A DNA stretch of 63,806 nucleotides, the filler included, from a bacterium (lineage in GTDB: Bacteria > CLD3 > SB21): NCBI GenBank assembly GCA_013360215.1. It is 3 parts of 3 records of this genome, joined end to end, with 100 filler letters (N's around TTAATTAATTAA, not from the genome) between each part and the next. Parts side by side here need not be neighbours in the genome. Positions count along the whole stretch, not along the records: positions 1 to 28,331 come from JABWCP010000035.1; 2 more parts are not named here. The stretch is one strand, 5' to 3'. The position numbers were made by a program, and so were the translations under genes. How positions within the stretch are numbered: the stretch's first letter is position 1; each line of letters starts with the position of its first letter. Under the pieces are notes generated by a model. That model was given only the letters and a program-made list of their open reading frames with translations, did not search any database and was not told the DNA's origin. Positions 1 through 63,806 of this stretch are shown piece after piece.

Positions 1-627
1 GGTAAATTGATACACCATCCGAATGTCGTGAAAATATACGGAGCGGGATCGAGCGAAACGCGTCGGTTCATCACGATGGAAATGGTGGAAGGCAAGACAT
101 TGAAGCAGTTAATTCGTGAAAAAGGCGCGTTACCTGTGGATGAAACTCTGCGAATGGCACTTCATATTGCCGAGGGGTTGAAAGAGATTCACAGGCATGG
201 TGTTGTTCATCGCGACCTCAAGTCGGAGAATGTATTACTGCGTTCAGCCGGAAGTTTGGTGATCATGGATTTTGGGTTGGCTCGGATTAAAGGTATGACA
301 TCGGCGGCGGCGAGAGATCAACTTGTGGGTACGCTAGCGTATATGAGTCCGGAGCAGAGCCTTGGTAAAGAGGTAGATCATCGTTCAGATATATATAGTT
401 TTGGCGTGATCATGTATGAGATGCTATATGGAGAGATGCCTTTTATTGCGAATAATGAGATGGAGTTGATATTGGCGATTCACAACGAGACCCCGCCACG
501 ACTGGTAGCGGCAGTGCAGACTCCATACTCGGAACTTATCCGAATATGTCTCGCTAAAAGTCCAGAACAACGCTTTGGGGATGTGCAAATGCTAATGAAT
601 AACCTTGGAACATTGAGAGTGAAATAA
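1..627 (+). CDS. Hanks-type Ser/Thr protein kinase, 5'-truncated at window edge
   Basis: HPNVVKIY, HRDLKSEN catalytic loop, DFG, GTLAYMSPE and SDIYSFG motifs. The frame is open from position 1 and the protein ends right after the kinase domain. Confidence 0.93.
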   Translation, partial: GKLIHHPNVVKIYGAGSSETRRFITMEMVEGKTLKQLIREKGALPVDETLRMALHIAEGLKEIHRHGVVHRDLKSENVLLRSAGSLVIMDFGLARIKGMTSAAARDQLVGTLAYMSPEQSLGKEVDHRSDIYSFGVIMYEMLYGEMPFIANNEMELILAIHNETPPRLVAAVQTPYSELIRICLAKSPEQRFGDVQMLMNNLGTLRVK

Positions 628-659
628 TATTTTACTTCTTTTGAAGGAGTTCGTAAAAA

Positions 660-1226
660 ATGGATAAAATAAAACAAATTACAATAGCAAGCGGAGGAGT
701 TATTGCGACATCATTTCTACCCTTGTACCTATACGCATTAAGAATCGAATATAACATACAAGTTAATGTAGCGTTGTCGCCGGAGGCATTAAATTTTGTT
801 ACACTTCCTTCGATGCGTGCTATTAGCGGTGGTGTAGTGTATACTAAAAATGTGCAATTTGATTCAAATAACTTGCCTTTACACATTACACTATCACAAT
901 CCGATTTGTTAATATTATATCCAGCCTCAGCAAGAATAATAGCGCAATGTGCTACCGGCGAAATTAATTGTTGTGTTACAAGATTATTTGCATTTACACC
1001 TAAAGAAAAAATTATAATATGTCCGATATTGCACCCACAAATGGAGCGTCAATTATATCAACCGCATATAACAAAGCTTGAATCTTTGGGTTGTAAAATT
1101 ATAGGTTCAATCGAAGAAGCTCCGAATTGGGTACAAATTCAGAATTTTTTTATAAAAAAGTTACGACTAAAAGCAAGAGATGGAAATTTAAGAAGCCATT
1201 TACTGTCTTCGTTAATTATGGGATAA
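660..1226 (+). CDS. HFCD-family flavoprotein (EpiD/LanD-like Cys decarboxylase)
   Basis: N-terminal SGG, LSPEALNFV, conserved His (LPLHITL), PASA(R) flavin-binding motif and PILHPQM (PxMNxxM equivalent). AAGGAG RBS upstream. Confidence 0.85.
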   Translation: MDKIKQITIASGGVIATSFLPLYLYALRIEYNIQVNVALSPEALNFVTLPSMRAISGGVVYTKNVQFDSNNLPLHITLSQSDLLILYPASARIIAQCATGEINCCVTRLFAFTPKEKIIICPILHPQMERQLYQPHITKLESLGCKIIGSIEEAPNWVQIQNFFIKKLRLKARDGNLRSHLLSSLIMG

Positions 1227-2330
1227 TACGGGCGGTAATCTTCGTTTTAGAAATAGCTCAGTGGCTTTGTGGCAAGCACCATAAGCTGAACTCATAATAG
1301 CCATTTCTTCGCTTATTAAGAGTTTAGCGATATGGATATTTTCTTTTTTTATGCCTGTTTTCATTAATGCCGGCATACATAGTGTCTCCCCTCCCAAGCC
1401 AAAAACAATAGCCTGTTTGCATTTACTAAAACCTTTTTTTGCCTTTCTGATCTCCACACTAAGTAGATCAATAGCCGCAACATAAAATTGGTTAGCAATA
1501 TCCTGCCACTCTTTTGTGGAAAAGAAAGTGGAATCCATATCTATGGTATCCGCTATAGCTCTTATAGCATCTTTTTTGGAACCTAAAGCTCCAAATAGGG
1601 ATAACTGATTGCTTAATTCGGTTGAAAGAAGTTCCAATAATGTGGAAATGGATTGAAACGTAACACCTCTTGGAATTACGTGAAATTTATTACCTTTAAT
1701 TCTAACTTCTTTTAGAAGATACTCCAAAGGAGTGGTTTGAGTGCCAATCCATATCAGTCGTCCCGATTGAATTCTCTTGTAATGAGTTTGTGAAACTTTA
1801 GAATCGGGGGGGATGATTTTTCCGTTAATCAGTTGAAAAACTGCAGTGGTCGATCCGCCCATATCTAACACGAGACCGCTGAAAAAGGGAGGGGTTAGGC
1901 GTTTTGCCAAATGAGCGGTACCGACCGAATTTGTGAAGAAGAAATTCTGAAGACTATCGTCGGATAGAGAACTGATTCTGGAAGTTAGAACAACTGATGT
2001 ATCTTGTGTAAAAAGATACGTGTTAGTCTTAGGCAAAAGAGCTTTTAAAACTGACGCTGTATGTTTAACGCCTTCTGAAAATGTCTGATACGAATAGCCT
2101 GAGCTTATTCCTGCGACTAAACTACATATCTTTTTTTGGTAGCCGACTCCTATGTTATCAATCAGTAGATTTCGAATATATCGTTCGAAATTAGACGACC
2201 GATCATATTTTGTAAACCCTGTATGATCAATATTGCAAGTGCACCACTTTATTTGTCGGGACTCACAATCATAAATAAAAACCTTGATTTTGCTGTTGCC
2301 GATATCTAGTCCGATGCATTTATTGCCCAT
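1212..2330 (-). CDS. ASKHA-fold hydantoinase/oxoprolinase-family protein, MfnF/Orf9-like
   Basis: Phosphate-1 GLDIGNSKIK and phosphate-2 LDMGGSTT. RIQSGRLIWIGTQTTP resembles the RL..GEL.Y.G..RTP motif of the MfnF family. Confidence 0.72.
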   Translation of the reverse strand: MGNKCIGLDIGNSKIKVFIYDCESRQIKWCTCNIDHTGFTKYDRSSNFERYIRNLLIDNIGVGYQKKICSLVAGISSGYSYQTFSEGVKHTASVLKALLPKTNTYLFTQDTSVVLTSRISSLSDDSLQNFFFTNSVGTAHLAKRLTPPFFSGLVLDMGGSTTAVFQLINGKIIPPDSKVSQTHYKRIQSGRLIWIGTQTTPLEYLLKEVRIKGNKFHVIPRGVTFQSISTLLELLSTELSNQLSLFGALGSKKDAIRAIADTIDMDSTFFSTKEWQDIANQFYVAAIDLLSVEIRKAKKGFSKCKQAIVFGLGGETLCMPALMKTGIKKENIHIAKLLISEEMAIMSSAYGACHKATELFLKRRLPPVLSHN

Positions 2331-2340
2331 ATTATAGCTA

Positions 2341-2568
2341 TTAGCATCCTACACCACCAGCAGAATCCAAAAGTTCTAGCACACCAAAATTACTTGCAAA
2401 AAGTAAAAAAGAGCTTTGGGTCATAGTCTTAAATAGTTCGGCTTGTTGCGTTGTTATTTTCACCCCTTTTTTATGGGCAGCTTTTTCAGGGTGAGACAAT
2501 AGAAGAGTACGAAATTTATCATCGGAAACAGCGCAATTAAGAAGATCGGATAAATTATTTTTTTTCAT
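2341..2568 (-). CDS. Putative RiPP precursor peptide (75 aa), NHLP-clan leader, C-terminal Cys
   Basis: GGAGG RBS at 2573-2577 before ATG 2568. AVSDDKFRTLLLSHPEKA..KKGVKIT matches the NHLP leader pattern (A..D..FR..LL..P..A...G). Ends LELLDSAGGVGC*. Confidence 0.78.
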   Translation of the reverse strand: MKKNNLSDLLNCAVSDDKFRTLLLSHPEKAAHKKGVKITTQQAELFKTMTQSSFLLFASNFGVLELLDSAGGVGC

Positions 2569-3091
2569 AAGTCCTCCATGATAATGGATTGAGGTTAAGA
2601 GATTGTGTAAGAAAAGATTTTTGAATAATTTTATCGTAGATCTCAAAAATTTTATCAGTCAAATCATGAGAATCATTCGTAAATAGTATAGGAATTGTAG
2701 TAAGCATGGTATCCCTTAGTGCTGCATCATAGATTGCTTTATCTAAACAAAGTAATCCATTTAAATTACCTTTAACCATCCAGTTTTGGAAAAAACGACA
2801 ATTTGCCTGAACAATTCCAATCAATGGTTTGTTTCTAGCTGCATACCAACCTGCTTCACTTGCGCAATCGATTCCAAAGGCATCTAATAGGATAATACCT
2901 GCGTCGGAGTTCTCCATTTCACTAATACATTGTTCATAAATTTTCTTGGGAAACTGAGAATGGGGTATATCTGGAAAGGTGAATTCTTGAGGAAGAATCA
3001 GTGATATTCGTTTCTCATCCAACTTTGATTTAAAATGAGAATTTATAGGCGCGTTTATGATACTTGCTGACAGGTATAAATTTAGTTTCAT
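2555..3091 (-). CDS. Nucleoside 2-deoxyribosyltransferase / nucleotide N-glycosidase family protein
   Basis: LYLSAS, LPQE, IYEQCISEMENSD and GIDCASEAGWYAARNKP (candidate catalytic Glu) fit the NDT/Rcl/MilB fold. Overlaps the precursor start by 14 nt. Confidence 0.78.
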   Translation of the reverse strand: MKLNLYLSASIINAPINSHFKSKLDEKRISLILPQEFTFPDIPHSQFPKKIYEQCISEMENSDAGIILLDAFGIDCASEAGWYAARNKPLIGIVQANCRFFQNWMVKGNLNGLLCLDKAIYDAALRDTMLTTIPILFTNDSHDLTDKIFEIYDKIIQKSFLTQSLNLNPLSWRTYEKK

Positions 3092-3307
3092 TCTGTTTGT
3101 ATAAGTTGAGAAACTTAGAGCTTATAAAACATATATATATGTAATAAAGAATGTAATGTCATGTTGCTCTTTTGTCAACAAAAAAACACATGTATACCAA
3201 TTGCTTATTTCAATAAATCAATGAAGATTAAAATTTTCAAAATCCCTTGCGAAGCGGGCTATTTCTTTTAAATTAAAATCATAACACTTACGGTTCCTCA
3301 CGGGTAT

Positions 3308-5050
3308 ATGATCAAAATTTATGAAAGCCTGCAGGATTTGCAGGTCAAAATAGACGAAACGTTCAAAGAGCTATCGCAGGGATTTAATAAAGTCAACGGC
3401 GCGATCACGCAAAAAAACCTTCCCGCCGCCGAATCCGCACTCAATGATCTTTTTAAAGCGTTTATGTCGCGTACCCGTGCGATAAACGCCCAGTCGGCGT
3501 CGGTCGGCGCGGACATCAAAAAAATAGAATCCCAGTGCGCTGAAATATCCGCCGAAAAAGAACAATTCAAAGCGTTGTATAATTCCGGCATCGCGATGAC
3601 GACGCAAGGCGAATTGCAGGGACTGATCACATTTGCGATGGATCAGATGACCTATCATCTTCGCGCGGAACGTGGTTTTCTGATTTTGGTGGATGAGCAC
3701 GGAGAACGCGAATACTTTGTCAGTAAAAATTTTGACGGACAAAATATAGACGACCCGGCCGCCGAAGTGAGCACCAGCGTAATTCAAAAAACATTGGATG
3801 CGTTACAACCGATCAAGGTGGACGACGATACACTATCCGAGAGCATCATGAAACAAGGTAGTTTTGTGCGCCTCGGGCTTCGTGCCGTGATGTCGGTGCC
3901 GATCATTTTCAGGAAAAAATTACTCGGTGTGGTCTATCTTGACCGGCGGGAAGAAACCAAAGGTTTTTCGGATAACGACTTGGCTTTTCTGATGGCATTT
4001 TCCCGGCAGATTGCTTTTCGGGTTAATGAACTCAAGGAACAACAGCATGTTCATACCGAATACGAACGCCGTGATCGCAATCGCTTACAATCGTTGCGAG
4101 AAAAATATAATTTTTCAGAAATCATCGGCAAAAGCGAACGGTTGGTCAAAGTACTTGAATTGGCCGGTAAGGTAGCATCTTCTGAGGTTACTGTTTTGAT
4201 CCAAGGCGAGAGCGGTACGGGTAAAGAATTGATCGCCCGTGCCATTCATTTTAACAGCGACCGGTACGAACATAAATTCATAGCTATCAATTGTGGTGCG
4301 ATTCCTTCGGAACTTCTCGAATCGGAATTATTCGGATACGAATCGGGTGCATTTACCGGTGCCGTCAAAACCAAAATTGGAAAATTTGAAGCGGCGCATC
4401 GCGGAACCTTGTTTTTGGATGAAGTAGCCGAGTTGTCTATGAACCTTCAGGCCAAAATTTTACGTGTTCTGCAAACCAAAGAACTCGAACGTCTTGGCAG
4501 TACGGAAACGCGCAAAATCGACCTGCGCATTATATCGGCCAGCAATAAAAACCTCCAGCAGATGGTGCGGGAAGGTAAATTTCGTGAAGATTTATATTAC
4601 CGTCTCAAAGTCGTAGAGATCGAATTACCGGCGTTACGAGAACGGAAGGAAGATATTCATCTTCTGGTTAGTTTTTTTGTTCAGAAATACGGCGAACAAC
4701 GGATTCAGTCGGTCAGCGAAGATGCGATGGATATTTTAGAAAACTACGCATGGCACGGCAATATCCGTGAATTGGAAAATGTCATTCAACGTGCGATCAT
4801 TCTTTCGTCCGGCGCGCAGATCGAAGTGCAGGATTTACCTCCGGAGATTGTTTCCAAAACGGAAAGCGGATATAAGGTAGACAAAGATTTGTCGCTCGAA
4901 GACGCGGAAACGGATTTTCGGCGATGGTTCGTGTTACGCGCACTGCGGAAAAGTAACAACAATAAATCCAAAGCCGCTGAAATGCTTGGCATCAACCGCA
5001 CCCACTTTTTTCGTATGCTCAATCAACTGGGCATATCCGACTCAGAATAG
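3308..5050 (+). CDS. Sigma-54-dependent enhancer-binding protein (coiled coil-GAF-AAA+-HTH)
   Basis: GAF motifs (SVPIIFRKKLLGVVYLD, FSDNDL), GESGTGKE, ESELFG, GAFTGA, FREDLYYRL, GNIRELEN and a C-terminal Fis-type HTH. Confidence 0.96.
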   Translation: MIKIYESLQDLQVKIDETFKELSQGFNKVNGAITQKNLPAAESALNDLFKAFMSRTRAINAQSASVGADIKKIESQCAEISAEKEQFKALYNSGIAMTTQGELQGLITFAMDQMTYHLRAERGFLILVDEHGEREYFVSKNFDGQNIDDPAAEVSTSVIQKTLDALQPIKVDDDTLSESIMKQGSFVRLGLRAVMSVPIIFRKKLLGVVYLDRREETKGFSDNDLAFLMAFSRQIAFRVNELKEQQHVHTEYERRDRNRLQSLREKYNFSEIIGKSERLVKVLELAGKVASSEVTVLIQGESGTGKELIARAIHFNSDRYEHKFIAINCGAIPSELLESELFGYESGAFTGAVKTKIGKFEAAHRGTLFLDEVAELSMNLQAKILRVLQTKELERLGSTETRKIDLRIISASNKNLQQMVREGKFREDLYYRLKVVEIELPALRERKEDIHLLVSFFVQKYGEQRIQSVSEDAMDILENYAWHGNIRELENVIQRAIILSSGAQIEVQDLPPEIVSKTESGYKVDKDLSLEDAETDFRRWFVLRALRKSNNNKSKAAEMLGINRTHFFRMLNQLGISDSE

Positions 5051-5100
5051 CTCTGTTATAGCTCTCTCTTTCCCTTCCCAAGCCCCATTTCTGAAATCGC

Positions 5101-5151
5101 GTAGCATTTTTGCGACCATTTACACATTTCGGTCTGTCGTATTATTGTAAC
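5101..5151. promoter_or_regulatory. Pair of imperfect palindromes, candidate enhancer (UAS) sites
   Basis: GTAGCA-TTTT-TGCGAC (5101-5116) and GTCGTA-TTAT-TGTAAC (5136-5151), upstream of a sigma-54-like promoter. Confidence 0.5.
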
Positions 5152-5202
5152 ACATTTTACGATTTATGACAGCGTGAGGTTGATTTTTTTAATGTTAATT
5201 TT

Positions 5203-5218
5203 TGGCACAGCAATTGAT
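5203..5218 (+). promoter_or_regulatory. Near-consensus sigma-54 -24/-12 promoter
   Basis: TGGCACAGCAATTGAT gives GG-N10-GA, one mismatch to TTGC. Confidence 0.55.
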
Positions 5219-5250
5219 AAACCTACAATACCATTATCAGGGATTTCATA

Positions 5251-5460
5251 GTGAAAAAAAAGGTTCTCATTTTTAATCAAGACATTGATGAATTATCAGC
5301 TATACGCCAGGTATTGGTTCGGGAAGGGTATGAAGCGATAACGGCATCCAACTGGGATACGGCGACTAAACTTTTCGCCAGCCTTGAGATTGACTATGTG
5401 CTTATGAATGGTAAATCCGGCGATATTCAGCGCGTTTTACAAAGCGCACTCAAGATGTGA
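5251..5460 (+). CDS. Small truncated pseudo-receiver-domain protein (69 aa)
   Basis: KKVLI...L..EGYE..TA....A.......D.VLM is the receiver N-half, with acidic residues replaced (NQ, N). Confidence 0.62.
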   Translation: MKKKVLIFNQDIDELSAIRQVLVREGYEAITASNWDTATKLFASLEIDYVLMNGKSGDIQRVLQSALKM

Positions 5461-5506
5461 TCAAGTATTCGTACTGCAGCTTTAAAAAGTTGCTCGTGCG
5501 TGAGGA

Positions 5507-5538
5507 CCGCGCGGTTCTAATGGCCGCGCGGATTTTTT
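5507..5538 (+). terminator. Intrinsic terminator
   Basis: CCGCGCGGT..GCCGCGCGG stem followed by ATTTTTT. Confidence 0.7.
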
Positions 5539-5626
5539 GAAAAGTATGTTGGATATCATAGACAAACGTAAAGCCGTAAGGTAAATTTCGATCATAAGTA
5601 ATCATTAAAATCAATGGGAGGATTTT

Positions 5627-6451
5627 ATGAAACATCTAATGACAGGGGCTTGTATTTTGGTGTTGGTTGCGTTGACTTCATGTGGTGGTGATGATGCCGC
5701 CAAACCGGAAGAATTCGGAACGCAGGAAGAAGCCCTCACGGCTCTGAATGCAAATAAATCGAATATGTTGCTGGCTTTGGATGCCGCGGAAGGAGCAATT
5801 GATGCGGCTTCAGGTTTTGGATTAGACAAACGTTCCGCGTATAATTCCAAGAAACTTAACCGTGCAATGACTTATACGTACGACGCATCTACGGGTTGGT
5901 GGACGGACGAGTATACCAATTCATCCGGCGGGTATAATTATGATTACACATGGAACATTCGTTTTACACCACGCGATGCTAATGGGTATTCGACGGATGA
6001 AACTTCAAAAATGGAATATAAATACGATTATCTTTATAACGGGGCAAACACATATTATTCATATGACATGGATCTGGGTGCCGATATGACGTTGACGGGC
6101 GTCAATGCGTATCGTGCAGCGACCGGAAATCTTGTATTAAATGGTACGAATGCAATCAGTTATGTTTGGGATTATTCGTACCTCACGTATGATTACACGT
6201 ATGATTATAGTCATAAATATACCTATAAGTCTCTAGAGATATCACCCGATGGTGACTATCCTGAAGGCGGTTCGGTCAGTTTCACCATTCGTTCCAAGTT
6301 TGAAGGTGAGATAGGTGAAGAAGGTGGTGATGCATTGAATTATTATGTCGCCGGAAAGATAACGTTCGACGGAGACAATACGGCGCTGCTCGAATTCGGC
6401 GGTTTTTCTTTTATTCTTAATTTGGATACCAATGAAGTAACACCGGCATAA
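5627..6451 (+). CDS. Tyr-rich lipoprotein, paralogue 1
   Basis: Signal peptide with lipobox LTSC, GGGAGG RBS and alternating YxYxY strands. Confidence 0.88.
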   Translation: MKHLMTGACILVLVALTSCGGDDAAKPEEFGTQEEALTALNANKSNMLLALDAAEGAIDAASGFGLDKRSAYNSKKLNRAMTYTYDASTGWWTDEYTNSSGGYNYDYTWNIRFTPRDANGYSTDETSKMEYKYDYLYNGANTYYSYDMDLGADMTLTGVNAYRAATGNLVLNGTNAISYVWDYSYLTYDYTYDYSHKYTYKSLEISPDGDYPEGGSVSFTIRSKFEGEIGEEGGDALNYYVAGKITFDGDNTALLEFGGFSFILNLDTNEVTPA

Positions 6452-6480
6452 ATTTCCCCTTTCTTATTGGATTACAACCA

Positions 6481-6520
6481 AACCGCTTCGGTTCGTCATA
6501 GAGCCGGGCGGTTTTTTTAT
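6481..6520 (+). terminator. Intrinsic terminator (copy 1 of a duplicated element)
   Basis: AACCGCTTCGGTTC..GAGCCGGGCGGTTTTTTT. Confidence 0.82.
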
Positions 6521-6593
6521 GTAGATTTTTATTGGCTTCAGGCAACTCTTATCGTACCTTGCCCATATAGCCATAAAAACAAGGGAGGTAATT

Positions 6594-7418
6594 ATGAAAA
6601 AAGTAATGCGATTTTTGGTAGTAGCCATGAGTACGTTCATGACCTCGTGCGGAGGTGATGATGAACTCAAACCTGAAAAATTTGCAACCCAGGAAGAAGC
6701 CATGACGGCTTTTTCCAACAATCAATATAACATGCAAGATGCTTATCATAGCGTGGGTGATGCGATTGATTATACAGGCGGTGTGAGTGTGGGTGCGGTT
6801 AAAACCGAAAAAAAGAAAAAAACGAACCGTGCCATGACGTGGGCATATGACGCGTCAACCGGTTGGTGGTCTGATGCAAATCAATATAGCGGCGAAGGCT
6901 ATAATGAAAGTTATGAGTGGAAAATAAGATACTCTCCTCGCGACGCCAATGGTCAACCGACCGAAACTACGGATAAAATGGAGTATAAATATGATGTGGA
7001 CTTAGAGTCCGGCACATCCGGTAATATGCTAGAACTTTCGACGGATCAAGATATAACGCTAACCAATATTGATGAATTTAATGCCGAAACCGGTAATCTG
7101 ATTATCAATGGCTCAAATAATTTGTCTTGGAAGATGGCTTATGCGTACGAATTGTATTCGTATTCATACGAATACGTTCACAAATATAAATACAATTCGA
7201 TCGCCGCATCCCCGACCGATTCGTATCCGCAAAGCGGTTCGGTTAGTTTTACAATCAAATCGAATTTTGAAGGAGATGGGGTAGAAGGTGATCCGGAAGC
7301 TCTTAATTACTACATCGAAGCTAAAATCACTTTTGATGGTGATAACACGGCGATATTAGAATTTGGCGGATACAGTTTTACGCTCAATTTGGATAGCTTT
7401 TCGATAACGCCGATCTGA
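6594..7418 (+). CDS. Tyr-rich lipoprotein, paralogue 2
   Basis: Lipobox MTSC. Colinear with 5627..6451 (shared NRAMT.YDASTGWW, PRDANG, KMEYKYD, KITFDGDNTA.LEFGG). Confidence 0.88.
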   Translation: MKKVMRFLVVAMSTFMTSCGGDDELKPEKFATQEEAMTAFSNNQYNMQDAYHSVGDAIDYTGGVSVGAVKTEKKKKTNRAMTWAYDASTGWWSDANQYSGEGYNESYEWKIRYSPRDANGQPTETTDKMEYKYDVDLESGTSGNMLELSTDQDITLTNIDEFNAETGNLIINGSNNLSWKMAYAYELYSYSYEYVHKYKYNSIAASPTDSYPQSGSVSFTIKSNFEGDGVEGDPEALNYYIEAKITFDGDNTAILEFGGYSFTLNLDSFSITPI

Positions 7419-7442
7419 TTTGGATTTCATATTTTTTCGATT

Positions 7443-7480
7443 AACCGCTTCGGTTCGCACAGAGCCGGGCGGTTTTTTAT
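7443..7480 (+). terminator. Intrinsic terminator (copy 2 of a duplicated element)
   Basis: Near-identical to 6481-6520, differing mainly in the loop. Confidence 0.82.
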
Positions 7481-7548
7481 TTTGTATCAAAGAATCATGA
7501 GATGTAGTAGATTCTACATTTTGAGAGAAAAACGGAGATCGGCGTTTT

Positions 7549-8769
7549 ATGCGTTTATTTTTGTCTGACTGGGTCTTACCCGTGGTGTCCCCACCGATTC
7601 GCTATGGCGGCGTTGTTACAGATCAAGGAAAAATAATCGCCGTAGGTGAAGCTTCTACACTTCAAGATAAATTTCCTTCCATCGAAGTCGAACGGATGAC
7701 AAATACGGTAATCATGCCGGGTTTGGTCAATTCGCACACCCACATCGAACTGTCAATGATGAAAGACGCCATTCCTGATGGACTTCCTTTTGCTGAATGG
7801 GTGTACCGTGCTATCACGGGACGTTTTACTTATACAACTGAAGCTATTCGGGATGCAGCATCGCTAGCTGTACAAAGTATGATCCAAAACGGCACTGTGG
7901 CTGTAGGCGATATCGCCAATAATTCCGATATTTCACAACCGCTTTTAGAAAACTCCACGATGTGGGCTGTTATCTTTCACGAAGCAACGGGGTTTCAGTC
8001 GGCTGTAGCACAGGAAAAATTTACCGAATTTTCCCGTAAAGCATGGCAGCCCGGCACAGAACGCGTGCGTCATGCGTTGGCCCCGCATGCGCCATACTCA
8101 GTATCACGCGCACTATTTTCCGAAATTCGCGCATTCAATCGTAGCGGCCGTCTGACAACGATGCATTTGGCAGAATCGCACGATGAGGTGGTCTTTATAC
8201 GAACCGGCGAGGGTCCGATGCGGGAAATGATCGAAAAACTCGGGCGGTGGGATGATACGTGGGAAGCGCCCAAAACCACACCTGTAAAATACGCCCACGC
8301 TTTGGGTATGCTGATGCCGGGTATGCTGGCTGTGCATGTAGTGCACACGGATGATGAAGATATTCAACTGATGAAACAATATCACATCTCGGTATGCACA
8401 TGCCCGCGAAGCAATGTAAAAATCAATGTCGGCGGAACGGCGCCGATCAGAAAATATCTCGATGCGGGAATCAATGTATGCATCGGCACGGACAGTTTGG
8501 CAAGTAATGATGATCTGGATGTGTGGAACGAAATGCATGCTTTGCAAAAACAGCATGCCTCTGTGAAACCAGAAGAAATAGTTCGTATCGCTACGTTCAA
8601 CGGCGCCAAAGCCCTAAGTCTTGATAATGTGATCGGCACGATCGAAACCGGGAAAGCCGACGCCCTCATTGCGGTGACTTCACGCGAATCCGTGTCGGAA
8701 CCGTACGGTTTCCTGACCGGCGGAAAATCGACGTTTGACTCAGTACGACCGTTGTTCGCCCATTCTTGA
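7549..8769 (+). CDS. Metal-dependent amidohydrolase (aminofutalosine/SAH deaminase-like)
   Basis: PGLVNSHTH, HAPYS, HLAES, CPRSN, GTDS and GK.AD motifs. Confidence 0.88.
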   Translation: MRLFLSDWVLPVVSPPIRYGGVVTDQGKIIAVGEASTLQDKFPSIEVERMTNTVIMPGLVNSHTHIELSMMKDAIPDGLPFAEWVYRAITGRFTYTTEAIRDAASLAVQSMIQNGTVAVGDIANNSDISQPLLENSTMWAVIFHEATGFQSAVAQEKFTEFSRKAWQPGTERVRHALAPHAPYSVSRALFSEIRAFNRSGRLTTMHLAESHDEVVFIRTGEGPMREMIEKLGRWDDTWEAPKTTPVKYAHALGMLMPGMLAVHVVHTDDEDIQLMKQYHISVCTCPRSNVKINVGGTAPIRKYLDAGINVCIGTDSLASNDDLDVWNEMHALQKQHASVKPEEIVRIATFNGAKALSLDNVIGTIETGKADALIAVTSRESVSEPYGFLTGGKSTFDSVRPLFAHS

Positions 8770-8820
8770 TCGGTGTATTTTTTTTGCATAGATTGTGGCA
8801 ATCGAAAGGTGATTTTATTT

Positions 8821-9840
8821 ATGATGATTGTAGTGATGCATCGCGATGCATCGGTTTCGGATATTTCGACCGTCCTGCATATTATCGAAGAGAGCGGTTG
8901 CACGGCGCATGTCAGCAAAGCGGAAGAAAAAACCGTCGTCGGTGTTGTCGGCGATGATCGCGGTATCGTGAGTGAAAAAATTCAAACCTTACAAGGGGTT
9001 GAAAAAATATTTGCGACATCTAAACCGTACAAATTGGCCAGCCGTGAGTGGAAAAAAGAAAATACGCTGGTACGTGTAGGACAGGTTACATTCGGCGGTT
9101 CGGACGTCGTACTTATCGCCGGTCCCTGCGGCGTCGAAAGCGAGCAGCAAATTTTAGAAATAGCGCAGGCCGTCAAAGAAGCCGGGGCGCACATTTTGCG
9201 CGGAGGGGCGTTTAAGCCTCGCACTTCGCCATACAGCTTCCAAGGATTAGGTGAACGCGGTCTCGAATTGCTTGCTTTGGCGCGCGAAAAAACCGGTATG
9301 CCGATTGTGACTGAAGTGGTGACGCCCAATCAGGTCGAACTTGTCGCTAAATATGCCGATATGCTGCAGATCGGCGCACGCAATTCGCTTAATTATTCAC
9401 TTCTGCAAGAAGTCGGCAAAACTAATAAGCCTGTATTGCTCAAACGCGGCATGATGTCGCATCTGGAAGAATATATGATGTCGGCCGAATACATTTTAGC
9501 CAACGGTAATTATAACGTAGTATTGTGTGAACGCGGAATTCGTACGTTTGAAACGTCCACACGCAATACGATGGATATTGCTGCGATTCCCGTGCTTAAG
9601 TCGTGGACGCATCTTCCGGTGATAGCCGATCCGAGTCATGCCACCGGCAAACGTTCGCTGGTACAACCGGTAGCCAAAGCGGCCGTCGCCGCCGGTGCGG
9701 ACGGCCTCATGATCGAGGTGCACCATCATCCTGAACATGCCTTATCGGACGGTCCGCAAGCCGTACTGCCTGATGAATACGCCGCATTGGTTCGCCAATT
9801 GCGACAAATCAGTTCTGTACTCGGACGCTCGATCGCCTAA
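8821..9840 (+). CDS. aroF: DAHP synthase type I-beta with N-terminal regulatory domain
   Basis: [35 protein letters not shown] and DPSH motifs. Start reassigned to ATG 8821 after AAGGTG. Confidence 0.95.
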
Positions 9841-9868
9841 ACGCAATTTATTTCATAACCGTTTGTTC

Positions 9869-10450
9869 ATGAAAGTATCCACCGTGACGACGCGTTATTC
9901 CCATCTTGAAGAATCTTCATTGTCGAGTGAAAAACTCGTGGACGGCCATCTGCTCAAGGCCTGGCGCGATGTCGTAAAGTTGCCCGACGGCAAAACAGGC
10001 ATTCGCGAATATATTCGCCACCCCGGCGCGGTGATCATGTTGCCGTTGTTTGAAAACGGTGATACCATGCTTATTCGTCAATTTCGATTTCCACCGAAAA
10101 AAATATTTTGGGAGTTGCCGGCCGGTAAATTAGACGGACCGGAAGATCCGCTGGTGGCAGCGCAGCGCGAACTGATCGAAGAAACAGGATGGTCGGCTTC
10201 GCACTGGACGCGCGTCGGCTCGTTTTATCCCTGCATCGGATACAGCGATGAGCGAATGATCTTGTATATCGCCGAAGATCTCACACCGGCGGAGTCCGCA
10301 CATGATGACGACGAATTTATCGAACGGTTTCGTATGCCGCTCGGCGATGCATTGCAAAAAGTATGGTCCGGAGAAATAGATGATATGAAAACCATAGCCG
10401 CGCTTTTGCTGGCCGAACATACGCTACGCAACAACTCTAAAACGAGGTGA
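9869..10450 (+). CDS. nudF: Nudix hydrolase (ADP-ribose pyrophosphatase)
   Basis: Nudix box GKLDGPEDPLVAAQRELIEETG, plus HPGAV, RQFR and D.KT. Confidence 0.88.
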   Translation: MKVSTVTTRYSHLEESSLSSEKLVDGHLLKAWRDVVKLPDGKTGIREYIRHPGAVIMLPLFENGDTMLIRQFRFPPKKIFWELPAGKLDGPEDPLVAAQRELIEETGWSASHWTRVGSFYPCIGYSDERMILYIAEDLTPAESAHDDDEFIERFRMPLGDALQKVWSGEIDDMKTIAALLLAEHTLRNNSKTR

Positions 10451-10453
10451 TGT

Positions 10454-11251
10454 ATGGGTACATTTGACCGCGATGACAAAGAAGGTTGGCGCGAACGGGA
10501 AGGTGATGAAGAAGAACCTTGGAAAAAAGCACACGAAAACTGGAAAAACGATTCCCGCTTATCCGATGATGTTCCGGCTACCCGCGAAACCTCTCCGTTT
10601 TGGACAGAAGAACGCTGGGAACATTTTATTCAGGAAACAGACAAAGACGGGCTTCAGGTTATCAAGTACTACGAACGGTACTGGAATCATCAGGATCGTG
10701 ATGTCATGGTCGAAAACGCTATGGCACTTCATTACGTACGGGAAGCGTTCAAGCATATCCATCCGGAAAATCATAAATCTTTTTACGTGCATTATTTTTT
10801 AGAACCGGAATGTGCTTTGATGAAACTGCCGGTGCAAAGCAGCGGTCATTTTCTTGAAGCGAAATTGCGAACGGTGTCTGATATTCAGGCGTACCGGTTA
10901 GCGCGTGATTTCGCGCGGTTTGCATACCGTTGGCTAAAAGATCTGCCGGATGAATTGCGAATGGAAAAAGTCTCAGAAAGTTTTACTTCCAATATACTCA
11001 ATGTTTGCACCAAACTTTCCGGCGGCCATGTGATGGGATACCAACCGTGGACGATGGGCGGTCAAATCGTATTGACCAAACGCGCATTACGTTCGATCAA
11101 TCGCTGTATGGAAATTCTTTTTACCGTCAAAGATCAGTGGGCGCTGGATTACGATCAGTATCTGCAGCTAGACGAAATCGGTCTCGAAACACGCGGTGCC
11201 GTAGCGTTGCGTCTTCAGGACTTGCGTGAACAATTCAAATCGTCTTTTTAG
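10454..11251 (+). CDS. Hypothetical protein, C-terminal half resembling a four-helix bundle
   Basis: GAGG RBS and host-like codon usage. Acidic N-terminus, helical C-terminus. Confidence 0.65.
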   Translation: MGTFDRDDKEGWREREGDEEEPWKKAHENWKNDSRLSDDVPATRETSPFWTEERWEHFIQETDKDGLQVIKYYERYWNHQDRDVMVENAMALHYVREAFKHIHPENHKSFYVHYFLEPECALMKLPVQSSGHFLEAKLRTVSDIQAYRLARDFARFAYRWLKDLPDELRMEKVSESFTSNILNVCTKLSGGHVMGYQPWTMGGQIVLTKRALRSINRCMEILFTVKDQWALDYDQYLQLDEIGLETRGAVALRLQDLREQFKSSF

Positions 11252-12929
11252 AAATTTCAATCAATTGTCCCTCATCCAGTTCAAACATCCGATCTGCCCA
11301 CTGGCGCACGGCCGGGCGGTGGGAGACGATGATTCGCGTTTTATCTGAAAATAAACGGGTCATCGTTTCGAGAAGTGCTTTTTCAGTCGCCTCATCCAAA
11401 GCCGATGTGGCTTCATCCAAAAGTAAAATTTCCGGTTTACGCAAAACAATGCGTGCCAAAGCAAGCCGCTGACGTTCACCGCCGGACATGGTCCATCCTT
11501 TTTCTCCGATGATGGTATCCAAACCGTCAGGTAATGTTTTAATCCATGCGTGCAGTTGAACATGCATGAGCGCTTCGATCACTTGTTCATCGCTGACATG
11601 AATTTGATCGTACACGACATTGTCTCTTACCGTTGCATGCATGATCAGCGGTTCTTGTGTCATGAGCCCGAAAAGTTTTGCACGTGTAGCGTGCGAAATT
11701 TGTGTTACAGGGATACCGTCAAGCGTGATGCGGCCGCGTTGTGGCGCGTACAAACCGATGATCAAATCCAAAATAGTGCTTTTACCGGCGCCGGTTTTGC
11801 CTGTGATGACAATGCACTCGCCCCTCCGAATAGTTATATTCACTTTATTTAAAATCGCGGTGGTGCGATGTGCAAAACAAGTTTCTTCCAAACAAAGTGC
11901 GTTCGTGAAAGAAGTGTTATCTTTCGTCGGTGATGTTTCTTCGGACGGCGTAATCGGTTTGTTTTTGTATTCGTCCCACAACGTACGGGCTTCGGATAAA
12001 AACATACGCCCGCGTGCGATATGCCGCGCCGGATCAATGATCGAGAACGCGGCGGCGATAAATAATACAAAACCGCCGGGACCATACATAAATTCGCCTT
12101 CCATCGTCCATGAGCCAATCGTCAAAAGGAGCGTTACACCCACGCCCACACCGGCCATTTCTACCGCGGCCAGTACGATCGCTTGCAACCGATCACGACG
12201 GGTTGCCGCATCGCTCCGACGGTGTTCCAGTGATGAAAAACGTTTCGCTTCGTACACGGCGCTGTGAAATAGTCGAATCAATTTGAAAGCTTGCAGCTTA
12301 TGCCAGACATCCGACTGGATTTCGGATTCGCGCTCGTGTAAAAAAAGCGTCCATCGTGCTGTGTATTTTTGCAAGCGATGTTGCAATAACGTAATACCCG
12401 GAATCAATACAAGGCTCAATAAGGTGATCTTCCAGCTGAGTATAAAAAGCACTACGGAATAGAGTACAAGTAAAGGAAAATGCTGGCAAAGAGAAAAAAT
12501 CCATTGCATCCATGCGCGTACCATAGTTTCAGATGTGGTGATCAGGCGGTGATGCATCGCGCCGTGATTTTCTGCGAGAAATGCGCCGTAAGGCATGCGC
12601 AGCAGTTCATGTATTCGAAATTCGCGAAGCGCTGTGATAAGTTTTTGTTGTAACCGTGCGCCGATGGATTGGAATGCGATGTAGGCGAAGTTTTTTATTA
12701 AAAAAACAGCAAAAGTCGCCCCGCATAATATCCATAAAGCGGTGGTGCGATCTATGACGGGAAAAGAAATAAGCGGTGTAAGGGGAGTATGCGGACTGAA
12801 AACGAGATTGACGAACGGCATAACGATAGCCACACTGACAACCGAGCTCAACGCATATACGGTAGCCCAAAATACAAAGGCTAAATACGATGACAGGTAA
12901 GGGCTAATAAAAAAACGATACATGATCAC
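11235..12929 (-). CDS. ABC transporter permease/ATP-binding fusion (MsbA-like)
   Basis: TM domain, then GKTGAGKST, MSGGERQR, LLLDEATSALD and VSHR. Confidence 0.93.
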   Translation of the reverse strand: MIMYRFFISPYLSSYLAFVFWATVYALSSVVSVAIVMPFVNLVFSPHTPLTPLISFPVIDRTTALWILCGATFAVFLIKNFAYIAFQSIGARLQQKLITALREFRIHELLRMPYGAFLAENHGAMHHRLITTSETMVRAWMQWIFSLCQHFPLLVLYSVVLFILSWKITLLSLVLIPGITLLQHRLQKYTARWTLFLHERESEIQSDVWHKLQAFKLIRLFHSAVYEAKRFSSLEHRRSDAATRRDRLQAIVLAAVEMAGVGVGVTLLLTIGSWTMEGEFMYGPGGFVLFIAAAFSIIDPARHIARGRMFLSEARTLWDEYKNKPITPSEETSPTKDNTSFTNALCLEETCFAHRTTAILNKVNITIRRGECIVITGKTGAGKSTILDLIIGLYAPQRGRITLDGIPVTQISHATRAKLFGLMTQEPLIMHATVRDNVVYDQIHVSDEQVIEALMHVQLHAWIKTLPDGLDTIIGEKGWTMSGGERQRLALARIVLRKPEILLLDEATSALDEATEKALLETMTRLFSDKTRIIVSHRPAVRQWADRMFELDEGQLIEISKKTI

Positions 12930-15382
12930 ACGATACGAATCACGATCATGGTCATATCGTCATGCTGCGGATGCTGTCCCACAAAACTACGAATCTCCTT
13001 TTGCAGCGCATCAATCATGGCAGACGAATTTTGGCCTGATACGTTGAGTAACGTTTGTTGAAGTCGTGCCTCGCCGAATTCTTCACCATGTTTGTTCATG
13101 GCCTCAGAGAAACCATCCGTAAAAAATACGAAGACATCGCCGGAGGAAAAAGCTATCGTGGTTTCTTTGAGCTTTTCTGCAAACGTATCGTTTTGCGTCA
13201 AGCCGATAGCCATGCCGTCCGGTACGAGCGAATCCATCTGCGAAGCACCGTTGCGTAAACGATACACGGGGTTATGACCGGCGCGCGCGATCGTGACAGT
13301 GTTTTTGGAGAAATCAAAAATACCATACACCATACTGATAAAACGGCCGCGCTCTACCTGCGTGCAAAAAATATGATTGACCCGTTCTAAAGTTTCACGC
13401 GCCGAATGACTGGTGATCGGCGCTTGTGTTTGCAAAATGCCTTTGACCAATGTCATATAAAAAGCGGCCGAAACGCCTTTGCCGGCGACATCCCCGATGA
13501 CCACGCCAAGTTTATTTTTATCGTCAAACGCTACAAAATCATAATAGTCTCCGCCGACTTCATGGGCGGGTTCGCATAGACAAGCTATATCGCAGCGATC
13601 GTTGACCGGTACGGTGCGCGCGAGCAGTTTGGTCTGAATCGTTCGTGCGATTTCAAATTCGCGATTCATGCGCTGCTTGGATTCCATTTCTTTGACGTAT
13701 TCCGGGACATAGTCCAGCGTATCGTCGCCACTGTCACGGCTCCACAGCGCGATGAGCGCGAGTGTCAGAAACGAACATAAATAGACGCCGACGATCACCA
13801 TGCCAGGAATGTCCGATGTGTAATACAAAAAACCGGATTCGGAAATAAGGTAGGCCAGGCTAGCTGATACGGACAACGTCAGAAAATCGTAATATAATAA
13901 AATCGTACCGTAAATGATCCCTATCAATAAACCGACAAGAAGACGCGGTTCCCACGGTGAAACGGTATCAAAAATGTATGGCTGCAAAATGCCGACCAAT
14001 GCAGCTATGCCGATGACGGCGGCCGGGTTTTTCCAGCGCTTGCGAAGAGCGGACAGCGGAAGCAGGTAAAACAAATGATGGTGTATGAGAACGGTCCATA
14101 TCGAAGCGCCGATCAAAAACAAGGCCCCGTATCCGTCGTATTTGTCCGTACTTTTGGTGTTAAGTAGAAACGAAGTGCCTGGCATAAAATACAGAATAAG
14201 TGTGATAGCGCCAATCGTAATGCCTGTCCATGCCATACCGAGTGTTAAACTGCGGCCCCAGCGACGATTGATTATTTTACCGCGACGAATAGCTTCGAAA
14301 GTACGATAACTTTCAGGCCAAAAGCGATATACTTCCGAAGCGGTCACGGCAATAATACCTGTCGTCATGATAAAGTACCAACCGCCGGCAATTAACACGA
14401 CAAAGGAAAGTGTCCAAAAACCGGAGGCTAGTAGCTGTACGCCGATCATCAATGCAAAGCTGACGGCACTGAGAATACCAAAAAAACTTCCGACTTTAAA
14501 ATCAATGGCGCCGCGTTTGAACTGACGAAAGAATAACACAACGACCATAAGGGAGAATAAAATAAAAAAGATCATGCCCAGCGTGTTGGTCGTTTCACGT
14601 TCCCATCGATTTTCCGGATCAATAAACCCGGCTGGATAAAGCCATTCGCGTTCAAAATTAGCAATACGGTAATTTTCAATGCGAAGCTTCACGCGTTCGT
14701 ATACTTCATCCGTCGGAGCAATGCCGGTAAAAACAAACTCCATCACCGGTTTTTTCCCCGTGATCGAACCTTGCACATCGGATTCTCTGAAATCATCCGG
14801 TGAGCGCCCCGCCCATTGACGCAAAAATTCGCGTGCCATGCGCCGTGCACTGTCCAGGTCAAATCCTTCGGTTGCGGCTAAGGATGGATGCGTGGTTTCC
14901 AAATCCGTTACGGGTGAAGTATCCTGTTTTGCTTTGGTATAACGATAGCCGACGATATTCCCCAGGCGATCAAGTTCGATCAAGACGCGTTCGGTTTTTG
15001 CAGAAGAGTTCCCTTCGGTACGTCCGCCGAATTGGATATTAACTTCATCAATACGTAACCATTCCAACTGTCGGGTATACACCAATGATTTGTTGCGCAG
15101 GTGTTTGTTGGCTTGTTCCAGACCGAATTTTTCCTGAAGGTATTCGAGTTGTTTTTGGTTAACTCGGATACTGGCACGCAAAGTGAGCGAATCCATAGAG
15201 CGCGGTGCTTTGGCCCATCCGCTGCTCATCCACTGCTGTGACTTGGCTATGGCGGCTTCTTCACTGATCATGCCGCGCATGGCCGATTCCGGATAGACTT
15301 TGGGATAAAGTAGTATAAAGACAACTAAGCCGATAACACCGGCTATGATGATAATCCAATCTTTAACGGATAACGTTCTCAT
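12926..15382 (-). CDS. Membrane-bound PP2C/SpoIIE (RsbU-like) phosphatase
   Basis: Multiple TMs, then VGGDYYD, GDVAGKG, AGHNP, FTDG and DDMT. Confidence 0.92.
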   Translation of the reverse strand: MRTLSVKDWIIIIAGVIGLVVFILLYPKVYPESAMRGMISEEAAIAKSQQWMSSGWAKAPRSMDSLTLRASIRVNQKQLEYLQEKFGLEQANKHLRNKSLVYTRQLEWLRIDEVNIQFGGRTEGNSSAKTERVLIELDRLGNIVGYRYTKAKQDTSPVTDLETTHPSLAATEGFDLDSARRMAREFLRQWAGRSPDDFRESDVQGSITGKKPVMEFVFTGIAPTDEVYERVKLRIENYRIANFEREWLYPAGFIDPENRWERETTNTLGMIFFILFSLMVVVLFFRQFKRGAIDFKVGSFFGILSAVSFALMIGVQLLASGFWTLSFVVLIAGGWYFIMTTGIIAVTASEVYRFWPESYRTFEAIRRGKIINRRWGRSLTLGMAWTGITIGAITLILYFMPGTSFLLNTKSTDKYDGYGALFLIGASIWTVLIHHHLFYLLPLSALRKRWKNPAAVIGIAALVGILQPYIFDTVSPWEPRLLVGLLIGIIYGTILLYYDFLTLSVSASLAYLISESGFLYYTSDIPGMVIVGVYLCSFLTLALIALWSRDSGDDTLDYVPEYVKEMESKQRMNREFEIARTIQTKLLARTVPVNDRCDIACLCEPAHEVGGDYYDFVAFDDKNKLGVVIGDVAGKGVSAAFYMTLVKGILQTQAPITSHSARETLERVNHIFCTQVERGRFISMVYGIFDFSKNTVTIARAGHNPVYRLRNGASQMDSLVPDGMAIGLTQNDTFAEKLKETTIAFSSGDVFVFFTDGFSEAMNKHGEEFGEARLQQTLLNVSGQNSSAMIDALQKEIRSFVGQHPQHDDMTMIVIRIV

Positions 15383-16791
15383 GCCACAGGCTCCCCGGGA
15401 TGCGATTGAAATTTACGAATCAGATACCATGTGAAATGGATGATCATGACGGCGTAAAACGGAATGTATTGCCAGAGTTTGATTTCAGGTCGTTCATACC
15501 AATGTGCGCCAAATAACGAGCCGACCAATGTATCGTACGACATAAATACCAAACCGGTAAAAAGCACCCAGGCCGGATTGGGATAAAAACATAAAAAAGG
15601 AATAATCCAAATCACGTACCATGGATGTACGGTCGGACTCACTATGAGGATGGCAGCGATGATCAAAAACGCATAATATATACGGCGTTTTGTCTGTACC
15701 GCATACGATTTGGTAAAATTGATCCCGTACAATATCATAATAAATAAAGTGAGGCTTATTCCTATCGTTAGGCGCGCCGCAAGCCGTGCGGGGTTGTCCG
15801 TAGAAATACCCCAGGCTGTCGTGAGGGATGAATCCAAGCGTGTTTTAAAAAAATTTTCCACGACGGTGTATAACGATGCATTGAATTCCCATGTTTCAGA
15901 AAAAATCTTAAGCGAACCAAACTTAATCGCATCCACATCTGAATAACCAGTATATAATAATAATACCGTACCTGCAAAGATCGCCGTTATGGCTAATACA
16001 TTTTTCCACCGCGAACGTATATCTTCCATAAATGGGAGCAAGGGCAGTGTGAGATATTTGGTGCAGAAGGACAAAGCTAACGGCAGAGCGGATAAAATCG
16101 TTTTTTCACGCAGGGAAAACCAAAACGCAAGGAGCATAAAAAATATACCGATGGCGTCCATGTGCCCGTTGCCTGAAAATTCAATGATCGCCAGAGGATT
16201 CCATGCATATACCGCGATCCAACCCAACGGTAACTCGAAGTGACGGAGCAACGCCATGATGAGAAAAATAATGCCGATATCAAACAACAGAACCATCAGC
16301 TTCATTGCAAGAACGGACTCGGATATCCAGGATGTAATGCGAAATAAAACCTGTGCCGCCGGAGGATAAATGGTTTGTAATTCTTTATGATTGATTTGGG
16401 GGTAAATCACACTATCGCGAATGCCATACAGATTTCCCGACTCCGGCGCATAAGCGTAAGGGTTAACGGCGTGATTAGATACACGGCCGTCCCAAATATA
16501 GCGGTATATATCGTCCGACAAAACCGGATCGGAAAATAGCAATGTCAATCGAAACACGATCGCCGTTCCAATAATCCACTCCGGTGAAAAAAAAGTTTTA
16601 CCCCAATAAAAGCGCACATACAACACCGTCAGCAGGTAAATTCCGAATGCGATGCCGAAATGCCAATAAAGCGACTCGAAGTCATTGCGTAATGAAGTGA
16701 TGCCCGAAATGCGAACCATGCAAAATTCGATCGCGGCGGCAAAAATAAAAAGTAACGGAAAAGTAAAACGGGATAAAAACGAGGATAACAT
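15379..16791 (-). CDS. GT-C glycosyltransferase (GT87/DUF2029-like)
   Basis: SDDIYRYIWDG, NPY, TIYPP, AWNP, GH.D and HPWY motifs. Start placed at ATG 16791 to avoid overlap with the divergent gene. Confidence 0.82.
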   Translation of the reverse strand: MLSSFLSRFTFPLLFIFAAAIEFCMVRISGITSLRNDFESLYWHFGIAFGIYLLTVLYVRFYWGKTFFSPEWIIGTAIVFRLTLLFSDPVLSDDIYRYIWDGRVSNHAVNPYAYAPESGNLYGIRDSVIYPQINHKELQTIYPPAAQVLFRITSWISESVLAMKLMVLLFDIGIIFLIMALLRHFELPLGWIAVYAWNPLAIIEFSGNGHMDAIGIFFMLLAFWFSLREKTILSALPLALSFCTKYLTLPLLPFMEDIRSRWKNVLAITAIFAGTVLLLYTGYSDVDAIKFGSLKIFSETWEFNASLYTVVENFFKTRLDSSLTTAWGISTDNPARLAARLTIGISLTLFIMILYGINFTKSYAVQTKRRIYYAFLIIAAILIVSPTVHPWYVIWIIPFLCFYPNPAWVLFTGLVFMSYDTLVGSLFGAHWYERPEIKLWQYIPFYAVMIIHFTWYLIRKFQSHPGEPVA

Positions 16792-16875
16792 AAAGGCGTT
16801 GTCTTCTAAGGCAAGAGGTTGTAATTTGTCGGGCAATTTAAGAAACAGACTCCGAAAGGCAAATAGTAAATTCCC

Positions 16876-18537
16876 ATGATCAGCAATCACCACAGCATCG
16901 CACGTTGGGTCATGGAAGCACGCTCCGTATTGGTATCCGCGCGTATCATGGAGATTTTTTGTCAGCAAAAAAATCTTTTACAGATCGGATTGGTTACACC
17001 TTCCCGTCAGTCATTGGTTTTGGAAATATACTGCGACCGTCAACCGTATATCGTTTGGCGTTCTAGTTATTCGCGCAAAAACAAAAATTCGATGGATCTT
17101 TTTCCAATGATGATTGGTCTTCACATCCGCGACATTGTCATGGACAATACCGACCGACGGGTGATTCTATCCTTTGAAAATGGTTGTCGTTTGGTAGCAC
17201 AATTCTATGGATCGGCGAATGTGTGGGCGACGGATGCATCGGGTGTAATAACCGGATCGTTTAAAAATGAGCGCGCGGTGCACGAATCGTCCATGAAAAT
17301 AGAGCCGGGTGGGGCAGATATGCGGCGGTACACGCAGGATGCCGTGGATGTGTTTGAAAGTGTGGCGCTTTTCCGTGAAGCGTTATCCGGCGGATTTGGA
17401 CATTTGAATAAAATTCTGACGCTTGAGTTTTTGCACGCTGCATCATTAAGCGATATAACAACGGCACGCGAAGCATGGCGAAACTTTATCAATGCGATCT
17501 ATGACGGTGCGCCGCGTATTTATACCGACCATGGCGATTTGAAGTATTTTTCATTGTTGCCGCTGACGCATCACCTGGGGCGAAACCCGCATTGGAAAGA
17601 AGAATTATTTACGTCAGTTAATGATGCGTTCTTAGCCTATGTCCAGTTGCGCTTCTTTGCTGAACGTCTTCAGAAAAAACGAGAAGATCTGCTTCGCGCG
17701 AGCCGCCAGCGGATTAAGAAAAACGAACATTTGATCATGGCGCTGCAAGAAGATGCCGAAAAGGCTGCGACGTTTGCGGCGTACGAACAAAAAGCGCATC
17801 TTTTGAATATTCATTTGCGTGACGTGCATCGGGGAATGGATAAAATAGTCGTTACCGATGTGTATGATGAGGCGCAAAATGAAATCGAAATAAAGCTCGA
17901 TCCGATTTTATCGCCGCAAGCCAATGTTGAAAAATACTTTGCGCAATCCAAAAAACTCAAACAGTCTGTGGTGAAAATCGCCGAACGCATCCTTACGATC
18001 GGGAAAGAAAATGATACTTTACGGCAAATCGAAGCGCAATTTGCCGATGCGCATGCGATAGATCGAAAAGCGTTAGAAAAAAAATACGATGAATTTGTAC
18101 GTAACGGTTGGATCAAAAAAACAGAATCCTCCAAACCGACGCGCGCCGCGGATCAGGAAATGCCCGTTTTTCGCGAATTTCGGGTGCATGGCAACTGGCG
18201 GGTTTTTGTCGGACAGAATGATATTAAAAACGACGCACTGACGTTTCGTTTCGCAAAAAAAGATGACTTATGGTTTCACGCGCGGGGCGTGGCGGGTTCG
18301 CATGTCGTACTCAAACGCGACGGACGCTCGGATAATCCGGGCCAACGTGCAATCGAAGCCGCCGCTCAGATTGCTGCGTTTTTCAGCAAAGCCAAAACGT
18401 CATCGCTGGTGCCGGTCGCGTACACGGAACGAAAATATCTTCGCAAACCCAAAGGCGCCAAACCCGGTATGGTTGTGCTTGAACGGGAAGAAGTTTTAAT
18501 GGTGCCGCCGGTGGAGCCCCGCGAAATAGCCGTCTGA
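16876..18537 (+). CDS. rqcH: Ribosome quality-control factor RqcH (NFACT/FbpA family)
   Basis: Coiled coil with LDP.LSPQAN.EKYF. NFACT-R domain VGQND..ND, DLWFH, GSHV, RKPKGAKPG.V. Confidence 0.88.
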   Translation: MISNHHSIARWVMEARSVLVSARIMEIFCQQKNLLQIGLVTPSRQSLVLEIYCDRQPYIVWRSSYSRKNKNSMDLFPMMIGLHIRDIVMDNTDRRVILSFENGCRLVAQFYGSANVWATDASGVITGSFKNERAVHESSMKIEPGGADMRRYTQDAVDVFESVALFREALSGGFGHLNKILTLEFLHAASLSDITTAREAWRNFINAIYDGAPRIYTDHGDLKYFSLLPLTHHLGRNPHWKEELFTSVNDAFLAYVQLRFFAERLQKKREDLLRASRQRIKKNEHLIMALQEDAEKAATFAAYEQKAHLLNIHLRDVHRGMDKIVVTDVYDEAQNEIEIKLDPILSPQANVEKYFAQSKKLKQSVVKIAERILTIGKENDTLRQIEAQFADAHAIDRKALEKKYDEFVRNGWIKKTESSKPTRAADQEMPVFREFRVHGNWRVFVGQNDIKNDALTFRFAKKDDLWFHARGVAGSHVVLKRDGRSDNPGQRAIEAAAQIAAFFSKAKTSSLVPVAYTERKYLRKPKGAKPGMVVLEREEVLMVPPVEPREIAV

Positions 18538-18809
18538 TTTATGGCGGCCTAAGCGAATATTTTTTTGTAAAATCTCTGTTAGTTTTATTCCTCCGATTGT
18601 ATTAAATTGAAGTGCTTCTTTAAAAGACCACAAGCCTGCTATGCAGCGCGTTATTCAAATATTTCCCGATCAGCCGTCACCCCTATCTAGCGACGCTATT
18701 AAAAAATACGTGCGTTGCTGCACCGTCGCGTTTTTTAGTCGCGGTAAGTTGCGGTATGTTTGTCCGCATACCGACGGGGTTTATTACATTTTACAGTGGA
18801 GAAATATCT

Positions 18810-19697
18810 ATGAGTGAAATTCACATTGATGCTTTGTTGCCGGCGGAGATGGCTACACGCGCCGAATATCTCGGTGTACGAAAAGCTGAAATGCCGGCTT
18901 TAAAAATGTTTACCTTGGCCATCATGGCCGGGGCGTTTATTTCGTTGGGGGCGATCTTTGCAACGACAGTCTCTGCCGGTGGTGTGGCAATCACGGCGCC
19001 GGACGGAGCGACTTCGCTTAGTACCGGACTGCCTTACGGCGTCACACGGTTATTGGCCGGGTTTGTTTTTTGTCTCGGCCTGATTCTGGTTGTCGTTGGC
19101 GGGGCTGAACTTTTTACCGGAAACAATCTCATCGTCATGGCGTGGGCCAGCCGCAAAGTGACGTCGTACGCACTGTTGCGCAATTGGGTGATCGTATATG
19201 CGGGAAACCTTATCGGCGCATTGGGTACGGCCGTTCTCATGTTGTGGAGCCGCCAATATACCTTTGGTTCCAACAGCATCGGTCTATCGGCTTTTAAAAT
19301 CGCCGCCGGGAAATGCAGTTTGGAATTTTGGCAAGCGATGGTATTGGGCATTTTGTGCAACGCGCTGGTCTGCCTTGCGGTGTGGCTCACTTATAGCGCG
19401 CGCAGTACGATGGATAAAATTGCGGCCATTATTTTTCCGGTTACGGCTTTTGTCGCAGCGGGTTTTGAACACAGCATCGCTAATATGTATTTTGTTCCCT
19501 ATGTGCTTTTGATTCAAACATTCGATCCGTCCTATGTCGCAAGCATTTCGGATAAAATGCCGGGCATGTACAATCTCAATTGGCCGAATTTTATTACGAA
19601 TAACCTCATACCGGTGACGATCGGCAATGTGATCGGGGGAGCTGTTTTAGTTGCGGCGGTGTATTGGTCGGTTTTTTTACGTAATAAAGATAAGTAA
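18810..19697 (+). CDS. focA: Formate/nitrite transporter
   Basis: AGAFI, GAELFTGN, GILCN.LVC, GFEHSIANM and NLIPVTIGN motifs. GGAG RBS before ATG 18810. Confidence 0.92.
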   Translation: MSEIHIDALLPAEMATRAEYLGVRKAEMPALKMFTLAIMAGAFISLGAIFATTVSAGGVAITAPDGATSLSTGLPYGVTRLLAGFVFCLGLILVVVGGAELFTGNNLIVMAWASRKVTSYALLRNWVIVYAGNLIGALGTAVLMLWSRQYTFGSNSIGLSAFKIAAGKCSLEFWQAMVLGILCNALVCLAVWLTYSARSTMDKIAAIIFPVTAFVAAGFEHSIANMYFVPYVLLIQTFDPSYVASISDKMPGMYNLNWPNFITNNLIPVTIGNVIGGAVLVAAVYWSVFLRNKDK

Positions 19698-19765
19698 ATC
19701 GGTTGGCTTAAAGGGAACCATCGCGCTTATCGTGATGCTACCCATTCAAATCGTAAGGAGTATGT

Positions 19766-19996
19766 ATGAAAGCGTATGTTCTCATCAAAATAAAATCCGG
19801 CGAAGTCAAAGATGTAGTACGTCAGCTTCGCCGAATCGAAGGCGTGATGGAAGCGCATATGACCTTTGGTCCGTATGATGCCGTGGCTGCCGTGGAATCG
19901 CAGGACATCGCACGACTTGGCGCTATTACCGCGACGGCAATACAACCGATACCGGGTGTCGAACAAACGTTAACGTGTATTGCCGTGGATGTGTAA
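19766..19996 (+). CDS. Stand-alone Lrp/AsnC ligand-binding (RAM) domain protein
   Basis: KAYVLI, GV.EA..TFGPYD and I..IPGV..TLT. AAGGAG RBS. Confidence 0.88.
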   Translation: MKAYVLIKIKSGEVKDVVRQLRRIEGVMEAHMTFGPYDAVAAVESQDIARLGAITATAIQPIPGVEQTLTCIAVDV

Positions 19997-20105
19997 ATGA
20001 GACTTATCAGCTAAGCCTTTAGCGTGGGTACAGATGCCGGATTTGCATGCAAAAACGAAATTGATAAAATACTCAGTTTTTTCGTGTGCATGATCTGATT
20101 TATTA

Positions 20106-20720
20106 TTATTTAAGTTCTGACAAAATAAGTTTTTTCTGTTTAAATGTATTTCTCATTGCCTTTTCTCTTATTTTAGGATCTTCGCTGTTAATAAGATCAA
20201 AATATTCCACGGGTACTACCTGCCACGATAAACCGTATTTGTCTTTGCACCAGCCGCAAGATCCTTCTTCTCCGCCGTTGGTAGTCAACGCATTCCAATA
20301 ATAATCTACTTCGGCTTGGTCTTTGCAATTGATAACGAATGAAACCGATTCGTTAAACTTAAAGTATGGGCCTGCGGCTAAAATACTAAATTCTATATCA
20401 CCAATTTCCATAATCGCAGTTTCGAAACCGTCTTGCCCGCCTGGCACATTTTCTTGCGGCGGATTCTTATATTGCCGATAGTCTTTCATTTTGCCGTCTT
20501 TGAAAATGGAAAGGTAATAATCGACAACGGCTTTTGCGTCTTTATCAACCCAAAGGCAAGGTGTTATTTTTTGTGTTTTCATAGAGTGTTCGCTTGTTAA
20601 AATTTTGTTATCAGCGGAATCAATTTTACTTATAGGACTTGAATTCGGTTGCGGATTTCCGCAACTCAGGGTATTAACAATTAATAAAGCAATCCCAATT
20701 TTAAGTCCATGCTTTTTCAT
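20106..20720 (-). CDS. VOC/PhnB-like (3-demethylubiquinone-9 3-methyltransferase family) protein with lipoprotein signal
   Basis: KITPCLW, FKFNESVSF, QAEVDYYW and CGWCKDKYGLSWQV. N-terminal LIVNTLSC lipobox. Confidence 0.88.
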   Translation of the reverse strand: MKKHGLKIGIALLIVNTLSCGNPQPNSSPISKIDSADNKILTSEHSMKTQKITPCLWVDKDAKAVVDYYLSIFKDGKMKDYRQYKNPPQENVPGGQDGFETAIMEIGDIEFSILAAGPYFKFNESVSFVINCKDQAEVDYYWNALTTNGGEEGSCGWCKDKYGLSWQVVPVEYFDLINSEDPKIREKAMRNTFKQKKLILSELK

Positions 20721-20725
20721 ATACG

Positions 20726-21220
20726 TTATTTTTTTAAATTTGATAATAAGTTTGATAATTCGTTTAATGTCATAGTGAAACCTTCTTTGAAGCCCATCTC
20801 TATCATTTGTTCCATGCGTTCGAGCGAATCGTTTTGAATTGTAATGCTGACTTTGGTTGTTTCTTTATTTTCGCTGAAATTCAAATTCCAATTTGAGCCC
20901 GGCAAAAAAGAGTTTTCATCTTTATCTGCAAAAACACTGAAAAACTTGAAATTGGTTTTGGGGCTAATGGAAGTATAATCCTGAATATGCCAGTTTTCTT
21001 GTCCTTCCGGGCTTACCATAGCATAAAATCGGCGCCCTCCTACTTTGAAGTTCATATACTTTGTTTTTGAAGCGTAAGGTTTCGGCGCCCACCATTGGTC
21101 AAGAATTTCTTTCTTTGTAAAGGCGTCCCAAACAAGTGAAAGCTCAGCATCAAATTCTTTTTCCACGAATACAGTTTTGGTTGATTTGTCAACCTTAAAG
21201 TCAAATTGCAAATTATTCAT
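20726..21220 (-). CDS. SRPBCC/AHSA1 domain protein
   Basis: EFDA...VWDAFT..E.LDQWW.PKP and MGFKEG. Confidence 0.9.
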
Positions 21221-21537
21221 TTTCTTTTCCTTTTCATGGTTGAGAGTAGATTATCAAGTTGACTAAACCGGCTTTCCCATATTTTTCGATATTGTTCCAG
21301 CCAATCGTCAATTTCTTTCATTTTTTCGATTTCCAAAGAGTAGAAAATTTCTCTTCCTTTGTATTCTTGTTTTACCAGTTCGCATTCGGTTAATATCCGC
21401 AGGTGTTTGGAAACGGCCTGGCGTGTCGAATTAAAATTTTCCGCAATAGCATTGGGTGTCATCGCTTGCAGCGCGATGAGGCCGATGATGGCTCTTCGGG
21501 TCGGGTCGGCAATAGCCTGAAATACATCGCGTCTCAT
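21217..21537 (-). CDS. ArsR/SmtB-family transcriptional regulator
   Basis: [23 protein letters not shown] and GREIFY. Confidence 0.93.
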
Positions 21538-22031
21538 AGGTTTTTCTTATTCATTAATTGAGTTAATTGTTCGAGGCACAGAGTAATACCTTGTTCGAAG
21601 CCCATTTCAACCAGTTTATGAATGTCCGCTTCGGAGGCATAGGTGGTTTTGAACTCGACTTTGGTTCCGCTTTCCGTTTTAGTGAAAGCGATTCTTCCTT
21701 TTGAAATGGGAAGTTCGCCATTCAAATTACCATTTTCATCGCAAAAAAAGTCTTCCATGTCAATGAAGTGGTGAAGATCAATCGAAATATAATTCATGCG
21801 CCCCCAATGCTTCTGATTGTCGGGGCCTACCATGGCATACAGCCAATACCCTCCGGGTTTAAAAAGCATTGTTTTGGTTTCGGCTCTCCATGGAGAAGGT
21901 CCCCACCACTGATCCAATAATTCTTTCTCTGAAAAGGCGCGCCAGACATTAGGTAATGGGGCATTAAATTCTTTTGTTACGAGGATGAATTTTTCTTTCA
22001 GGTTTTTAATTACGTTGACAGGATTACTCAT
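21534..22031 (-). CDS. SRPBCC/AHSA1 domain protein
   Basis: EFNAP...[14 protein letters not shown] and MGFEQG. Confidence 0.9.
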
Positions 22032-22065
22032 AATTACTCCCGGGTTTCTTCGTTGTGAATAAAAA

Positions 22066-22449
22066 TTACTTAATCATGGCTATGTATTTTTCGCGGTTAT
22101 CGTAAATAATAAAGAGGTTGATCGTTAACAATAGAAGCGCGATCGGTAATCCGGAAGGCGCCACGGTAATGTGTGTCATTACAATGCCGATCATCACGGG
22201 GAAAATAATGATAGCGCCGAGCGGCCTGAATTTTGAAATGATAAAAAGAATTCCTCCTATGATTTCAGCCGTAGCCACAAGGGGTAAAAGCCATCCGATT
22301 TCCAAAAACGCGGCAGACTGTTTTACCATCTTTTCAGGTAAATCGGGTGGAACGGGTATGTAATTGAGAAATTTATTCAGCCCGGCGTTGATAAACATCA
22401 ACCCGAACAAGAGACAAACCGCAAAAAATACTTTTGACCTCATATACAT
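22066..22449 (-). CDS. DoxX-family membrane protein
   Basis: GLMFINAGLNKF, EIIGGIL and four TMs. Start codon uncertain (22443 or 22449). Confidence 0.85.
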   Translation of the reverse strand: MYMRSKVFFAVCLLFGLMFINAGLNKFLNYIPVPPDLPEKMVKQSAAFLEIGWLLPLVATAEIIGGILFIISKFRPLGAIIIFPVMIGIVMTHITVAPSGLPIALLLLTINLFIIYDNREKYIAMIK

Positions 22450-22473
22450 GCTTTCACGTGTGTACAAAAAACG

Positions 22474-22516
22474 TGCAACTTATTGGTTGCAATATAAATG
22501 AAACTATTCGGTTGCG
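22474..22516. promoter_or_regulatory. Tandem inverted-repeat operators, probably bound by the ArsR regulator
   Basis: TGCAAC-TTATTG-GTTGCA (22474-22491) and TGAAAC-TATTCG-GTTGCG (22499-22516), directly upstream of the DoxX-SRPBCC-ArsR operon. Confidence 0.72.
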
Positions 22517-22749
22517 CAAGTTTTTTTTTCAAATAAAGTTGTGAAAAGGATAATCCATTTTCATCGCCTGAGTCAGCGATAGTTTAAAAGCATGTAGTTT
22601 ATACGCTTCTATTGTGTCGTTTCGATTATAGGACGGTATGTCTTGGTATCGGTCATAATGAACGAATTGTATTTAAAAAACTTCTTCGCTTTTATCAGTC
22701 AAAATGCATTAACTTTGTGGGATTATCGTTTACACAAACCTACCTGTTT

Positions 22750-25700
22750 ATGATACGCTCCATCAAAAAACTCCTCGTCGCCAATCGCGGTGAAATTGCG
22801 ATTCGCATTTTTCGTGCGTGCAGCGAAATCGGCATTGAAACCATTGCCGTTTATACATACGAAGACCGCTATTCCCTGCACCGATACAAGGCTGACGAAG
22901 CGTATCAGATCGGTGCGGACGACGATCCGCTGAAGCCTTATCTGAATATTGATGAGATCATTCACCTTGCGAAAAAGGTCGGAGCGGATGCGATTCATCC
23001 CGGTTACGGTTTTCTTTCTGAAAATGATCAATTTGTCAAAGCGTGCGAAGATCACGGGATTATTTTTGTCGGGCCTAATTCGGAAATCATGTACAAACTC
23101 GGTAATAAAATAGCTGCCAAGATAGTCGCGCGCGAAAATAACATTCCGATCATCGAAAGTAATCGGGAGATTTTGAAGGATACGTCCGTGGCCGAACGGG
23201 AAGCGCAGCGCATCGGATATCCGGTGATGATCAAAGCGGCGGCGGGCGGCGGCGGACGCGGTATGCGCGTTGTTCGTAATGCAGACGAGCTACGGGCGCG
23301 GTTTGATGAAGCACGGGGCGAAGCGCGCAATGCGTTTGGTGACGATACGGTGTTTATCGAAAAATTTATAGACGATCCCAAGCACCTGGAAGTGCAGATC
23401 GTTGCGGATCATTTCGGCAATGTCGTTCATCTGTTTGAGCGTGACTGCAGTGTGCAGCGGCGTTTCCAGAAAGTCGTAGAAATAGCTCCGGCGCTTACCG
23501 TCAGCCGCGATGCCCGTGAACGTCTCTATCACTATGCCGTACAAATCGCAACCGCCGTGGGTTACCAGAATATCTGTACCGTGGAGTTTCTCCTCGACAA
23601 AGAAGAGAATATTTATTTCATCGAAGTCAACCCGCGCATTCAGGTGGAACATACCGTGACGGAAATGATCACGGGCGTGGACTTAGTCAAAACGCAAATT
23701 CTTATTGCACAGGGATATCCATTGAGTGATCCACGGCTTAAACTGGACGATCAATCGCGTATTTATTACAACGGCTATGCGATCCAGTGCCGCATTACGA
23801 CGGAAGATCCGAGTAACGAATTCAAACCCGATTACGGTACGATCTTGGCCTACCGCAGTGCGGCAGGTTTTGGTATTCGATTGGACGGAGGCAGTATCGG
23901 GCCGGGTATTCGTATCAGTCCTTTTTTTGATTCGATGTTGGTCAAAGTCTCCGCGTGGGGTTTGTCTTTCGAGGAAACGTGCGATCGTATGTACCGTACA
24001 TTGATCGAATTTCGTATCCGTGGCGTCCGCACTAATATTCCTTTTCTGGAAAATGTCGTGCGTCATCCGATTTTTCGTGAAGGCCGTGCAACCGTCAATT
24101 TTATCAAGGATCACCCCGAACTGCTGCAGTTTGTCAAACGCCGCGATCGTGCGACGCGTATTTTGCGTTATATCGCCGATGTCGTTGTCAACGGTAATCC
24201 TGATGTCAAAATACGCGATGACAAAAAAGTATTCATCAAACCGCGTATTCCGGCGTACGACCGTTACGGTGATTTCCCCGACGGGGCCAAACAAAAATTA
24301 GACACTCTCGGCCCGGAAAAGTTTGCCCGATGGGTGATGGATCAACCGAAGGTGATGTTTACCGATTGTACGATGCGGGATGCGCACCAGTCGTTGCTTG
24401 CTACACGCATGCGCACGTACGACATTATGCGCATCGCGGAAAGCTGGGCAAAACATCATTCGAATATGTTTAGCATGGAAGTGTGGGGCGGTGCGACCTT
24501 TGATGTGGCGCTGCGTTTTTTGCATGAAGATCCGTGGGATCGTTTGCGTCAGATGCGGCGCGCGATGCCCAATACGCTGCTGCAGATGTTGATTCGCGGT
24601 GCCAACGCCGTCGGCTATACGGCTTATCCTGACAATCTGATCGAACGCTTTATCATCGAGGCAGCGCGGGAAGGCATTGATGTTTTCCGCATTTTTGATT
24701 CGCTCAACTGGACGGAAGGCATGAAGCTGAGTATCGAAACCGTCAGGGATAAAACCGGTGCGCTCGCTGAAGCGTGCATTTGTTACTCCGGCGATATCCT
24801 CGATCCGAAGCGCAACAAATATTCACTCACATATTATGTCGAACTCGCCAAAGAACTCGAACGTATGGGCGCGCATATTTTGGCAATCAAAGACATGGCG
24901 GGATTGCTAAAGCCGTACGCGGCGGACGTTTTGATACGCGCGCTTAAAGACAATATCGGCATTCCCATTCACCTTCATACGCACGATACGTCATCCGTGC
25001 AGGCGGCTACGTACGTCAAGGCTATCGAAGCCGGCGTAGATGTAGTGGATGTCGCGCTCAGCGCATTATCCGGCACGACGTCCCAGCCCAATTTTAATTC
25101 GATCGTGGAAATGTTGCGTCATACGGAACATCAGGTGGATGTGGATATGACTTCGCTTAACGCTTTTTCCAATTATTGGGAGGCTGTACGCGATATTTAT
25201 TATCCCTTTGAAACGGATCTTAAAGCCGGAACGGCCGAAGTATATAATCATGAAATCCCCGGCGGACAATACAGCAATATGCGCCCGCAAGCGATCTCAC
25301 TGGGTCTCGGTGAAAAATGGGAAGAAATCAAACAAACGTATCATGATGTAAATATGCTCTTCGGCGACATCATCAAAGTAACACCTTCATCCAAAGTGGT
25401 CGGCGATCTGGCGCAATACCTCGTAGCTAATAATATGACCGCCGCCGATGTTTTGATGAAAGGTGAAACGATGTCCTTTCCCGAATCTGTGGAAGGATTT
25501 TTTATGGGGCATCTGGGACAACCGTACGGTGGTTTTCCGGAAAAACTGCAAAAAGTCATTATCAAAAATAAAACGCCTCTGACCGATCGTCCGGGCAAAC
25601 ACCTGCCACCGGTGGATTTTGATAAAGAGTTTGAAGCATTCAAACAGCAGTTTGATGCAAATCTTTCGATTACGGATTTTTTGTCATACAAATTTTATCC

Positions 25701-26196
25701 CAAAGTGTTTACCGATTATTTTGAAAATCAGCAAAAATGGGGTCAGGTCTCTGTTATTCCGTCTGAAATATTCTTCTTCGGTATGAAACCCAACGAAGAA
25801 GCCATCATCGAAATCGCTCAGGGCAAAAGTATCATCGTACGGCTTTTGTCGGTGAGCCAGGCGGATAAAGACGGAAATCGCAAGGTGTTTTTCGAACTCA
25901 ATGGGCAAGCCCGAACGATCACCGTACAGGATCGTTCTCTTAATGTGAAGCGCGTACAAAACCGAAAGGCCGATGCGTCCAAACCGGGTGAATTGGCTTC
26001 GCCTTTGCCCGGCATGTTGTCTAAAGTTTTAGTCAAGCCCGGGGATACAATCAAAAAATCACAACCGCTATGTATCATTGAGGCGATGAAAATGGAGACG
26101 ACCGTTACGGCCGTTCAGGACGGTGTAGTCAAAGAAATCATATTGGGGGTAAAGACCATCGTAGAAAGTGGCGATTTGCTGATGATTTTGGGATGA
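22750..26196 (+). CDS. pyc: Pyruvate carboxylase
   Basis: Biotin carboxylase domain ([23 protein letters not shown]), CT domain (RDAHQS, WGGATFD, HLHTHD) and AMKM biotin site. Confidence 0.97.
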
Positions 26197-26225
26197 TTTG
26201 TAGGTGCGGAAAATAAATCGGATAC

Positions 26226-26942
26226 TTAGGCTGTGAGTCGGCAGCTTTCGAGAATAATATTTTCAGTGGATGTTTTGACGGTGGGTGTGATCGCCGATAC
26301 GTCATCGGATAAAAACTGAACGGTCCCGCGCTTCCAACCGGAAATCGTAAGCAATGCTTTTTCATCTTTATCATCACCGACCGTCGCGCTTAAAATTTCA
26401 CCGTTACGAACAATGATCTTTCCTTCCGGATAAAATTGCCGCACGATCGTAAGCGTCCCTGTTTTTTTCTGAAGATATAAGTATTGCAACGTTTCGATAA
26501 AACTCAATTCACCCAAATCGCTTTTGAAAGTATCGGAGTTTTGTGAGCGGATTTCTTCGATTTTGCGGATATGTTTGAGGATTTCATTGACCTTGCCGTT
26601 GATCGTATCGCGATTGATTTCCGATTTGATCAAATACTGATCTGCGCCCATACGGAAGCCGCGTTTCTGTGTAATATCCGAATCCATCGAAGTAAGGAAA
26701 ATAAAAGGCACCATCGGGACATCCGAACCGGTTCGGACTTGCTGGCACATGGCGATACCGTCAAGTTTGGGCATCATCACATCGGAAATAACGATGTCCG
26801 GTTTGTCGGTTTTGATTTTAGCGAGGCCTTCTTCGCCGTCCATCGCATGAAGAATGGTAAACGCCGATTGCTCCAGATTCATCGTCAGGAGTTTGGAAAT
26901 ATGCGGATTATCGTCAACGATCAGAATGACGGTCGGCTTCAT
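26226..26942 (-). CDS. Response regulator (receiver plus DUF4388/PATAN-like domain)
   Basis: ILIVDD, ISDVMMPKLDG, FLT and YLIK. C-terminal L.ELSF.ETLQ.L....KTG.L. Confidence 0.88.
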   Translation of the reverse strand: MKPTVILIVDDNPHISKLLTMNLEQSAFTILHAMDGEEGLAKIKTDKPDIVISDVMMPKLDGIAMCQQVRTGSDVPMVPFIFLTSMDSDITQKRGFRMGADQYLIKSEINRDTINGKVNEILKHIRKIEEIRSQNSDTFKSDLGELSFIETLQYLYLQKKTGTLTIVRQFYPEGKIIVRNGEILSATVGDDKDEKALLTISGWKRGTVQFLSDDVSAITPTVKTSTENIILESCRLTA

Positions 26943-27104
26943 GAAAAAATTGATATATAATAAATAATAGTGAAAGCGATGAACGAACCCGCGGGAAACT
27001 ATACGGAGTCGTTCACAAAAACAAGCAAATTTTGGTGCCATGCACACTTGCATTTCAGACAAAATACTCTCACTTTTCGTGCGAAATCTTACCGGGAAGC
27101 GAAT

Positions 27105-28097
27105 ATGCCGCTTATTGACGGCTTTGGCCGTTCCATAGATTATCTTCGCGTGTCCGTCACCGACCGATGCAATTTTCGTTGTGTGTATTGTATGCCGCAC
27201 GATGGCGTTCAGTTTATGCCGCGTGAGGAATTGCTGACTTACGACGAACTCGAACGTATCATCGGTGTTTTTGTAAATCTGGGCATTGAAAAAATTCGCA
27301 TCACCGGCGGTGAACCCACGGTTCGCAAAGATATCGTCGAATTGGTACGGCGTATCGGGAGTTTGCCGTTACGTTCGTACGCGATGACAACCAACGGTTA
27401 TTTGTTGGACGAACTGGCCGAACCATTGCGCGCTGCGGGATTACAGCGCCTCAATATCAGTTTGGATACGATGCACCGCGATCGTTTTCAAAAAATGGCA
27501 CGATTTGACGGATATGAAAAAACGTGGCGCGGTATCCGGAAGGCTGCGGATTTGGGGTTTGCACCGATCAAACTGAATATGGTGGTCTTGCGCGGGATCA
27601 ATGATGATGAAATTTTTGATTTCGTGGAACTTGCTCGGGAACGCTCATGGCACGTGCGTTTTATCGAATACATGCCTTCTTCGGGTGATCTCGGTAACAC
27701 GTTTGATGCATCGCACATTATTCGTACGGACGAATTGAAACGTATCGTGTCTCTGAAGTATGCGTTGATCCCGATCACGGAAGCCGTGCAGTCCGGCCCG
27801 GCTAAAATGCACGCGATCGAAGGATTTGCAGGGAAAATCGGGTTTATTGACCCGTATGCCGAACATTTTTGTGCGGCATGCAACCGTATCCGCCTCACGG
27901 CGCTCGGTAAACTCAAATGGTGCCTTTTTTCCAACGAAGGTCTCGATATCAAATCATTTATTCGTTCCGGTAAATCCGATGCCGAACTCGAAGCGTGGAT
28001 TCGTGAGCGTATTGTTCGCGATAAACCGGAGCACCATCCGATCGCCATTTCAGATATGATTCGCGCGAATACTGTTTTTTCACAAGTCGGCGGATGA
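27105..28097 (+). CDS. moaA: GTP 3',8-cyclase
   Basis: YLRVSVTDRCNFRCVYC, TGGEP, NISLD, C-terminal FCAACNRIR..C and terminal GG. Confidence 0.95.
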   Translation: MPLIDGFGRSIDYLRVSVTDRCNFRCVYCMPHDGVQFMPREELLTYDELERIIGVFVNLGIEKIRITGGEPTVRKDIVELVRRIGSLPLRSYAMTTNGYLLDELAEPLRAAGLQRLNISLDTMHRDRFQKMARFDGYEKTWRGIRKAADLGFAPIKLNMVVLRGINDDEIFDFVELARERSWHVRFIEYMPSSGDLGNTFDASHIIRTDELKRIVSLKYALIPITEAVQSGPAKMHAIEGFAGKIGFIDPYAEHFCAACNRIRLTALGKLKWCLFSNEGLDIKSFIRSGKSDAELEAWIRERIVRDKPEHHPIAISDMIRANTVFSQVGG

Positions 28098-28181
28098 TGT
28101 GCTAAGTGTTAGATTGGTTTTAGATCGTGAGCTTAAGCTCTTCTCTTGCCGGTATATCAAAAAATCCATGACACGCCTTAC

Positions 28182-28331
28182 ATGAAAAAACCTTCCATTC
28201 TCGTCATTGGCGGAGGCATCAATGGTGCCGGCGTTGCACGCGATGCGGCTTTACGTGGATATCACGTCCGACTTTTTGAAAAAAACGATTTTGCTTCAGG
28301 CACAAGCTGGACATCCAGCAAGCTGATTCAC
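28182..28331 (+). CDS. glpD: FAD-dependent glycerol-3-phosphate dehydrogenase, N-terminal part cut by contig end
   Basis: VIGGGINGAGVARDAALRG and DFASGTS..SSKLIH. Confidence 0.88.
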
Positions 28332-28431
28332 NNNNNNNNNNNNNNNNNNNNNNNNNNNNNNNNNNNNNNNNNNNNTTAATTAATTAANNNNNNNNNNNNN
28401 NNNNNNNNNNNNNNNNNNNNNNNNNNNNNNN
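28332..28431. other. Artificial contig-join spacer
   Basis: N runs flanking TTAATTAATTAA (stops in all six frames), 100 nt in total, identical in layout to 54893-54992. Confidence 0.95.
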
Positions 28432-28706
28432 ATTAGCGGCTTAATGGACGGGCGAATGAACTCATCAAAACATTGAGCTGCATGTTGACGAATCATTTCA
28501 GCATCTAATCCGCGTAAATACATTTTATTTTGTTTAAATCCGTTTTTTAAATTCGTCGGATGTTTGCACGAATACCGCAGCGTAGCCAATACCAGATCGG
28601 AATACGATATAATTTTTTTTTGAAGCAGATAGCGAATGAAGAGCCGCTCGGATGAGTGCCGCGTGATCGTACCGTCAATATCAAAAAAAGCTATACGACG
28701 GCTCAC
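28432..28706 (-). CDS. HAD-IB family hydrolase, 3'-truncated by contig end
   Basis: AFFDIDGTI motif I. GTG start overlaps the upstream stop. Confidence 0.85.
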
Positions 28707-29350
28707 GGTTTATCCTTTACAAAAAACTGTTTCCCCTCAAGTAAAACCGGGATACCTCGCAGGAGACTCACGGCCGTAGTGATAACGGCAAGTATAAGAC
28801 CTCCGGTATAAGTCAATGATGAAACCCATAGGTATTCCTGTAAATTAGCATCCCGCAGATGCTGCTCTTTAGCCAGTAAAACCAATATCAGATAAGGAAA
28901 TGTAACGGCTTTGATAACACCATAAAAGGCGCGCATAAACCGGCCTGAAACTAAGAATTTTCCTATTTCAGACTGCATCATTGTGTTTTCCCCAAAAGCC
29001 GTTTTGCCGTCGGCCAAGGCCTGGCTACGAATCGCATCCGTCATAAAACCGCGCGACATCACGATGATCGGTATCCACATCGGTATGATGTCCAGATCGG
29101 CAAAGACGATCCAAAAAACATTTTCGACAATACGATCACCGGTAATATCAAGTACTCCGCCAAACTGCGTCACTTCATTGCGCTTGCGCGCAACATAACC
29201 GTCCAACGCATCCATTACGATAATCAGGATAGCTAGCAAAACAGCCACGATAAGCCACATCGGGCGCTGTGTATAGATCAACACAACCGTCATATAGAGG
29301 ACACCTATGCGTGCTATAGTGATCGAATTGGCAAGATTTAAAAGTTTCAT
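28703..29350 (-). CDS. CDP-alcohol phosphatidyltransferase (PgsA-like)
   Basis: NSITIAR and DALDGYVAR...G..LD..GD. Confidence 0.9.
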   Translation of the reverse strand: MKLLNLANSITIARIGVLYMTVVLIYTQRPMWLIVAVLLAILIIVMDALDGYVARKRNEVTQFGGVLDITGDRIVENVFWIVFADLDIIPMWIPIIVMSRGFMTDAIRSQALADGKTAFGENTMMQSEIGKFLVSGRFMRAFYGVIKAVTFPYLILVLLAKEQHLRDANLQEYLWVSSLTYTGGLILAVITTAVSLLRGIPVLLEGKQFFVKDKP

Positions 29351-29549
29351 ATTGGCCTATATAAAATATATGTAGATAGACTTATTTTCTTGGTCAATCA
29401 TTTATGAATAACAACATTCTATGTTATTATGTAATAACTAATCCCAAGTATTTTTAAAATACTTGCAATCATTTTTTTGGAAATTATGAGTTTATCAATT
29501 AAAAGCCTATTGTTTTTTATTATCTACAGAACTATTTCTATTAGAATAA

Positions 29550-29810
29550 ATAATTAATTTCTCTAGTTATTATGATGGTGACGCTACAGCAAGTCTTTTT
29601 TACAATACGGCGTCAAGTTATGATGTTTTTATCGGTCCTAACCCTGACCAGACTCATTTTCTCAGAGTTTATGACAGAACTCTGATAAATGGAGATACTG
29701 GGGGTAATTATCTCAACATTTTACCTTGGGACATAAATAATTCAAGAAAAAATTTGGTTAGTCCAATGAATAATGATATTTCAGCGTCTCAAACACTTCC
29801 CAATTCTTAA
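29550..29810 (+). pseudogene. Start-less 86-codon open frame, probable gene remnant
   Basis: Reads IINFSSYYDGDATASLFYNTASSYDVFIGPNPDQTHFLRVYDR...TLPNS* in AT-rich DNA, preceded by an in-frame TAA and followed by a + strand terminator. Confidence 0.45.
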
Positions 29811-29845
29811 CAAAAAAAAAATTAACATTTTTTACTACCCTGTAG

Positions 29846-29872
29846 AGCTACCGAAAAACGGTAGCTTTTTTT
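29846..29872 (+). terminator. Intrinsic terminator
   Basis: AGCTACCG-AAAAA-CGGTAGCT followed by a T tract. Confidence 0.8.
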
Positions 29873-29965
29873 ATCATCGTCTCTAAGTTTATTTCGCAGA
29901 GAGTCAAAAAAATACTATTTAAAAGCAGCACATGTTTAACTCGTTTTTTGAATAAAAACTTCAAA

Positions 29966-31249
29966 TCAGACATTGTTTCCATTGTTGCCGACCGCATTTT
30001 CTCGAACCGATTTCACATAACGATTTGCGATACGATAACCGACAAAAAACAAAATCGCATACGATAGAGTTTGCCCCCAAGCTACGCCGTACTCTCCGAA
30101 TATTGAAATAAATATAAACGTAGCAACTAACCCGACCACCCCGCCAACCGCATCACGCATTAAAAATTCAGTCGGTTTACCAAAAATCGATATGATGGTC
30201 AGCTGTAAAGCAGACAGTGAAAAGAAAATATATCCGCCAAATACAACCGCCATGATGCCCCACGCATCAGCATACTTCGCCCCTCCCATTATCGGCATAA
30301 TCCAAGGGCTAAGAATACATAAAATAATCGGAGGTGGTAACGTAAAAGCCAAATACGTTCGTATGTAATTCTGTCTAACATTAATATCGCGCGTTTGTGA
30401 AAGTTTGACTGTCAAAGGATCAGAAAAAGCCTGAATGTATTGGCGCAGCATTCCCGCTGTTTTGTTGGCTAAACGAAAATTAGCTAATTGCTCCAGCGGT
30501 AACATCGCAGGTATGATCAACTGTTCGCCTTGCTTGAAGCCCAGCCTGAAAAATTTCCTCAGATAAAACGGCCAATATACTTTGACAACCTCCCACATTT
30601 TTCCGAGCTGCAGTTCAGAAATACGAGCATATTTGAAGTAATCGCGGACATAATATAAGCGGACCAGCAACGTCAGAAACATGGCTATAGTGATGCCGGT
30701 AAAATAATGATTCAGTCCGAGCCATAGATAAAACACAGTCGCAAAAATACGCTCAACGAGATTGCTGGAAGTTTCCAGGAAGGCATCTGTTCCAAAAAGC
30801 TGACGGACATTAAAAACAGACGATAAAATACCTTCACAAACAGTGAAAAACAGATGCAGCGTACACAAGTATATCACCCACGTGATATTCAGTTCCGGAA
30901 ATGAAACTTGAAGATCATCTCGCCACAGTGTACACATTACTAAAAAAAAACATGACGAAAATAATGCTACAACCATCCGTGTAAAAACCGCCGGCCAAAT
31001 AATTTCACGCACGGCTTCTTCGATTTTCCCGTCTTTTAATAATGGCGGCGCTTCGCGTATTTTACGATAGTGCAAGCCCACATCCGCAATGACTTTTACG
31101 AAGCTTACAGCCACTTCATACATTGCAATCAACGCAAAAATAACTTTTGAAAATTCATATGCAAAGTAGATCATGAAAAGCACACTCAGAAGCCCGACGG
31201 AGGAACGTCCAAGCAATATCCGAAAGGACTTTTTCATCAGTGAGTTCAT
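29966..31249 (-). CDS. Wzx-like oligosaccharide flippase, paralogue A
   Basis: Multi-TM MOP-superfamily pattern within a glycan locus. Confidence 0.8.
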   Translation of the reverse strand: MNSLMKKSFRILLGRSSVGLLSVLFMIYFAYEFSKVIFALIAMYEVAVSFVKVIADVGLHYRKIREAPPLLKDGKIEEAVREIIWPAVFTRMVVALFSSCFFLVMCTLWRDDLQVSFPELNITWVIYLCTLHLFFTVCEGILSSVFNVRQLFGTDAFLETSSNLVERIFATVFYLWLGLNHYFTGITIAMFLTLLVRLYYVRDYFKYARISELQLGKMWEVVKVYWPFYLRKFFRLGFKQGEQLIIPAMLPLEQLANFRLANKTAGMLRQYIQAFSDPLTVKLSQTRDINVRQNYIRTYLAFTLPPPIILCILSPWIMPIMGGAKYADAWGIMAVVFGGYIFFSLSALQLTIISIFGKPTEFLMRDAVGGVVGLVATFIFISIFGEYGVAWGQTLSYAILFFVGYRIANRYVKSVRENAVGNNGNNV

Positions 31250-32355
31250 GCGACGAGATGCTTCTCGAGGCGGTCAAATAGCGGTTCAACCGGGACTAAA
31301 CTGTTACCGGCGCGGATATTACCCGTAAGTGATTGACGGATCAATGACAAATCTTTTTTGGATAATCCATAATCTGCCGGATGCGTCGACACTCGCAATA
31401 ATTTCAAAAGATTTCGTACCGCATCGCCGCCCTGAGCACCAAAAATCGCATTCAAAGCAAAATCTACCTCCGAATGGACGCCGGCCATCGTATCAATAAT
31501 GTCGGGTAACGTAAAACTGCATGCAATCCCGTGCGGGGTTCCCTTTTGCGCGGTAACATAGTAAGAAATGGCATGCGCAACCGCGGTTTGAGTATTAGAA
31601 AAGGCCAACGCCGTATTCAGACTGCCCCACATTTGTCGTGTTCGTAATTCGAGATTGGGCAAATCATCAGCCAACAAAGGCAAAGTAGTCATGATTTCCC
31701 GCGCGGCTGTAATCGCATACCGCGTAGAAATAGGGTTTGCGTTTTTATTCCAAATGGCTTCCAATGCTTGCGACAAGGCATCCAATGAGGTTTGGACAGT
31801 TATATCGCGTGGAAGACTGAGCGTAAGTTCCGGGTCACAGATACATGCTTCAGCCCAAAGATTCGGCAAATGCAGCGAATATTTTTTCTTTTCCTCCATG
31901 TCCCAAACCGTAGCCCATGGTGTCAACTCACTGCCTGTGCCGGCCGTCGTAGGAATGGCGATCATGGGTTTCAGTTTATAACCGGATTTAGCACGCGTTC
32001 CGCGAATGATGCCTTCTACGATATCAAACTGATGCGAGTCATCGTATACCGAAAGCGCTTTTGCGCCGTCCATCACACTTCCTCCGCCGAGCGCGACGAT
32101 CACATCAAATTCTTTTTCCCACGCCGTAGCATACAAATCACGTAGTGCTACAAATGTAGGATTCGGAGGTATCTGATCCAAAACACCGGCGATCTGACCG
32201 GTCAAAGATCCAAGTTGATCCAGAATACCTCGTTTGATAAAGCCCGCTGTCGTCACGAGCAATACACGCCGATTACCGACCCAGCGGTTTATTTCCGCCA
32301 ATGTACCTGTACCAAAACGGATAGTGACCGGATTATAATAAGTAAACGCGTTCAT
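31246..32355 (-). CDS. Phosphonoacetaldehyde reductase (iron-containing alcohol dehydrogenase family)
   Basis: GGGSVMD.AK, IPTTAGTGSE.T.WATVWD...KKYS, HAISY and HG.AC. Located next to pepM/ppd. Confidence 0.88.
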   Translation of the reverse strand: MNAFTYYNPVTIRFGTGTLAEINRWVGNRRVLLVTTAGFIKRGILDQLGSLTGQIAGVLDQIPPNPTFVALRDLYATAWEKEFDVIVALGGGSVMDGAKALSVYDDSHQFDIVEGIIRGTRAKSGYKLKPMIAIPTTAGTGSELTPWATVWDMEEKKKYSLHLPNLWAEACICDPELTLSLPRDITVQTSLDALSQALEAIWNKNANPISTRYAITAAREIMTTLPLLADDLPNLELRTRQMWGSLNTALAFSNTQTAVAHAISYYVTAQKGTPHGIACSFTLPDIIDTMAGVHSEVDFALNAIFGAQGGDAVRNLLKLLRVSTHPADYGLSKKDLSLIRQSLTGNIRAGNSLVPVEPLFDRLEKHLVA

Positions 32356-33068
32356 TTGAAAATTTCCTTCGCACGCTCGTAATCCTCAAGAAAATCAATT
32401 TCGAGCCATGGTAAATTGCGCGTGGAGCTGCAATAAATTTGAAAACCTTGATGCGCCATACGCGTAAAGGCATGCGTATCATAGTAATTCAAACCTTCCT
32501 CAAACATGATCTTTTCCATGTACGCCAGCGCGGCTTTAGGATCTTTGATAAACGCAATACCTGTCCACTCTCCCGCCGCTTCGTGAAGCGGAATACCCTT
32601 ATTGGATTCGATCAACATATGCTCGGCTGTGACCCGAACTTTCATCGCTTCCTCATTGACCGGGCCAAAATCAGTAATCAGATCCAGCGCACAATCGTGT
32701 TGCAAGGCGTCTGTATAGTTAAGTTTCAAAATATCGTTGTGATAAATAATATCCCCATGGAGATAGACGATCGGATCGGCAGCGATCCAGTTTTTTGCAA
32801 ACCAAAGCGAACCCATGTTGTTGCATTGCTGATAAAAAGGATTGGCAATGTAAGTGATATCCCGCCCCAACGTATCCATGATCATTTCTTTTTTGTATCC
32901 GACCACGACAGCAATTTCCTGTATACCCATCGCACGTAGGGCCTTTACGGAACGAAGGAGCAATTCTTCTTCATTGACTTTCAGCAACCCTTTAGGCCGC
33001 TCCAAGGTCAACGGATACAAACGGCTGGACAATCCGGCCGCAACAATAACAGCTTTGGTAATATTCAT
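32352..33068 (-). CDS. Phosphocholine/phosphonate cytidylyltransferase (LicC/PntC-like)
   Basis: AVIVAAGLSSRL..PKGL, GD, EAMKV and WLEIDF.ED. Confidence 0.88.
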   Translation of the reverse strand: MNITKAVIVAAGLSSRLYPLTLERPKGLLKVNEEELLLRSVKALRAMGIQEIAVVVGYKKEMIMDTLGRDITYIANPFYQQCNNMGSLWFAKNWIAADPIVYLHGDIIYHNDILKLNYTDALQHDCALDLITDFGPVNEEAMKVRVTAEHMLIESNKGIPLHEAAGEWTGIAFIKDPKAALAYMEKIMFEEGLNYYDTHAFTRMAHQGFQIYCSSTRNLPWLEIDFLEDYERAKEIFK

Positions 33069-33085
33069 GAAATAAATTCCGTTGT

Positions 33086-33754
33086 TTATAATGTAAATTC
33101 TGCTGCAATCCCCCAACGAAAGCCATAGGGATATACAATTTTGACTTTTTGATCTCCGATCTGAGTCTGTGAAAAAAGCGTATATGATAAATAGGGCGAT
33201 ATGTGCAACGAAGGATTCACTTGAATTTTTGCATTTATCGCTACGTCCGTATAGAAACCATGACCTGATAGGCTTTTCGCATCAAAATAGCCGTCATCCC
33301 AACCATAATAGATTTTTGTTTTTGATCGCAGTATCCAATGATAGTGCGCTGAAAGGCCTCCAAAAACTCTTATGAGATTGGTGCGATACAAGCAATACTC
33401 ACCCGTCACCACTATATCCGGTACAAAGTAATTGTGCTCCGAACGACGCTCGCCTGCAAGAAGAGGTTCTGAATCAATACGTTTTCGATAGTAATAATAA
33501 ATGCTTGGGCCAAAGCGAAGATGAAAACCATTGGAAATCGGAATCGTATTAAAAATTGCAAAGCCTATGCCATACACTGGCTTCGCTGATTCGCGAAGCG
33601 CAGGGTGACGCTTCTTATAAAAGCCTAATAGGTCTTTATTCTCGCTGAACGTCATGCATCCATAACTAATTCGAATAATCGGCTTGGTCATTTCTTGTGT
33701 ATATATTATCAATGGGAAGAAGAACCAAACCACAATGCAAACGAATATGTTCAT
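33086..33754 (-). CDS. Putative outer-membrane beta-barrel protein
   Basis: Signal peptide, amphipathic aromatic strands and C-terminal WGIAAEFTL. Confidence 0.62.
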   Translation of the reverse strand: MNIFVCIVVWFFFPLIIYTQEMTKPIIRISYGCMTFSENKDLLGFYKKRHPALRESAKPVYGIGFAIFNTIPISNGFHLRFGPSIYYYYRKRIDSEPLLAGERRSEHNYFVPDIVVTGEYCLYRTNLIRVFGGLSAHYHWILRSKTKIYYGWDDGYFDAKSLSGHGFYTDVAINAKIQVNPSLHISPYLSYTLFSQTQIGDQKVKIVYPYGFRWGIAAEFTL

Positions 33755-34500
33755 TGGCTATCTCCATTATGAAAAGGTAAGCCTTGATGTTTACTTAGTA
33801 ATATCTCAATTCCAAAAGCCCAGTAAATCCCAACAGCTGGGAATCGCACAGCTGATGTTTCCGAATACAAATCATCATTTTCTTTCAAAACAGCAGTAGA
33901 CATAAATGCAATTTGACCTGCACCAACAACCGACACGGAGTTACTTATAGAGTGACGTAACTTTAATGCTCCCGATCCAAAATAGCCATCGCCGCGCATA
34001 TTGTTAAATGTGGAATAACCGTACCCATGACCATGCCCATAACGTATTTTGGAGACCCAAATATTGGCATAAGAAAACTCGATACCCGCCCCAAGAGATA
34101 TGTATTTGGTCTGGAGAAACTGATATTCAGCACTCAACGATGTTAAAAACATTGGATAATGATGCCACAAATAGAGTTTAGCATAAGTGCCATTCATCAG
34201 TCTCTTTTTGCCGCCGGTATCTATTTTATCTTTTGTGTAATGCAGACCAAATGATATTCCGTATCGCCATCGCTGCTTGTGCACCACTTCGTAAGTAAGT
34301 AATGCGTTATAACCCATCGGATTACCAAAACTTTTCACATACTTGTCCGAACCAATATTGTCACCCAATGGCATGACGCTTATGCTGGTTTTCAAAATCA
34401 GTTGTTGCTCGATCTGGTGACTTGTATCAGCTTGAGCCCAAAGCGAGACAGTAATAAAGCAAAGTGTAAATATATAATAACGTACATTCAAAAAATACAC
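33751..34500 (-). CDS. Putative outer-membrane beta-barrel protein
   Basis: GAGGAGG RBS before GTG, signal peptide (SLWA-Q) and amphipathic strands. Confidence 0.62.
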   Translation of the reverse strand: MYFLNVRYYIFTLCFITVSLWAQADTSHQIEQQLILKTSISVMPLGDNIGSDKYVKSFGNPMGYNALLTYEVVHKQRWRYGISFGLHYTKDKIDTGGKKRLMNGTYAKLYLWHHYPMFLTSLSAEYQFLQTKYISLGAGIEFSYANIWVSKIRYGHGHGYGYSTFNNMRGDGYFGSGALKLRHSISNSVSVVGAGQIAFMSTAVLKENDDLYSETSAVRFPAVGIYWAFGIEILLSKHQGLPFHNGDSQ

Positions 34501-34747
34501 CTCTTACCTCCTCGTCTCTTCGCACAACCTGTATTCACGAAGGGAAATCGATAAATTAGTTGATTGTTCAACCTAATCACGCGTTGGAAAACTAATGCCA
34601 ACTGGAGCCACAAATTCGCCGTCAGAGAGCACGGTCAGGTTCTTGCAATTAATTTGTTTTTCTAATCGACATTAATCATTAAAGATTGTTGTTATTCAAC
34701 GACCATTTTCAACATTACTTGATTGTAATGCGAACGTATTATCGCTA

Positions 34748-35878
34748 TCATGATCTCAAAAACGCCATCAACCGTTCTTTGACTTGGTATGGTTTCACCT
34801 TAGGACGTCCCAGTTCCGGCGGCGACCCTTTTGATATTCTCATATACAAAAAGGTCAATCCACCATTTGTCTTCCATTCTTTGATCCGCTGTTCCAGTTC
34901 ATCCAGCGAATGAACGTGTATCGCATGGGTGTATCCTACTGATGCAGCAAGGTCAACAAAATGAATCATATGCGAAACCGTCGCCTGGCCTCCGGTAGAA
35001 TCGTGTACGTTATTATCGAGTAAGATATGGCACAAATTAGAAGGACTGTAATACGCATTGGTTGCGATAGAACCCATACGCATCAGGAAAGCACCATCCC
35101 CGTCAATTGCGATGATTTTTTTCTGCGGTTTGGCGAGCGCTAAACCTAACCCCAAATTACTGATGCAACCCATTGATCCGACCATGTACAAATTATTCGA
35201 CGCATCTTCGACTTCATACAGTTCACGCCCTGTTTTACCCGTTGTGGCCAAGTGAACGGTGTGCTGATCTTTGACGGCATTGATGCGCGCTAAAGCTTCC
35301 GTACGTTTGGGTTTTTGTTCATCGGTAGTTTTAACTATTCTACGAACATTCGCAGGTGACTTCAGCGTCTGCGGTTTTAACTCTTCTTTTTCAAACGTTC
35401 CTTTTTTTACAACAAAGAAAAACGTTTTGTTCTGTTTGATGATATTGTCGGCGCGCTCGATTTGTTTTACCGCCTCATTATTGTCAGATGCGAGATACTC
35501 CCACGGTATTTCCATCAAATCGAGCATTTTAGTCGTGATCGGCCCCATCAGCTCGTGCTGCGGTTCATCACTTAATCCCGGTTCGCCCCGCAAACTGACA
35601 ATACCTAAAACGGGTAATTGGAATGTCCAGGTCAGCGATGTAAGCGGTGACGTTGCATTGGTCAGACCGGAATTTTGACAGAGGAATACCGATTTACGAC
35701 CACCGAGATATGCGCCGGCACATGCCGCTACAGCGTCACCCTCATTGGTGGCCATCACATAATCGCATTCGTTAATCGCATAATTGATCAGATCTTTTAA
35801 GAACGAACATGGAACGCCGCTGTAAAAGTCATAGCCTTTCCTTTTCAATTCTTCGCCGAAAACGCGTGTACTGAGCAT
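34748..35878 (-). CDS. ppd: Phosphonopyruvate decarboxylase
   Basis: GVPCS.LK, NEG.AV, QNSGL.N, RGEPG..DEPQH, YMVGSMG and the ThDP motif DGDGAFLM...NN. Confidence 0.95.
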   Translation of the reverse strand: MLSTRVFGEELKRKGYDFYSGVPCSFLKDLINYAINECDYVMATNEGDAVAACAGAYLGGRKSVFLCQNSGLTNATSPLTSLTWTFQLPVLGIVSLRGEPGLSDEPQHELMGPITTKMLDLMEIPWEYLASDNNEAVKQIERADNIIKQNKTFFFVVKKGTFEKEELKPQTLKSPANVRRIVKTTDEQKPKRTEALARINAVKDQHTVHLATTGKTGRELYEVEDASNNLYMVGSMGCISNLGLGLALAKPQKKIIAIDGDGAFLMRMGSIATNAYYSPSNLCHILLDNNVHDSTGGQATVSHMIHFVDLAASVGYTHAIHVHSLDELEQRIKEWKTNGGLTFLYMRISKGSPPELGRPKVKPYQVKERLMAFLRS

Positions 35879-35879
35879 A

Positions 35880-37475
35880 TTACATATCTCCCGCTTTTTG
35901 AAGTTTGACCACGTCATCAATGTCCAGCCATGAGCCGCGTATGTATTTTACAGCTATGGTCGTGGTTTTAGCGATTTCATTAAAAAGATCGGCCATACGC
36001 AGATTCTTAAATTCCGGATTTTTGGATAATGTTTCCATGGCTTGTTTGACCGCAGCGGCACCATGCGTATTGACCTTCCACAGACCGACAAACTCACCGT
36101 GAATTTCTTCCGATTTCAGATTGGTGGACATACGGACAAATTTAACTGAATCCTGAAACAGGTTTTTGGAGTGCGCACGCTCGGCCCGCACATAATCTTT
36201 ATATCCGGGTGTCATTTGTACGTCACTATCCACCACGATCGTAACATCGTTATTGTCGTTGAGCAAATCATTTAAAATATAACTTTTAAAGACAATGTCA
36301 CCGTAGGCAATAACCGTGTTTTCTTTAAGTTCGTTTTTCGCCAGATACAAGCTGTACAACTCCTTCGTGGAGGCATACGCTTCATTATCGATCGTTTTGA
36401 TATTGGTCGCTTTGATCGTATCTTTTTTATATCCGCGAACCACGGTAATATCTTTGATCCCGACGCGATTAAATTCGTCCGTAGTACGTGCCAGCAATGT
36501 TTTGCCTTGGACCTTGAGCAACACCTTCGGTATATCTTTGGTGAGTTCTTTCAGATTGTTACCTTCCGAAGCGGCTAAAATAATCGAATTGACATTTTTA
36601 CCGGATGCGGGGAGGTATTTATCTTCGGCCGCTTCAAGTTCATCTGCATTTTGCAGGCGAAATATTTCATTCACCGAGGCCACTTTATCTTCAACATTGA
36701 TCAACGATTGCTCTTCAAAAATTCGTTTGGAAGTGGCCTGCATCGCTGTGATTGAGGTACGAATATTATGATTCGCCCAGATGACCATACTGATACCGAT
36801 CTGCCGATATAAATCCGTCGGCGTTGAATAATACTTCGTCGGCACAATAACGACCGGGAGTCGGCCGGCCCACTCTTTCATAAACGCTTCGATATCCGAT
36901 GGATTGGATTTTTTGCTGTGCACGAGCACGGCATCTGCACCCGCCTGACGATACGCTTCGCCGCGACGTAGCGCTTCATCCAGTCCCCATCCTGCAATGA
37001 AGGCTTCGATACGCGCTACGATAACAAAATCATCGTCTTTCTGGCTGTCGCGCCCGGCCTTGATTTTGCCGCAAAACTCATCCACATCCGCCAACGGTTG
37101 CGCTTCGCCGGAAATAAAAGAATTGGTTTTGGGAAATAATTTGTCTTCGATACAGACGCCGGCTACATTTCGTTGTTCCAGTTTTTGTACCAAGCGTCGC
37201 ATATTATTAAAATTTCCATATCCCGTATCGCCGTCCAACAGCATAGGAATCGTCGTGGCATCGCTGATGTATTCGCATACATCCAACACCTGCGTCCAGG
37301 AAGCTTCATTATTATCACGCACGCCCAGCGATGCCGATATGGACAAACCGCTGCCCCAAATCCCCTTAAATCCCGCTTCTTCTACGATTTTAGCTGATAA
37401 TCCGTTATGCGCTTCCATGATGAACTCCAGTTCTTTGGAGCGGATCATGTTTTTAAGTAGTGTCGTTTTATTCAT
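35880..37475 (-). CDS. pepM: Phosphoenolpyruvate mutase fused to a C-terminal nucleotidyltransferase domain
   Basis: [13 protein letters not shown] and the diagnostic [10 protein letters not shown] (EDKx5NS). C-terminal ILAA...PK..L, YGD and W.DID. Confidence 0.96.
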
Positions 37476-37520
37476 GGCATGTTCCTATAACAAGTGTGGG
37501 TTAATATTTATTAATAAAGC

Positions 37521-38693
37521 TTATTTGTGGTTTGAAGGCATTAAATAATACTGCGTAATCCAATAACATACACTTAAAAAGCCGTACAACGTTATAAAAT
37601 AAAATGATTCCGTAAACATGTCCATTCCTAAACCGATACCCATTAAGATCATATTCATATTCCATCGGGTACCGCTGAATAATCGAAGTTTACGATTCAA
37701 ATCCGAGGTGTCATATATAGACCGACCGTAGCGACGATTGTATCGGATCGTAATAGGTTTCATTATAAAAAAAAGAAAAACGAGCGCTACCGCATTTACC
37801 ATAGGCCATGACCAAACCATGCCGGCGCCGAGATGATAAGCTATAGCGACATACCACAACGGATGATAAATCGAATGAGAAACCTTGTCCAACCAATGAC
37901 CTAATCGGCTTGACTGAAATGTCAAACGCGCCAAAACCCCATCCCACGCATCACATATCATCGTGAATGCGCTCAATGCCAAGCCGAGCGCCCATTGTCC
38001 CTGCGCGTACGCCATAAAGGCGCCCGCCGCGATAAAAAGATAACCGATAGTAATCTGATTGGGAGTCAGAGGTACCAAAGGTATTATGCGCATGAGCCTA
38101 GCAACGATGCGCACATAAACGTACGTATATAAAACATCCATGACACCTTTGACCGACGCGTCAAAAAATAATTTTTCTGCACGGCGCACCTCCTCCTTCA
38201 TACGCATATCCGCCGCAATCGCTGGTACATAAACGCGCAGAGAGAGAATATGCGGGTCTATATCTTCCGGACGAATTTGGACTGAGCAGGACTTCTGAAT
38301 ATCAGATTCACCATGCCCACCGTTCAAAACGGAAGAATGAATCCAAGCGGCCAAGAGCCGGTCATCGGTCCCAATATATGCAGCATTTTCTTGGGATCTC
38401 ATAAGTTCGGAAAAAATCCGTGTATCGTATGCATGCGTACTTCGTAACCATAGTACGCTATCATGTCGCGATATGATAGGTTGAATATCTGCATCTTGAG
38501 ATTTTCCTGCTTCTATACGATGGATTACTACGTCTTTTATGATTGGTAAATCGAAAGTACTCGATGCTGTTCCAACGAGAATTACTTCTTCACACCCAAA
38601 TTTTTGTAACTGACGTATGGCACGTGTAAGCGAGGTCAGGCTCCAAACTTTATGCTTCGGCATTCCATCCGTTATGTCAATACAACCCAGCAT
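37521..38693 (-). CDS. CDP-alcohol phosphotransferase with degenerate N-terminal NTP-transferase-like domain
   Basis: TPNQIT and DAWDGVLAR...G.WLD. Confidence 0.82.
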   Translation of the reverse strand: MLGCIDITDGMPKHKVWSLTSLTRAIRQLQKFGCEEVILVGTASSTFDLPIIKDVVIHRIEAGKSQDADIQPIISRHDSVLWLRSTHAYDTRIFSELMRSQENAAYIGTDDRLLAAWIHSSVLNGGHGESDIQKSCSVQIRPEDIDPHILSLRVYVPAIAADMRMKEEVRRAEKLFFDASVKGVMDVLYTYVYVRIVARLMRIIPLVPLTPNQITIGYLFIAAGAFMAYAQGQWALGLALSAFTMICDAWDGVLARLTFQSSRLGHWLDKVSHSIYHPLWYVAIAYHLGAGMVWSWPMVNAVALVFLFFIMKPITIRYNRRYGRSIYDTSDLNRKLRLFSGTRWNMNMILMGIGLGMDMFTESFYFITLYGFLSVCYWITQYYLMPSNHK

Positions 38694-38701
38694 GAGGTTC
38701 C

Positions 38702-39961
38702 TTAATTAGTCCGTTCTTTTTTTGGCTTTTCAACAATAACGCGCCCAAAATGAAAAACAACATACACCATCATCCAGCAGGCATACGCGATGTATGTTGC
38801 TACCGGCTTACCGATAACAAGCCCGACCATCATCATATAGATGAAAATATTACGCCGCGGTAAAAAAAGACGTGCATAGCCATCCAACGGCGAGAAGTCA
38901 TGAATTCGCATTTTATGATAATAACGAAAAGCACGCGCGGCTAACTTGTCAAGAATATGACCGCCAACTACAGCCGAAATCAAATAAAACGTCGTCTGCC
39001 ACGAATCTAAAAATCCCGCTACTTTGAGCCCGATACCAAAGCCCACATAATACAGATATATATTGATACGATCAGCCACATGATCCAGCTTATCGCCTTG
39101 ATCGCTGGTGCGATATGTAAAACGCGCTAATTTACCGTCACATACATCGAGAATACTGACCACGATAGCATGCGCGATACCCCACGTTAATAAACCAAAA
39201 GCAAATAGCGGCGCCACTGTAAAAGCAAAAAGTATGCTTGTATAGGTAATTTGGTTGGGAGTGATATGCGTCTTCGCTATCCATTTAACCAATACTTTTG
39301 ACAATACTTTGTAAAAATACTTCGCTACAACATCAATTGCGCCATAATGCGTGACTTCAAATAAGTACGCTTCCGCTTCCGACGCTGCTCTTTTATCGTG
39401 CACTTCAAATGCATAAGGGTGGATAGACTTACGCAAATTGCGCATATAAACCATAGTCCGAGCTACATCAACAACGCTAATTTTCCTATTTTCAGCTAAT
39501 GCCGCCGCCAATACTCCGACATCATTGCAGGAAACATCCAAATTTTGGAGCGCATTTGCGTCTAGACGCAGCAATCCCGGCATTTTCTTTTGCGAGTTAG
39601 CAAACGTCGTATTGCTTTGGGCTTGAATAGCCTGATCTATCAATGCCTCCTGATAAATCGCATTTCCCTGAAGCAACACGAAGGTGTTGTCCTGAATTTC
39701 AGGCACCTCTTTTAATGCATCTATCAATAATTTAGGCGAGGGGTGTATTCGATATGTTATAGGCTTAAACCGGCCAAAATCTTCTCTGAACTTAACTCGC
39801 CTGTCATCGTTGGTTATAATAACCGTCTGAGTTATTCCGTACAAAGCCAGTAATCGCAAATTGCGCTCTAACAGCGAAATAGAAAAAACAGTAATCTCAG
39901 ATTGATCTGAACGGGCATCAATGACCGCCAGTCGTTGCTCGTTTTGGTTTTGCTTATTCAT
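38702..39961 (-). CDS. CDP-alcohol phosphotransferase with degenerate N-terminal NTP-transferase-like domain
   Basis: ITPNQIT and DVCDGKLAR...G..LDH.AD. N-terminal SLLERNLRLL...GI. Confidence 0.85.
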   Translation of the reverse strand: MNKQNQNEQRLAVIDARSDQSEITVFSISLLERNLRLLALYGITQTVIITNDDRRVKFREDFGRFKPITYRIHPSPKLLIDALKEVPEIQDNTFVLLQGNAIYQEALIDQAIQAQSNTTFANSQKKMPGLLRLDANALQNLDVSCNDVGVLAAALAENRKISVVDVARTMVYMRNLRKSIHPYAFEVHDKRAASEAEAYLFEVTHYGAIDVVAKYFYKVLSKVLVKWIAKTHITPNQITYTSILFAFTVAPLFAFGLLTWGIAHAIVVSILDVCDGKLARFTYRTSDQGDKLDHVADRINIYLYYVGFGIGLKVAGFLDSWQTTFYLISAVVGGHILDKLAARAFRYYHKMRIHDFSPLDGYARLFLPRRNIFIYMMMVGLVIGKPVATYIAYACWMMVYVVFHFGRVIVEKPKKERTN

Positions 39962-39976
39962 CGGGGTAAAATATAA

Positions 39977-40567
39977 TTATTTTTTAAACATCGTGTTTTC
40001 GATAATTTCACACAGTATGTGACCGATCATAATGTGCGACTCCTGGATACGCGGCGTATCGTTAGAAGGCACATTGATAAGATAATCACACACATCCTTC
40101 ATCTTGCCCCCCGTCGTGCCGGTCATTCCCACAGCTATCATATTTTTTTGTTTTGCCGCTAGCATAGCATTCAAGATGTTTTTTGAGTTCCCTGAAGTTG
40201 ATAATCCGATCAGAACGTCGCCCGATTGCCCCATGCCCTCGACTAACCTTGAAAACACCACATCGTAGCTATAATCATTGGCAATGGCGGTGAGGTAGGA
40301 CGAGTTTACGTGCAACGCCTCTGCCGGCAAAGGTCTGCGGTCCATATAAAACCGACCACTCAATTCGGCGGCCAGATGCTGTGCATCGGCGGCACTTCCC
40401 CCGTTTCCGCAAAACAGGATTTTTTTCTCTTCATTCAGTGCCTTGATCATGATCTCAGCCGTTTTTGCTATAGTATCCAATAATACCGGCTGCGTCAATA
40501 TTTCTTCTTTGACACGGATCGAACTGCGAATGACATCTGAAATTTTTGTCAAATTCTGGTATTCCAT
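39977..40567 (-). CDS. gmhA: D-sedoheptulose 7-phosphate isomerase
   Basis: CGNGGSAADAQH.AAE, NDY, STSGNS.N and TPRIQE.H. GAGG RBS before ATG 40567. Confidence 0.95.
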   Translation of the reverse strand: MEYQNLTKISDVIRSSIRVKEEILTQPVLLDTIAKTAEIMIKALNEEKKILFCGNGGSAADAQHLAAELSGRFYMDRRPLPAEALHVNSSYLTAIANDYSYDVVFSRLVEGMGQSGDVLIGLSTSGNSKNILNAMLAAKQKNMIAVGMTGTTGGKMKDVCDYLINVPSNDTPRIQESHIMIGHILCEIIENTMFKK

Positions 40568-40754
40568 TTTACCTCTATAATAAAACCATGGTATCGTGAG
40601 GATGAGTGTCGAACGGATATGCGCATTAGATAAAGTCCTGCGCATAAAAAGTGCGATGGATTTTACGAAAGTTGTTTTAAATTTACAATGAATTCGTTAC
40701 CGATGTGGAAATTTGTAATCGCGGCACTGGCGGTTTTATGAAGAAAAATTAAAT

Positions 40755-40786
40755 AAAAAATCTTGGCTTGATTAAGCCAAGATTTT
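40755..40786 (-). terminator. Intrinsic terminator
   Basis: AAAATCTTGGCTT-GATT-AAGCCAAGATTTT hairpin, with a T tract on the minus strand. Confidence 0.8.
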
Positions 40787-40811
40787 AAAAAGATTATATA
40801 TCGATTTACTG

Positions 40812-41642
40812 TTATCCGACGTTTTTCATCATCAGTGGTTGATACAAACCATTGGTACGCGCATACAATCCGGCAGGATTGGTGTGCAACATGATTGTTT
40901 GTTTCATCAGTCCGGACATTTCGATTTCTAAGTGATGCAGGTCTTCAAAAAAATCTAACTCACCGTATTTGAAATCCGTGACATCCACCCAACCAACATT
41001 TTCGCCCATATCAATCATGTGCTGGATAGCACGCACAAAAAACGCATTGCGCGTAACGTCTTTGATCATGGCCGAATCCAAAGCTTGCTTAAAAGCTTCG
41101 ATACCGGAATTACGAAACGCACGGAGACCGATAGATTCGCCGTTAGCAGCATAGTTATCGATTTCTTTGCTGATTTCTATCACGCGATCACCATTGATAC
41201 GAACCTTCATATCTTCGTTGTCGTAAGCCGGGTTTTTGTGAATGGCTATACTGACATTCATGTCTTTTTGTGCAATGACTTTGGATAATGCTTTACGTTC
41301 AAATACGTTATCGCCATTGATAACAACAAATTCCGTCGTCATTTCATCTTTGGCTAACCAAAGCGAAAAAAGATTATTGGTTGTTGCGTAATCTTTGTTG
41401 TTGACCATTTTGAGACGTATATCAAGGCCGTGAATAGCGATATAACGTTCGGCGTAATTTTTCAATTTCTCAATTTCAAAACCACCGATGATAACCACAT
41501 CTTTGACACCGCAGCTTGCAAGTGTAACCAGCTGGTATTCCAGAATGGTTGTACCTTTAACATCCACCAACGTTTTAGGCGTTTCAGCCGTAAGAGGAAG
41601 CAACCGCTTGCCTTGTCCTGCTGCTAAGATGAATGCTTTCAT
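40812..41642 (-). CDS. Phosphocholine cytidylyltransferase-like nucleotidyltransferase
   Basis: MKAFILAAGQGKRL..PK, NNLFSL, NGD, EDMKV and GESIG. GGAG RBS before ATG 41642. Confidence 0.9.
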   Translation of the reverse strand: MKAFILAAGQGKRLLPLTAETPKTLVDVKGTTILEYQLVTLASCGVKDVVIIGGFEIEKLKNYAERYIAIHGLDIRLKMVNNKDYATTNNLFSLWLAKDEMTTEFVVINGDNVFERKALSKVIAQKDMNVSIAIHKNPAYDNEDMKVRINGDRVIEISKEIDNYAANGESIGLRAFRNSGIEAFKQALDSAMIKDVTRNAFFVRAIQHMIDMGENVGWVDVTDFKYGELDFFEDLHHLEIEMSGLMKQTIMLHTNPAGLYARTNGLYQPLMMKNVG

Positions 41643-41711
41643 TTTAATATCTCCAGTTCTCTTATTTTCTACTTTTTTTATCACTTTATTCATTGTGACA
41701 TTCAATTATTA

Positions 41712-41727
41712 TGCAATCTACATGCCA
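41712..41727 (-). promoter_or_regulatory. Consensus sigma-54 -24/-12 promoter
   Basis: Minus strand TGGCATGTAGATTGCA (GG-N10-GC), 70 nt upstream of ATG 41642. Confidence 0.8.
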
Positions 41728-42001
41728 AAGTAATTGAAAATAGAACAAACCTTGCTATGTATTGTTTTTTATTGATTTAATTAAAAATTATTACCGAATT
41801 ATTAAAGCATGTTACCAAATTGTTGCATGCACGCGAAACATTGAACTTGCAGGTGCAATAAAAAACTTGCATTTCGGCGTTCAAATAAATGTATTTGTGT
41901 GATTTAAGACACAACTAACCGTTATAAAAACGAGAGAAGGTCGGTTTATCTGCGGAGAAGAAAAAAGCCAGAAAAGAAGATAAAATTAAACAGCAGGAGG
42001 C

Positions 42002-43273
42002 TTACAAGGTTGTGTGCACCGAGTCTTGATTTCGTAAATATTTTTGAGAGATGTGGTATCCCGTGATATAAAGCGTAAGATAAGTGATGACCTGACCCCA
42101 TGCGAGGCCATATTCTCCGTAAAACCATATCAGTGCAAATGTAGCCGACAGACCGGTTATACTGCCGATGACATCACGTTTGAGCGCTTCCTGAGGTTGA
42201 CCCAAAATAGTAACAACCGTAAATTGAAAAATAGAAAGCGCGGATATAGAGTAAGAAACAAAAAGAATGGATAAAATAGGCCAATAGTCGGCATATTTTT
42301 CTCCGCCGCCATACTTCATGATCCACGGACTCAGAATCGCTAAAATCAGAGGTACCGGAATCGTAAACATATAAAATGTTTTTTGGTACTGCTGCCTGAC
42401 AGATATATCGCGCGTTCGGGATAATCGGACGGATAATGGGTCCGAAAAAGCTTCTAAATACGCCTTCATGTATTTGGAAAAACGTTTAGCTAAATTGAAA
42501 TTGGCTACTTGCTCCAATGGTAACATAAGGGCAACCAGCAATTGCTCGCCTTGTAAAAATCCAAAACGGAAAAAACGCCGCACGTACATGGGAAAATAAT
42601 ATTTAAGCATGGGCCGCATTGTTTTCATCCGAACCTCATGGGGATACCACGCCAATAACTGCCGAACAAACCAGAAACGCAAAAGGGCTATAGCGCCTTG
42701 CGCCAAAAGAACACCAGTAAAATAATGATTCATCCCCGCATAGATGTACAAAATCGTAGCCAGTATATTTTCCAAGGTCTGCGCCGAACCATTGAGAATG
42801 GAATTAAGCCCAAATTGGCGACGAATTTGGAATAGCTGTATGGATATCGTGCTCAGGCATTCAAAAAAAATCGAAAACCCCGCGATCGTGAGAATATATG
42901 GCGCCGAAAGATCGGGAAAAGTTTGGGTAAAATGTGCGCGTATAAAAAAGAAAAATAAAAAAATCACAATCAAAACGATCAGCGATGCCGCAATACGTAA
43001 AAAAACAGACGGAAAAATGATCGTACGCATTGCTTCGTCCGTTTTTCCGGCATTCATCAGTGCCGGCGCTTCGCGTATCACTTTGTAGGATAGACCTAAA
43101 TCAATCACTACTTGCGCCAGAGTACTCAGCGTGGTGTACAATGCAATCAAAGCAAAAGTGGCTTTATCCAGCACATACGCAAAATAAACCGTAAAAAGTA
43201 CCGACACAAAAGACACACTCATGCGTCCGGCCAAAATCCGCAGTGATTGTTCAAGTAATTTATTCACATGCAA
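42002..43273 (-). CDS. Wzx-like oligosaccharide flippase, paralogue B
   Basis: Multi-TM, colinear with 29966..31249 (IREAP, NHYFTG, QGEQL, PLEQ.ANF.LA, AFSDPL). Confidence 0.8.
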   Translation of the reverse strand: MHVNKLLEQSLRILAGRMSVSFVSVLFTVYFAYVLDKATFALIALYTTLSTLAQVVIDLGLSYKVIREAPALMNAGKTDEAMRTIIFPSVFLRIAASLIVLIVIFLFFFFIRAHFTQTFPDLSAPYILTIAGFSIFFECLSTISIQLFQIRRQFGLNSILNGSAQTLENILATILYIYAGMNHYFTGVLLAQGAIALLRFWFVRQLLAWYPHEVRMKTMRPMLKYYFPMYVRRFFRFGFLQGEQLLVALMLPLEQVANFNLAKRFSKYMKAYLEAFSDPLSVRLSRTRDISVRQQYQKTFYMFTIPVPLILAILSPWIMKYGGGEKYADYWPILSILFVSYSISALSIFQFTVVTILGQPQEALKRDVIGSITGLSATFALIWFYGEYGLAWGQVITYLTLYITGYHISQKYLRNQDSVHTTL

Positions 43274-43309
43274 TAAACCTTATCCCAGATCGTTTTTTTA
43301 CACATGTTT

Positions 43310-44527
43310 TTATTGCATTGCTAACTTAAAAATATCTTCGATCGCGCGTGTTTTGGTGAACGCATCAAAGTGCGTAACCGCACGACGTCTCGCCGATTGG
43401 GCCATGGCGGCACGCTCCTGCGGATTATTCATCAGACGAATCATAGCGTTTGCAAGCCCTTTCACATCGCCACTTTCGACGATCAATCCGTTCCCCTCAT
43501 CGCCGATTACTTCCGGGATACCGCCACGGCGAAATCCGATGACAGGCACTTGGAGCGCCATCGCTTCGAGCGCCGTGCGACCAAACGGTTCATCCCACAA
43601 CGAAGGTATCGCTAGCACATCCATGCCGCATACGTATGGACGCACATCCGATTTGAATCCGATAAAAATAACACGATCGATCAAAGCCAGTGAATGTACT
43701 TGTGCGTGCAGCGATGCATCATACGCCTGTTGTTTACTCGAATTTTGGCCGCCGACAATAACACAGCGAATATCTTTTTCAGGGAACTGCCTGATCATCT
43801 CAGCAACAGCGGTTATCAATACATGATAACCTTTTTTAGGAAGCGGTCTCCCGCACGCGCCGACGACAAAAGCCGTTAGCGGAATATGATACTCCTCGCG
43901 CAGCCTACTGCGTATCCGCGTAGGATCAAATTCATCGAAATCTATTGAATTGTAAACCACATTTTTTTTATGTGAAGGTACCGGAAAAAGTTTAGCCGTA
44001 TGCTCCGATACCGCAATAACGGATTTTAATGAGGACCATCGGCTAAAAAAAGCTATCCCTACACGCGACAAGCCGTCGGGCACATTGCGTAAATGCCAAA
44101 TCACAGGAATTTTTGTTACCCATCCCGCAATGGTACCAATAAAACGTGTCGCGGTAGTATTGGCATGTATCAGTGCAATATGGTGCTTACGAATCAGAGA
44201 CGGTAAATAAAAAAAACTCACCGCTATGAAATCGCGCACTTGCAAAACCGGCTTGATCCACCGTAAGAAGCCTCGAGCTTGATGCGATGTCATCCCGATG
44301 CGCAGATGCGGCTCATATAAGATGGTCGCCAGTTTTTCTTCCTGAACGCGCGTATTGAGAAGGCCTTCTTTTTCCGGTACAGCAATAAAAGCCTCAAACT
44401 GCTCTTTATCAAGAAAACGTAGAATATAAAATAAACTACGGGCTCCTCCGCCGTGCGTCAACGACTGCTCAAGGAATAGGATACGCGACTTAGATATGGG
44501 CTCTGAGAAGTGTGAATTCATTTCCAC
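43310..44527 (-). CDS. Glycosyltransferase family 4
   Basis: GGGARSL, KKG and EPFGRTALEAMA. Confidence 0.92.
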   Translation of the reverse strand: MEMNSHFSEPISKSRILFLEQSLTHGGGARSLFYILRFLDKEQFEAFIAVPEKEGLLNTRVQEEKLATILYEPHLRIGMTSHQARGFLRWIKPVLQVRDFIAVSFFYLPSLIRKHHIALIHANTTATRFIGTIAGWVTKIPVIWHLRNVPDGLSRVGIAFFSRWSSLKSVIAVSEHTAKLFPVPSHKKNVVYNSIDFDEFDPTRIRSRLREEYHIPLTAFVVGACGRPLPKKGYHVLITAVAEMIRQFPEKDIRCVIVGGQNSSKQQAYDASLHAQVHSLALIDRVIFIGFKSDVRPYVCGMDVLAIPSLWDEPFGRTALEAMALQVPVIGFRRGGIPEVIGDEGNGLIVESGDVKGLANAMIRLMNNPQERAAMAQSARRRAVTHFDAFTKTRAIEDIFKLAMQ

Positions 44528-46233
44528 AATTTTTTTACCTGATCAAGCCACAAAGAAAGTGCCGTGACATTCCACATAAATTCATAAGCGCGTCGCGGCA
44601 ATCGTGTTTGCGATGGAGCCGTAGCCCTCCATAACACATTAAGTTGACCATGATCTACAAACGAAAGCAAAGGATTATCTTTTTTCCACACCGTGTTTTC
44701 TATATATGCCCGAATTCGCGGTTCTGAAAAAATTTTGTGCATCGGCGGAGTAAAACCTTTCTTTTTTCGATAAACCAAGTCATTCGGAATATTTTGAGCT
44801 AACATGGATTTGAGTATTGATTTATTAACGCCGTTTCGGCATTTGATCGAAAACGGCAAGCTCAAGCCATTATCAACAAATTCAGGCGAAAGATAGGGAT
44901 AAATCATACGATTCCCAAATCGTATCATACTGTCATAAAGTTTAGCTCCGGCTTTACCGGTGCAGGCCATCTGGATATCCGACGCAGCATAATTGGCCAA
45001 TAAATTTTGTTCATGATACATTGGTTGATCCAAAATATATCGCAAAACTTCTTTTTTTACCGAATCCGGTATGGTATAAAGAATACCATTAAACGGATTA
45101 CGTGCCAAGTACCACGCCACAGGCAACGGCCATTCCGCCGATAACTTGTGTTTAGCCAAAGTAGCGCTCCATGCCGTGTCATAACGCCAAAGCGACAAAC
45201 TCCGGTACATCCATGACTTCATTTTACGTACAAGATACGGTGAGCGATAGCGCCGTTGCCATTTTGTATATGCCGTCAAACCGCCGTGCAATCCGTCTGC
45301 ACCGGTACCATCAATAGCGCTATGTCTGGGAAATTTTTGAGCGACGTATTCGGCTAACACCATAGAAGGCAATGTCGCGTAATCACAAAACGGAAATGAA
45401 TACGTAAGGCCGATACGCGCCATTTGGGTTTCGGCTTGCTCCATCGTAAACTCTGCGACATGAAGCGGCATTCCCAAATACGTACTTATGGCGCTCGCCA
45501 CCGAAAGCTCAGGATCGTCCGACCCAAAACTCAAAAATACCGGTTCGATTTTTTTTTGTATTGCTCCGGCATACGCCATGATTAAAGCCGAATCCACGCC
45601 GCCGCTAAAAAATAAAACCGACCTATCCGGTATAGAGTGAATCGTGTCCGAGAGCGTCTTTTGCGTGTCCTGGTACGCTTCATTATATGTCTTATTTTCC
45701 AACGGCGGAATGCGGTAATGGGTATCTTCAATCACCGCTTTAAACGAAAAACGATACGCACAACCCGGGCGTGTACGACGAATGGATCGGAAAAGCGTAA
45801 GCGGTGCCGGAGCGCTATTAAATTGTAAACATGCATAGAGCACGACTTCGTCTATTTCAGGCGAGGCAAAACCAATCATTAACCGCAAATCATCGGAAAT
45901 CAACCAACCGTTTCCGCAACGGGCATAATAAATTTGTTTTACTATCCACGGCGCACAATAAACCGTTATCTCTTCGGTCGTGGTTTCCCAATGTAAGTAA
46001 TGTGAATTTTGGCGAAAGTTTCCATTCGGATGTGTATCTGAAAATAAAATATCGGCCGGATTCTGAATCGTTCCCAAGCTGGCTTTAACAAACATCATCT
46101 TCGCATTATTTTGCTTTTCCAAACGATAGGTCAAACCGATACCGGCAGCATACCGCGCGACATGGTTTTCAAAATACTCCGGCGGCTTATCGCCGAAAAA
46201 CGCAATAAAGTAAACGGAGTCGTTATTATTCAT
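44518..46233 (-). CDS. Asparagine synthetase-like ATP-dependent amide ligase
   Basis: SGGVDS PP-loop, G.GAD, PYL and RKKKGF. No N-terminal catalytic Cys. Confidence 0.82.
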   Translation of the reverse strand: MNNNDSVYFIAFFGDKPPEYFENHVARYAAGIGLTYRLEKQNNAKMMFVKASLGTIQNPADILFSDTHPNGNFRQNSHYLHWETTTEEITVYCAPWIVKQIYYARCGNGWLISDDLRLMIGFASPEIDEVVLYACLQFNSAPAPLTLFRSIRRTRPGCAYRFSFKAVIEDTHYRIPPLENKTYNEAYQDTQKTLSDTIHSIPDRSVLFFSGGVDSALIMAYAGAIQKKIEPVFLSFGSDDPELSVASAISTYLGMPLHVAEFTMEQAETQMARIGLTYSFPFCDYATLPSMVLAEYVAQKFPRHSAIDGTGADGLHGGLTAYTKWQRRYRSPYLVRKMKSWMYRSLSLWRYDTAWSATLAKHKLSAEWPLPVAWYLARNPFNGILYTIPDSVKKEVLRYILDQPMYHEQNLLANYAASDIQMACTGKAGAKLYDSMIRFGNRMIYPYLSPEFVDNGLSLPFSIKCRNGVNKSILKSMLAQNIPNDLVYRKKKGFTPPMHKIFSEPRIRAYIENTVWKKDNPLLSFVDHGQLNVLWRATAPSQTRLPRRAYEFMWNVTALSLWLDQVKKLWK

Positions 46234-47441
46234 AAGTTTTTTTCGGAAGGTACAATATGTTCATACAAACGACGCACGTTTTTTTCCATATCAAAATAAT
46301 TATTTACAAACTGATATGCTGATGCCATGCATGCACGCGTCTGATCAGACTGGGTTAAACTTTCAGACATGGCATCCGCCAGCGCCAACGCATTCGCAGG
46401 TTCACAGAGTAGCCCGGTTTCCCGGTGTTTCACGACTTCCGGAATGCCCGATACATCAGTTGCCACCACCGGTGTTTTAAGAAACATTGCCTCAATGATC
46501 ACATTGGGGATACCATCCCGGTCACCGTTGGATGTAATAATTGACGGCATAACAAAAAGAGCCGCCGATGCTATTTCTCGTAGAACCTGGGTGTTATTTA
46601 GTTCACCGGCCATGGTCACACAATCGGATACATGTTCCTGTTGAATGGCTACCGACAACGATTCCCTTAGCGGTCCGTCGCCGATCAAAATCAATTCAAA
46701 ACGAAAACCGCGTTTTTTTAATACACCACACGCACGGATCAAATAATTAAATCCTTTTTTTTCGACCAACCGCCCAACCGTTATTATTTTAAAAGGTAAC
46801 GTTGGATCTTTTTGTGGTCGAATAAAATCATTAAAAATACTCGTAGGAATGCCATGATAATCTAGGTGAATTTTATGCGCTAGATCGTTATATGTCAAAA
46901 GCGTTTGACGATTGTAAGCCGTGCACGTTGATACAAATGATGCTTCAGAAAGTTTATTTTTCAGAGCGTTACGGTAAACGTAAATATCATTTGCATGCGC
47001 TGATGCGCTCCACGGTATGCCCGTTATCCGACTGACTACAAGAGCCACTTCAGAAACCCATCCCAAAAAATGAACATGTATGTGTTGCGTCGGTTTTTTT
47101 TCTATAAGATCAAGCAACCATAACGCATACGCCGATTTTTTAATTGCTTTCCATCGCTTACCTGCATTACGATGCGGAAGTAAAAACCATCCGGCAATGC
47201 ATCGCACCGAACGCAACGGTCGTCGTAAGAAATACTTCAACGCCTCTTTATGTATTGTACGATCCGGCGATTCAACCGTATCAAGTATGCGGCCTGGATC
47301 GTCAAATGCATCCAGGGTATTTTTAGAAAACGTAACAACACGGATCGGTGTAATGCGACGCATCACTTCCACTTCGCGAAAAATAAATGTCTCCGATCGA
47401 CGCGGAAAAACACCGATCAAATATAAAATTTCTTTATTCAT
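46230..47441 (-). CDS. Glycosyltransferase family 4 (WcaL-like)
   Basis: FP..SETFI..E, HVHF, AHA.DIY, GRLVEKKG and DGIPNVIIEAM. Confidence 0.92.
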   Translation of the reverse strand: MNKEILYLIGVFPRRSETFIFREVEVMRRITPIRVVTFSKNTLDAFDDPGRILDTVESPDRTIHKEALKYFLRRPLRSVRCIAGWFLLPHRNAGKRWKAIKKSAYALWLLDLIEKKPTQHIHVHFLGWVSEVALVVSRITGIPWSASAHANDIYVYRNALKNKLSEASFVSTCTAYNRQTLLTYNDLAHKIHLDYHGIPTSIFNDFIRPQKDPTLPFKIITVGRLVEKKGFNYLIRACGVLKKRGFRFELILIGDGPLRESLSVAIQQEHVSDCVTMAGELNNTQVLREIASAALFVMPSIITSNGDRDGIPNVIIEAMFLKTPVVATDVSGIPEVVKHRETGLLCEPANALALADAMSESLTQSDQTRACMASAYQFVNNYFDMEKNVRRLYEHIVPSEKNL

Positions 47442-47511
47442 GACTTATGCGATTTTCCGTTCGATTGGCCTCAAATAACGAAAAAAAACGCATAGTTCAT
47501 CGTACTTTTTT

Positions 47512-48732
47512 TTATTTGGAAAATTCGACGGATTCGACAGAAAATATGTGGGCCGAGCGGCTGATTTCTCGTTTACGCCAAAAAATCTCAAATAACAGTT
47601 TATCATTGTGACGCGCCATTACATCCAACGAAAAATTATTAATCGTCCATTCACGGCCTTGTTTCCCCAGCACTGCGGTTTCTTCCGGACGGAAAATAAG
47701 TTTTTTGACGGCCTCGCTCAAGCTCTCCACATTTTCCGGAGCGATAAGCAAACCGCTATAACCGTCGCGAATGGCTTCCGTAATGCCGCCGACTTTCGTA
47801 CCGATAACCGCTTTGCCACGCATACCGGCTTCGACAAAAACCAAACCGAAACCTTCAACGAATTCACGGGTGACACGACCCGACATGGCAAAAACATCCG
47901 CCACTGCATAATAATTTTCCAGCAGTGAAGCCTCAACATAACCGGCAAAAAAAACATGATTTTCCAAACCTAATTTTTTGACCTGCATTTCAAGATTTTT
48001 ACGCGTGTTCCCCTCACCGACAATGATATAGAGTATTTCAGGAATTTCGTACCGCAAACGATGCACAGCTTCAATAACAAGGTCATGACCTTTGGCCTCG
48101 ACAAGACGGCCGACCGTTAATACGATCTTTCGATTGCGCCATTGCGGCCAAAGCGTCAGCGCTTCTTCCTTTGTTTTTACAGCTGTCGGATCAAATGCGA
48201 TACCATTGTATATGACTTTCAGCTTGGATTGCAATATTTTTTCAGGCATAGTATTACGAATCAATTTTTCGGCTTCATTACTAATCGTAACAATAGCGTC
48301 GGCACGTCGAATGAACAAGTTACCCAACCACGTCGATAAACCGGCGAAAAAGCCTCGAGAATTATCGGAGCGCAACATACCGCCACCGTGAATTGTACCG
48401 ATCCAACGGCCGGGTAAAAAAGCCAGCACTGCCGTGGAGCGGCAACCTGCAAATGTTGAGCTCCATATGACATCCGGACGAAATTTCCAATAATGCCTTA
48501 TAATAGAAATCGTCGCAAAGATAATGCGGATACCGTACCATGCCTCATTGGTTAACGGCATGCGTATGATCTCGTAATCGGAACGTTCAGAAATGATTTT
48601 TCGCTTATATTGAGGCGCCAGTAAACGAACCTGATGACCCTGATTATGAAGGCCCTGAGCAAGATGATGTGCGTAGGTCGCGCTGCCCCCGCTGGCCGGA
48701 AAAAATTTCATTGCAACGACAAGAATTCGCAT
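47512..48732 (-). CDS. Glycosyltransferase family 4
   Basis: F.P..GG, GRLVEAKG and EGFGLVFVEA. Confidence 0.92.
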   Translation of the reverse strand: MRILVVAMKFFPASGGSATYAHHLAQGLHNQGHQVRLLAPQYKRKIISERSDYEIIRMPLTNEAWYGIRIIFATISIIRHYWKFRPDVIWSSTFAGCRSTAVLAFLPGRWIGTIHGGGMLRSDNSRGFFAGLSTWLGNLFIRRADAIVTISNEAEKLIRNTMPEKILQSKLKVIYNGIAFDPTAVKTKEEALTLWPQWRNRKIVLTVGRLVEAKGHDLVIEAVHRLRYEIPEILYIIVGEGNTRKNLEMQVKKLGLENHVFFAGYVEASLLENYYAVADVFAMSGRVTREFVEGFGLVFVEAGMRGKAVIGTKVGGITEAIRDGYSGLLIAPENVESLSEAVKKLIFRPEETAVLGKQGREWTINNFSLDVMARHNDKLLFEIFWRKREISRSAHIFSVESVEFSK

Positions 48733-49027
48733 ACGACTCCAGTAAGAATAAATCCGTAAAATTGTTATTTAAATCACAATAAATAGGTAACACAGAATGA
48801 GTATAGGACTGCCAAATTAGGTACATATTAAATCATTATTAACGATTTAATATGTTTATTATATACATTGCCGATCTAACTCCACTTCTGTCAGACAGAT
48901 ATATCTCATACCCGTTATTCACATTTATTCCTTTTCCCAAAATTGACCTAATCATAGGTATGTACAAATCTTCAGGTGTTGGATTTCAATCAATTTTTCA
49001 AAGGAAATTCACTGCGACGACTTATCG

Positions 49028-49043
49028 AGCAATAGCTATGCCA
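49028..49043 (-). promoter_or_regulatory. Consensus sigma-54 -24/-12 promoter
   Basis: Minus strand TGGCATAGCTATTGCT (GG-N10-GC), about 295 nt upstream of the first GT4 gene. Confidence 0.72.
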
Positions 49044-49126
49044 CACACATCTGCAATTGCCTCTAAAATTTTCAAGGAATTATCTATTATAATGACGTTA
49101 TCATCGCTGCATAATTAGTTGAAATA

Positions 49127-49425
49127 TTTCACACTGCCATAAAAAAATGGCATGCATGGATGAATATCGTACTAACCAGGTTTTATTTTCTTAGTGTAGA
49201 GACAATTGGCGGTGATCAATAAGCCAATGCGCCGATTGCATAATTACAATTAATTTTAAGGATTCGTACCTACTATTTATTCAAGATTCCCTGACTTAAA
49301 AAGCTATATGATATAATTTGTTACGAATGTATATTGAACCGCTTTGATTCAAAAAAGGTAATACAGAAGTCAAAACGACCGTTCGTTATTTATATTTAGA
49401 GTTCCATTTTTTTCACACTGCCATA
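49127..49425. repeat. 15-bp exact direct repeat TTTCACACTGCCATA
   Basis: Copies at 49127-49141 and 49411-49425. Confidence 0.8.
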
Positions 49426-49442
49426 TTAAAATTACACACACC

Positions 49443-51480
49443 ATGATTAATTTTTTTCGTTCTATCTTCTCCTCAAAACCCAAGCCTCCGGTAGCACCAA
49501 TAAAGCCACATCGTGTAACGCATATCGGTAAATCACTTACGGACGATTATTATTGGTTGCGCGACAAAGAAAATCCGGAAGTTATTGCCTATCTGGAAGC
49601 TGAAAATGTATATACAGACGCCTTGATGAAACCTACTGAGGCTTTGCAAGATACGCTGTATCGCGAAATGCTCAGCCGCATTCAGGAGGACGACCGATCC
49701 GTCCCTGAACAAATCGGTGAGTTTCTATATTATTACCGGACGGAGAAGGACAAGCAGTATAAAATCTATTGCCGTAAAAAAAACGGCGAGGAAAACGAAG
49801 CCGTACTACTTGACCTCAACACTCTGGCCAGTCATACACCCTATCTTGCACTCGGCGCCTACCGTGTCAGTCCGGATCACCGTTGGCTCGCATTTACTAT
49901 AGATCATGACGGATCAGAACAATTCACACTTTACATCAAAAATCTGGAAACCGGAGAATTATCCCCCGAACACATTCCGAATACGTATTACGGTTTGGAG
50001 TGGGCCAACGACAGTGCAACGATTTTTTATACGACGCTTGATCCAAGCCTTCGCCCGCATCGGGTGTATCGGCACAGTATCGGCTCAGAATTAACATCCG
50101 ATCAACTTGTGTACGAAGAACCCGATGAACGGTACTATCTTGACCTTACCAAATCGCGCAGCGGGCGTTTTCTTTTGATAACATTGGCCAGTAAAACAAC
50201 AACCGAAGTACATTTTTTGAATGCGGATCATCCCGACAAACCGTTTCAAGTATTTCAGGAACGTGTGCAGGGTCATGAGTATAACGTCGAACATTGGGAG
50301 GATCGCTTTTTTATCACGACCAATGATCAGGCTGTTAATTTTCGTCTGATGGAAACACCTGCAGATCGGACAAATAAACAAAATTGGCGCGAAGTCATTG
50401 CTCCGGGATTTTATAGTTATTCATACACGTACCAACGGCCTCAAAAGCATAACCATTCGCACGCAACCCGATCGAACTGAACATACCGTGCTTTTTCCGG
50501 AGCCCGTGTATAGTTATACGCCTTTGCGCAATCCGGATTACAACGCATCGTTTTTTCGTTTGAACTATACTTCGCTTGTAACGCCGTCCACGGTGATGGA
50601 TTACGACATTAAGAAAAGAGAACTAACGATACGTAAACGGGAAGAAGTGGCAGGTTATGATGCCAACGACTATTCCAGCGAACGCATTTTGGTACAAGCG
50701 ACGGATGGCACGTTAATTCCCATGTCCATCGTTTACAAAAAAGATCGCTTACCGAACAAACCGACACCGGCACTATTATATGGTTACGGTTCGTACGGCA
50801 TTTGTATTGATCCGCAATTTGCTTCGCATCGCATCAGTTTACTGGACCGCGGTTTTGTTTTTGCCATAGCTCATATTCGCGGCGGTGATGATCTCGGGCG
50901 CAAATGGTACGAAGACGGAAAATTTCTTCACAAAAAAAATACATTCACCGATTTTATCGCCTGCGCAAGGCATCTGATTTCGCAAGGCTATACGACACCC
51001 GCTCAATTAGCCATTATGGGCGGAAGCGCCGGCGGTCTTCTGATGGGCGCCGTGATCAATATGCAACCCGATCTCTTCGGAGCGGTCGTAGCCCATGTTC
51101 CTTTCGTGGATGTGGTCAATACCATGCTTGATCCCAACCTGCCTCTGACCATCACCGAATACGAAGAATGGGGCAACCCCAATGATCCCGCTTATTTTGA
51201 CTATATGATGTCTTACGCGCCTTACGAAAACGTTAAACGTCAAGCGTACCCTCATATCCTCGTAACGGCCGGACTGAATGATCCGCGCGTAAGTTATTGG
51301 GAGCCGGCCAAGTGGGTTGCCAAACTGCGGCGTATGAAAACCGATCGCAACGACCTTCTAATGCGCACCCACATGGATTTTGGCCATAGCGGCGCTTCGG
51401 GTCGTTATGATTATTTGTTAGAGATCGCTTTCGATTATGCTTTTATTATTGAAAAAACCAAACCATCCGGACGTTCTTGA
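49443..51480 (+). pseudogene. ptrB: Oligopeptidase B (S9A), split by a frameshift near 50400
   Basis: N-part has D.YYWLRD and the beta-propeller. C-part, in the +1 frame, has GYGSYG, GGSAGG, NDPRV and GH. May be an assembly error. Confidence 0.85.
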
Positions 51481-51481
51481 T

Positions 51482-52366
51482 ATGACGTGGAAAAAAGTTT
51501 TACTTTATTTTTTTATCGTACTGTTTTCGGCAGCCACCGGCGGCGGGATCGTCGGTTATTATGCGTATGAAAAATATTACCGTCCTATGGATCTTGATTT
51601 ATGGAAAACACGCAACGCATTAGCCGAATCCCATGCGCAACTCCAGGCTATTTATCCCGAATACGAACACGCGAAACAATTTGCCGACTCGCTGCAAACA
51701 TTCATTCCACTGCAGAGCGGGCTTAATTATCCGATGGAAAGCGAACGTCAGTATTATTATCACGACAAAATGTTTAATATCATCTACGATACCAAACGTT
51801 ATCTGGAGCAGAAACGTCGCAAACAGGAATCGCATTTTCTGGAATTAGTAGATCATGTGATGCCGCATGAAAAACATCTGCGCATGATCCTCGACAGTAT
51901 CGGCGTAAAAACAAACGATACGCTTCATCTGGAAAAAAATGCACAGGCCATCATGGATTTTGTTCAGTGCATACCGTATCAATCCGAAAACCGTGCTTAC
52001 ACCAAAATGCCGCTGGAGACGTTGTACGAAGGCGGAGGGGATTGTGAAGATTTAGCTGTTCTAGCGTATTCGCTACTTACGACGGCCGGCATTGAAGCGG
52101 TACTGGTCGTACCCACACGTACGATTGCCTCCATAGATCATGCAACGGTCGCTATTCATGGAAATTTTACAGGCCAATATATTGAACATAATCAGAAGCG
52201 TTTTTTTATCGCCGAATCCGCCGGCACGACCGACGCACGCAAACCCAAACGTTTTAAAATCGGTCGCGCGGAAAAATACAACATTTCACTCGTACTCGGT
52301 GACAGCCTCGAAGTTGCCAAACACGAAGTGGACTGGATCATCAAAGAAAAACTGCGAACCCGGTAA
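51482..52366 (+). CDS. Membrane-anchored transglutaminase-like cysteine protease-fold protein
   Basis: N-terminal TM, then FVQ.IPY, P.ETL..GGGDCED and downstream His (DHA). Confidence 0.75.
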   Translation: MTWKKVLLYFFIVLFSAATGGGIVGYYAYEKYYRPMDLDLWKTRNALAESHAQLQAIYPEYEHAKQFADSLQTFIPLQSGLNYPMESERQYYYHDKMFNIIYDTKRYLEQKRRKQESHFLELVDHVMPHEKHLRMILDSIGVKTNDTLHLEKNAQAIMDFVQCIPYQSENRAYTKMPLETLYEGGGDCEDLAVLAYSLLTTAGIEAVLVVPTRTIASIDHATVAIHGNFTGQYIEHNQKRFFIAESAGTTDARKPKRFKIGRAEKYNISLVLGDSLEVAKHEVDWIIKEKLRTR

Positions 52367-52372
52367 ACAACC

Positions 52373-53134
52373 TCAATTGCTTTTACAAACGGCAATCAGT
52401 TCTTTTGAGTTTTCATCAAAGGCCGTACGATCAAATCCGCCGTACATTGTCTCCAGCGCCAACCCGCTCCGGTAAATCAAATGCTCCAGTTCAAATCGGA
52501 AATAATAACGTACCCGAAATGACCACGATTCATCGTGCGTCGTACCGTTTTCATCCCAGACATAACGCATCGTCACATGATTGATTTGGTGCATGAAATC
52601 CGGGACGACAGTGGTAAATCGTTTGAGACGTTGACCCGGCGCCCATTCCCCGTCGAAATCCAACGTGGATTCACGGCCTTGTGAGCACAATACCGGGTCC
52701 GGATTAAAAACATCCAAAATTAATGTACCGCCGGGTTCCAAATGATCTTTGATGCAGGCTAACGCCGCAAGTTGCTCATCCACCGTACGAAGATGCGTGA
52801 AAACGCGAAACGGCGCGACAATCAACGCAAAACGGCGATCCATCGTAAAATCGCGCACATCCGCGACACTCACACGTTGCTTTTCTTTGGCATCAAGTTT
52901 GGCTTGTAAGGTGCGAATCATCGTTGCACTGGCATCCAGTCCGTAGATATCCGCACCGGCACGCAGCGCTTCCATAAAAAGCCGCCCCGTTCCCACGCCG
53001 ACTTCCAAAACAGAGCCTTGCGCGCGGGTTGTTTCTTCGACGTAAAAATCATGATCTATGGATGTACGTATTTTGGCATACACCGTATCATAAAATCGTG
53101 CTACAAATTCAGGATAAGCCGTAGAAGCCGACAT
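52373..53134 (-). CDS. Class I SAM-dependent methyltransferase
   Basis: VLEVGVGTGR, GLD.S..M and HL.PGG.L. Confidence 0.92.
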   Translation of the reverse strand: MSASTAYPEFVARFYDTVYAKIRTSIDHDFYVEETTRAQGSVLEVGVGTGRLFMEALRAGADIYGLDASATMIRTLQAKLDAKEKQRVSVADVRDFTMDRRFALIVAPFRVFTHLRTVDEQLAALACIKDHLEPGGTLILDVFNPDPVLCSQGRESTLDFDGEWAPGQRLKRFTTVVPDFMHQINHVTMRYVWDENGTTHDESWSFRVRYYFRFELEHLIYRSGLALETMYGGFDRTAFDENSKELIAVCKSN

Positions 53135-53251
53135 AGGTATCTCCTTTGGAGTTGGCTATTGAATAATGAAAACTATTGGGTTAAATTTACGGGTGCAAGG
53201 ATAATTTTATCAATTTATCAAAACTGCTTTTCTGAAAGAACTATAATACTT

Positions 53252-54757
53252 ATGAGCATAACCCATCGCACCATCAAAAAAATTCTCATCGCCAATCGCG
53301 GTGAGATAGCCATACGCGTCATCCGGGCATGCCGGGAAATGAATATAAAAACTGTCGCCGTTTTTTCCGAAGCGGATCGTACGGCGGCACACGTTCGTTT
53401 AGCGGACGAAGCCTATTGTATCGGCGAACCGCCGTCCAATAAAAGCTATCTGCGCATGGACAAAATCATCGAAGTTGCCAAAAAATCCGGCGCGGATGCG
53501 ATTCATCCCGGATACGGTTTCCTCAGTGAAAATGAAGATTTTGCCGATCTGGTCATTCAAAACGGTATTATTTTTATCGGCCCGTCGTCGGAAGCGATGG
53601 CGCAGATGGGCAGTAAAACCGCGGCCAGAACGCTGGCCAAAAAAATGAATGTTCCGACCGTGCCCGGTACCGAATCCGGTATCAAAGATAAAAACGAAGC
53701 CATCACGATCGCCGAAAAAATCGGCTTTCCTGTTTTGATCAAGGCGGCGGCCGGCGGCGGCGGTAAAGGCATGCGCGTGGTTCAAAAAATCGAAGAACTC
53801 AGCGAAGCGATCGATCGCGCACGCGGCGAAGCGCTCAATGCCTTCGGTGACGATACCGTTTTCATCGAAAAATATGTCACTAAACCGCGGCACATCGAAA
53901 TCCAAATCATCGGCGATCAACACGGCAACATGGTGTATCTCGGCGAACGCGAATGCTCCATACAGCGCCGTCACCAGAAAGTGATCGAAGAAGCGCCCTC
54001 GGCCATCGTAACACCGGAAATGCGTAAACGTATGGGCGAATCCGCCGTTCGTTTGGCGCAAGCCGTCAATTACTACAATGCCGGTACGATGGAGTTTCTC
54101 GTGGATGCGGATATGAATTTTTATTTTCTCGAAATGAATACACGTTTGCAAGTCGAGCATCCCGTCACGGAAATGGTCACCGGCATTGATATCGTCAAAG
54201 AGCAGATACGCATTGCATCCGGCGAACCGCTTTCCTTCCGGCAGGAGGACATCCGCATACACGGCCATGCTATCGAAAGCCGCATTTACGCCGAAGATTG
54301 CGAAAATAATTTTGCACCGTCCATCGGCCGCATCGAACATTTGGAACCGTCGTACGGCCCGGGCATTCGCGAAGACAGCGGCGTTTTCGAAGGCGATACC
54401 ATCCAGATCTATTATGATCCGATGATATCCAAATTAGCGGCCTGGGGACCCACACGTGAAGAAGCCATTAACCGCATGCGGCGCTCCTTGCGTGAGTATG
54501 CGATTGTCGGCGTCGAAACCACGATTCCGTTTTGTCTTTTTGTAATGGAAAACGAAAAATTTCGCTCCGGCGATTTTGATACCAGTTTCGTGGGAAAGGA
54601 ATTCACTCCGGAAAAACTTCAGCATAAAGAAGAAAAAATGGCCGCCATTGCCGCGGCTGTTCATGACTTTGCAAAAAAACGTGATATGAAAATCAGTACG
54701 GACGCATTGACAGCTTCCTCTCCCAAATCCAGCCGATGGAGGCGAAACCGTAACTAA
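53252..54757 (+). CDS. accC: Acyl-CoA carboxylase biotin carboxylase subunit
   Basis: [34 protein letters not shown] and EMNTRLQVEH. No biotinyl domain. Confidence 0.9.
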   Translation: MSITHRTIKKILIANRGEIAIRVIRACREMNIKTVAVFSEADRTAAHVRLADEAYCIGEPPSNKSYLRMDKIIEVAKKSGADAIHPGYGFLSENEDFADLVIQNGIIFIGPSSEAMAQMGSKTAARTLAKKMNVPTVPGTESGIKDKNEAITIAEKIGFPVLIKAAAGGGGKGMRVVQKIEELSEAIDRARGEALNAFGDDTVFIEKYVTKPRHIEIQIIGDQHGNMVYLGERECSIQRRHQKVIEEAPSAIVTPEMRKRMGESAVRLAQAVNYYNAGTMEFLVDADMNFYFLEMNTRLQVEHPVTEMVTGIDIVKEQIRIASGEPLSFRQEDIRIHGHAIESRIYAEDCENNFAPSIGRIEHLEPSYGPGIREDSGVFEGDTIQIYYDPMISKLAAWGPTREEAINRMRRSLREYAIVGVETTIPFCLFVMENEKFRSGDFDTSFVGKEFTPEKLQHKEEKMAAIAAAVHDFAKKRDMKISTDALTASSPKSSRWRRNRN

Positions 54758-54802
54758 GGTATGTTTTAGCGGTATGCATAACAGAATGTGTGAAACATAA
54801 AC

Positions 54803-54833
54803 AAAAAAGGCGGCTCATCGGCCGCCTTTTTTT
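54803..54833. terminator. Bidirectional intrinsic terminator
   Basis: AAAAAAGGCGGC-TCATCG-GCCGCCTTTTTTT between convergent genes. Confidence 0.88.
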
Positions 54834-54850
54834 ATCATCATTTTCAAATA

Positions 54851-54892
54851 TTACTTCGCTGCAGGCTCTGCGGGTTTTTCGGTAGCTTCCTG
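54851..54892 (-). CDS. 3' end of an unidentified gene cut by the contig end
   Basis: Reads ...QEATEKPAEPAAK* toward the bidirectional terminator. Confidence 0.5.
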   Translation of the reverse strand, partial: QEATEKPAEPAAK

Positions 54893-54992
54893 NNNNNNNN
54901 NNNNNNNNNNNNNNNNNNNNNNNNNNNNNNNNNNNNTTAATTAATTAANNNNNNNNNNNNNNNNNNNNNNNNNNNNNNNNNNNNNNNNNNNN
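54893..54992. other. Artificial contig-join spacer
   Basis: N runs flanking TTAATTAATTAA. Confidence 0.95.
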
Positions 54993-54993
54993 C

Positions 54994-55314
54994 ATGAAAC
55001 TCGGCATTATCATAGAAACCAAAGAACCGGAAAAAGCGTGGAATGCATTTCGTTTTGCCGTCACATCCCGCAAAACCGGCCACGAGGTAAAAGTATTTCT
55101 GATGGGTGAAGCCGTCGAATGCGAAGGACTCACGCATGAAAAATACAACGTGGATGAACAATTGAAAAAATTTATCGGTGAGGGCGGTACGATCTTGGCC
55201 TGCGGTACATGCCTCAAATCACGGCAATTGGATGGTACTGAAAGTTGTCCGATTTCTACGATGATCGATTGTGTTCAGATGGTCGAGTGGGCGGATAAAG
55301 TCGTTACGTTTTAA
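54994..55314 (+). CDS. DsrE/DsrF-family protein
   Basis: WNAFRFA, V.VFLMGEAV, ACGTC...R and ADKVVTF. Confidence 0.85.
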   Translation: MKLGIIIETKEPEKAWNAFRFAVTSRKTGHEVKVFLMGEAVECEGLTHEKYNVDEQLKKFIGEGGTILACGTCLKSRQLDGTESCPISTMIDCVQMVEWADKVVTF

Positions 55315-55326
55315 AAATAGAAATCC

Positions 55327-55728
55327 TCAAATACTACCTCGGCATCGTTTTGCACCGCATCGGCAGCGAAGTTTGCCGTCGTGATGCGACTCGACGTAAT
55401 CGCAGGTGATCTCCTCTCCCATGCGAATCACACGCCGCGCATAAAATTCGACGTGATGACCGTAGACACGCATCCATGCATTAGGCGCACAGCTGTGGTT
55501 GATCCGCGCAAAGGCATTGCCGTGATCAAAACCGTCTACGGCCCACCCGTCCGAAAATTCGACCAAAGCAATAGCTCCGCGTTGTTTAGCACGCCGACGG
55601 GCTTCACGTACCGTAATGATCGCGCCGGTCATTTCACCGATCTTACGACGTGCCGGTATTTTTTCATCGGCAAAAACACCCCGGCCGTGAATCGGGCTTT
55701 TTTTTATTTTGACTCGGTATCCGATCAC
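55327..55728 (-). CDS. SET-domain protein with post-SET Cys motif
   Basis: S.IHGRGVFA, INHSC.PN, GEEIT.DY and CRCGAKRCRG. Probable GTG start at 55728 overlaps the upstream TGA. Confidence 0.9.
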   Translation of the reverse strand: MIGYRVKIKKSPIHGRGVFADEKIPARRKIGEMTGAIITVREARRRAKQRGAIALVEFSDGWAVDGFDHGNAFARINHSCAPNAWMRVYGHHVEFYARRVIRMGEEITCDYVESHHDGKLRCRCGAKRCRGSI

Positions 55729-56573
55729 GCCGTTTGTAATATATTTTCCTGCGACGAAACGACGCGCGGCGGCACGACGGTATAATGCAAATTTTTCCAC
55801 AGCTCTGCCGGTGCCGCCAAAAACTGAATCCGCATCATTGCGCGGAAATATACAAATAGCTGATGCAAGACGATCATCATCAAAAGTTTTAGTCCGTTAT
55901 TCGCCACGAATCCGTTGTCCAAATATTTATACAGTGCGAAAACGGCCACAAACGCGATCCCATTGACGATATACAGCGCACTGATGTGATGCACATGCTG
56001 CCAAACCCATTTCCATGACTGAAAATACATCCGCGTTACGGAATAGTGTGCATTATAGACGATACGAATTTTAGCAATATCTCCCGCCATGATCGCCGTA
56101 CCGGAGAGTATCACCGTAATAATCCAGCCGTATTCATACGTGGGAATGAGTGCTATGCCGATCATAACAAATACCGCATTCCACAAGAATAACCGGAAAA
56201 AACGACCGAAGTATTTACCGCAATTATGCCAAAAAAGGTTTTGTTCATTTGGGTGTATAAGCGCCGCAACAATACCGCCTGTCAAAAAAATCATGAGTAT
56301 AAGCGAGGCGATCGCCGCTCCGCCAAATACCGACGAAATAATCGTACCCGCCGAAGGCTGATCAATCATCATGTCAAATAAGTAGTTAAGTTCAAAATCA
56401 TTTTTCCACAGCGAAGGAACTTCTGTGCGTCCGAAGTACTGCCCCATCGTGCGGTACGCCATAACGTATCCGGGTATCGCCGTAATCAAAGTAGTAAACC
56501 ACAGTATGATCGCCATACGGCGGTTATTCCATGTTGCATGCCAAGCGCTGAAATAGATATGTGTAAGTTTCAT
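55725..56573 (-). CDS. Multi-pass membrane protein
   Basis: About six hydrophobic segments and an AGGAG RBS, directly downstream of the M1 peptidase. Confidence 0.75.
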   Translation of the reverse strand: MKLTHIYFSAWHATWNNRRMAIILWFTTLITAIPGYVMAYRTMGQYFGRTEVPSLWKNDFELNYLFDMMIDQPSAGTIISSVFGGAAIASLILMIFLTGGIVAALIHPNEQNLFWHNCGKYFGRFFRLFLWNAVFVMIGIALIPTYEYGWIITVILSGTAIMAGDIAKIRIVYNAHYSVTRMYFQSWKWVWQHVHHISALYIVNGIAFVAVFALYKYLDNGFVANNGLKLLMMIVLHQLFVYFRAMMRIQFLAAPAELWKNLHYTVVPPRVVSSQENILQTA

Positions 56574-56585
56574 TGTGTATTCTCC

Positions 56586-58580
56586 TTAAACTAATACGGC
56601 CAACACCTGGCCGATATTTTGTAACCAAAAAAGAAAACGCGTAATATAGCGCTGAATTCCGACTTCGTCCCGCTCAAGCACGCGGCTATTATTGGTCCAG
56701 TTGATATCCAATAAATTGACGCGATCCGGATCAATATGCACCGATTTGATTTTCGCCTTACCATGGTAAACAAATTCCTGGGGCGCGTATTGACCGTCCC
56801 ATGTCTCGACAATGGAATCGCCGTCGGCAAAACAAACCAAAATTTTCGTCGGAAAATAACCATCGCCCATATTGCGTACGGAAAATCCGCTTCGGTATTG
56901 TTTTAGTGAATCCGATGCATCGCTGCCGGTAAAACTCAGATCATTACCCTCGCCAAACCAGCCCCGGGACGCATGTATTTCTTCATTAAATATCCCTGCT
57001 ATCTGATAATCTACGGTTACCGGTTTATTGACAAACTGATCAAAATACCACATAAAATCCTTCCCGGTCACTTCATTGACCACCGCATAAAAATCGCGCG
57101 GTTTGGGATGCTTGAAACTGTAACGTTCAAAATACGTGCGCATGACTTTATTCCACATCGCATCACCGAGGTGGCGTTGCAGTGTTTCCAAAACAAGCGC
57201 CGGTTTGGCATAGGCCGCAGGCTGATAAAAAGATTCCGGAATATTCCACGAAAAAGCTTCGATCACACCGTCTTTGGGTCGGCTCGTATAGCTGCTTCGA
57301 TTATAGGCCAATACGTTGAAAGGAATACCGAAAATATCCGCCATTTCGTAAGCAATATTATTCTCCTTTGCAAAACGAACGGATGCACGCGCTTCGGTAT
57401 ATTGCGTAAATCCTTCATCCATCCACGGATGTTCAAATTCATTGGTTGCTACGATACTTTGAAAATAATTATGGCCGAATTCATGAAACGTCACAGTCTC
57501 CAGCCAATGGTTGGGCACGATATATTTATTGATAAAAGGCCATCCGAAATAAGAACCCGTCGTGACAAGTGTCGGATACTCCATACCGCCGGCTGTCATT
57601 TCTTCACCTACAGGCATATCTACGATCGTCAGATTGGGATAGGGATACGCGCCGTACCACTCTTGATAATAATTGAACATCGCTTCGGATGTCGCATAAT
57701 ATTTGGGCATTACCCAAAGGCGTTCCGGAGGAACTAAATACGTCACGACGACCTGCCGCCCTGTTTCTTTGATCGTCACTGTTTGCTGAAGTTCCTTAAA
57801 GTGAGGATACGCTGTCCAGACGGCATCAATTACATCTTCCTGACGATAGCGGAATAGATTGGTACTGTCGTTGAGCGCTTTCTTTTCCATAAGCACGGCA
57901 TTGGCGCCGACGACGTATTTTTTTGGAACGGTTAGCTCCATCGTATAAACGCCGAAGTCGGCATAGAATTCAGAATTGGAGTGAAACTGATGGCAATTCC
58001 ACGCTCCGTTTTCCCATACCCCGATTTTGGGAAACCATTGACCGATGAGATAAAACTCATCTTCCGTAAAACCCGTACGTGCATACACGCGCGGCAGTTT
58101 GGATGTGAAATCGCAGGTAAGCCGAATATCTCCGCCCGGAGGTATCGGGCGACTCAGCGGAACACGCATTACCGTACGATCGTCCTTGTTTCCGTCATCC
58201 GGTGCGATGTATTCGATACGCGTCGTGAGGTTTTCTCCGCCGGCCATCGCCAAATTTTTTATGAGGATATAACCCCAATTGGCCGAATCCAGTTTAATCT
58301 CACCGGAACGATGCCGTCCTCCGCTTTCACGAATAAAAGTAGATCTTTCATTGCGAAATGCATTGAGGTAAAGGTGAAATTGCAATTCCTTTACCGTATC
58401 ACGACTGGCATTCCACCAATGCAGATTCCACGATGCCTCGACGGTTTTCAGTTCCGGCTTCAATTCCGCCCGCAAATCATAGTTGGCAATACGCGGGCTC
58501 AACGGTTTTTCAAAAATTTTTTCCTGCGCTATCACCGATAAACCGGTCAGAGTAATAAAAAACAAATAACGGAAACTCAT
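56586..58580 (-). CDS. M1-family zinc aminopeptidase (secreted)
   Basis: Signal peptide, GGMEYP, HEFGH...WMDEG and AYAK. Confidence 0.92.
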   Translation of the reverse strand: MSFRYLFFITLTGLSVIAQEKIFEKPLSPRIANYDLRAELKPELKTVEASWNLHWWNASRDTVKELQFHLYLNAFRNERSTFIRESGGRHRSGEIKLDSANWGYILIKNLAMAGGENLTTRIEYIAPDDGNKDDRTVMRVPLSRPIPPGGDIRLTCDFTSKLPRVYARTGFTEDEFYLIGQWFPKIGVWENGAWNCHQFHSNSEFYADFGVYTMELTVPKKYVVGANAVLMEKKALNDSTNLFRYRQEDVIDAVWTAYPHFKELQQTVTIKETGRQVVVTYLVPPERLWVMPKYYATSEAMFNYYQEWYGAYPYPNLTIVDMPVGEEMTAGGMEYPTLVTTGSYFGWPFINKYIVPNHWLETVTFHEFGHNYFQSIVATNEFEHPWMDEGFTQYTEARASVRFAKENNIAYEMADIFGIPFNVLAYNRSSYTSRPKDGVIEAFSWNIPESFYQPAAYAKPALVLETLQRHLGDAMWNKVMRTYFERYSFKHPKPRDFYAVVNEVTGKDFMWYFDQFVNKPVTVDYQIAGIFNEEIHASRGWFGEGNDLSFTGSDASDSLKQYRSGFSVRNMGDGYFPTKILVCFADGDSIVETWDGQYAPQEFVYHGKAKIKSVHIDPDRVNLLDINWTNNSRVLERDEVGIQRYITRFLFWLQNIGQVLAVLV

Positions 58581-58662
58581 ACACCCTCCTCATTATATCA
58601 AAAGCAGACATTTCGAGTTTATCAATAATACGACCGAATATCAACACATATGACACCCTTAC

Positions 58663-58758
58663 TTAGACAATAAAAAGAACAAAATGTTGCAATGTCTATC
58701 GAACAACGCATTGAAACGGACATTAATACGCAACAATAAAGACCCTGTTCCGTATCTA
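58663..58758. promoter_or_regulatory. Divergent ECF-sigma-like promoters
   Basis: Minus strand TGCAAC-N16-TGTCTAA (58691-58663). Plus strand CGCAAC-N16-CGTATCTA (58729-58758). Confidence 0.5.
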
Positions 58759-58787
58759 TCAATCATATTTTTTAGAAAAGGTCTCTC

Positions 58788-60662
58788 ATGTCGCATTCAA
58801 ACCTTTTTTCATTCCAAGTCTTAGGAATACTTTGGCTTGTTTTTTTTCCATCATGTGTAAATGCTAATTCCGATGATAATTCTAAGGCCTTTACGCTTAT
58901 GACCGATGACGGTGAATCGTTTATCAGTGAATTAGATTATTTTAAGGTTCCCGAATCACGTGATGGTAATTCATCCCGTGAACTATCGTTGGCATACCTC
59001 AAGATACCTTCCACGTCACAAAATCCCGGGCATCCGATAATTTATCTATCCGGCGGACCAGGCAACTCGGCTATCCGTTCGGCTAAAACCAATTTGATCA
59101 CGGCTATTCTTGAACTTCGCCGGCACTCGGATGTTATTCTTTTGGAACAGCGAGGTGCAGGCCTGTCAACAATGGAGATGAATAGTGATAGAGTTTTTAC
59201 GCTGCCTTTGGATCAACCCATTACCTCCGACGCAACCAGACGGATATTCACGGAAGCCATACGATCCATTCGTGATGAAATGTCGTCGAATGCCATTCGT
59301 CTTGACTCTTATAATACTTTAGAAAACGCTCACGATATCGAAGCGTTAAGAAAAGCATTGAACCTCGATTCCGTAATTATCTGGGGGCAGAGTTACGGAA
59401 CGCACTTAGCGTTGGCTTATGCCCGGGCCTATCCGTCGCATATTTCCAAAATGATATTGGGGGGTATCAACGGATTGGATCAAAGATTGCGAACTCCCGA
59501 AGATGGTCAGATATGGCTCCGAACAATCAATAACCTTGTTCATGAAAATACCAAACTTTCCAAAAAAGTACCGGATTTTATCGGTCTAGTAGATTCCGTT
59601 TTTGATTCACTTCAAGCCTACCCCAAAACCGTAGAAATTCCTCTGAAGCGCGCATTGCGCTACGACCAACAGCCGTGGTATAACAAAATCGCTATAACTG
59701 TACGCTCGTGGTTTAACGGTACAATATCTGTGACAGTTTATAAAGAAGACGTACAAATGCTCATCGGATTGCAGGCGGGAAATTTGGAATTCATTCGTTC
59801 ACTCCCGTTTCTTTTTTACAGCATGAAGCGCGGCGATTATTCGACGATCGCTCTCCAGATATTTAACATGAAAAACACACCGGTCGGATCGGTCATGCGT
59901 TACCCGGCGTCCATCGCATCGGGCTGTTCGGCAGAACGTCTTGCTCTGATCGCATCACAAAAAGATACATGCCTCTTATCGGACATGATTAATTTTCCAT
60001 TTAATCGCTCCTGGTTTACGGAAGAATGGAAAGTTACGGATTTAGGACATTCATTCAGAGCGCCTTTTACTTGCACGATCCCCACTTTGTTTGTAAGCGG
60101 CACTCTGGACGGCCGGACGTCTATGACGGATGCCGATGCGGTTCGAAAAAATTTTACGCACGCGTCGAATATTATCATCGAAGGCGCTTCCCATGAAGTT
60201 TTTACCTCCGATATGCGTGTATTGGCTTTAGTTGATTCATTTATCATAGGACAAACACTGGATCGGCGAATCGCGGTTCCGACTGAGTTTTGGGGCATAG
60301 ACGAACTCTATCAATCGGATATTATTTATAATCTGGCAGCCCAACAAGGGATAGAGATTGCATTAAAACGCGTTGCCAAAATCACTTCCGATACGGCAAA
60401 AGTACATATCACCGGATTTACTCTCTATCAATCGGCCCAGCGGCTATATGAACGCGACCAAAAGGCGGAAGAGGCTCTAGTATTATTAGAAATGAATACA
60501 CGCCTGTTCCCTAACTTTATTCATAGTTATGAGTTGGCCGGTGATATAGAAGCTCGACGGAAAAACACGAATAAAGCAAACGAATGGTATGCCATAGCAT
60601 TTGAAAAAAATCCGTTTTTCAGAAGAACCTTACTGAAAAAGTCAAAAACTAAGCCCCAATAA
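58788..60662 (+). CDS. Secreted alpha/beta-hydrolase peptidase (TAP-like/S33) with C-terminal TPR-like helices
   Basis: GGPG, EQRG.G.S, GQSYG nucleophile, G..D.RT and ASH. Confidence 0.85.
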   Translation: MSHSNLFSFQVLGILWLVFFPSCVNANSDDNSKAFTLMTDDGESFISELDYFKVPESRDGNSSRELSLAYLKIPSTSQNPGHPIIYLSGGPGNSAIRSAKTNLITAILELRRHSDVILLEQRGAGLSTMEMNSDRVFTLPLDQPITSDATRRIFTEAIRSIRDEMSSNAIRLDSYNTLENAHDIEALRKALNLDSVIIWGQSYGTHLALAYARAYPSHISKMILGGINGLDQRLRTPEDGQIWLRTINNLVHENTKLSKKVPDFIGLVDSVFDSLQAYPKTVEIPLKRALRYDQQPWYNKIAITVRSWFNGTISVTVYKEDVQMLIGLQAGNLEFIRSLPFLFYSMKRGDYSTIALQIFNMKNTPVGSVMRYPASIASGCSAERLALIASQKDTCLLSDMINFPFNRSWFTEEWKVTDLGHSFRAPFTCTIPTLFVSGTLDGRTSMTDADAVRKNFTHASNIIIEGASHEVFTSDMRVLALVDSFIIGQTLDRRIAVPTEFWGIDELYQSDIIYNLAAQQGIEIALKRVAKITSDTAKVHITGFTLYQSAQRLYERDQKAEEALVLLEMNTRLFPNFIHSYELAGDIEARRKNTNKANEWYAIAFEKNPFFRRTLLKKSKTKPQ

Positions 60663-60721
60663 CAGCCAGGAATATAAATCGGATTTTATTCTAATAGAGC
60701 ATGGCGTTTCTTAAAATTTAT

Positions 60722-60750
60722 TTGACGTTTCAAATAAATTATCTTATTAT
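60722..60750 (+). promoter_or_regulatory. Sigma-70 promoter of the tRNA
   Basis: TTGACG-N17-TATTAT. Confidence 0.75.
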
Positions 60751-60760
60751 TGCCCGCCTT

Positions 60761-60843
60761 GCCGAGGTGGTGAAATGGCAGACACGCTAGTTTCAGGTAC
60801 TAGTGCCCGCAAGGGCGTGGGGGTTCAACTCCCCCCTTCGGCA
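60761..60843 (+). tRNA. tRNA-Leu(CAG)
   Basis: Acceptor stem GCCGAGG/CTTCGGC, anticodon arm CTAGT-TTCAGGT-ACTAG, long variable arm GCCC-GCAA-GGGC and GGTTCAA T-loop. CCA is not encoded. Confidence 0.96.
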
Positions 60844-60846
60844 CCC

Positions 60847-60876
60847 AATCCCGCAAACCCATTGCGGGATTTTTTT
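60847..60876 (+). terminator. Intrinsic terminator after the tRNA
   Basis: AATCCCGCAA-ACCCA-TTGCGGGATT plus a T tract. Confidence 0.85.
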
Positions 60877-60877
60877 A

Positions 60878-63214
60878 TTACCAAAATTTCCAACCTGCCG
60901 TAAATACGAGACCAAACTGCAACGCCACCGAATACGCCCATTTGTCTCGCCCGTATCCTTTATAAGCAAAAAAATTCACGCCGGGATTAAAATAAAAATT
61001 CTTAAACCGCTCTATGGCGATAAGAGATGACCAGTTGAACCGCAAAGAACGCGTATTGGATGACGCGCTGTCGGCTTCGGCCACACTTTTTTTCTTTTTG
61101 GCTTTGGTAAAAAAATAGATGAATTCAAATTCAGAAAAATTACCATAGTTCCCGCGTGTATTGGAAAATAGCGAATGCACACCGACACCAAAATTGCCGA
61201 TTCGTCGTTCATTACCCTCGATCCGGGTTAGATGGACGAGCCCGACGCGGTTTTCGGAAAAATTCCAAAAATCCGAAAACGCCGCCCCGGTATGAATGTA
61301 TAAATCTTTCTTTCGCGGGCCCTGATCGGCCGTAAATTCGGATTGAAATTTAGACGCCGCATAAGGATATACGGCTACCGAACTTACGATAGGCTGTTCG
61401 ATGAGCGGCAAAGCCACGAGACTTTCGACGGACCAGTTATCATCCGATTCGCGGTAAGGATCATTACCCAACTTGATGCGGCCGTACTCCGATTTAATAT
61501 AGTTTTCTATAATGAGGTCGCGCGTCCAGCGGGTCAGTTTCATATCAAGCGAGGAGGAAACCGCTACTTTTTCTTCGCCTTGCAATTCGTTGATGGAGTA
61601 GTCTTTATACAGAGCATCATTCTTTTTTGTTTTATTCTCCGCTTGGAAACCGATCTTGCGCATCGTCATAAACCACACCGGATGATCAAATCTTCGTGGT
61701 ATATTCCGGTCTTTGTTTTCGATCAGGTATTCGATAAATGTCTTTCGTATCGGCAGCAGCTTTCCTTCGGCCTGTTGACGCCATCCGTCTTTGGTGAGCG
61801 CAAAATGTTCCTGTTTACGCGTGCCGCGTAAAAATTCGTTATACCCGTCGCCGCCGTTGGCCAAAAAATTGGAAGTGACCACCGTGTAAAATTGATCAGC
61901 TAACACCGCACGCCCGTGCACATTGAAGCCATCCGTTTTGCCCGTCGAATTAACCGCCTTGAGATGTACAAAACGATCGTTGTATTTGGTGCGGCTCTCA
62001 TCGCTGCGTTTTATGATTTTGAGAATATCCTCGCCTTTGATGCGGAGTGTGACAATATCGTTTTCGATCCAAAATATGCGCTCAAAATCCCGTACCGTCA
62101 GGGTGTCCGTTTGTACGGCATTGGCGATATAATTATCAAAATCAAAAAAGCGGTCATTGATCACGGCGATCTCCGCATTCGCTTTAAAAAGCATCATCGC
62201 CATCATATAATCGCGCAGATCTTTATTGCCCATCCAATTCTTTTTTAAAATAGAAGACGACGGGCCCAATCCATACGCGGTTTCACAGTGTTCGGCATAG
62301 GCCAGTTCCACTTCTTCTTCAAACGCCGCCTGCATCGCCGGATCCACGTAAATCGTTTCGGAGGCCAGTTCGATCACTTCGACGCTCTGCACATCATGTA
62401 TTTTGCGATCTTGCACTTCCATCGTAATGTGCGGTATGTTGCGGCCAAATTTATCCACCGAAAACACAAACGTCTCAAAACGATCACTAACGCGTACCGA
62501 ACTAAAACGATCCGGTGCGATATAGCTGGATTTACCGATAATCACGTTGATTTCTGGAAATTCGCGTGCAAAATCATTGTTCTCTTCTTCCGAAAGATGC
62601 GTCAAAAGAACAATGGCATCCGATTGTTCGCGCACTTCGTCTATATACACACGGATCGCCGCACTGGGATCGGCAATGATAATGCCGGCCATTTTTTCCT
62701 CAAGTACACTTTGTGTTATTGCCGGATCCGTCACGCCGATAATACCAACGCGCAGCCCGGCTTTTTCGACGATCTTATACGGCTGCAAATACGGCAGTGA
62801 GTCCGCGCCTAAAACATTGGCGCCGAGAATGGACGGATACGAAGGGTCATCCACATACGCTTTGAGCACATCTTTTCCAAAATCAAATTCGTGATTACCC
62901 ACCACCATCGCGTCATAGCCGATATCCCGCATTTTATCCAAAACAATGCGACCGTGCGAAGCCGTCGTCAAATAATAATACCCCAGCGCATCGCCGGTAT
63001 CGAAAAGGAGCATATTCTGACGACCATAAGCCGATTGGAGCTGGTTTATCGCAGCCTGACGTTCCAGTATCCCGCCCGATTTGCCAAATTCGACATTCTC
63101 TTCAAAAAGATAACCTTTGGTATCACCGGTAGCGACAATGTGCAGACTCTGCGTGATGGCGGGATGATGCGCGCCATAGAGTAAAAGGCATATACAAAAA
63201 AATATAGTCTTCAT
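60878..63214 (-). CDS. 5'-nucleotidase-like metallophosphoesterase with C-terminal putative beta-barrel domain
   Basis: Signal peptide, DTGD, VGNHEFDFG, LTH and FLANGGDGY. C-terminal amphipathic strands end in WKFW. Confidence 0.82.
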   Translation of the reverse strand: MKTIFFCICLLLYGAHHPAITQSLHIVATGDTKGYLFEENVEFGKSGGILERQAAINQLQSAYGRQNMLLFDTGDALGYYYLTTASHGRIVLDKMRDIGYDAMVVGNHEFDFGKDVLKAYVDDPSYPSILGANVLGADSLPYLQPYKIVEKAGLRVGIIGVTDPAITQSVLEEKMAGIIIADPSAAIRVYIDEVREQSDAIVLLTHLSEEENNDFAREFPEINVIIGKSSYIAPDRFSSVRVSDRFETFVFSVDKFGRNIPHITMEVQDRKIHDVQSVEVIELASETIYVDPAMQAAFEEEVELAYAEHCETAYGLGPSSSILKKNWMGNKDLRDYMMAMMLFKANAEIAVINDRFFDFDNYIANAVQTDTLTVRDFERIFWIENDIVTLRIKGEDILKIIKRSDESRTKYNDRFVHLKAVNSTGKTDGFNVHGRAVLADQFYTVVTSNFLANGGDGYNEFLRGTRKQEHFALTKDGWRQQAEGKLLPIRKTFIEYLIENKDRNIPRRFDHPVWFMTMRKIGFQAENKTKKNDALYKDYSINELQGEEKVAVSSSLDMKLTRWTRDLIIENYIKSEYGRIKLGNDPYRESDDNWSVESLVALPLIEQPIVSSVAVYPYAASKFQSEFTADQGPRKKDLYIHTGAAFSDFWNFSENRVGLVHLTRIEGNERRIGNFGVGVHSLFSNTRGNYGNFSEFEFIYFFTKAKKKKSVAEADSASSNTRSLRFNWSSLIAIERFKNFYFNPGVNFFAYKGYGRDKWAYSVALQFGLVFTAGWKFW

Positions 63215-63247
63215 AAAAATGACCGAATCCGTTAAGTGGTAGCACCA

Positions 63248-63806
63248 TCAAGGCTTCAATATTACGGTATTTGATTTTTCAGGTATAAGATAAGACTGCG
63301 CAACCCGTCTGATATCCTCCGGCGATACGCGCATAAAATCATTTTCCAAGGCATCCAGTTGTCCGTTATGATACCGTCCGGAGATCGTCGTATAGCGACC
63401 AATCCATTGTGCGCGTCCCAATGTCGTTTCCAAGCTTTGTGCCCACTCGGAACGGATAATATTACGCATACGCTCCCATTCGCGCAATGTGATCAATTCT
63501 GTTTTTAGTTTGTTCAGCTCATCCCACAACGCTTGTTCCAGTTCTTCAATAGCTATCTCCGGGCGTGCTTGCGCCGTAACATGAAAAAGGCCGTCATCCT
63601 TTTTTTCATCCATACTGCATGATACGGAAGTAGCTTTTTGCGGATCATACACCAGATGACGATATAGTCTTGAACTTTTCCCCGTTGCGAGTACGCCACT
63701 CAAAAAACTCAGCGCCGCAAAATCCGGATGATCTACATGGACAGCTGAAAAAGCGATGTGGATGGCGGGCAATGCTACTTCTTTATTTACAACACGACGC
63801 CGCGCA
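63248..63806 (-). CDS. M16 (insulinase/pitrilysin) peptidase, C-terminal part, 5'-truncated at window edge
   Basis: L..VL..GKSSRLY..LV and V..EDI.RVA..YL. The frame is open to the window end. Confidence 0.88.
   Translation of the reverse strand, partial: ARRRVVNKEVALPAIHIAFSAVHVDHPDFAALSFLSGVLATGKSSRLYRHLVYDPQKATSVSCSMDEKKDDGLFHVTAQARPEIAIEELEQALWDELNKLKTELITLREWERMRNIIRSEWAQSLETTLGRAQWIGRYTTISGRYHNGQLDALENDFMRVSPEDIRRVAQSYLIPEKSNTVILKP

Follow-up and report, generated by a model that had tools for sequence, protein, structure and literature searches.

A Cys-ended small peptide beside NDT-fold, MfnF-like and HFCD proteins: a small gene island that probably makes an undescribed natural product

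The first 3,091 nucleotides of the window (the whole stretch of DNA that was analysed, 63,806 nucleotides with filler, from the bacterial genome GCA_013360215.1) raise the question of what a small peptide ending in cysteine does beside an NDT-fold protein, an MfnF-like protein and an HFCD flavoprotein. An earlier note on this DNA had proposed that these genes and an adjacent kinase form one pathway that would cap or cyclise the C-terminus of the peptide, possibly with a nucleotide-derived group. The analysis presented here indicates that the gene island probably makes an undescribed natural product, and that a RiPP-like scaffold-peptide pathway modifying the terminal Cys is its most likely function.

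Layout of the island and features of the peptide

On the plus strand, the open reading frame of a Ser/Thr kinase, truncated at its 5' side (1-627), is followed after 32 nt by the gene of a stand-alone HFCD flavoprotein of 188 aa (660..1226, PF02441). Three genes on the minus strand converge on it: that of an NDT-fold protein of 178 aa (2555..3091, PF05014), which is the first gene of the operon, that of a peptide of 75 aa, a precursor or scaffold from the Os1348 family in the NHLP clan (2341..2568), and that of an MfnF-like, or TIGR03123-like, ASKHA-fold protein of 372 aa (1212..2330) with distant matches to TIGR03123 and NF040623. The NDT-like and peptide genes overlap by 14 nt (2555-2568), a gap of 10 nt (2331-2340) separates the peptide gene from the MfnF-like gene, and the latter overlaps the HFCD gene by 15 nt (1212-1226); the earlier note had described these genes and their distances correctly to the base. 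The best sigma-70-like promoter candidate of the region (TTGACA, 17 nt, TACATT; 10 of 12 matches; 3150..3178, minus strand) precedes the NDT-like start by about 60 nt, and it is a weak one because such sites were no more frequent in the region than in shuffled sequence (11 found, 11.3 expected).

Base composition sets the four genes apart. Within 660-3091 the GC content of the genes is 0.33-0.38, against 0.46 for the flanking kinase and sigma-54 activator genes (0.337 for the HFCD gene and 0.463 for the kinase gene), and the island falls within the lowest 0.8% of 614 sliding windows. A horizontally acquired, four-gene, low-GC island is the best explanation of this region. RNA-library contigs from two studies span 1742-2774 and match the peptide gene at 100% identity, and a single 828-nt contig joins the NDT-like, peptide and MfnF-like genes, which hints at expression, with carry-over of DNA as another possible source of these contigs.

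The full reading frame of the peptide extends over 2341-2646 (minus strand). An internal ATG at 2568, preceded by GGAGG, was taken as the start, and the resulting 75 aa agree with the 74 aa of the relatives' peptides, all 11 of which have a ribosome-binding site and the tail ...(K/R)RRAAC. The tail of the window peptide, ...DSAGGVGC, is unlike that of all relatives. The gene-encoded terminal Cys, whose conservation the earlier note had made a test of its proposal, is kept in 14 of 14 aligned peptides, namely that of the window, those of 11 cassette relatives and two from Sericytochromatia. Against the Os1348 family model NF038399 (cut-off 40 bits) the window peptide scored 37.3, two of the relatives 52.5 (L001) and 40.0 (L002), and the Sericytochromatia peptides 26.4 (L006) and 28.2 (L007); against the NHLP leader family TIGR03793 the window peptide reached 16.5 bits, below the cut-off of 50.9. 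Conservation in the alignment of 14 runs through the whole peptide and leaves no variable core, so a cofactor, signal or carrier fits better than a classical antibiotic RiPP.

Enzyme families and recurrence of the cassette

The NDT-like protein exceeded the gathering cut-off of PF05014 (35.6 bits against 28.8) and matched no NCBIfam model. The top Foldseek matches of its structural model (pLDDT 86.4) were NDTs (7o62, 1s2d), MilB and DNPH1, and in the alignment with the 7o62 chain Glu79, Asp70 and Asp75 faced E and D residues, the Glu opposite Glu79 lying within an AFELGY stretch. Tyr6, Asp70, Asp75 and Glu79, which we take to be the catalytic Glu nucleophile with its Tyr and two Asp, were kept in 10 of 10. 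The subfamily is tight (33 clusters, 47-57% identity); its gene lies directly upstream of the peptide gene in 10 related loci and adjoins it in every locus long enough to tell.

The MfnF-like protein stayed far below the curated cut-offs of TIGR03123 (65.1 against 244.1) and NF040623 (57.6 against 520), so that MfnF-type chemistry cannot be assumed and the protein stands for a separate, very small family; with Pfam Hydantoinase_A it scored 20.2 bits (cut-off 22.9). Only 12 representatives were retrieved at E<=1e-30 among 1.84 billion proteins, one of them being the window's own fragment. The best PDB matches of its AlphaFold model (pLDDT 89.2) in Foldseek were 3cet and 3c0b of the archaeal protein Q6M145 (E 2e-21, target TM 0.80), with generic ASKHA kinases next at TM 0.5 or less. 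ASKHA proteins bind phosphate through a phosphate-1 motif, DxGxxxxK, and a phosphate-2 motif, DxGGxT, and both are kept here as DIGNSK and DMGGST. In alignment A2 the residues D9, G11, N12, K14, K16, D156, G158 and G159 do not vary; alignment A1, with 14 rows, keeps D156 and G158 throughout and D9, K14 and K16 almost throughout. The gene adjoins a Cys-ended peptide in 13 other loci, and the MfnF-like protein is the invariant enzyme partner of that peptide.

The HFCD protein passed the gathering cut-off of PF02441 (33.8 bits against 22.7) and remained below the thresholds of the CypD family NF033753 (33.6 against 215; 28.7 for the orthologue in locus L012) and of CoaBC (51.4 against 219.7). His75, whose position is presumably that of the active-site His67 of EpiD, faced the conserved His in the alignments with 6tgv (a CoaBC chain) and 6eoa (a CoaC chain) and was one residue off in that with 6jls, so that two of the three printed alignments agree; it is kept in all nine subfamily members. 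The substrate-binding motif of HFCD proteins is PxMNxxMW, and the subfamily reads P-x-(L/I/V)-H-(P/A)-x-(M/F), in short PxLHPxM; the Asn is replaced by His in nine of nine. The protein is a putative peptidyl-cysteine oxidative decarboxylase of a rare subfamily, as judged from its sequence. Taken together, the profile searches upheld the family names of the earlier note for the HFCD and NDT-like proteins at Pfam level, left the MfnF-like protein far below its models and placed the peptide just under the threshold of its family.

The NDT-like, peptide and MfnF-like genes occur in the same order and on the same strand in 10 related loci, and L009 is an eleventh, its contig ending 75 bp upstream of the peptide; the recurrence that the earlier note had proposed to look for, with a conserved Cys-ended peptide, is thereby confirmed for these three genes. 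Named records among the loci belong to Polyangiaceae, Myxococcales (Myxococcota) and Planctomycetota. MfnF-like proteins are 44-75% identical among the cassette loci and 31-37% identical to the window protein. The recurrence supports the three genes as one conserved unit, whose rarity and scattered distribution suggest that the cassette has spread horizontally. A HExxH metalloprotease-like gene is present in all 10 loci of sufficient length and is fused to a cyclic-nucleotide-binding domain in two; it was absent from the window by tblastn and by a profile search of all frames of at least 60 residues (none at E<=10). It is a fourth conserved cassette gene in the relatives that is not visible from the window.

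All-against-all clustering of the reading frames of the loci, with antisense shadow frames over recurrent genes set aside, returned MfnF-like, NDT-like, peptide, HExxH, HFCD and sigma-54 activator families as recurrent, the HFCD in four loci and the sigma-54 activators in four distinct loci (five entries, one gene being common to L005 and L022). The clustering returned no recurrent gene for an RRE-type leader-binding domain, a transporter or immunity. Of the general traits of RiPP clusters, the island shows a small precursor gene that shares its place and orientation with genes of modifying enzymes and is conserved across genomes; as to the machinery of release and export, the relatives have the HExxH gene, which the window lacks, and no transporter recurs. 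In an independent second context, the Sericytochromatia loci L006 and L007, a distant MfnF-like gene comes after the genes of an Os1348-like peptide ending in Cys and of a radical SAM/SPASM enzyme, and a daptide-type HExxH protease-like gene adjoins this set. The radical SAM/SPASM enzyme is MftC-like at 136 bits (cut-off 265), and the protease-like gene scored 191 bits (cut-off 300).

Orthologues of the HFCD (41-48% identity) were found in L012, where the gene is convergent to the cassette and 216 nt past the HExxH gene, in genome G005, about 10 kb from the cassette on the same contig, and elsewhere in genome G001. Three of the five genomes searched (G002-G004, possibly incomplete) yielded CoaBC-grade matches and no orthologue, and in two of these a gene for a PLP-dependent decarboxylase adjoins the cassette in place of the HFCD. 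G001 and G005 hold a separate CoaBC-grade match, so the HFCD is an extra copy there. Among 401 genomes sampled from the phylum of G001, the MfnF-like and HFCD profiles each detected one, and it was the same genome; the MfnF-like P0007, the HFCD P0075 and the NDT-like P0108 each lie on an NCBI contig 208,521 bp long, from which we infer one single contig. Shared low GC, nearby orthologues and co-occurrence of rare families support a link of the HFCD to the cassette, and the HFCD is part of only some cassette-bearing genomes, not of all.

A probable pathway at the terminal cysteine and its alternatives

That a peptide-directed pathway acts on the terminal Cys is moderately probable, and the particular chemistry proposed for it, which is drawn by analogy, has a low probability. 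The 75-aa peptide would be a helical scaffold with a flexible tail, like Os1348, whose crystal structure is reported as a folded dimer with the C-terminus flexible (PMC7726476), and would offer its C-terminal Cys to the enzymes. With its Tyr/Asp/Asp/Glu site, the NDT-fold enzyme may cleave a nucleoside or nucleotide at its glycosidic bond, which would supply either a free base or a (deoxy)ribosyl unit. MfnF is reported to join a diphosphate-activated carbon to a nucleophile, displacing diphosphate from F1-PP (PMC8141765); by analogy, the MfnF-like enzyme might form a thioether between the Cys sulfur and a carbon activated by phosphate. The HFCD would decarboxylate the Cys oxidatively (-46 Da), leaving an end of the enethiol or aminovinyl-thio type. 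In the relatives, the HExxH metalloprotease-like protein could free the end of the ...KRRAAC tail; the window has no such protein and carries ...AGGVGC instead, and its peptide is thus probably cut by another protease. Both versions of the tail would yield a three-residue piece ending in the modified Cys.

Joined together, these steps would describe a new class of ribosomal natural product, a reading that is tentative and rather unlikely. The MfnF-like ASKHA and NDT-fold enzymes would attach a group derived from a nucleotide to the C-terminal Cys of the scaffold peptide by a thioether, this group being a (deoxy)ribosyl unit or else a 5'-linked nucleoside whose base is removed afterwards; a dedicated HFCD would decarboxylate that Cys, the product would be released as a modified tripeptide or a cysteamine-type small molecule, and in the relatives a cyclic-nucleotide-sensing protease would control the release. 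Under such control, if true, the product would be a regulated signal or cofactor and not an antibiotic, and the invariant tail across phyla together with the fusion to a second-messenger domain likewise suggests a conserved signal or cofactor. If the pathway holds, it would also point to a product that is a peptide-nucleotide or thio-sugar hybrid, and an NDT-type glycosidase or transferase and an MfnF-like ASKHA protein would add two folds to the peptide-tailoring enzymes, folds known in the searchable literature only from nucleotide and cofactor metabolism. The system is small, with three or four genes, a 75-aa substrate and a single target residue, and leads to clear mass-shift predictions.

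The peptide may instead be a reusable carrier, its terminal thiol holding an intermediate while the NDT-like and MfnF-like proteins build a nucleoside-like or thio-sugar molecule, in the manner of the catalytic TglA scaffold of 3-thiaglutamate or of LysW-type carrier proteins. The conservation of the peptide over its full length, the 74 aa fixed in 11 of 11 relatives and the invariant tail speak for such a role, as do the folded Os1348 dimer with its flexible C-terminus (PMC7726476) and the scaffold logic with a C-terminal Cys reported for 3-thiaglutamate (10.1101/338681). However, the carrier would be destroyed once an HFCD decarboxylated its terminal Cys, and no enzyme that adds the Cys again is present: the island has four genes only, in which domain searches found no LanB-like or PEARL-type domain. 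A protease-like gene moreover belongs to the conserved set in the relatives, and the carrier has a low probability.

The NDT, HFCD and ASKHA families are familiar chiefly from nucleotide salvage and from the synthesis of CoA and methanofuran, and a PLP-dependent decarboxylase gene stands beside the cassette in L003 and L004. Both facts would suit an operon of nucleotide or cofactor metabolism in which no peptide is modified and the small protein has a structural or regulatory role as a subunit, its Cys being, for instance, a metal or redox ligand. The peptide, however, falls in a clan of RiPP precursors, and its partners in Sericytochromatia (radical SAM/SPASM and daptide-type protease-like) are typical RiPP maturases; extreme rarity and patchy spread are unlike core metabolism, and G001 and G005 keep a CoaBC-grade gene besides the HFCD. 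This operon is considered quite improbable.

The kinase bears on a lanthipeptide-like AviCys pathway, in which it would phosphorylate Ser or Thr, the phosphate would be eliminated and the HFCD-made enethiol would add to the dehydro residue to close a C-terminal ring. The window peptide does have a Ser at -6 from the Cys, the kinase gene precedes the HFCD gene closely on the same strand, and the HFCD orthologue of G005 is preceded, at a distance of 17 nt, by the end of an FHA-plus-kinase-like gene. Yet this Ser has no counterpart in the relatives, whose Thr at -9 is Ala in L005; the G005 protein, with VVAKRK against VVHRDLK in the window kinase, looks catalytically dead; no kinase lies beside the HFCD in L012 and G001, which leaves a kinase-like gene before the HFCD in two of the four readable HFCD loci (the window and G005); the kinase gene has the GC content of the flank, not of the island; and no lyase or cyclase gene was found in domain searches or in the clustering of reading frames. 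Such a ring-forming pathway is very unlikely. Membership of the kinase is poorly supported, and the single pathway of the earlier note, largely borne out by genome comparison, is retained for the NDT-like/peptide/MfnF-like unit with the linked HFCD and hardly for the kinase.

Weak curated scores of some genes are all that would favour chance neighbours without a common function, a negligible prospect already contradicted by the arrangement, which lies far beyond chance with its order kept in 10 independent loci across phyla, genes overlapping or nearly abutting, two rare families in the same one of 401 genomes and the terminal Cys in 14 of 14.

Comparison with known systems

For the proposed scaffold-peptide pathway at the terminal Cys, no counterpart came up among described RiPP classes: the earlier note knew of none with these families, full-text literature searches found none, and no paper retrieved by them ties these enzyme families to a peptide pathway. 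The LanD-type HFCD decarboxylases of AviCys peptides include EpiD, MrsD, CypD and the thioamitide enzyme. The island shares with them a stand-alone HFCD gene beside a ribosomal peptide ending in Cys, with the conserved His present. It differs in having no dehydratase, lyase or cyclase and no conserved Ser/Thr partner, in its core partners, which are the NDT-fold and MfnF-like proteins, and in an HFCD confined to some of the cassette-bearing genomes. In mycofactocin and daptide biosynthesis, the C-terminal residue of a conserved precursor is decarboxylated, altered further and released. The same pathway logic is proposed here, and the Sericytochromatia variant even has the MftC-like radical SAM/SPASM and daptide-type protease-like genes; unlike these systems, it does not reach the curated cut-offs, its terminal residue is Cys, and the window enzymes are of other families.

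In the pearlin and 3-thiaglutamate pathways (TglA, PmaA), a C-terminal Cys on a conserved scaffold is reported to be transformed and then cut off by a protease (10.1101/338681, PMC9303977, PMC9016710). The island likewise has a conserved scaffold peptide with a C-terminal Cys, but this Cys is in the gene, whereas that of pearlins comes from Cys-tRNA, and domain and family profiles found no PEARL (LanB-like peptide aminoacyl-tRNA ligase) or TglHI-type enzyme among the four proteins of the island. Cluster OS3 of Pseudomonas sp. Os17 (Os1348-Os1351) has a peptide of the same family, NF038399, and, like the window's relatives, a HExxH peptidase-like partner; the text of the OS3 paper mentions a terminal cysteine nowhere, and in place of NDT-like, MfnF-like or HFCD proteins it gives a GNAT acetyltransferase and a SagB-type dehydrogenase as further partners (PMC7726476).

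With MfnF of methanofuran and methylofuran synthesis and with TIGR03123 proteins, the MfnF-like protein shares distant sequence similarity and an ASKHA fold nearest to 3c0b and 3cet, but its family always lies beside a Cys-ended peptide and was not found with methanofuran genes. The NDT-like protein resembles the N-glycosidases and transferases NDT, DNPH1, MilB and BcmB in fold, in its Tyr/Asp/Asp/Glu site and in passing the Pfam cut-off, and differs from them in matching no NCBIfam model and in forming a tight subfamily beside a peptide gene.

Gene layout, predicted folds and provenance

The window opens on the plus strand with a Ser/Thr kinase gene that runs off its start (1-627, Pkinase 152 bits), followed by the gene of a 188-aa HFCD flavoprotein (660-1226) that scored 33.8 bits against PF02441 (curated cut-off 22.7) and lay far under the cut-offs of CoaBC (51 vs 220) and the CypD family (34 vs 215). 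On the minus strand lie the genes of a 372-aa MfnF-like protein (1212-2330; TIGR03123 65 vs 244, MfnF 58 vs 520, Hydantoinase_A 20.2 vs 22.9), a 75-aa peptide (2341-2568; NF038399, 'Os1348 family NHLP clan', 37.3 vs 40; NHLP leader 16.5 vs 50.9) and a 178-aa NDT-family protein (2555-3091; PF05014 35.6 vs 28.8) without a match in the NCBIfam profile search. The divergent neighbour was assigned by profile search as a GAF-type sigma-54 activator (3308-5050). The reading frames described in the earlier note were all found, and its 14-nt overlap, 10-nt gap and 15-nt convergent overlap are correct; its family assignments were recovered by the profile search of the ORFs, in which the HFCD and NDT-like proteins passed their Pfam cut-offs and the MfnF-like protein and the peptide matched below theirs.

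The NDT-like model (pLDDT 86.4) matched NDTs (7o62, 1s2d), MilB, DNPH1 and BcmB in structure, and Tyr6, Asp70, Asp75 and Glu79 are invariant, with Glu79 aligned to the Glu of 7o62. The MfnF-like model (pLDDT 89.2, pTM 0.90) matched the archaeal protein Q6M145 (3cet/3c0b) with a target TM of 0.80; generic ASKHA kinases and acetone carboxylase came next, and both ASKHA phosphate motifs are conserved in the six-row (A2) and 14-row (A1) alignments. MfnF is considered to couple F1-PP with a glutamyl-tyramine or tyrosine unit (PMC8141765). A prediction of the complex of MfnF-like, NDT-like and peptide chains (score 0.02, mark 0.32) gave no verdict for or against an assembly.

The region was found in activated-sludge metagenomes, and beyond the possible source samples at least 75% of its sampled words are present in DNA runs from four other studies. 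RNA-library contigs from two studies were 100% identical over 1742-2774, and one of 828 nt runs from the last part of the NDT-like gene through the peptide gene into the first part of the MfnF-like gene; contigs of this kind cannot prove transcription or rank genes. At the junction of the NDT-like stop and the peptide start (2550-2583), a fold-back, probably an assembly artefact, occurs in one RNA-library contig (run X19, record 16). No convincing mobile-element repeats flank the island of four genes (660-3091), and an anti-phage defence reading was dropped because PADLOC returned no match for its four proteins.

Recurrence of the cassette and its cysteine-ended peptide

The MfnF-like protein is rare. 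HMMER, run exhaustively against 1.84 billion representatives, returned 72 proteins at E ≤ 0.001, just 12 of which, the window's own fragment included, reached E ≤ 1e-30, and one true homologue emerged from 5.8 billion clusters in a word-based search. The NDT-like subfamily counts 33 clusters. Locus scans with the six-row alignment A2 yielded seven loci in species-representative genomes and seven in metagenomes, one of the latter being a 1-kb copy of the window; the only other copy of the window region found is L008, a 1,011-bp fragment. Among 401 sampled genomes of its phylum, the genome of locus L001 (G001) was the sole match to the MfnF-like profile, and that of L005 (G005) was likewise alone within its own phylum sample.

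The earlier note had proposed looking for recurrence of the gene set in other genomes, and tblastn with ORF reading placed NDT-like, peptide and MfnF-like genes in the same order on one strand at ten loci (L001-L005 and L010-L014). L009 begins 75 bp before the peptide gene, so its upstream side is unreadable. All-against-all clustering of the loci and the window, with antisense shadows of these genes set aside, gave as recurrent ORF families the MfnF-like (14 loci, window included), NDT-like (11), HExxH (10) and peptide families, together with HFCD (4) and sigma-54 activators (4 distinct loci, L005 and L022 being two entries for one gene). Named records of the loci belong to Polyangiaceae, Myxococcales (two), Planctomycetota and one unclassified bacterium; their GC spans 48-75%, and their MfnF-like proteins share 44-75% mutual identity (median 51%). 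The relatives in Myxococcota and Planctomycetota and the GC dip of the island point to horizontal transfer of the cassette, conditional on the host lineage.

The window peptide starts at an ATG at 2568 preceded by GGAGG and ends in DSAGGVGC. Each of the 11 related peptides is 74 aa long when read from an ATG that has a ribosome-binding site, and finishes in (K/R)RRAAC; the three residues before this motif are TDP in 10 peptides and ADP in L005. L001 (52.5 bits) and L002 (40.0 bits) pass the NF038399 cut-off. The helical part of the window peptide can be aligned with them, its tail reads LLDSAGGVGC, and on this alignment it appears to be a diverged member of the family. Conservation of the terminal Cys, whose absence would by the earlier note have told against its reading, was upheld by the 14-row peptide alignment, in which only the final Cys and Met1 are invariant. 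The founding member, Os1348 of Pseudomonas sp. Os17, is antibiotic-related and 85 aa long; its gene is accompanied by those of a GNAT, an HExxH peptidase and a SagB-type dehydrogenase, and its crystal structure displays a folded protein with the last six residues disordered (PMC7726476), which fits a scaffold presenting a flexible tail.

In a second context, independent of the first, a distant MfnF-like gene (23-24% identity) was found in two Sericytochromatia loci, L006 and L007, following genes for an Os1348-like peptide (70-75 aa, ending in GGDHC or VADDC) and a radical SAM/SPASM protein; this variant spans 4975-9158 in L006 and 4983-9155 in L007. By NCBIfam, the radical SAM protein was nearest TIGR04053 (179 vs 395 bits) and then mycofactocin MftC (136 vs 265), and the divergent neighbour, which carries a c-di-GMP-binding domain, had as its closest family the daptide intramembrane HExxH protease (191 vs 300 bits). 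Judged by these matches, the other partners appear to be of kinds typical of RiPP maturation. Since both contexts share an MfnF-like protein and a Cys-ended peptide, these two form the constant pair.

At ten loci the MfnF-like gene is directly followed by a metalloprotease-like HExxH gene with the motifs HPCPGYxH...FCPPV and HExxHH...F(V/I)EEQ. Its N-domain matched no Pfam or NCBIfam family, and matches to metallopeptidase-like proteins in the ESM Atlas were weak (scores ≤ 0.90, TM ≤ 0.51). In L005 (9122-12769) and L012 (1971-4388) a cyclic-nucleotide-binding domain (PF00027) is fused to the C-terminus of the protein, which suggests release under second-messenger control. KRR|AAC would be the cleavage site of this protein; the window peptide is devoid of the KRR motif, and its AGG|VGC would be cut by some other enzyme. 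Neither tblastn nor a profile run against all frames of at least 60 residues (nothing at E ≤ 10) detected an HExxH homologue in the window, and no C39-type or other obvious processing protease occurs among 10 large window ORFs. An M1 peptidase (56586-58580) was set aside as unrelated by position. Three independent MAG contigs (L001, L003 and L004) break inside the HExxH gene, hiding its downstream side, and may mark a repeat or hard-to-assemble stretch.

The HFCD gene and the flanks

Base composition separates the island from its surroundings: GC is 0.337 for HFCD (GC3 0.24), 0.381 for the MfnF-like gene, 0.360 for the peptide gene and 0.330 for the NDT-like gene, against 0.463 for the kinase (GC3 0.47), 0.458 for the sigma-54 activator and 0.442 for the whole window, and 660-3091 ranks within the bottom 0.8% of 614 equally long sliding windows. 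An HFCD gene, 41% identical, converges on the cassette end in L012. Orthologues were also found in G005 (E 1e-49), on the contig of L005 about 10 kb beyond the cassette, and in G001 (E 1e-45), right at the end of a different contig, the contig of L001 breaking inside the HExxH gene; both genomes hold a separate CoaBC-grade match besides. The subfamily comprises 20 other clusters, all at E ≤ 4e-34 and one of them with Paraburkholderia megapolitana WP_408381725.1, and its profile matched one of 401 sampled genomes, namely G001. The proteins P0007 (MfnF-like), P0075 (HFCD) and P0108 (NDT-like) are each recorded on a 208,521-bp NCBI contig, presumably one and the same. The subfamily keeps the catalytic His and reads PxLHPxM at the position where we would expect PxMNxxMW.

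The earlier claim that HFCD belongs to the pathway thus held for a subset of genomes, on GC, orthologues, rarity and the 208,521-bp contig, and apparently did not extend to three of the five genomes searched (G002-G004), in which only CoaBC-grade matches were obtained (E 6e-6 to 3e-9). In the pathway proposed below, HFCD would be an accessory decarboxylase, present in the window. G003 and G004, two Myxococcales genomes that yielded no HFCD orthologue, have a group II PLP-dependent decarboxylase gene (L003 5615-7174, L004 5660-7165; PF00282 E 5e-53) ahead of the NDT-like gene, at a distance of 11 to about 40 nt; speculatively, it may offer an alternative decarboxylation route after release.

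The adjacent kinase, counted as a member in the earlier note, is probably not part of the pathway, as it has the GC of the flank and as no such gene stands beside HFCD in L012 or G001, where a PAS histidine kinase divergent from HFCD and an ArsR-like gene, respectively, are found instead. In G005 an FHA and kinase-like gene (Pfam E 4.5e-5; L022 6322-7650) ends 17 nt before HFCD, an order that echoes the window; its VVAKRK aligns with VVHRDLK of the window kinase, so the protein seems inactive. By our estimate, a kinase-like gene before HFCD in two of four loci exceeds chance expectation.

Control of the cassette by the adjacent sigma-54 activator was dropped, because no TGGCAC-N5-TTGC-like site was found upstream of the window cassette and none before that of nine of ten relatives, the tenth (L013) having two 3-mismatch sites only. 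The activators near the cassette in four loci share just the generic AAA+ part, and the activator is likely a flanking gene. The best promoter-like site before the cassette is of sigma-70 type (3178-3150). A sigma-54-type site, TGGCACAGCAATTGAT (5203-5218, one mismatch to consensus), lies about 30 nt upstream of a small ORF (5251-5460). It closely follows the activator gene (3308-5050) and is a likely target of that activator. Beyond it, 5627-6451 and 6594-7418 are tandem paralogous genes for 274-aa lipoprotein-like proteins, Tyr/Asp-rich, each bearing a signal peptide whose last residue is Cys, and without a Pfam family. Elsewhere in the window, a PEP phosphomutase fused to a nucleotidyltransferase domain (35880-37475) is embedded in a stretch of genes for polysaccharide synthesis (Polysacc_synt 29966-31249 and 42002-43273; Asn synthase-like 44518-46233) and may serve phosphonate decoration of a glycan.

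Proposed pathway and comparison with known systems

These results favour, with a modest balance of probability, a RiPP-like, scaffold-peptide pathway that acts on the terminal Cys. In its full chemistry, which by analogy is conceivable but improbable as a whole, the NDT-fold enzyme would supply a nucleotide-derived group, the MfnF-like enzyme would make a thioether, HFCD would decarboxylate the Cys and a protease would free the peptide end. Considering that the tail is invariant despite enzymes at about 50% identity, and that second-messenger domains occur on the protease-like partners, a conserved signal or cofactor is favoured over a variable antibiotic.

Among the rival readings, all of them improbable, a reusable thiol carrier would draw on the fixed 74-aa length and invariant tail of the related peptides, to be set beside the protease-like partner of ten loci. 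An operon for nucleotide or cofactor metabolism, with the peptide as a small subunit, would suit the NDT and MfnF folds, with the Os1348-like peptide and radical SAM partners of Sericytochromatia on the other side. A kinase-dependent AviCys ring could invoke the kinase-like gene next to HFCD in G005, and has against it the probable exclusion of the kinase. Chance neighbours would have to account for ten loci of one order and strand.

The earlier view that no described RiPP class combines these families agrees with the openly searchable full text of the literature, in which no paper joined the MfnF, deoxyribosyltransferase, hydantoinase or ASKHA families to a RiPP, a precursor peptide or NHLP, and flavoprotein decarboxylases were treated with a C-terminal cysteine only in papers without NHLP. 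We rate RiPP or scaffold-peptide biosynthesis as the known element of this system and its enzyme set as the new one.

Follow-up and report, generated by a model that had tools for sequence, protein, structure and literature searches.

The genes described here are located in a window of 63,806 nucleotides (63.8 kb), by which we mean the whole stretch of DNA that was analysed; it contains four runs of N of 44 nt each, in two pairs at 28332-28431 and 54893-54992. The DNA of this stretch occurs mostly in activated-sludge metagenomes. A gene for a small peptide, P0001, is flanked by genes for a nucleoside 2-deoxyribosyltransferase-like (NDT-like) protein and an ASKHA-fold protein, while the gene for a flavoprotein of the HFCD family runs towards them on the other strand. 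The following features were recognized:

1..627, plus strand: Hanks-type Ser/Thr kinase, truncated at the window start so that the C-terminal 208 aa remain (Pkinase, E 1.9e-44)
660..1226, plus strand: HFCD-family flavoprotein of 188 aa, convergent with the operon (PF02441, 33.8 bits); candidate peptidyl-cysteine decarboxylase
1212..2330, minus strand: P0002, predicted ASKHA-fold protein of 372 aa from the hydantoinase-A/MfnF-like branch
2341..2568, minus strand: P0001, putative precursor or scaffold peptide of 75 aa, with a predicted Os1348-type NHLP-clan helical domain and a flexible GGVGC tail carrying the invariant Cys75
2573..2577, minus strand: GGAGG, Shine-Dalgarno-like motif
2555..3091, minus strand: P0003, NDT-like protein of 178 aa (PF05014, 35.6 bits against a cut-off of 28.8)
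3150..3178, minus strand: sigma-70-like promoter candidate (TTGACA, 17 nt, TACATT; 10/12) upstream of the NDT-like gene, from a consensus scan
3308..5050, plus strand: P0004, GAF/sigma-54 activator, divergent from the operon (Pfam and NCBIfam)

Translation of P0001 from the ATG at 2568 yields a peptide of 75 aa, the C-terminal end of which reads LELLDSAGGVGC and is followed by a TAA stop. The list of ORFs contained a longer version of this frame (2341..2646, minus strand; 101 aa) with a TTG start. As this TTG falls within the upstream gene at 2555-3091 and the relatives of P0001 are 72-74 aa long in 27 of 28 cases, the remaining one being a truncated call of 66 aa, the shorter version is favoured. 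The preliminary description had chosen the same start on the strength of a GGAGG ribosome-binding site, and its choice is borne out by the lengths of the relatives and by a direct reading of the sequence, in which the motif (2577-2573) lies 4 nt before the ATG (2568-2566). The start of P0001 overlaps the stop of the NDT-like gene by 14 nt and its own stop is followed after 10 nt by the ATG of the ASKHA gene at 2330, so that the NDT-like, precursor, and ASKHA genes form a tight three-gene operon. The 3' ends of the convergent ASKHA (1212-2330) and flavoprotein (660-1226) genes overlap by 15 nt (1212-1226), and 32 nt separate the kinase gene from the flavoprotein gene that follows it.

The P0001 ORF was wholly covered by contigs of three RNA-labelled runs from two studies, one of these contigs spanning 1947-2774, and likewise by a fourth run of doubtful type. 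Bearing in mind that such libraries may contain DNA and that contigs give neither strand nor level, the gene is probably transcribed. Gaps in the RNA contigs within positions 1-3300 (1-640 and 3081-3300) do not indicate silence. Shortly before the start of the precursor gene, at 2550-2583, a contig from an RNA run (X18, record 10) doubles back on its own sequence, perhaps as a snap-back artefact marking the end of a transcript. Hexamers of sigma-70-like type occur on the same strand at 2662-2633 and 2646-2617. A sigma-54 promoter was not detected upstream of the operon in 3092-3307 when up to two mismatches were allowed. In the window as a whole, 24 sigma-54-type sites were found against 28.3 by chance and thus not above chance. 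One such site with a single mismatch, TGGCACAGCAATTGAT, is located just 3' of P0004 (5203-5218, plus strand). Downstream of it are a 69-aa receiver-like ORF (5251-5460) and two genes for paralogous 274-aa lipoproteins (5627-6451 and 6594-7418; lipobox-like ...TSCGG), for which no Pfam or NCBIfam family was matched. A link between P0004 and the peptide cluster is possible, although the activator may instead control the genes at 5251-7418.

P0001 was matched by the NCBIfam model NF038399, which describes the Os1348 family of the NHLP clan, with an E value of 2.1e-9 and 37.3 bits, 2.7 bits under the curated cut-off of 40. Two other NHLP models matched more weakly, and the Pfam model Frankia_peptide reached only 17.6 bits. 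Syntenic homologues of P0001 pass NF038399 with 41.6 and 53.6 bits, and one database member of the family carries the NCBI name "Os1348 family NHLP clan protein". A profile of four precursors, among them P0001, matched nitrile hydratase alpha chains (E 2.3e-5) and the crystal structure of Os1348, 6lk7 (E 2.4e-4). The matches to NF038399, nitrile hydratase alpha chains, and 6lk7 support the assignment to the NHLP clan made in the preliminary description and, combined with the syntenic homologues, set P0001 apart from a chance ORF. The gene is thus real and conserved.

An AlphaFold2 model of P0001 made from 11 sequences had a mean pLDDT of 80 and helices at residues 5-70, with pLDDT values of 88-94 at residues 11-60 and values below 50 only at 71-75. 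When this model was submitted to Foldseek, the best three rows were chains of 6lk7 (TM 0.59-0.67, with weak E values of 0.11-0.36), and two proteusin precursor structures were also in the list. The leader is thus modelled as a folded, nitrile-hydratase-alpha-like helical domain, from which a disordered tail of residues 71-75 protrudes.

Relatives of P0001 could be reached only by way of the neighbouring enzymes. A word-index search with the P0001 sequence returned P0001 itself and nothing else, while an exhaustive phmmer search (E ≤0.001) returned three proteins: P0001, P0005, and P0006. P0005, a repeat-rich protein of 2123 aa, was rejected as a relative because the match was judged compositional. 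P0006, from the representative library (769 aa), is the only meaningful distant match (E 5.4e-4). It is a membrane-anchored, surface-type protein with four tandem NHLP-like units in its C-terminal half that each end in ISQIGDELLCA(N/H)GGPCG, so that several precursor-like copies form an array within one large fusion protein. P0002 has one relative in the database (34 % identical). When genome contigs were scanned with P0002 alone, none of the 132 pattern matches proved to be a relative. The loci L001-L005 were obtained from metagenome contigs by a pattern scan based on the P0002 alignment of two sequences. Scanning about 185,000 species genomes with a P0003 alignment led to nine loci, eight with a precursor gene and one (L010) without. 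Most of the nine are titled Myxococcota MAGs (Labilithrix, Polyangiaceae, Nannocystaceae).

Mapping by tblastn revealed a fixed gene order in the related loci: NDT-like, precursor, ASKHA, a protein of about 800 aa with an HExxH motif, and the convergent HFCD gene. Counted over those loci whose contig reaches the position concerned, and with L004 and L013 identical in sequence, the NDT-like gene is upstream of the precursor in 10/10 loci and the ASKHA gene downstream of it in 11/11; the HExxH gene comes next after the ASKHA gene in 10/10, and the HFCD gene is present in all four related loci that extend that far. The window retains the core four genes in this arrangement (NDT-like, 2555-3091; precursor; ASKHA, 1212-2330; convergent HFCD, 660-1226), and its flavoprotein is 44 % identical to the orthologue of L003. 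The HExxH gene, which separates the ASKHA and flavoprotein genes in the relatives, is absent from that position in the window. The relatives' HExxH protein has a C-terminal cNMP-binding domain, and its HExxH domain has only weak metallopeptidase-like look-alikes (feature scores ≤0.85, TM ≤0.53). No tblastn match to the HExxH protein, the PLP decarboxylase, the DUF4153 protein, or the UbiA-like protein of the relatives was obtained in the 63.8-kb window. A reading of the cluster as a defence system was dropped: PADLOC models returned nothing for P0001, P0002, P0003, or the flavoprotein, the sole match being that of the cNMP-binding domain of the relatives' HExxH protein to Pycsar-type effector models.

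Accessory genes vary by lineage. The kinase was found in the window and in none of the precursor-bearing related loci; its membership of the peptide system is uncertain. In L007 (6985-9972) and L009 (6996-9949), which represent one lineage, the NDT-like gene is immediately preceded on its own strand by genes for an FHA/sigma-54 activator and for a PLP-dependent decarboxylase of group II (PF00282); neither the window nor any of the other loci has this decarboxylase. At 1428-2746 of L010, the gene for an NDT-like orthologue with 55 % identity has as its immediate downstream neighbour one for a prenyltransferase-like membrane protein of the UbiA type, which takes the place of the precursor and ASKHA genes. 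In L005 (9992-18246), the gene for a paralogue of the ASKHA protein, with 28 % identity to P0002, shares 4 nt with the start of the gene for a Ser/Thr kinase of 541 aa, after which comes a PKS of 1817 aa; a gamma-glutamyltranspeptidase-like gene is located upstream; this locus is devoid of precursor and NDT-like genes and is a second case in which the ASKHA branch of P0002 is found beside a Hanks kinase. A search of 401 sampled genomes of the phylum of the seed with the NDT-like profile detected the seed only (0/400 others), from which it follows that the system is rare. The AT-rich character of the operon region relative to the window (0.38-0.40 versus 0.44), combined with the fact that nearly all relatives are high-GC Myxococcota, hints at horizontal transfer.

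Conservation within the precursor family is concentrated at the C-terminus. All 28 database cluster representatives obtained in a profile search end in RRAAC, and all ten distinct locus-encoded homologues of P0001 end in (T/S)DPx(K/R)RRAAC; the two sets overlap and consist mostly of Myxococcota MAGs. In an alignment of 11 precursors, P27, F57, D68, and C75 are invariant. The C-terminal Cys is thus, in the sequences aligned, an invariant feature of the family, Cys75 of P0001 included, and the weight that the preliminary description placed on this residue was well founded. Apart from it, the P0001 tail (LLDSAGGVGC) has only the Asp in common with that of its relatives; what the family shares is a terminal Cys preceded by two small residues (AA in the relatives, VG in P0001) and an Asp 7-8 residues earlier. 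The mean pairwise identity among the ten relatives was 82 % over the last 11 columns versus 43 % over the leader, a pattern typical of scaffold peptides with a fixed product rather than of diversifying antibiotics. The cores of antimicrobial RiPPs usually show the opposite, being less conserved than their leaders, while PqqA and MftA are scaffold peptides with one fixed product and a conserved C-terminal end.

Two models had been proposed for the tail: closure of Ser69 onto Cys75 as an AviCys macrocycle, for which Ser69 was expected to be conserved, and a core of three residues behind a double-glycine leader end, for which GG-x-x-C was expected to be conserved. Neither pattern emerged. In the alignment of 11 sequences, Ser69 is opposite Pro in all ten relatives; a gapped alignment of four sequences had paired it with Ser, so that its apparent conservation was alignment-dependent. 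The double Gly is present in one of 29 family members, P0001 itself, and no C39-domain transporter adjoins the gene, so that the double-glycine leader end falls away. Of the proposal of an extremely short core, the part that stands is that a tiny segment (71-75) lies outside the folded domain in the model; the double-glycine logic behind it does not. The remark that neither lyase, protease, nor transporter is visible beside P0001 holds for the window. The only ABC transporter among the genes scanned, and the nearest (11235-12929; 564 aa, no peptidase domain reported), is about 8 kb away behind unrelated genes. The flavoprotein, an enzyme needed by both models, is present in the window and is conserved along with the precursor.

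This flavoprotein matched the coaBC_dfp, CypD, and CoaC models, in each case far below the curated cut-off. Its nearest solved relatives are 6jls, deposited as a "putative flavoprotein decarboxylase" (35.5 bits), the mycobacterial CoaBC 6tgv, PPC decarboxylase, and CypD (6jdd), and no UbiX-type chain was among its solved matches. His75 of the flavoprotein is invariant and occupies the position of the His of CoaBC and PPC decarboxylase, its P-x-x-H-x-x-M stretch corresponding to PAMHTEM of the CoaBC chain; the canonical substrate clamp, as judged by eye, is absent. From these similarities the protein is best read as a putative cysteine decarboxylase.

P0002 can confidently be predicted to adopt the ASKHA fold. 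Its AlphaFold2 model (pLDDT 89) gave as best Foldseek matches 3cet and 3c0b of Methanococcus maripaludis (TM 0.68-0.83), followed by sugar kinases and ATPase subunits of acetone carboxylase; 3c0b was also matched by sequence (E 1.5e-15), and the closest solved relative was deposited as "pantothenate kinase-like". The residues of the phosphate-1 (D9, G11, N12, K14, K16) and phosphate-2 (D156, G158) motifs as well as G313 of the adenosine-type motif are invariant, and G311 of the latter motif is nearly so. P0002 scored 65.1 bits with TIGR03123 (cut-off 244.1) and 57.6 bits with the MfnF model NF040623 (cut-off 520), far below both cut-offs, and therefore belongs to a sister branch rather than being an orthologue. 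Its role could be that of a kinase or activator that depends on ATP, or that of an alkyl transferase that depends on a diphosphate. MfnF/Orf9 (TIGR03123), which functions in the biosynthesis of methanofuran/methylofuran, has the ASKHA fold in common with P0002 at the superfamily level only. MfnF is reported to couple a furan activated as diphosphate with a unit of Glu-Tyr or tyramine (PMC8141765), and this reaction sets a precedent in which an alkyl group is transferred to a nucleophile.

Of the proteins encoded in the cluster, the NDT-like P0003 is the best conserved, with 38-53 % identity to its relatives. D70, D75, and E79 are invariant; the LD..(I/V)D..E and LPQE motifs align with the solved NDT chains 7o62 and 7m5h, and all Atlas look-alikes belong to the NDT family. 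The Asp/Asp/Glu motif of this family is found in enzymes that cleave or transfer (deoxy)ribosyl groups, normally on nucleotides. An intact glycosyl-transfer or hydrolase site in P0003 is therefore likely, as far as aligned motifs can tell. A prediction of a three-chain complex (NDT-like protein and ASKHA protein with the precursor as partner), run without controls, scored 0.01 against a mark of 0.32; it gives no answer and counts neither way.

Among characterized systems, Os1348 of Pseudomonas sp. Os17 (NF038399; 6lk7) is closest as far as the leader is concerned: it probably belongs to the same family and is, like P0001, a small, folded, helical precursor-like protein. The prototype is 85 aa long and has been linked to antibiotic activity; its gene is accompanied by those for a GNAT protein, a peptidase-like protein with HExxH motif, a dehydrogenase of the SagB type, and efflux functions, and the text searched contains no occurrence of the word cysteine (PMC7726476). 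An HExxH protein is common to the prototype's cluster (PMC7726476) and to those of the relatives of P0001, but is lacking in the window. P0001 has the NDT-like, ASKHA, and HFCD proteins as its partners, and the window contains no counterpart to any of the prototype's partners.

A further comparison, which concerns the tail, is with small-molecule pathways that operate on the C-terminus of a scaffold peptide. Such pathways are known for mycofactocin (MftA), PQQ (PqqA), and the pearlins, for example 3-thiaglutamate. The P0001 family resembles them in having invariant C-terminal residues that are more conserved than the leader (82 versus 43 %), in a conserved gene block without transporter or immunity gene, and perhaps in the HExxH protein of its relatives, a putative peptidase. 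Decarboxylation of the C-terminus, the first step in mycofactocin formation, would also come first here. Unlike those systems, the P0001 cluster has no radical-SAM enzyme, PqqD-type RRE, or PEARL; its putative decarboxylase is a flavoprotein and the residue concerned a Cys, and the penultimate residues vary within the family (VG in the window versus AA in the relatives).

Taking these data together, the reading that we favour, and consider reasonably probable, is that P0001 is an NHLP scaffold or precursor peptide of the Os1348 branch, with a folded leader and a very short tail whose terminal Cys undergoes oxidative decarboxylation and subsequent modification. The individual chemical steps and the product are all inferred. 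Most likely, the HFCD flavoprotein would oxidatively decarboxylate Cys75 to an aminoenethiol or, after reduction, a cysteamine-like end. The ASKHA and NDT-like enzymes would then act on this end or close to it, P0002 by using ATP or a diphosphate-activated donor and P0003, with its Asp/Asp/Glu motif, as an enzyme of the (deoxy)ribosyl-cleaving or -transferring type. In the relatives, the HExxH/cNMP-binding protein may trim or release the tail by a cut after RR, which would free a unit derived from AAC; GG|VGC would be the analogue of this site in the window. A more specific version, in which S-(deoxy)ribosylation or S-alkylation of the decarboxylated Cys by the NDT-like and MfnF-like enzymes leads to a thio-nucleoside or cofactor-like small molecule or to a protein-borne, pantetheine-like arm, is put forward as a tentative and on the whole unlikely outcome.

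Alternatively, though with rather little probability, P0001 might be a carrier protein that is never cleaved, the decarboxylated Cys serving as a pantetheine-like cysteamine arm or as attachment site for a ribosyl or nucleotide group, so as to carry or sense a group, and not giving rise to a secreted product. This proposal agrees with a leader modelled as a folded domain, with a tail conserved above the leader, with the window lacking a protease or transporter nearby, and with the relationships of the two enzymes, CoaC being among the relatives of the flavoprotein and a "pantothenate kinase-like" structure the closest to P0002. It is, however, purely inferential, and the metallopeptidase-like look-alikes of the relatives' HExxH protein, weak as they are, suggest cleavage; the link of the Os1348 prototype with antibiotic activity also argues against it (PMC7726476).

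Formation of an AviCys ring as envisaged in the preliminary description seems more doubtful than the carrier. In such a route, a Ser or Thr of the tail, Ser69 in P0001, would receive a phosphate from either the Hanks kinase or the ASKHA protein and undergo elimination, after which the enethiol of Cys75 would add to give an S-A-G-G-V-G-C ring. A C-terminal Cys and an HFCD flavoprotein are the hallmark pair of AviCys peptides, the decarboxylases of which are of the HFCD/LanD type (EpiD, CypD, thioamitide TvaF type), and the window flavoprotein, with its predicted activity, is close to 6jls and CypD 6jdd. In addition, the flavoprotein gene of the window is immediately preceded by the kinase gene, the ASKHA paralogue of L005 is translationally coupled to a Ser/Thr kinase, and no member of the family is without a Ser or Thr in its last 12 residues. 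Against this, all ten relatives have Pro opposite Ser69. The hydroxyl residue that they do have, a T or S at position -9 in 27 of 28 (Val in P0020), would imply a ring of ten residues that is highly charged. No kinase was found in the precursor-bearing related loci, and neither a lyase nor a dehydratase of the LanB/LanM/LanKC type was found among the genes scanned. The leader of P0001, furthermore, is a (modelled) folded NHLP domain, and we know of no NDT-like or ASKHA enzyme in an AviCys pathway.

Least probable of all is that P0001 is an unmodified protein, a small nitrile-hydratase-alpha-like helical regulatory or metal-binding partner next to enzymes of an unrelated nucleotide or cofactor pathway: although P0002 has its relatives (MfnF, TIGR03123) in cofactor biosynthesis, nucleotides are the normal substrates of NDT-like proteins, and L010 (NDT-like) and L005 (ASKHA) occur without a precursor, this would require that an invariant Cys beside a flavoprotein of the Cys-decarboxylase type, a strict gene order, and membership of a RiPP-precursor clan coincide by accident.

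In conclusion, the P0001 cluster probably marks an undescribed peptide-modification pathway and is a rare new candidate among RiPPs and scaffold peptides. Its kind, that of a RiPP or scaffold peptide with Cys decarboxylation, is already known, while the set of enzymes is new to the field: to our knowledge, neither NDT-like nor MfnF-like ASKHA enzymes have been reported in peptide natural-product biosynthesis. The full-text literature searched, with subscription journals and supplementary files outside its scope, contained no paper on a cluster combining NHLP, HFCD, NDT, and ASKHA proteins. If the favoured reading, that of a scaffold peptide with a decarboxylated and further modified terminal Cys, is correct, the RiPP toolbox would gain the nucleoside-deoxyribosyltransferase-like and the MfnF/hydantoinase-A-like ASKHA families, and a protein-like leader of the NHLP type would be found to carry a core that consists of very few residues, the last of them Cys. 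The P0001 family, being small and rare, would make a compact target, and the idea of small molecules built on scaffold peptides, as known from PQQ, mycofactocin, and the pearlins, would extend to flavin-dependent decarboxylation of cysteine.
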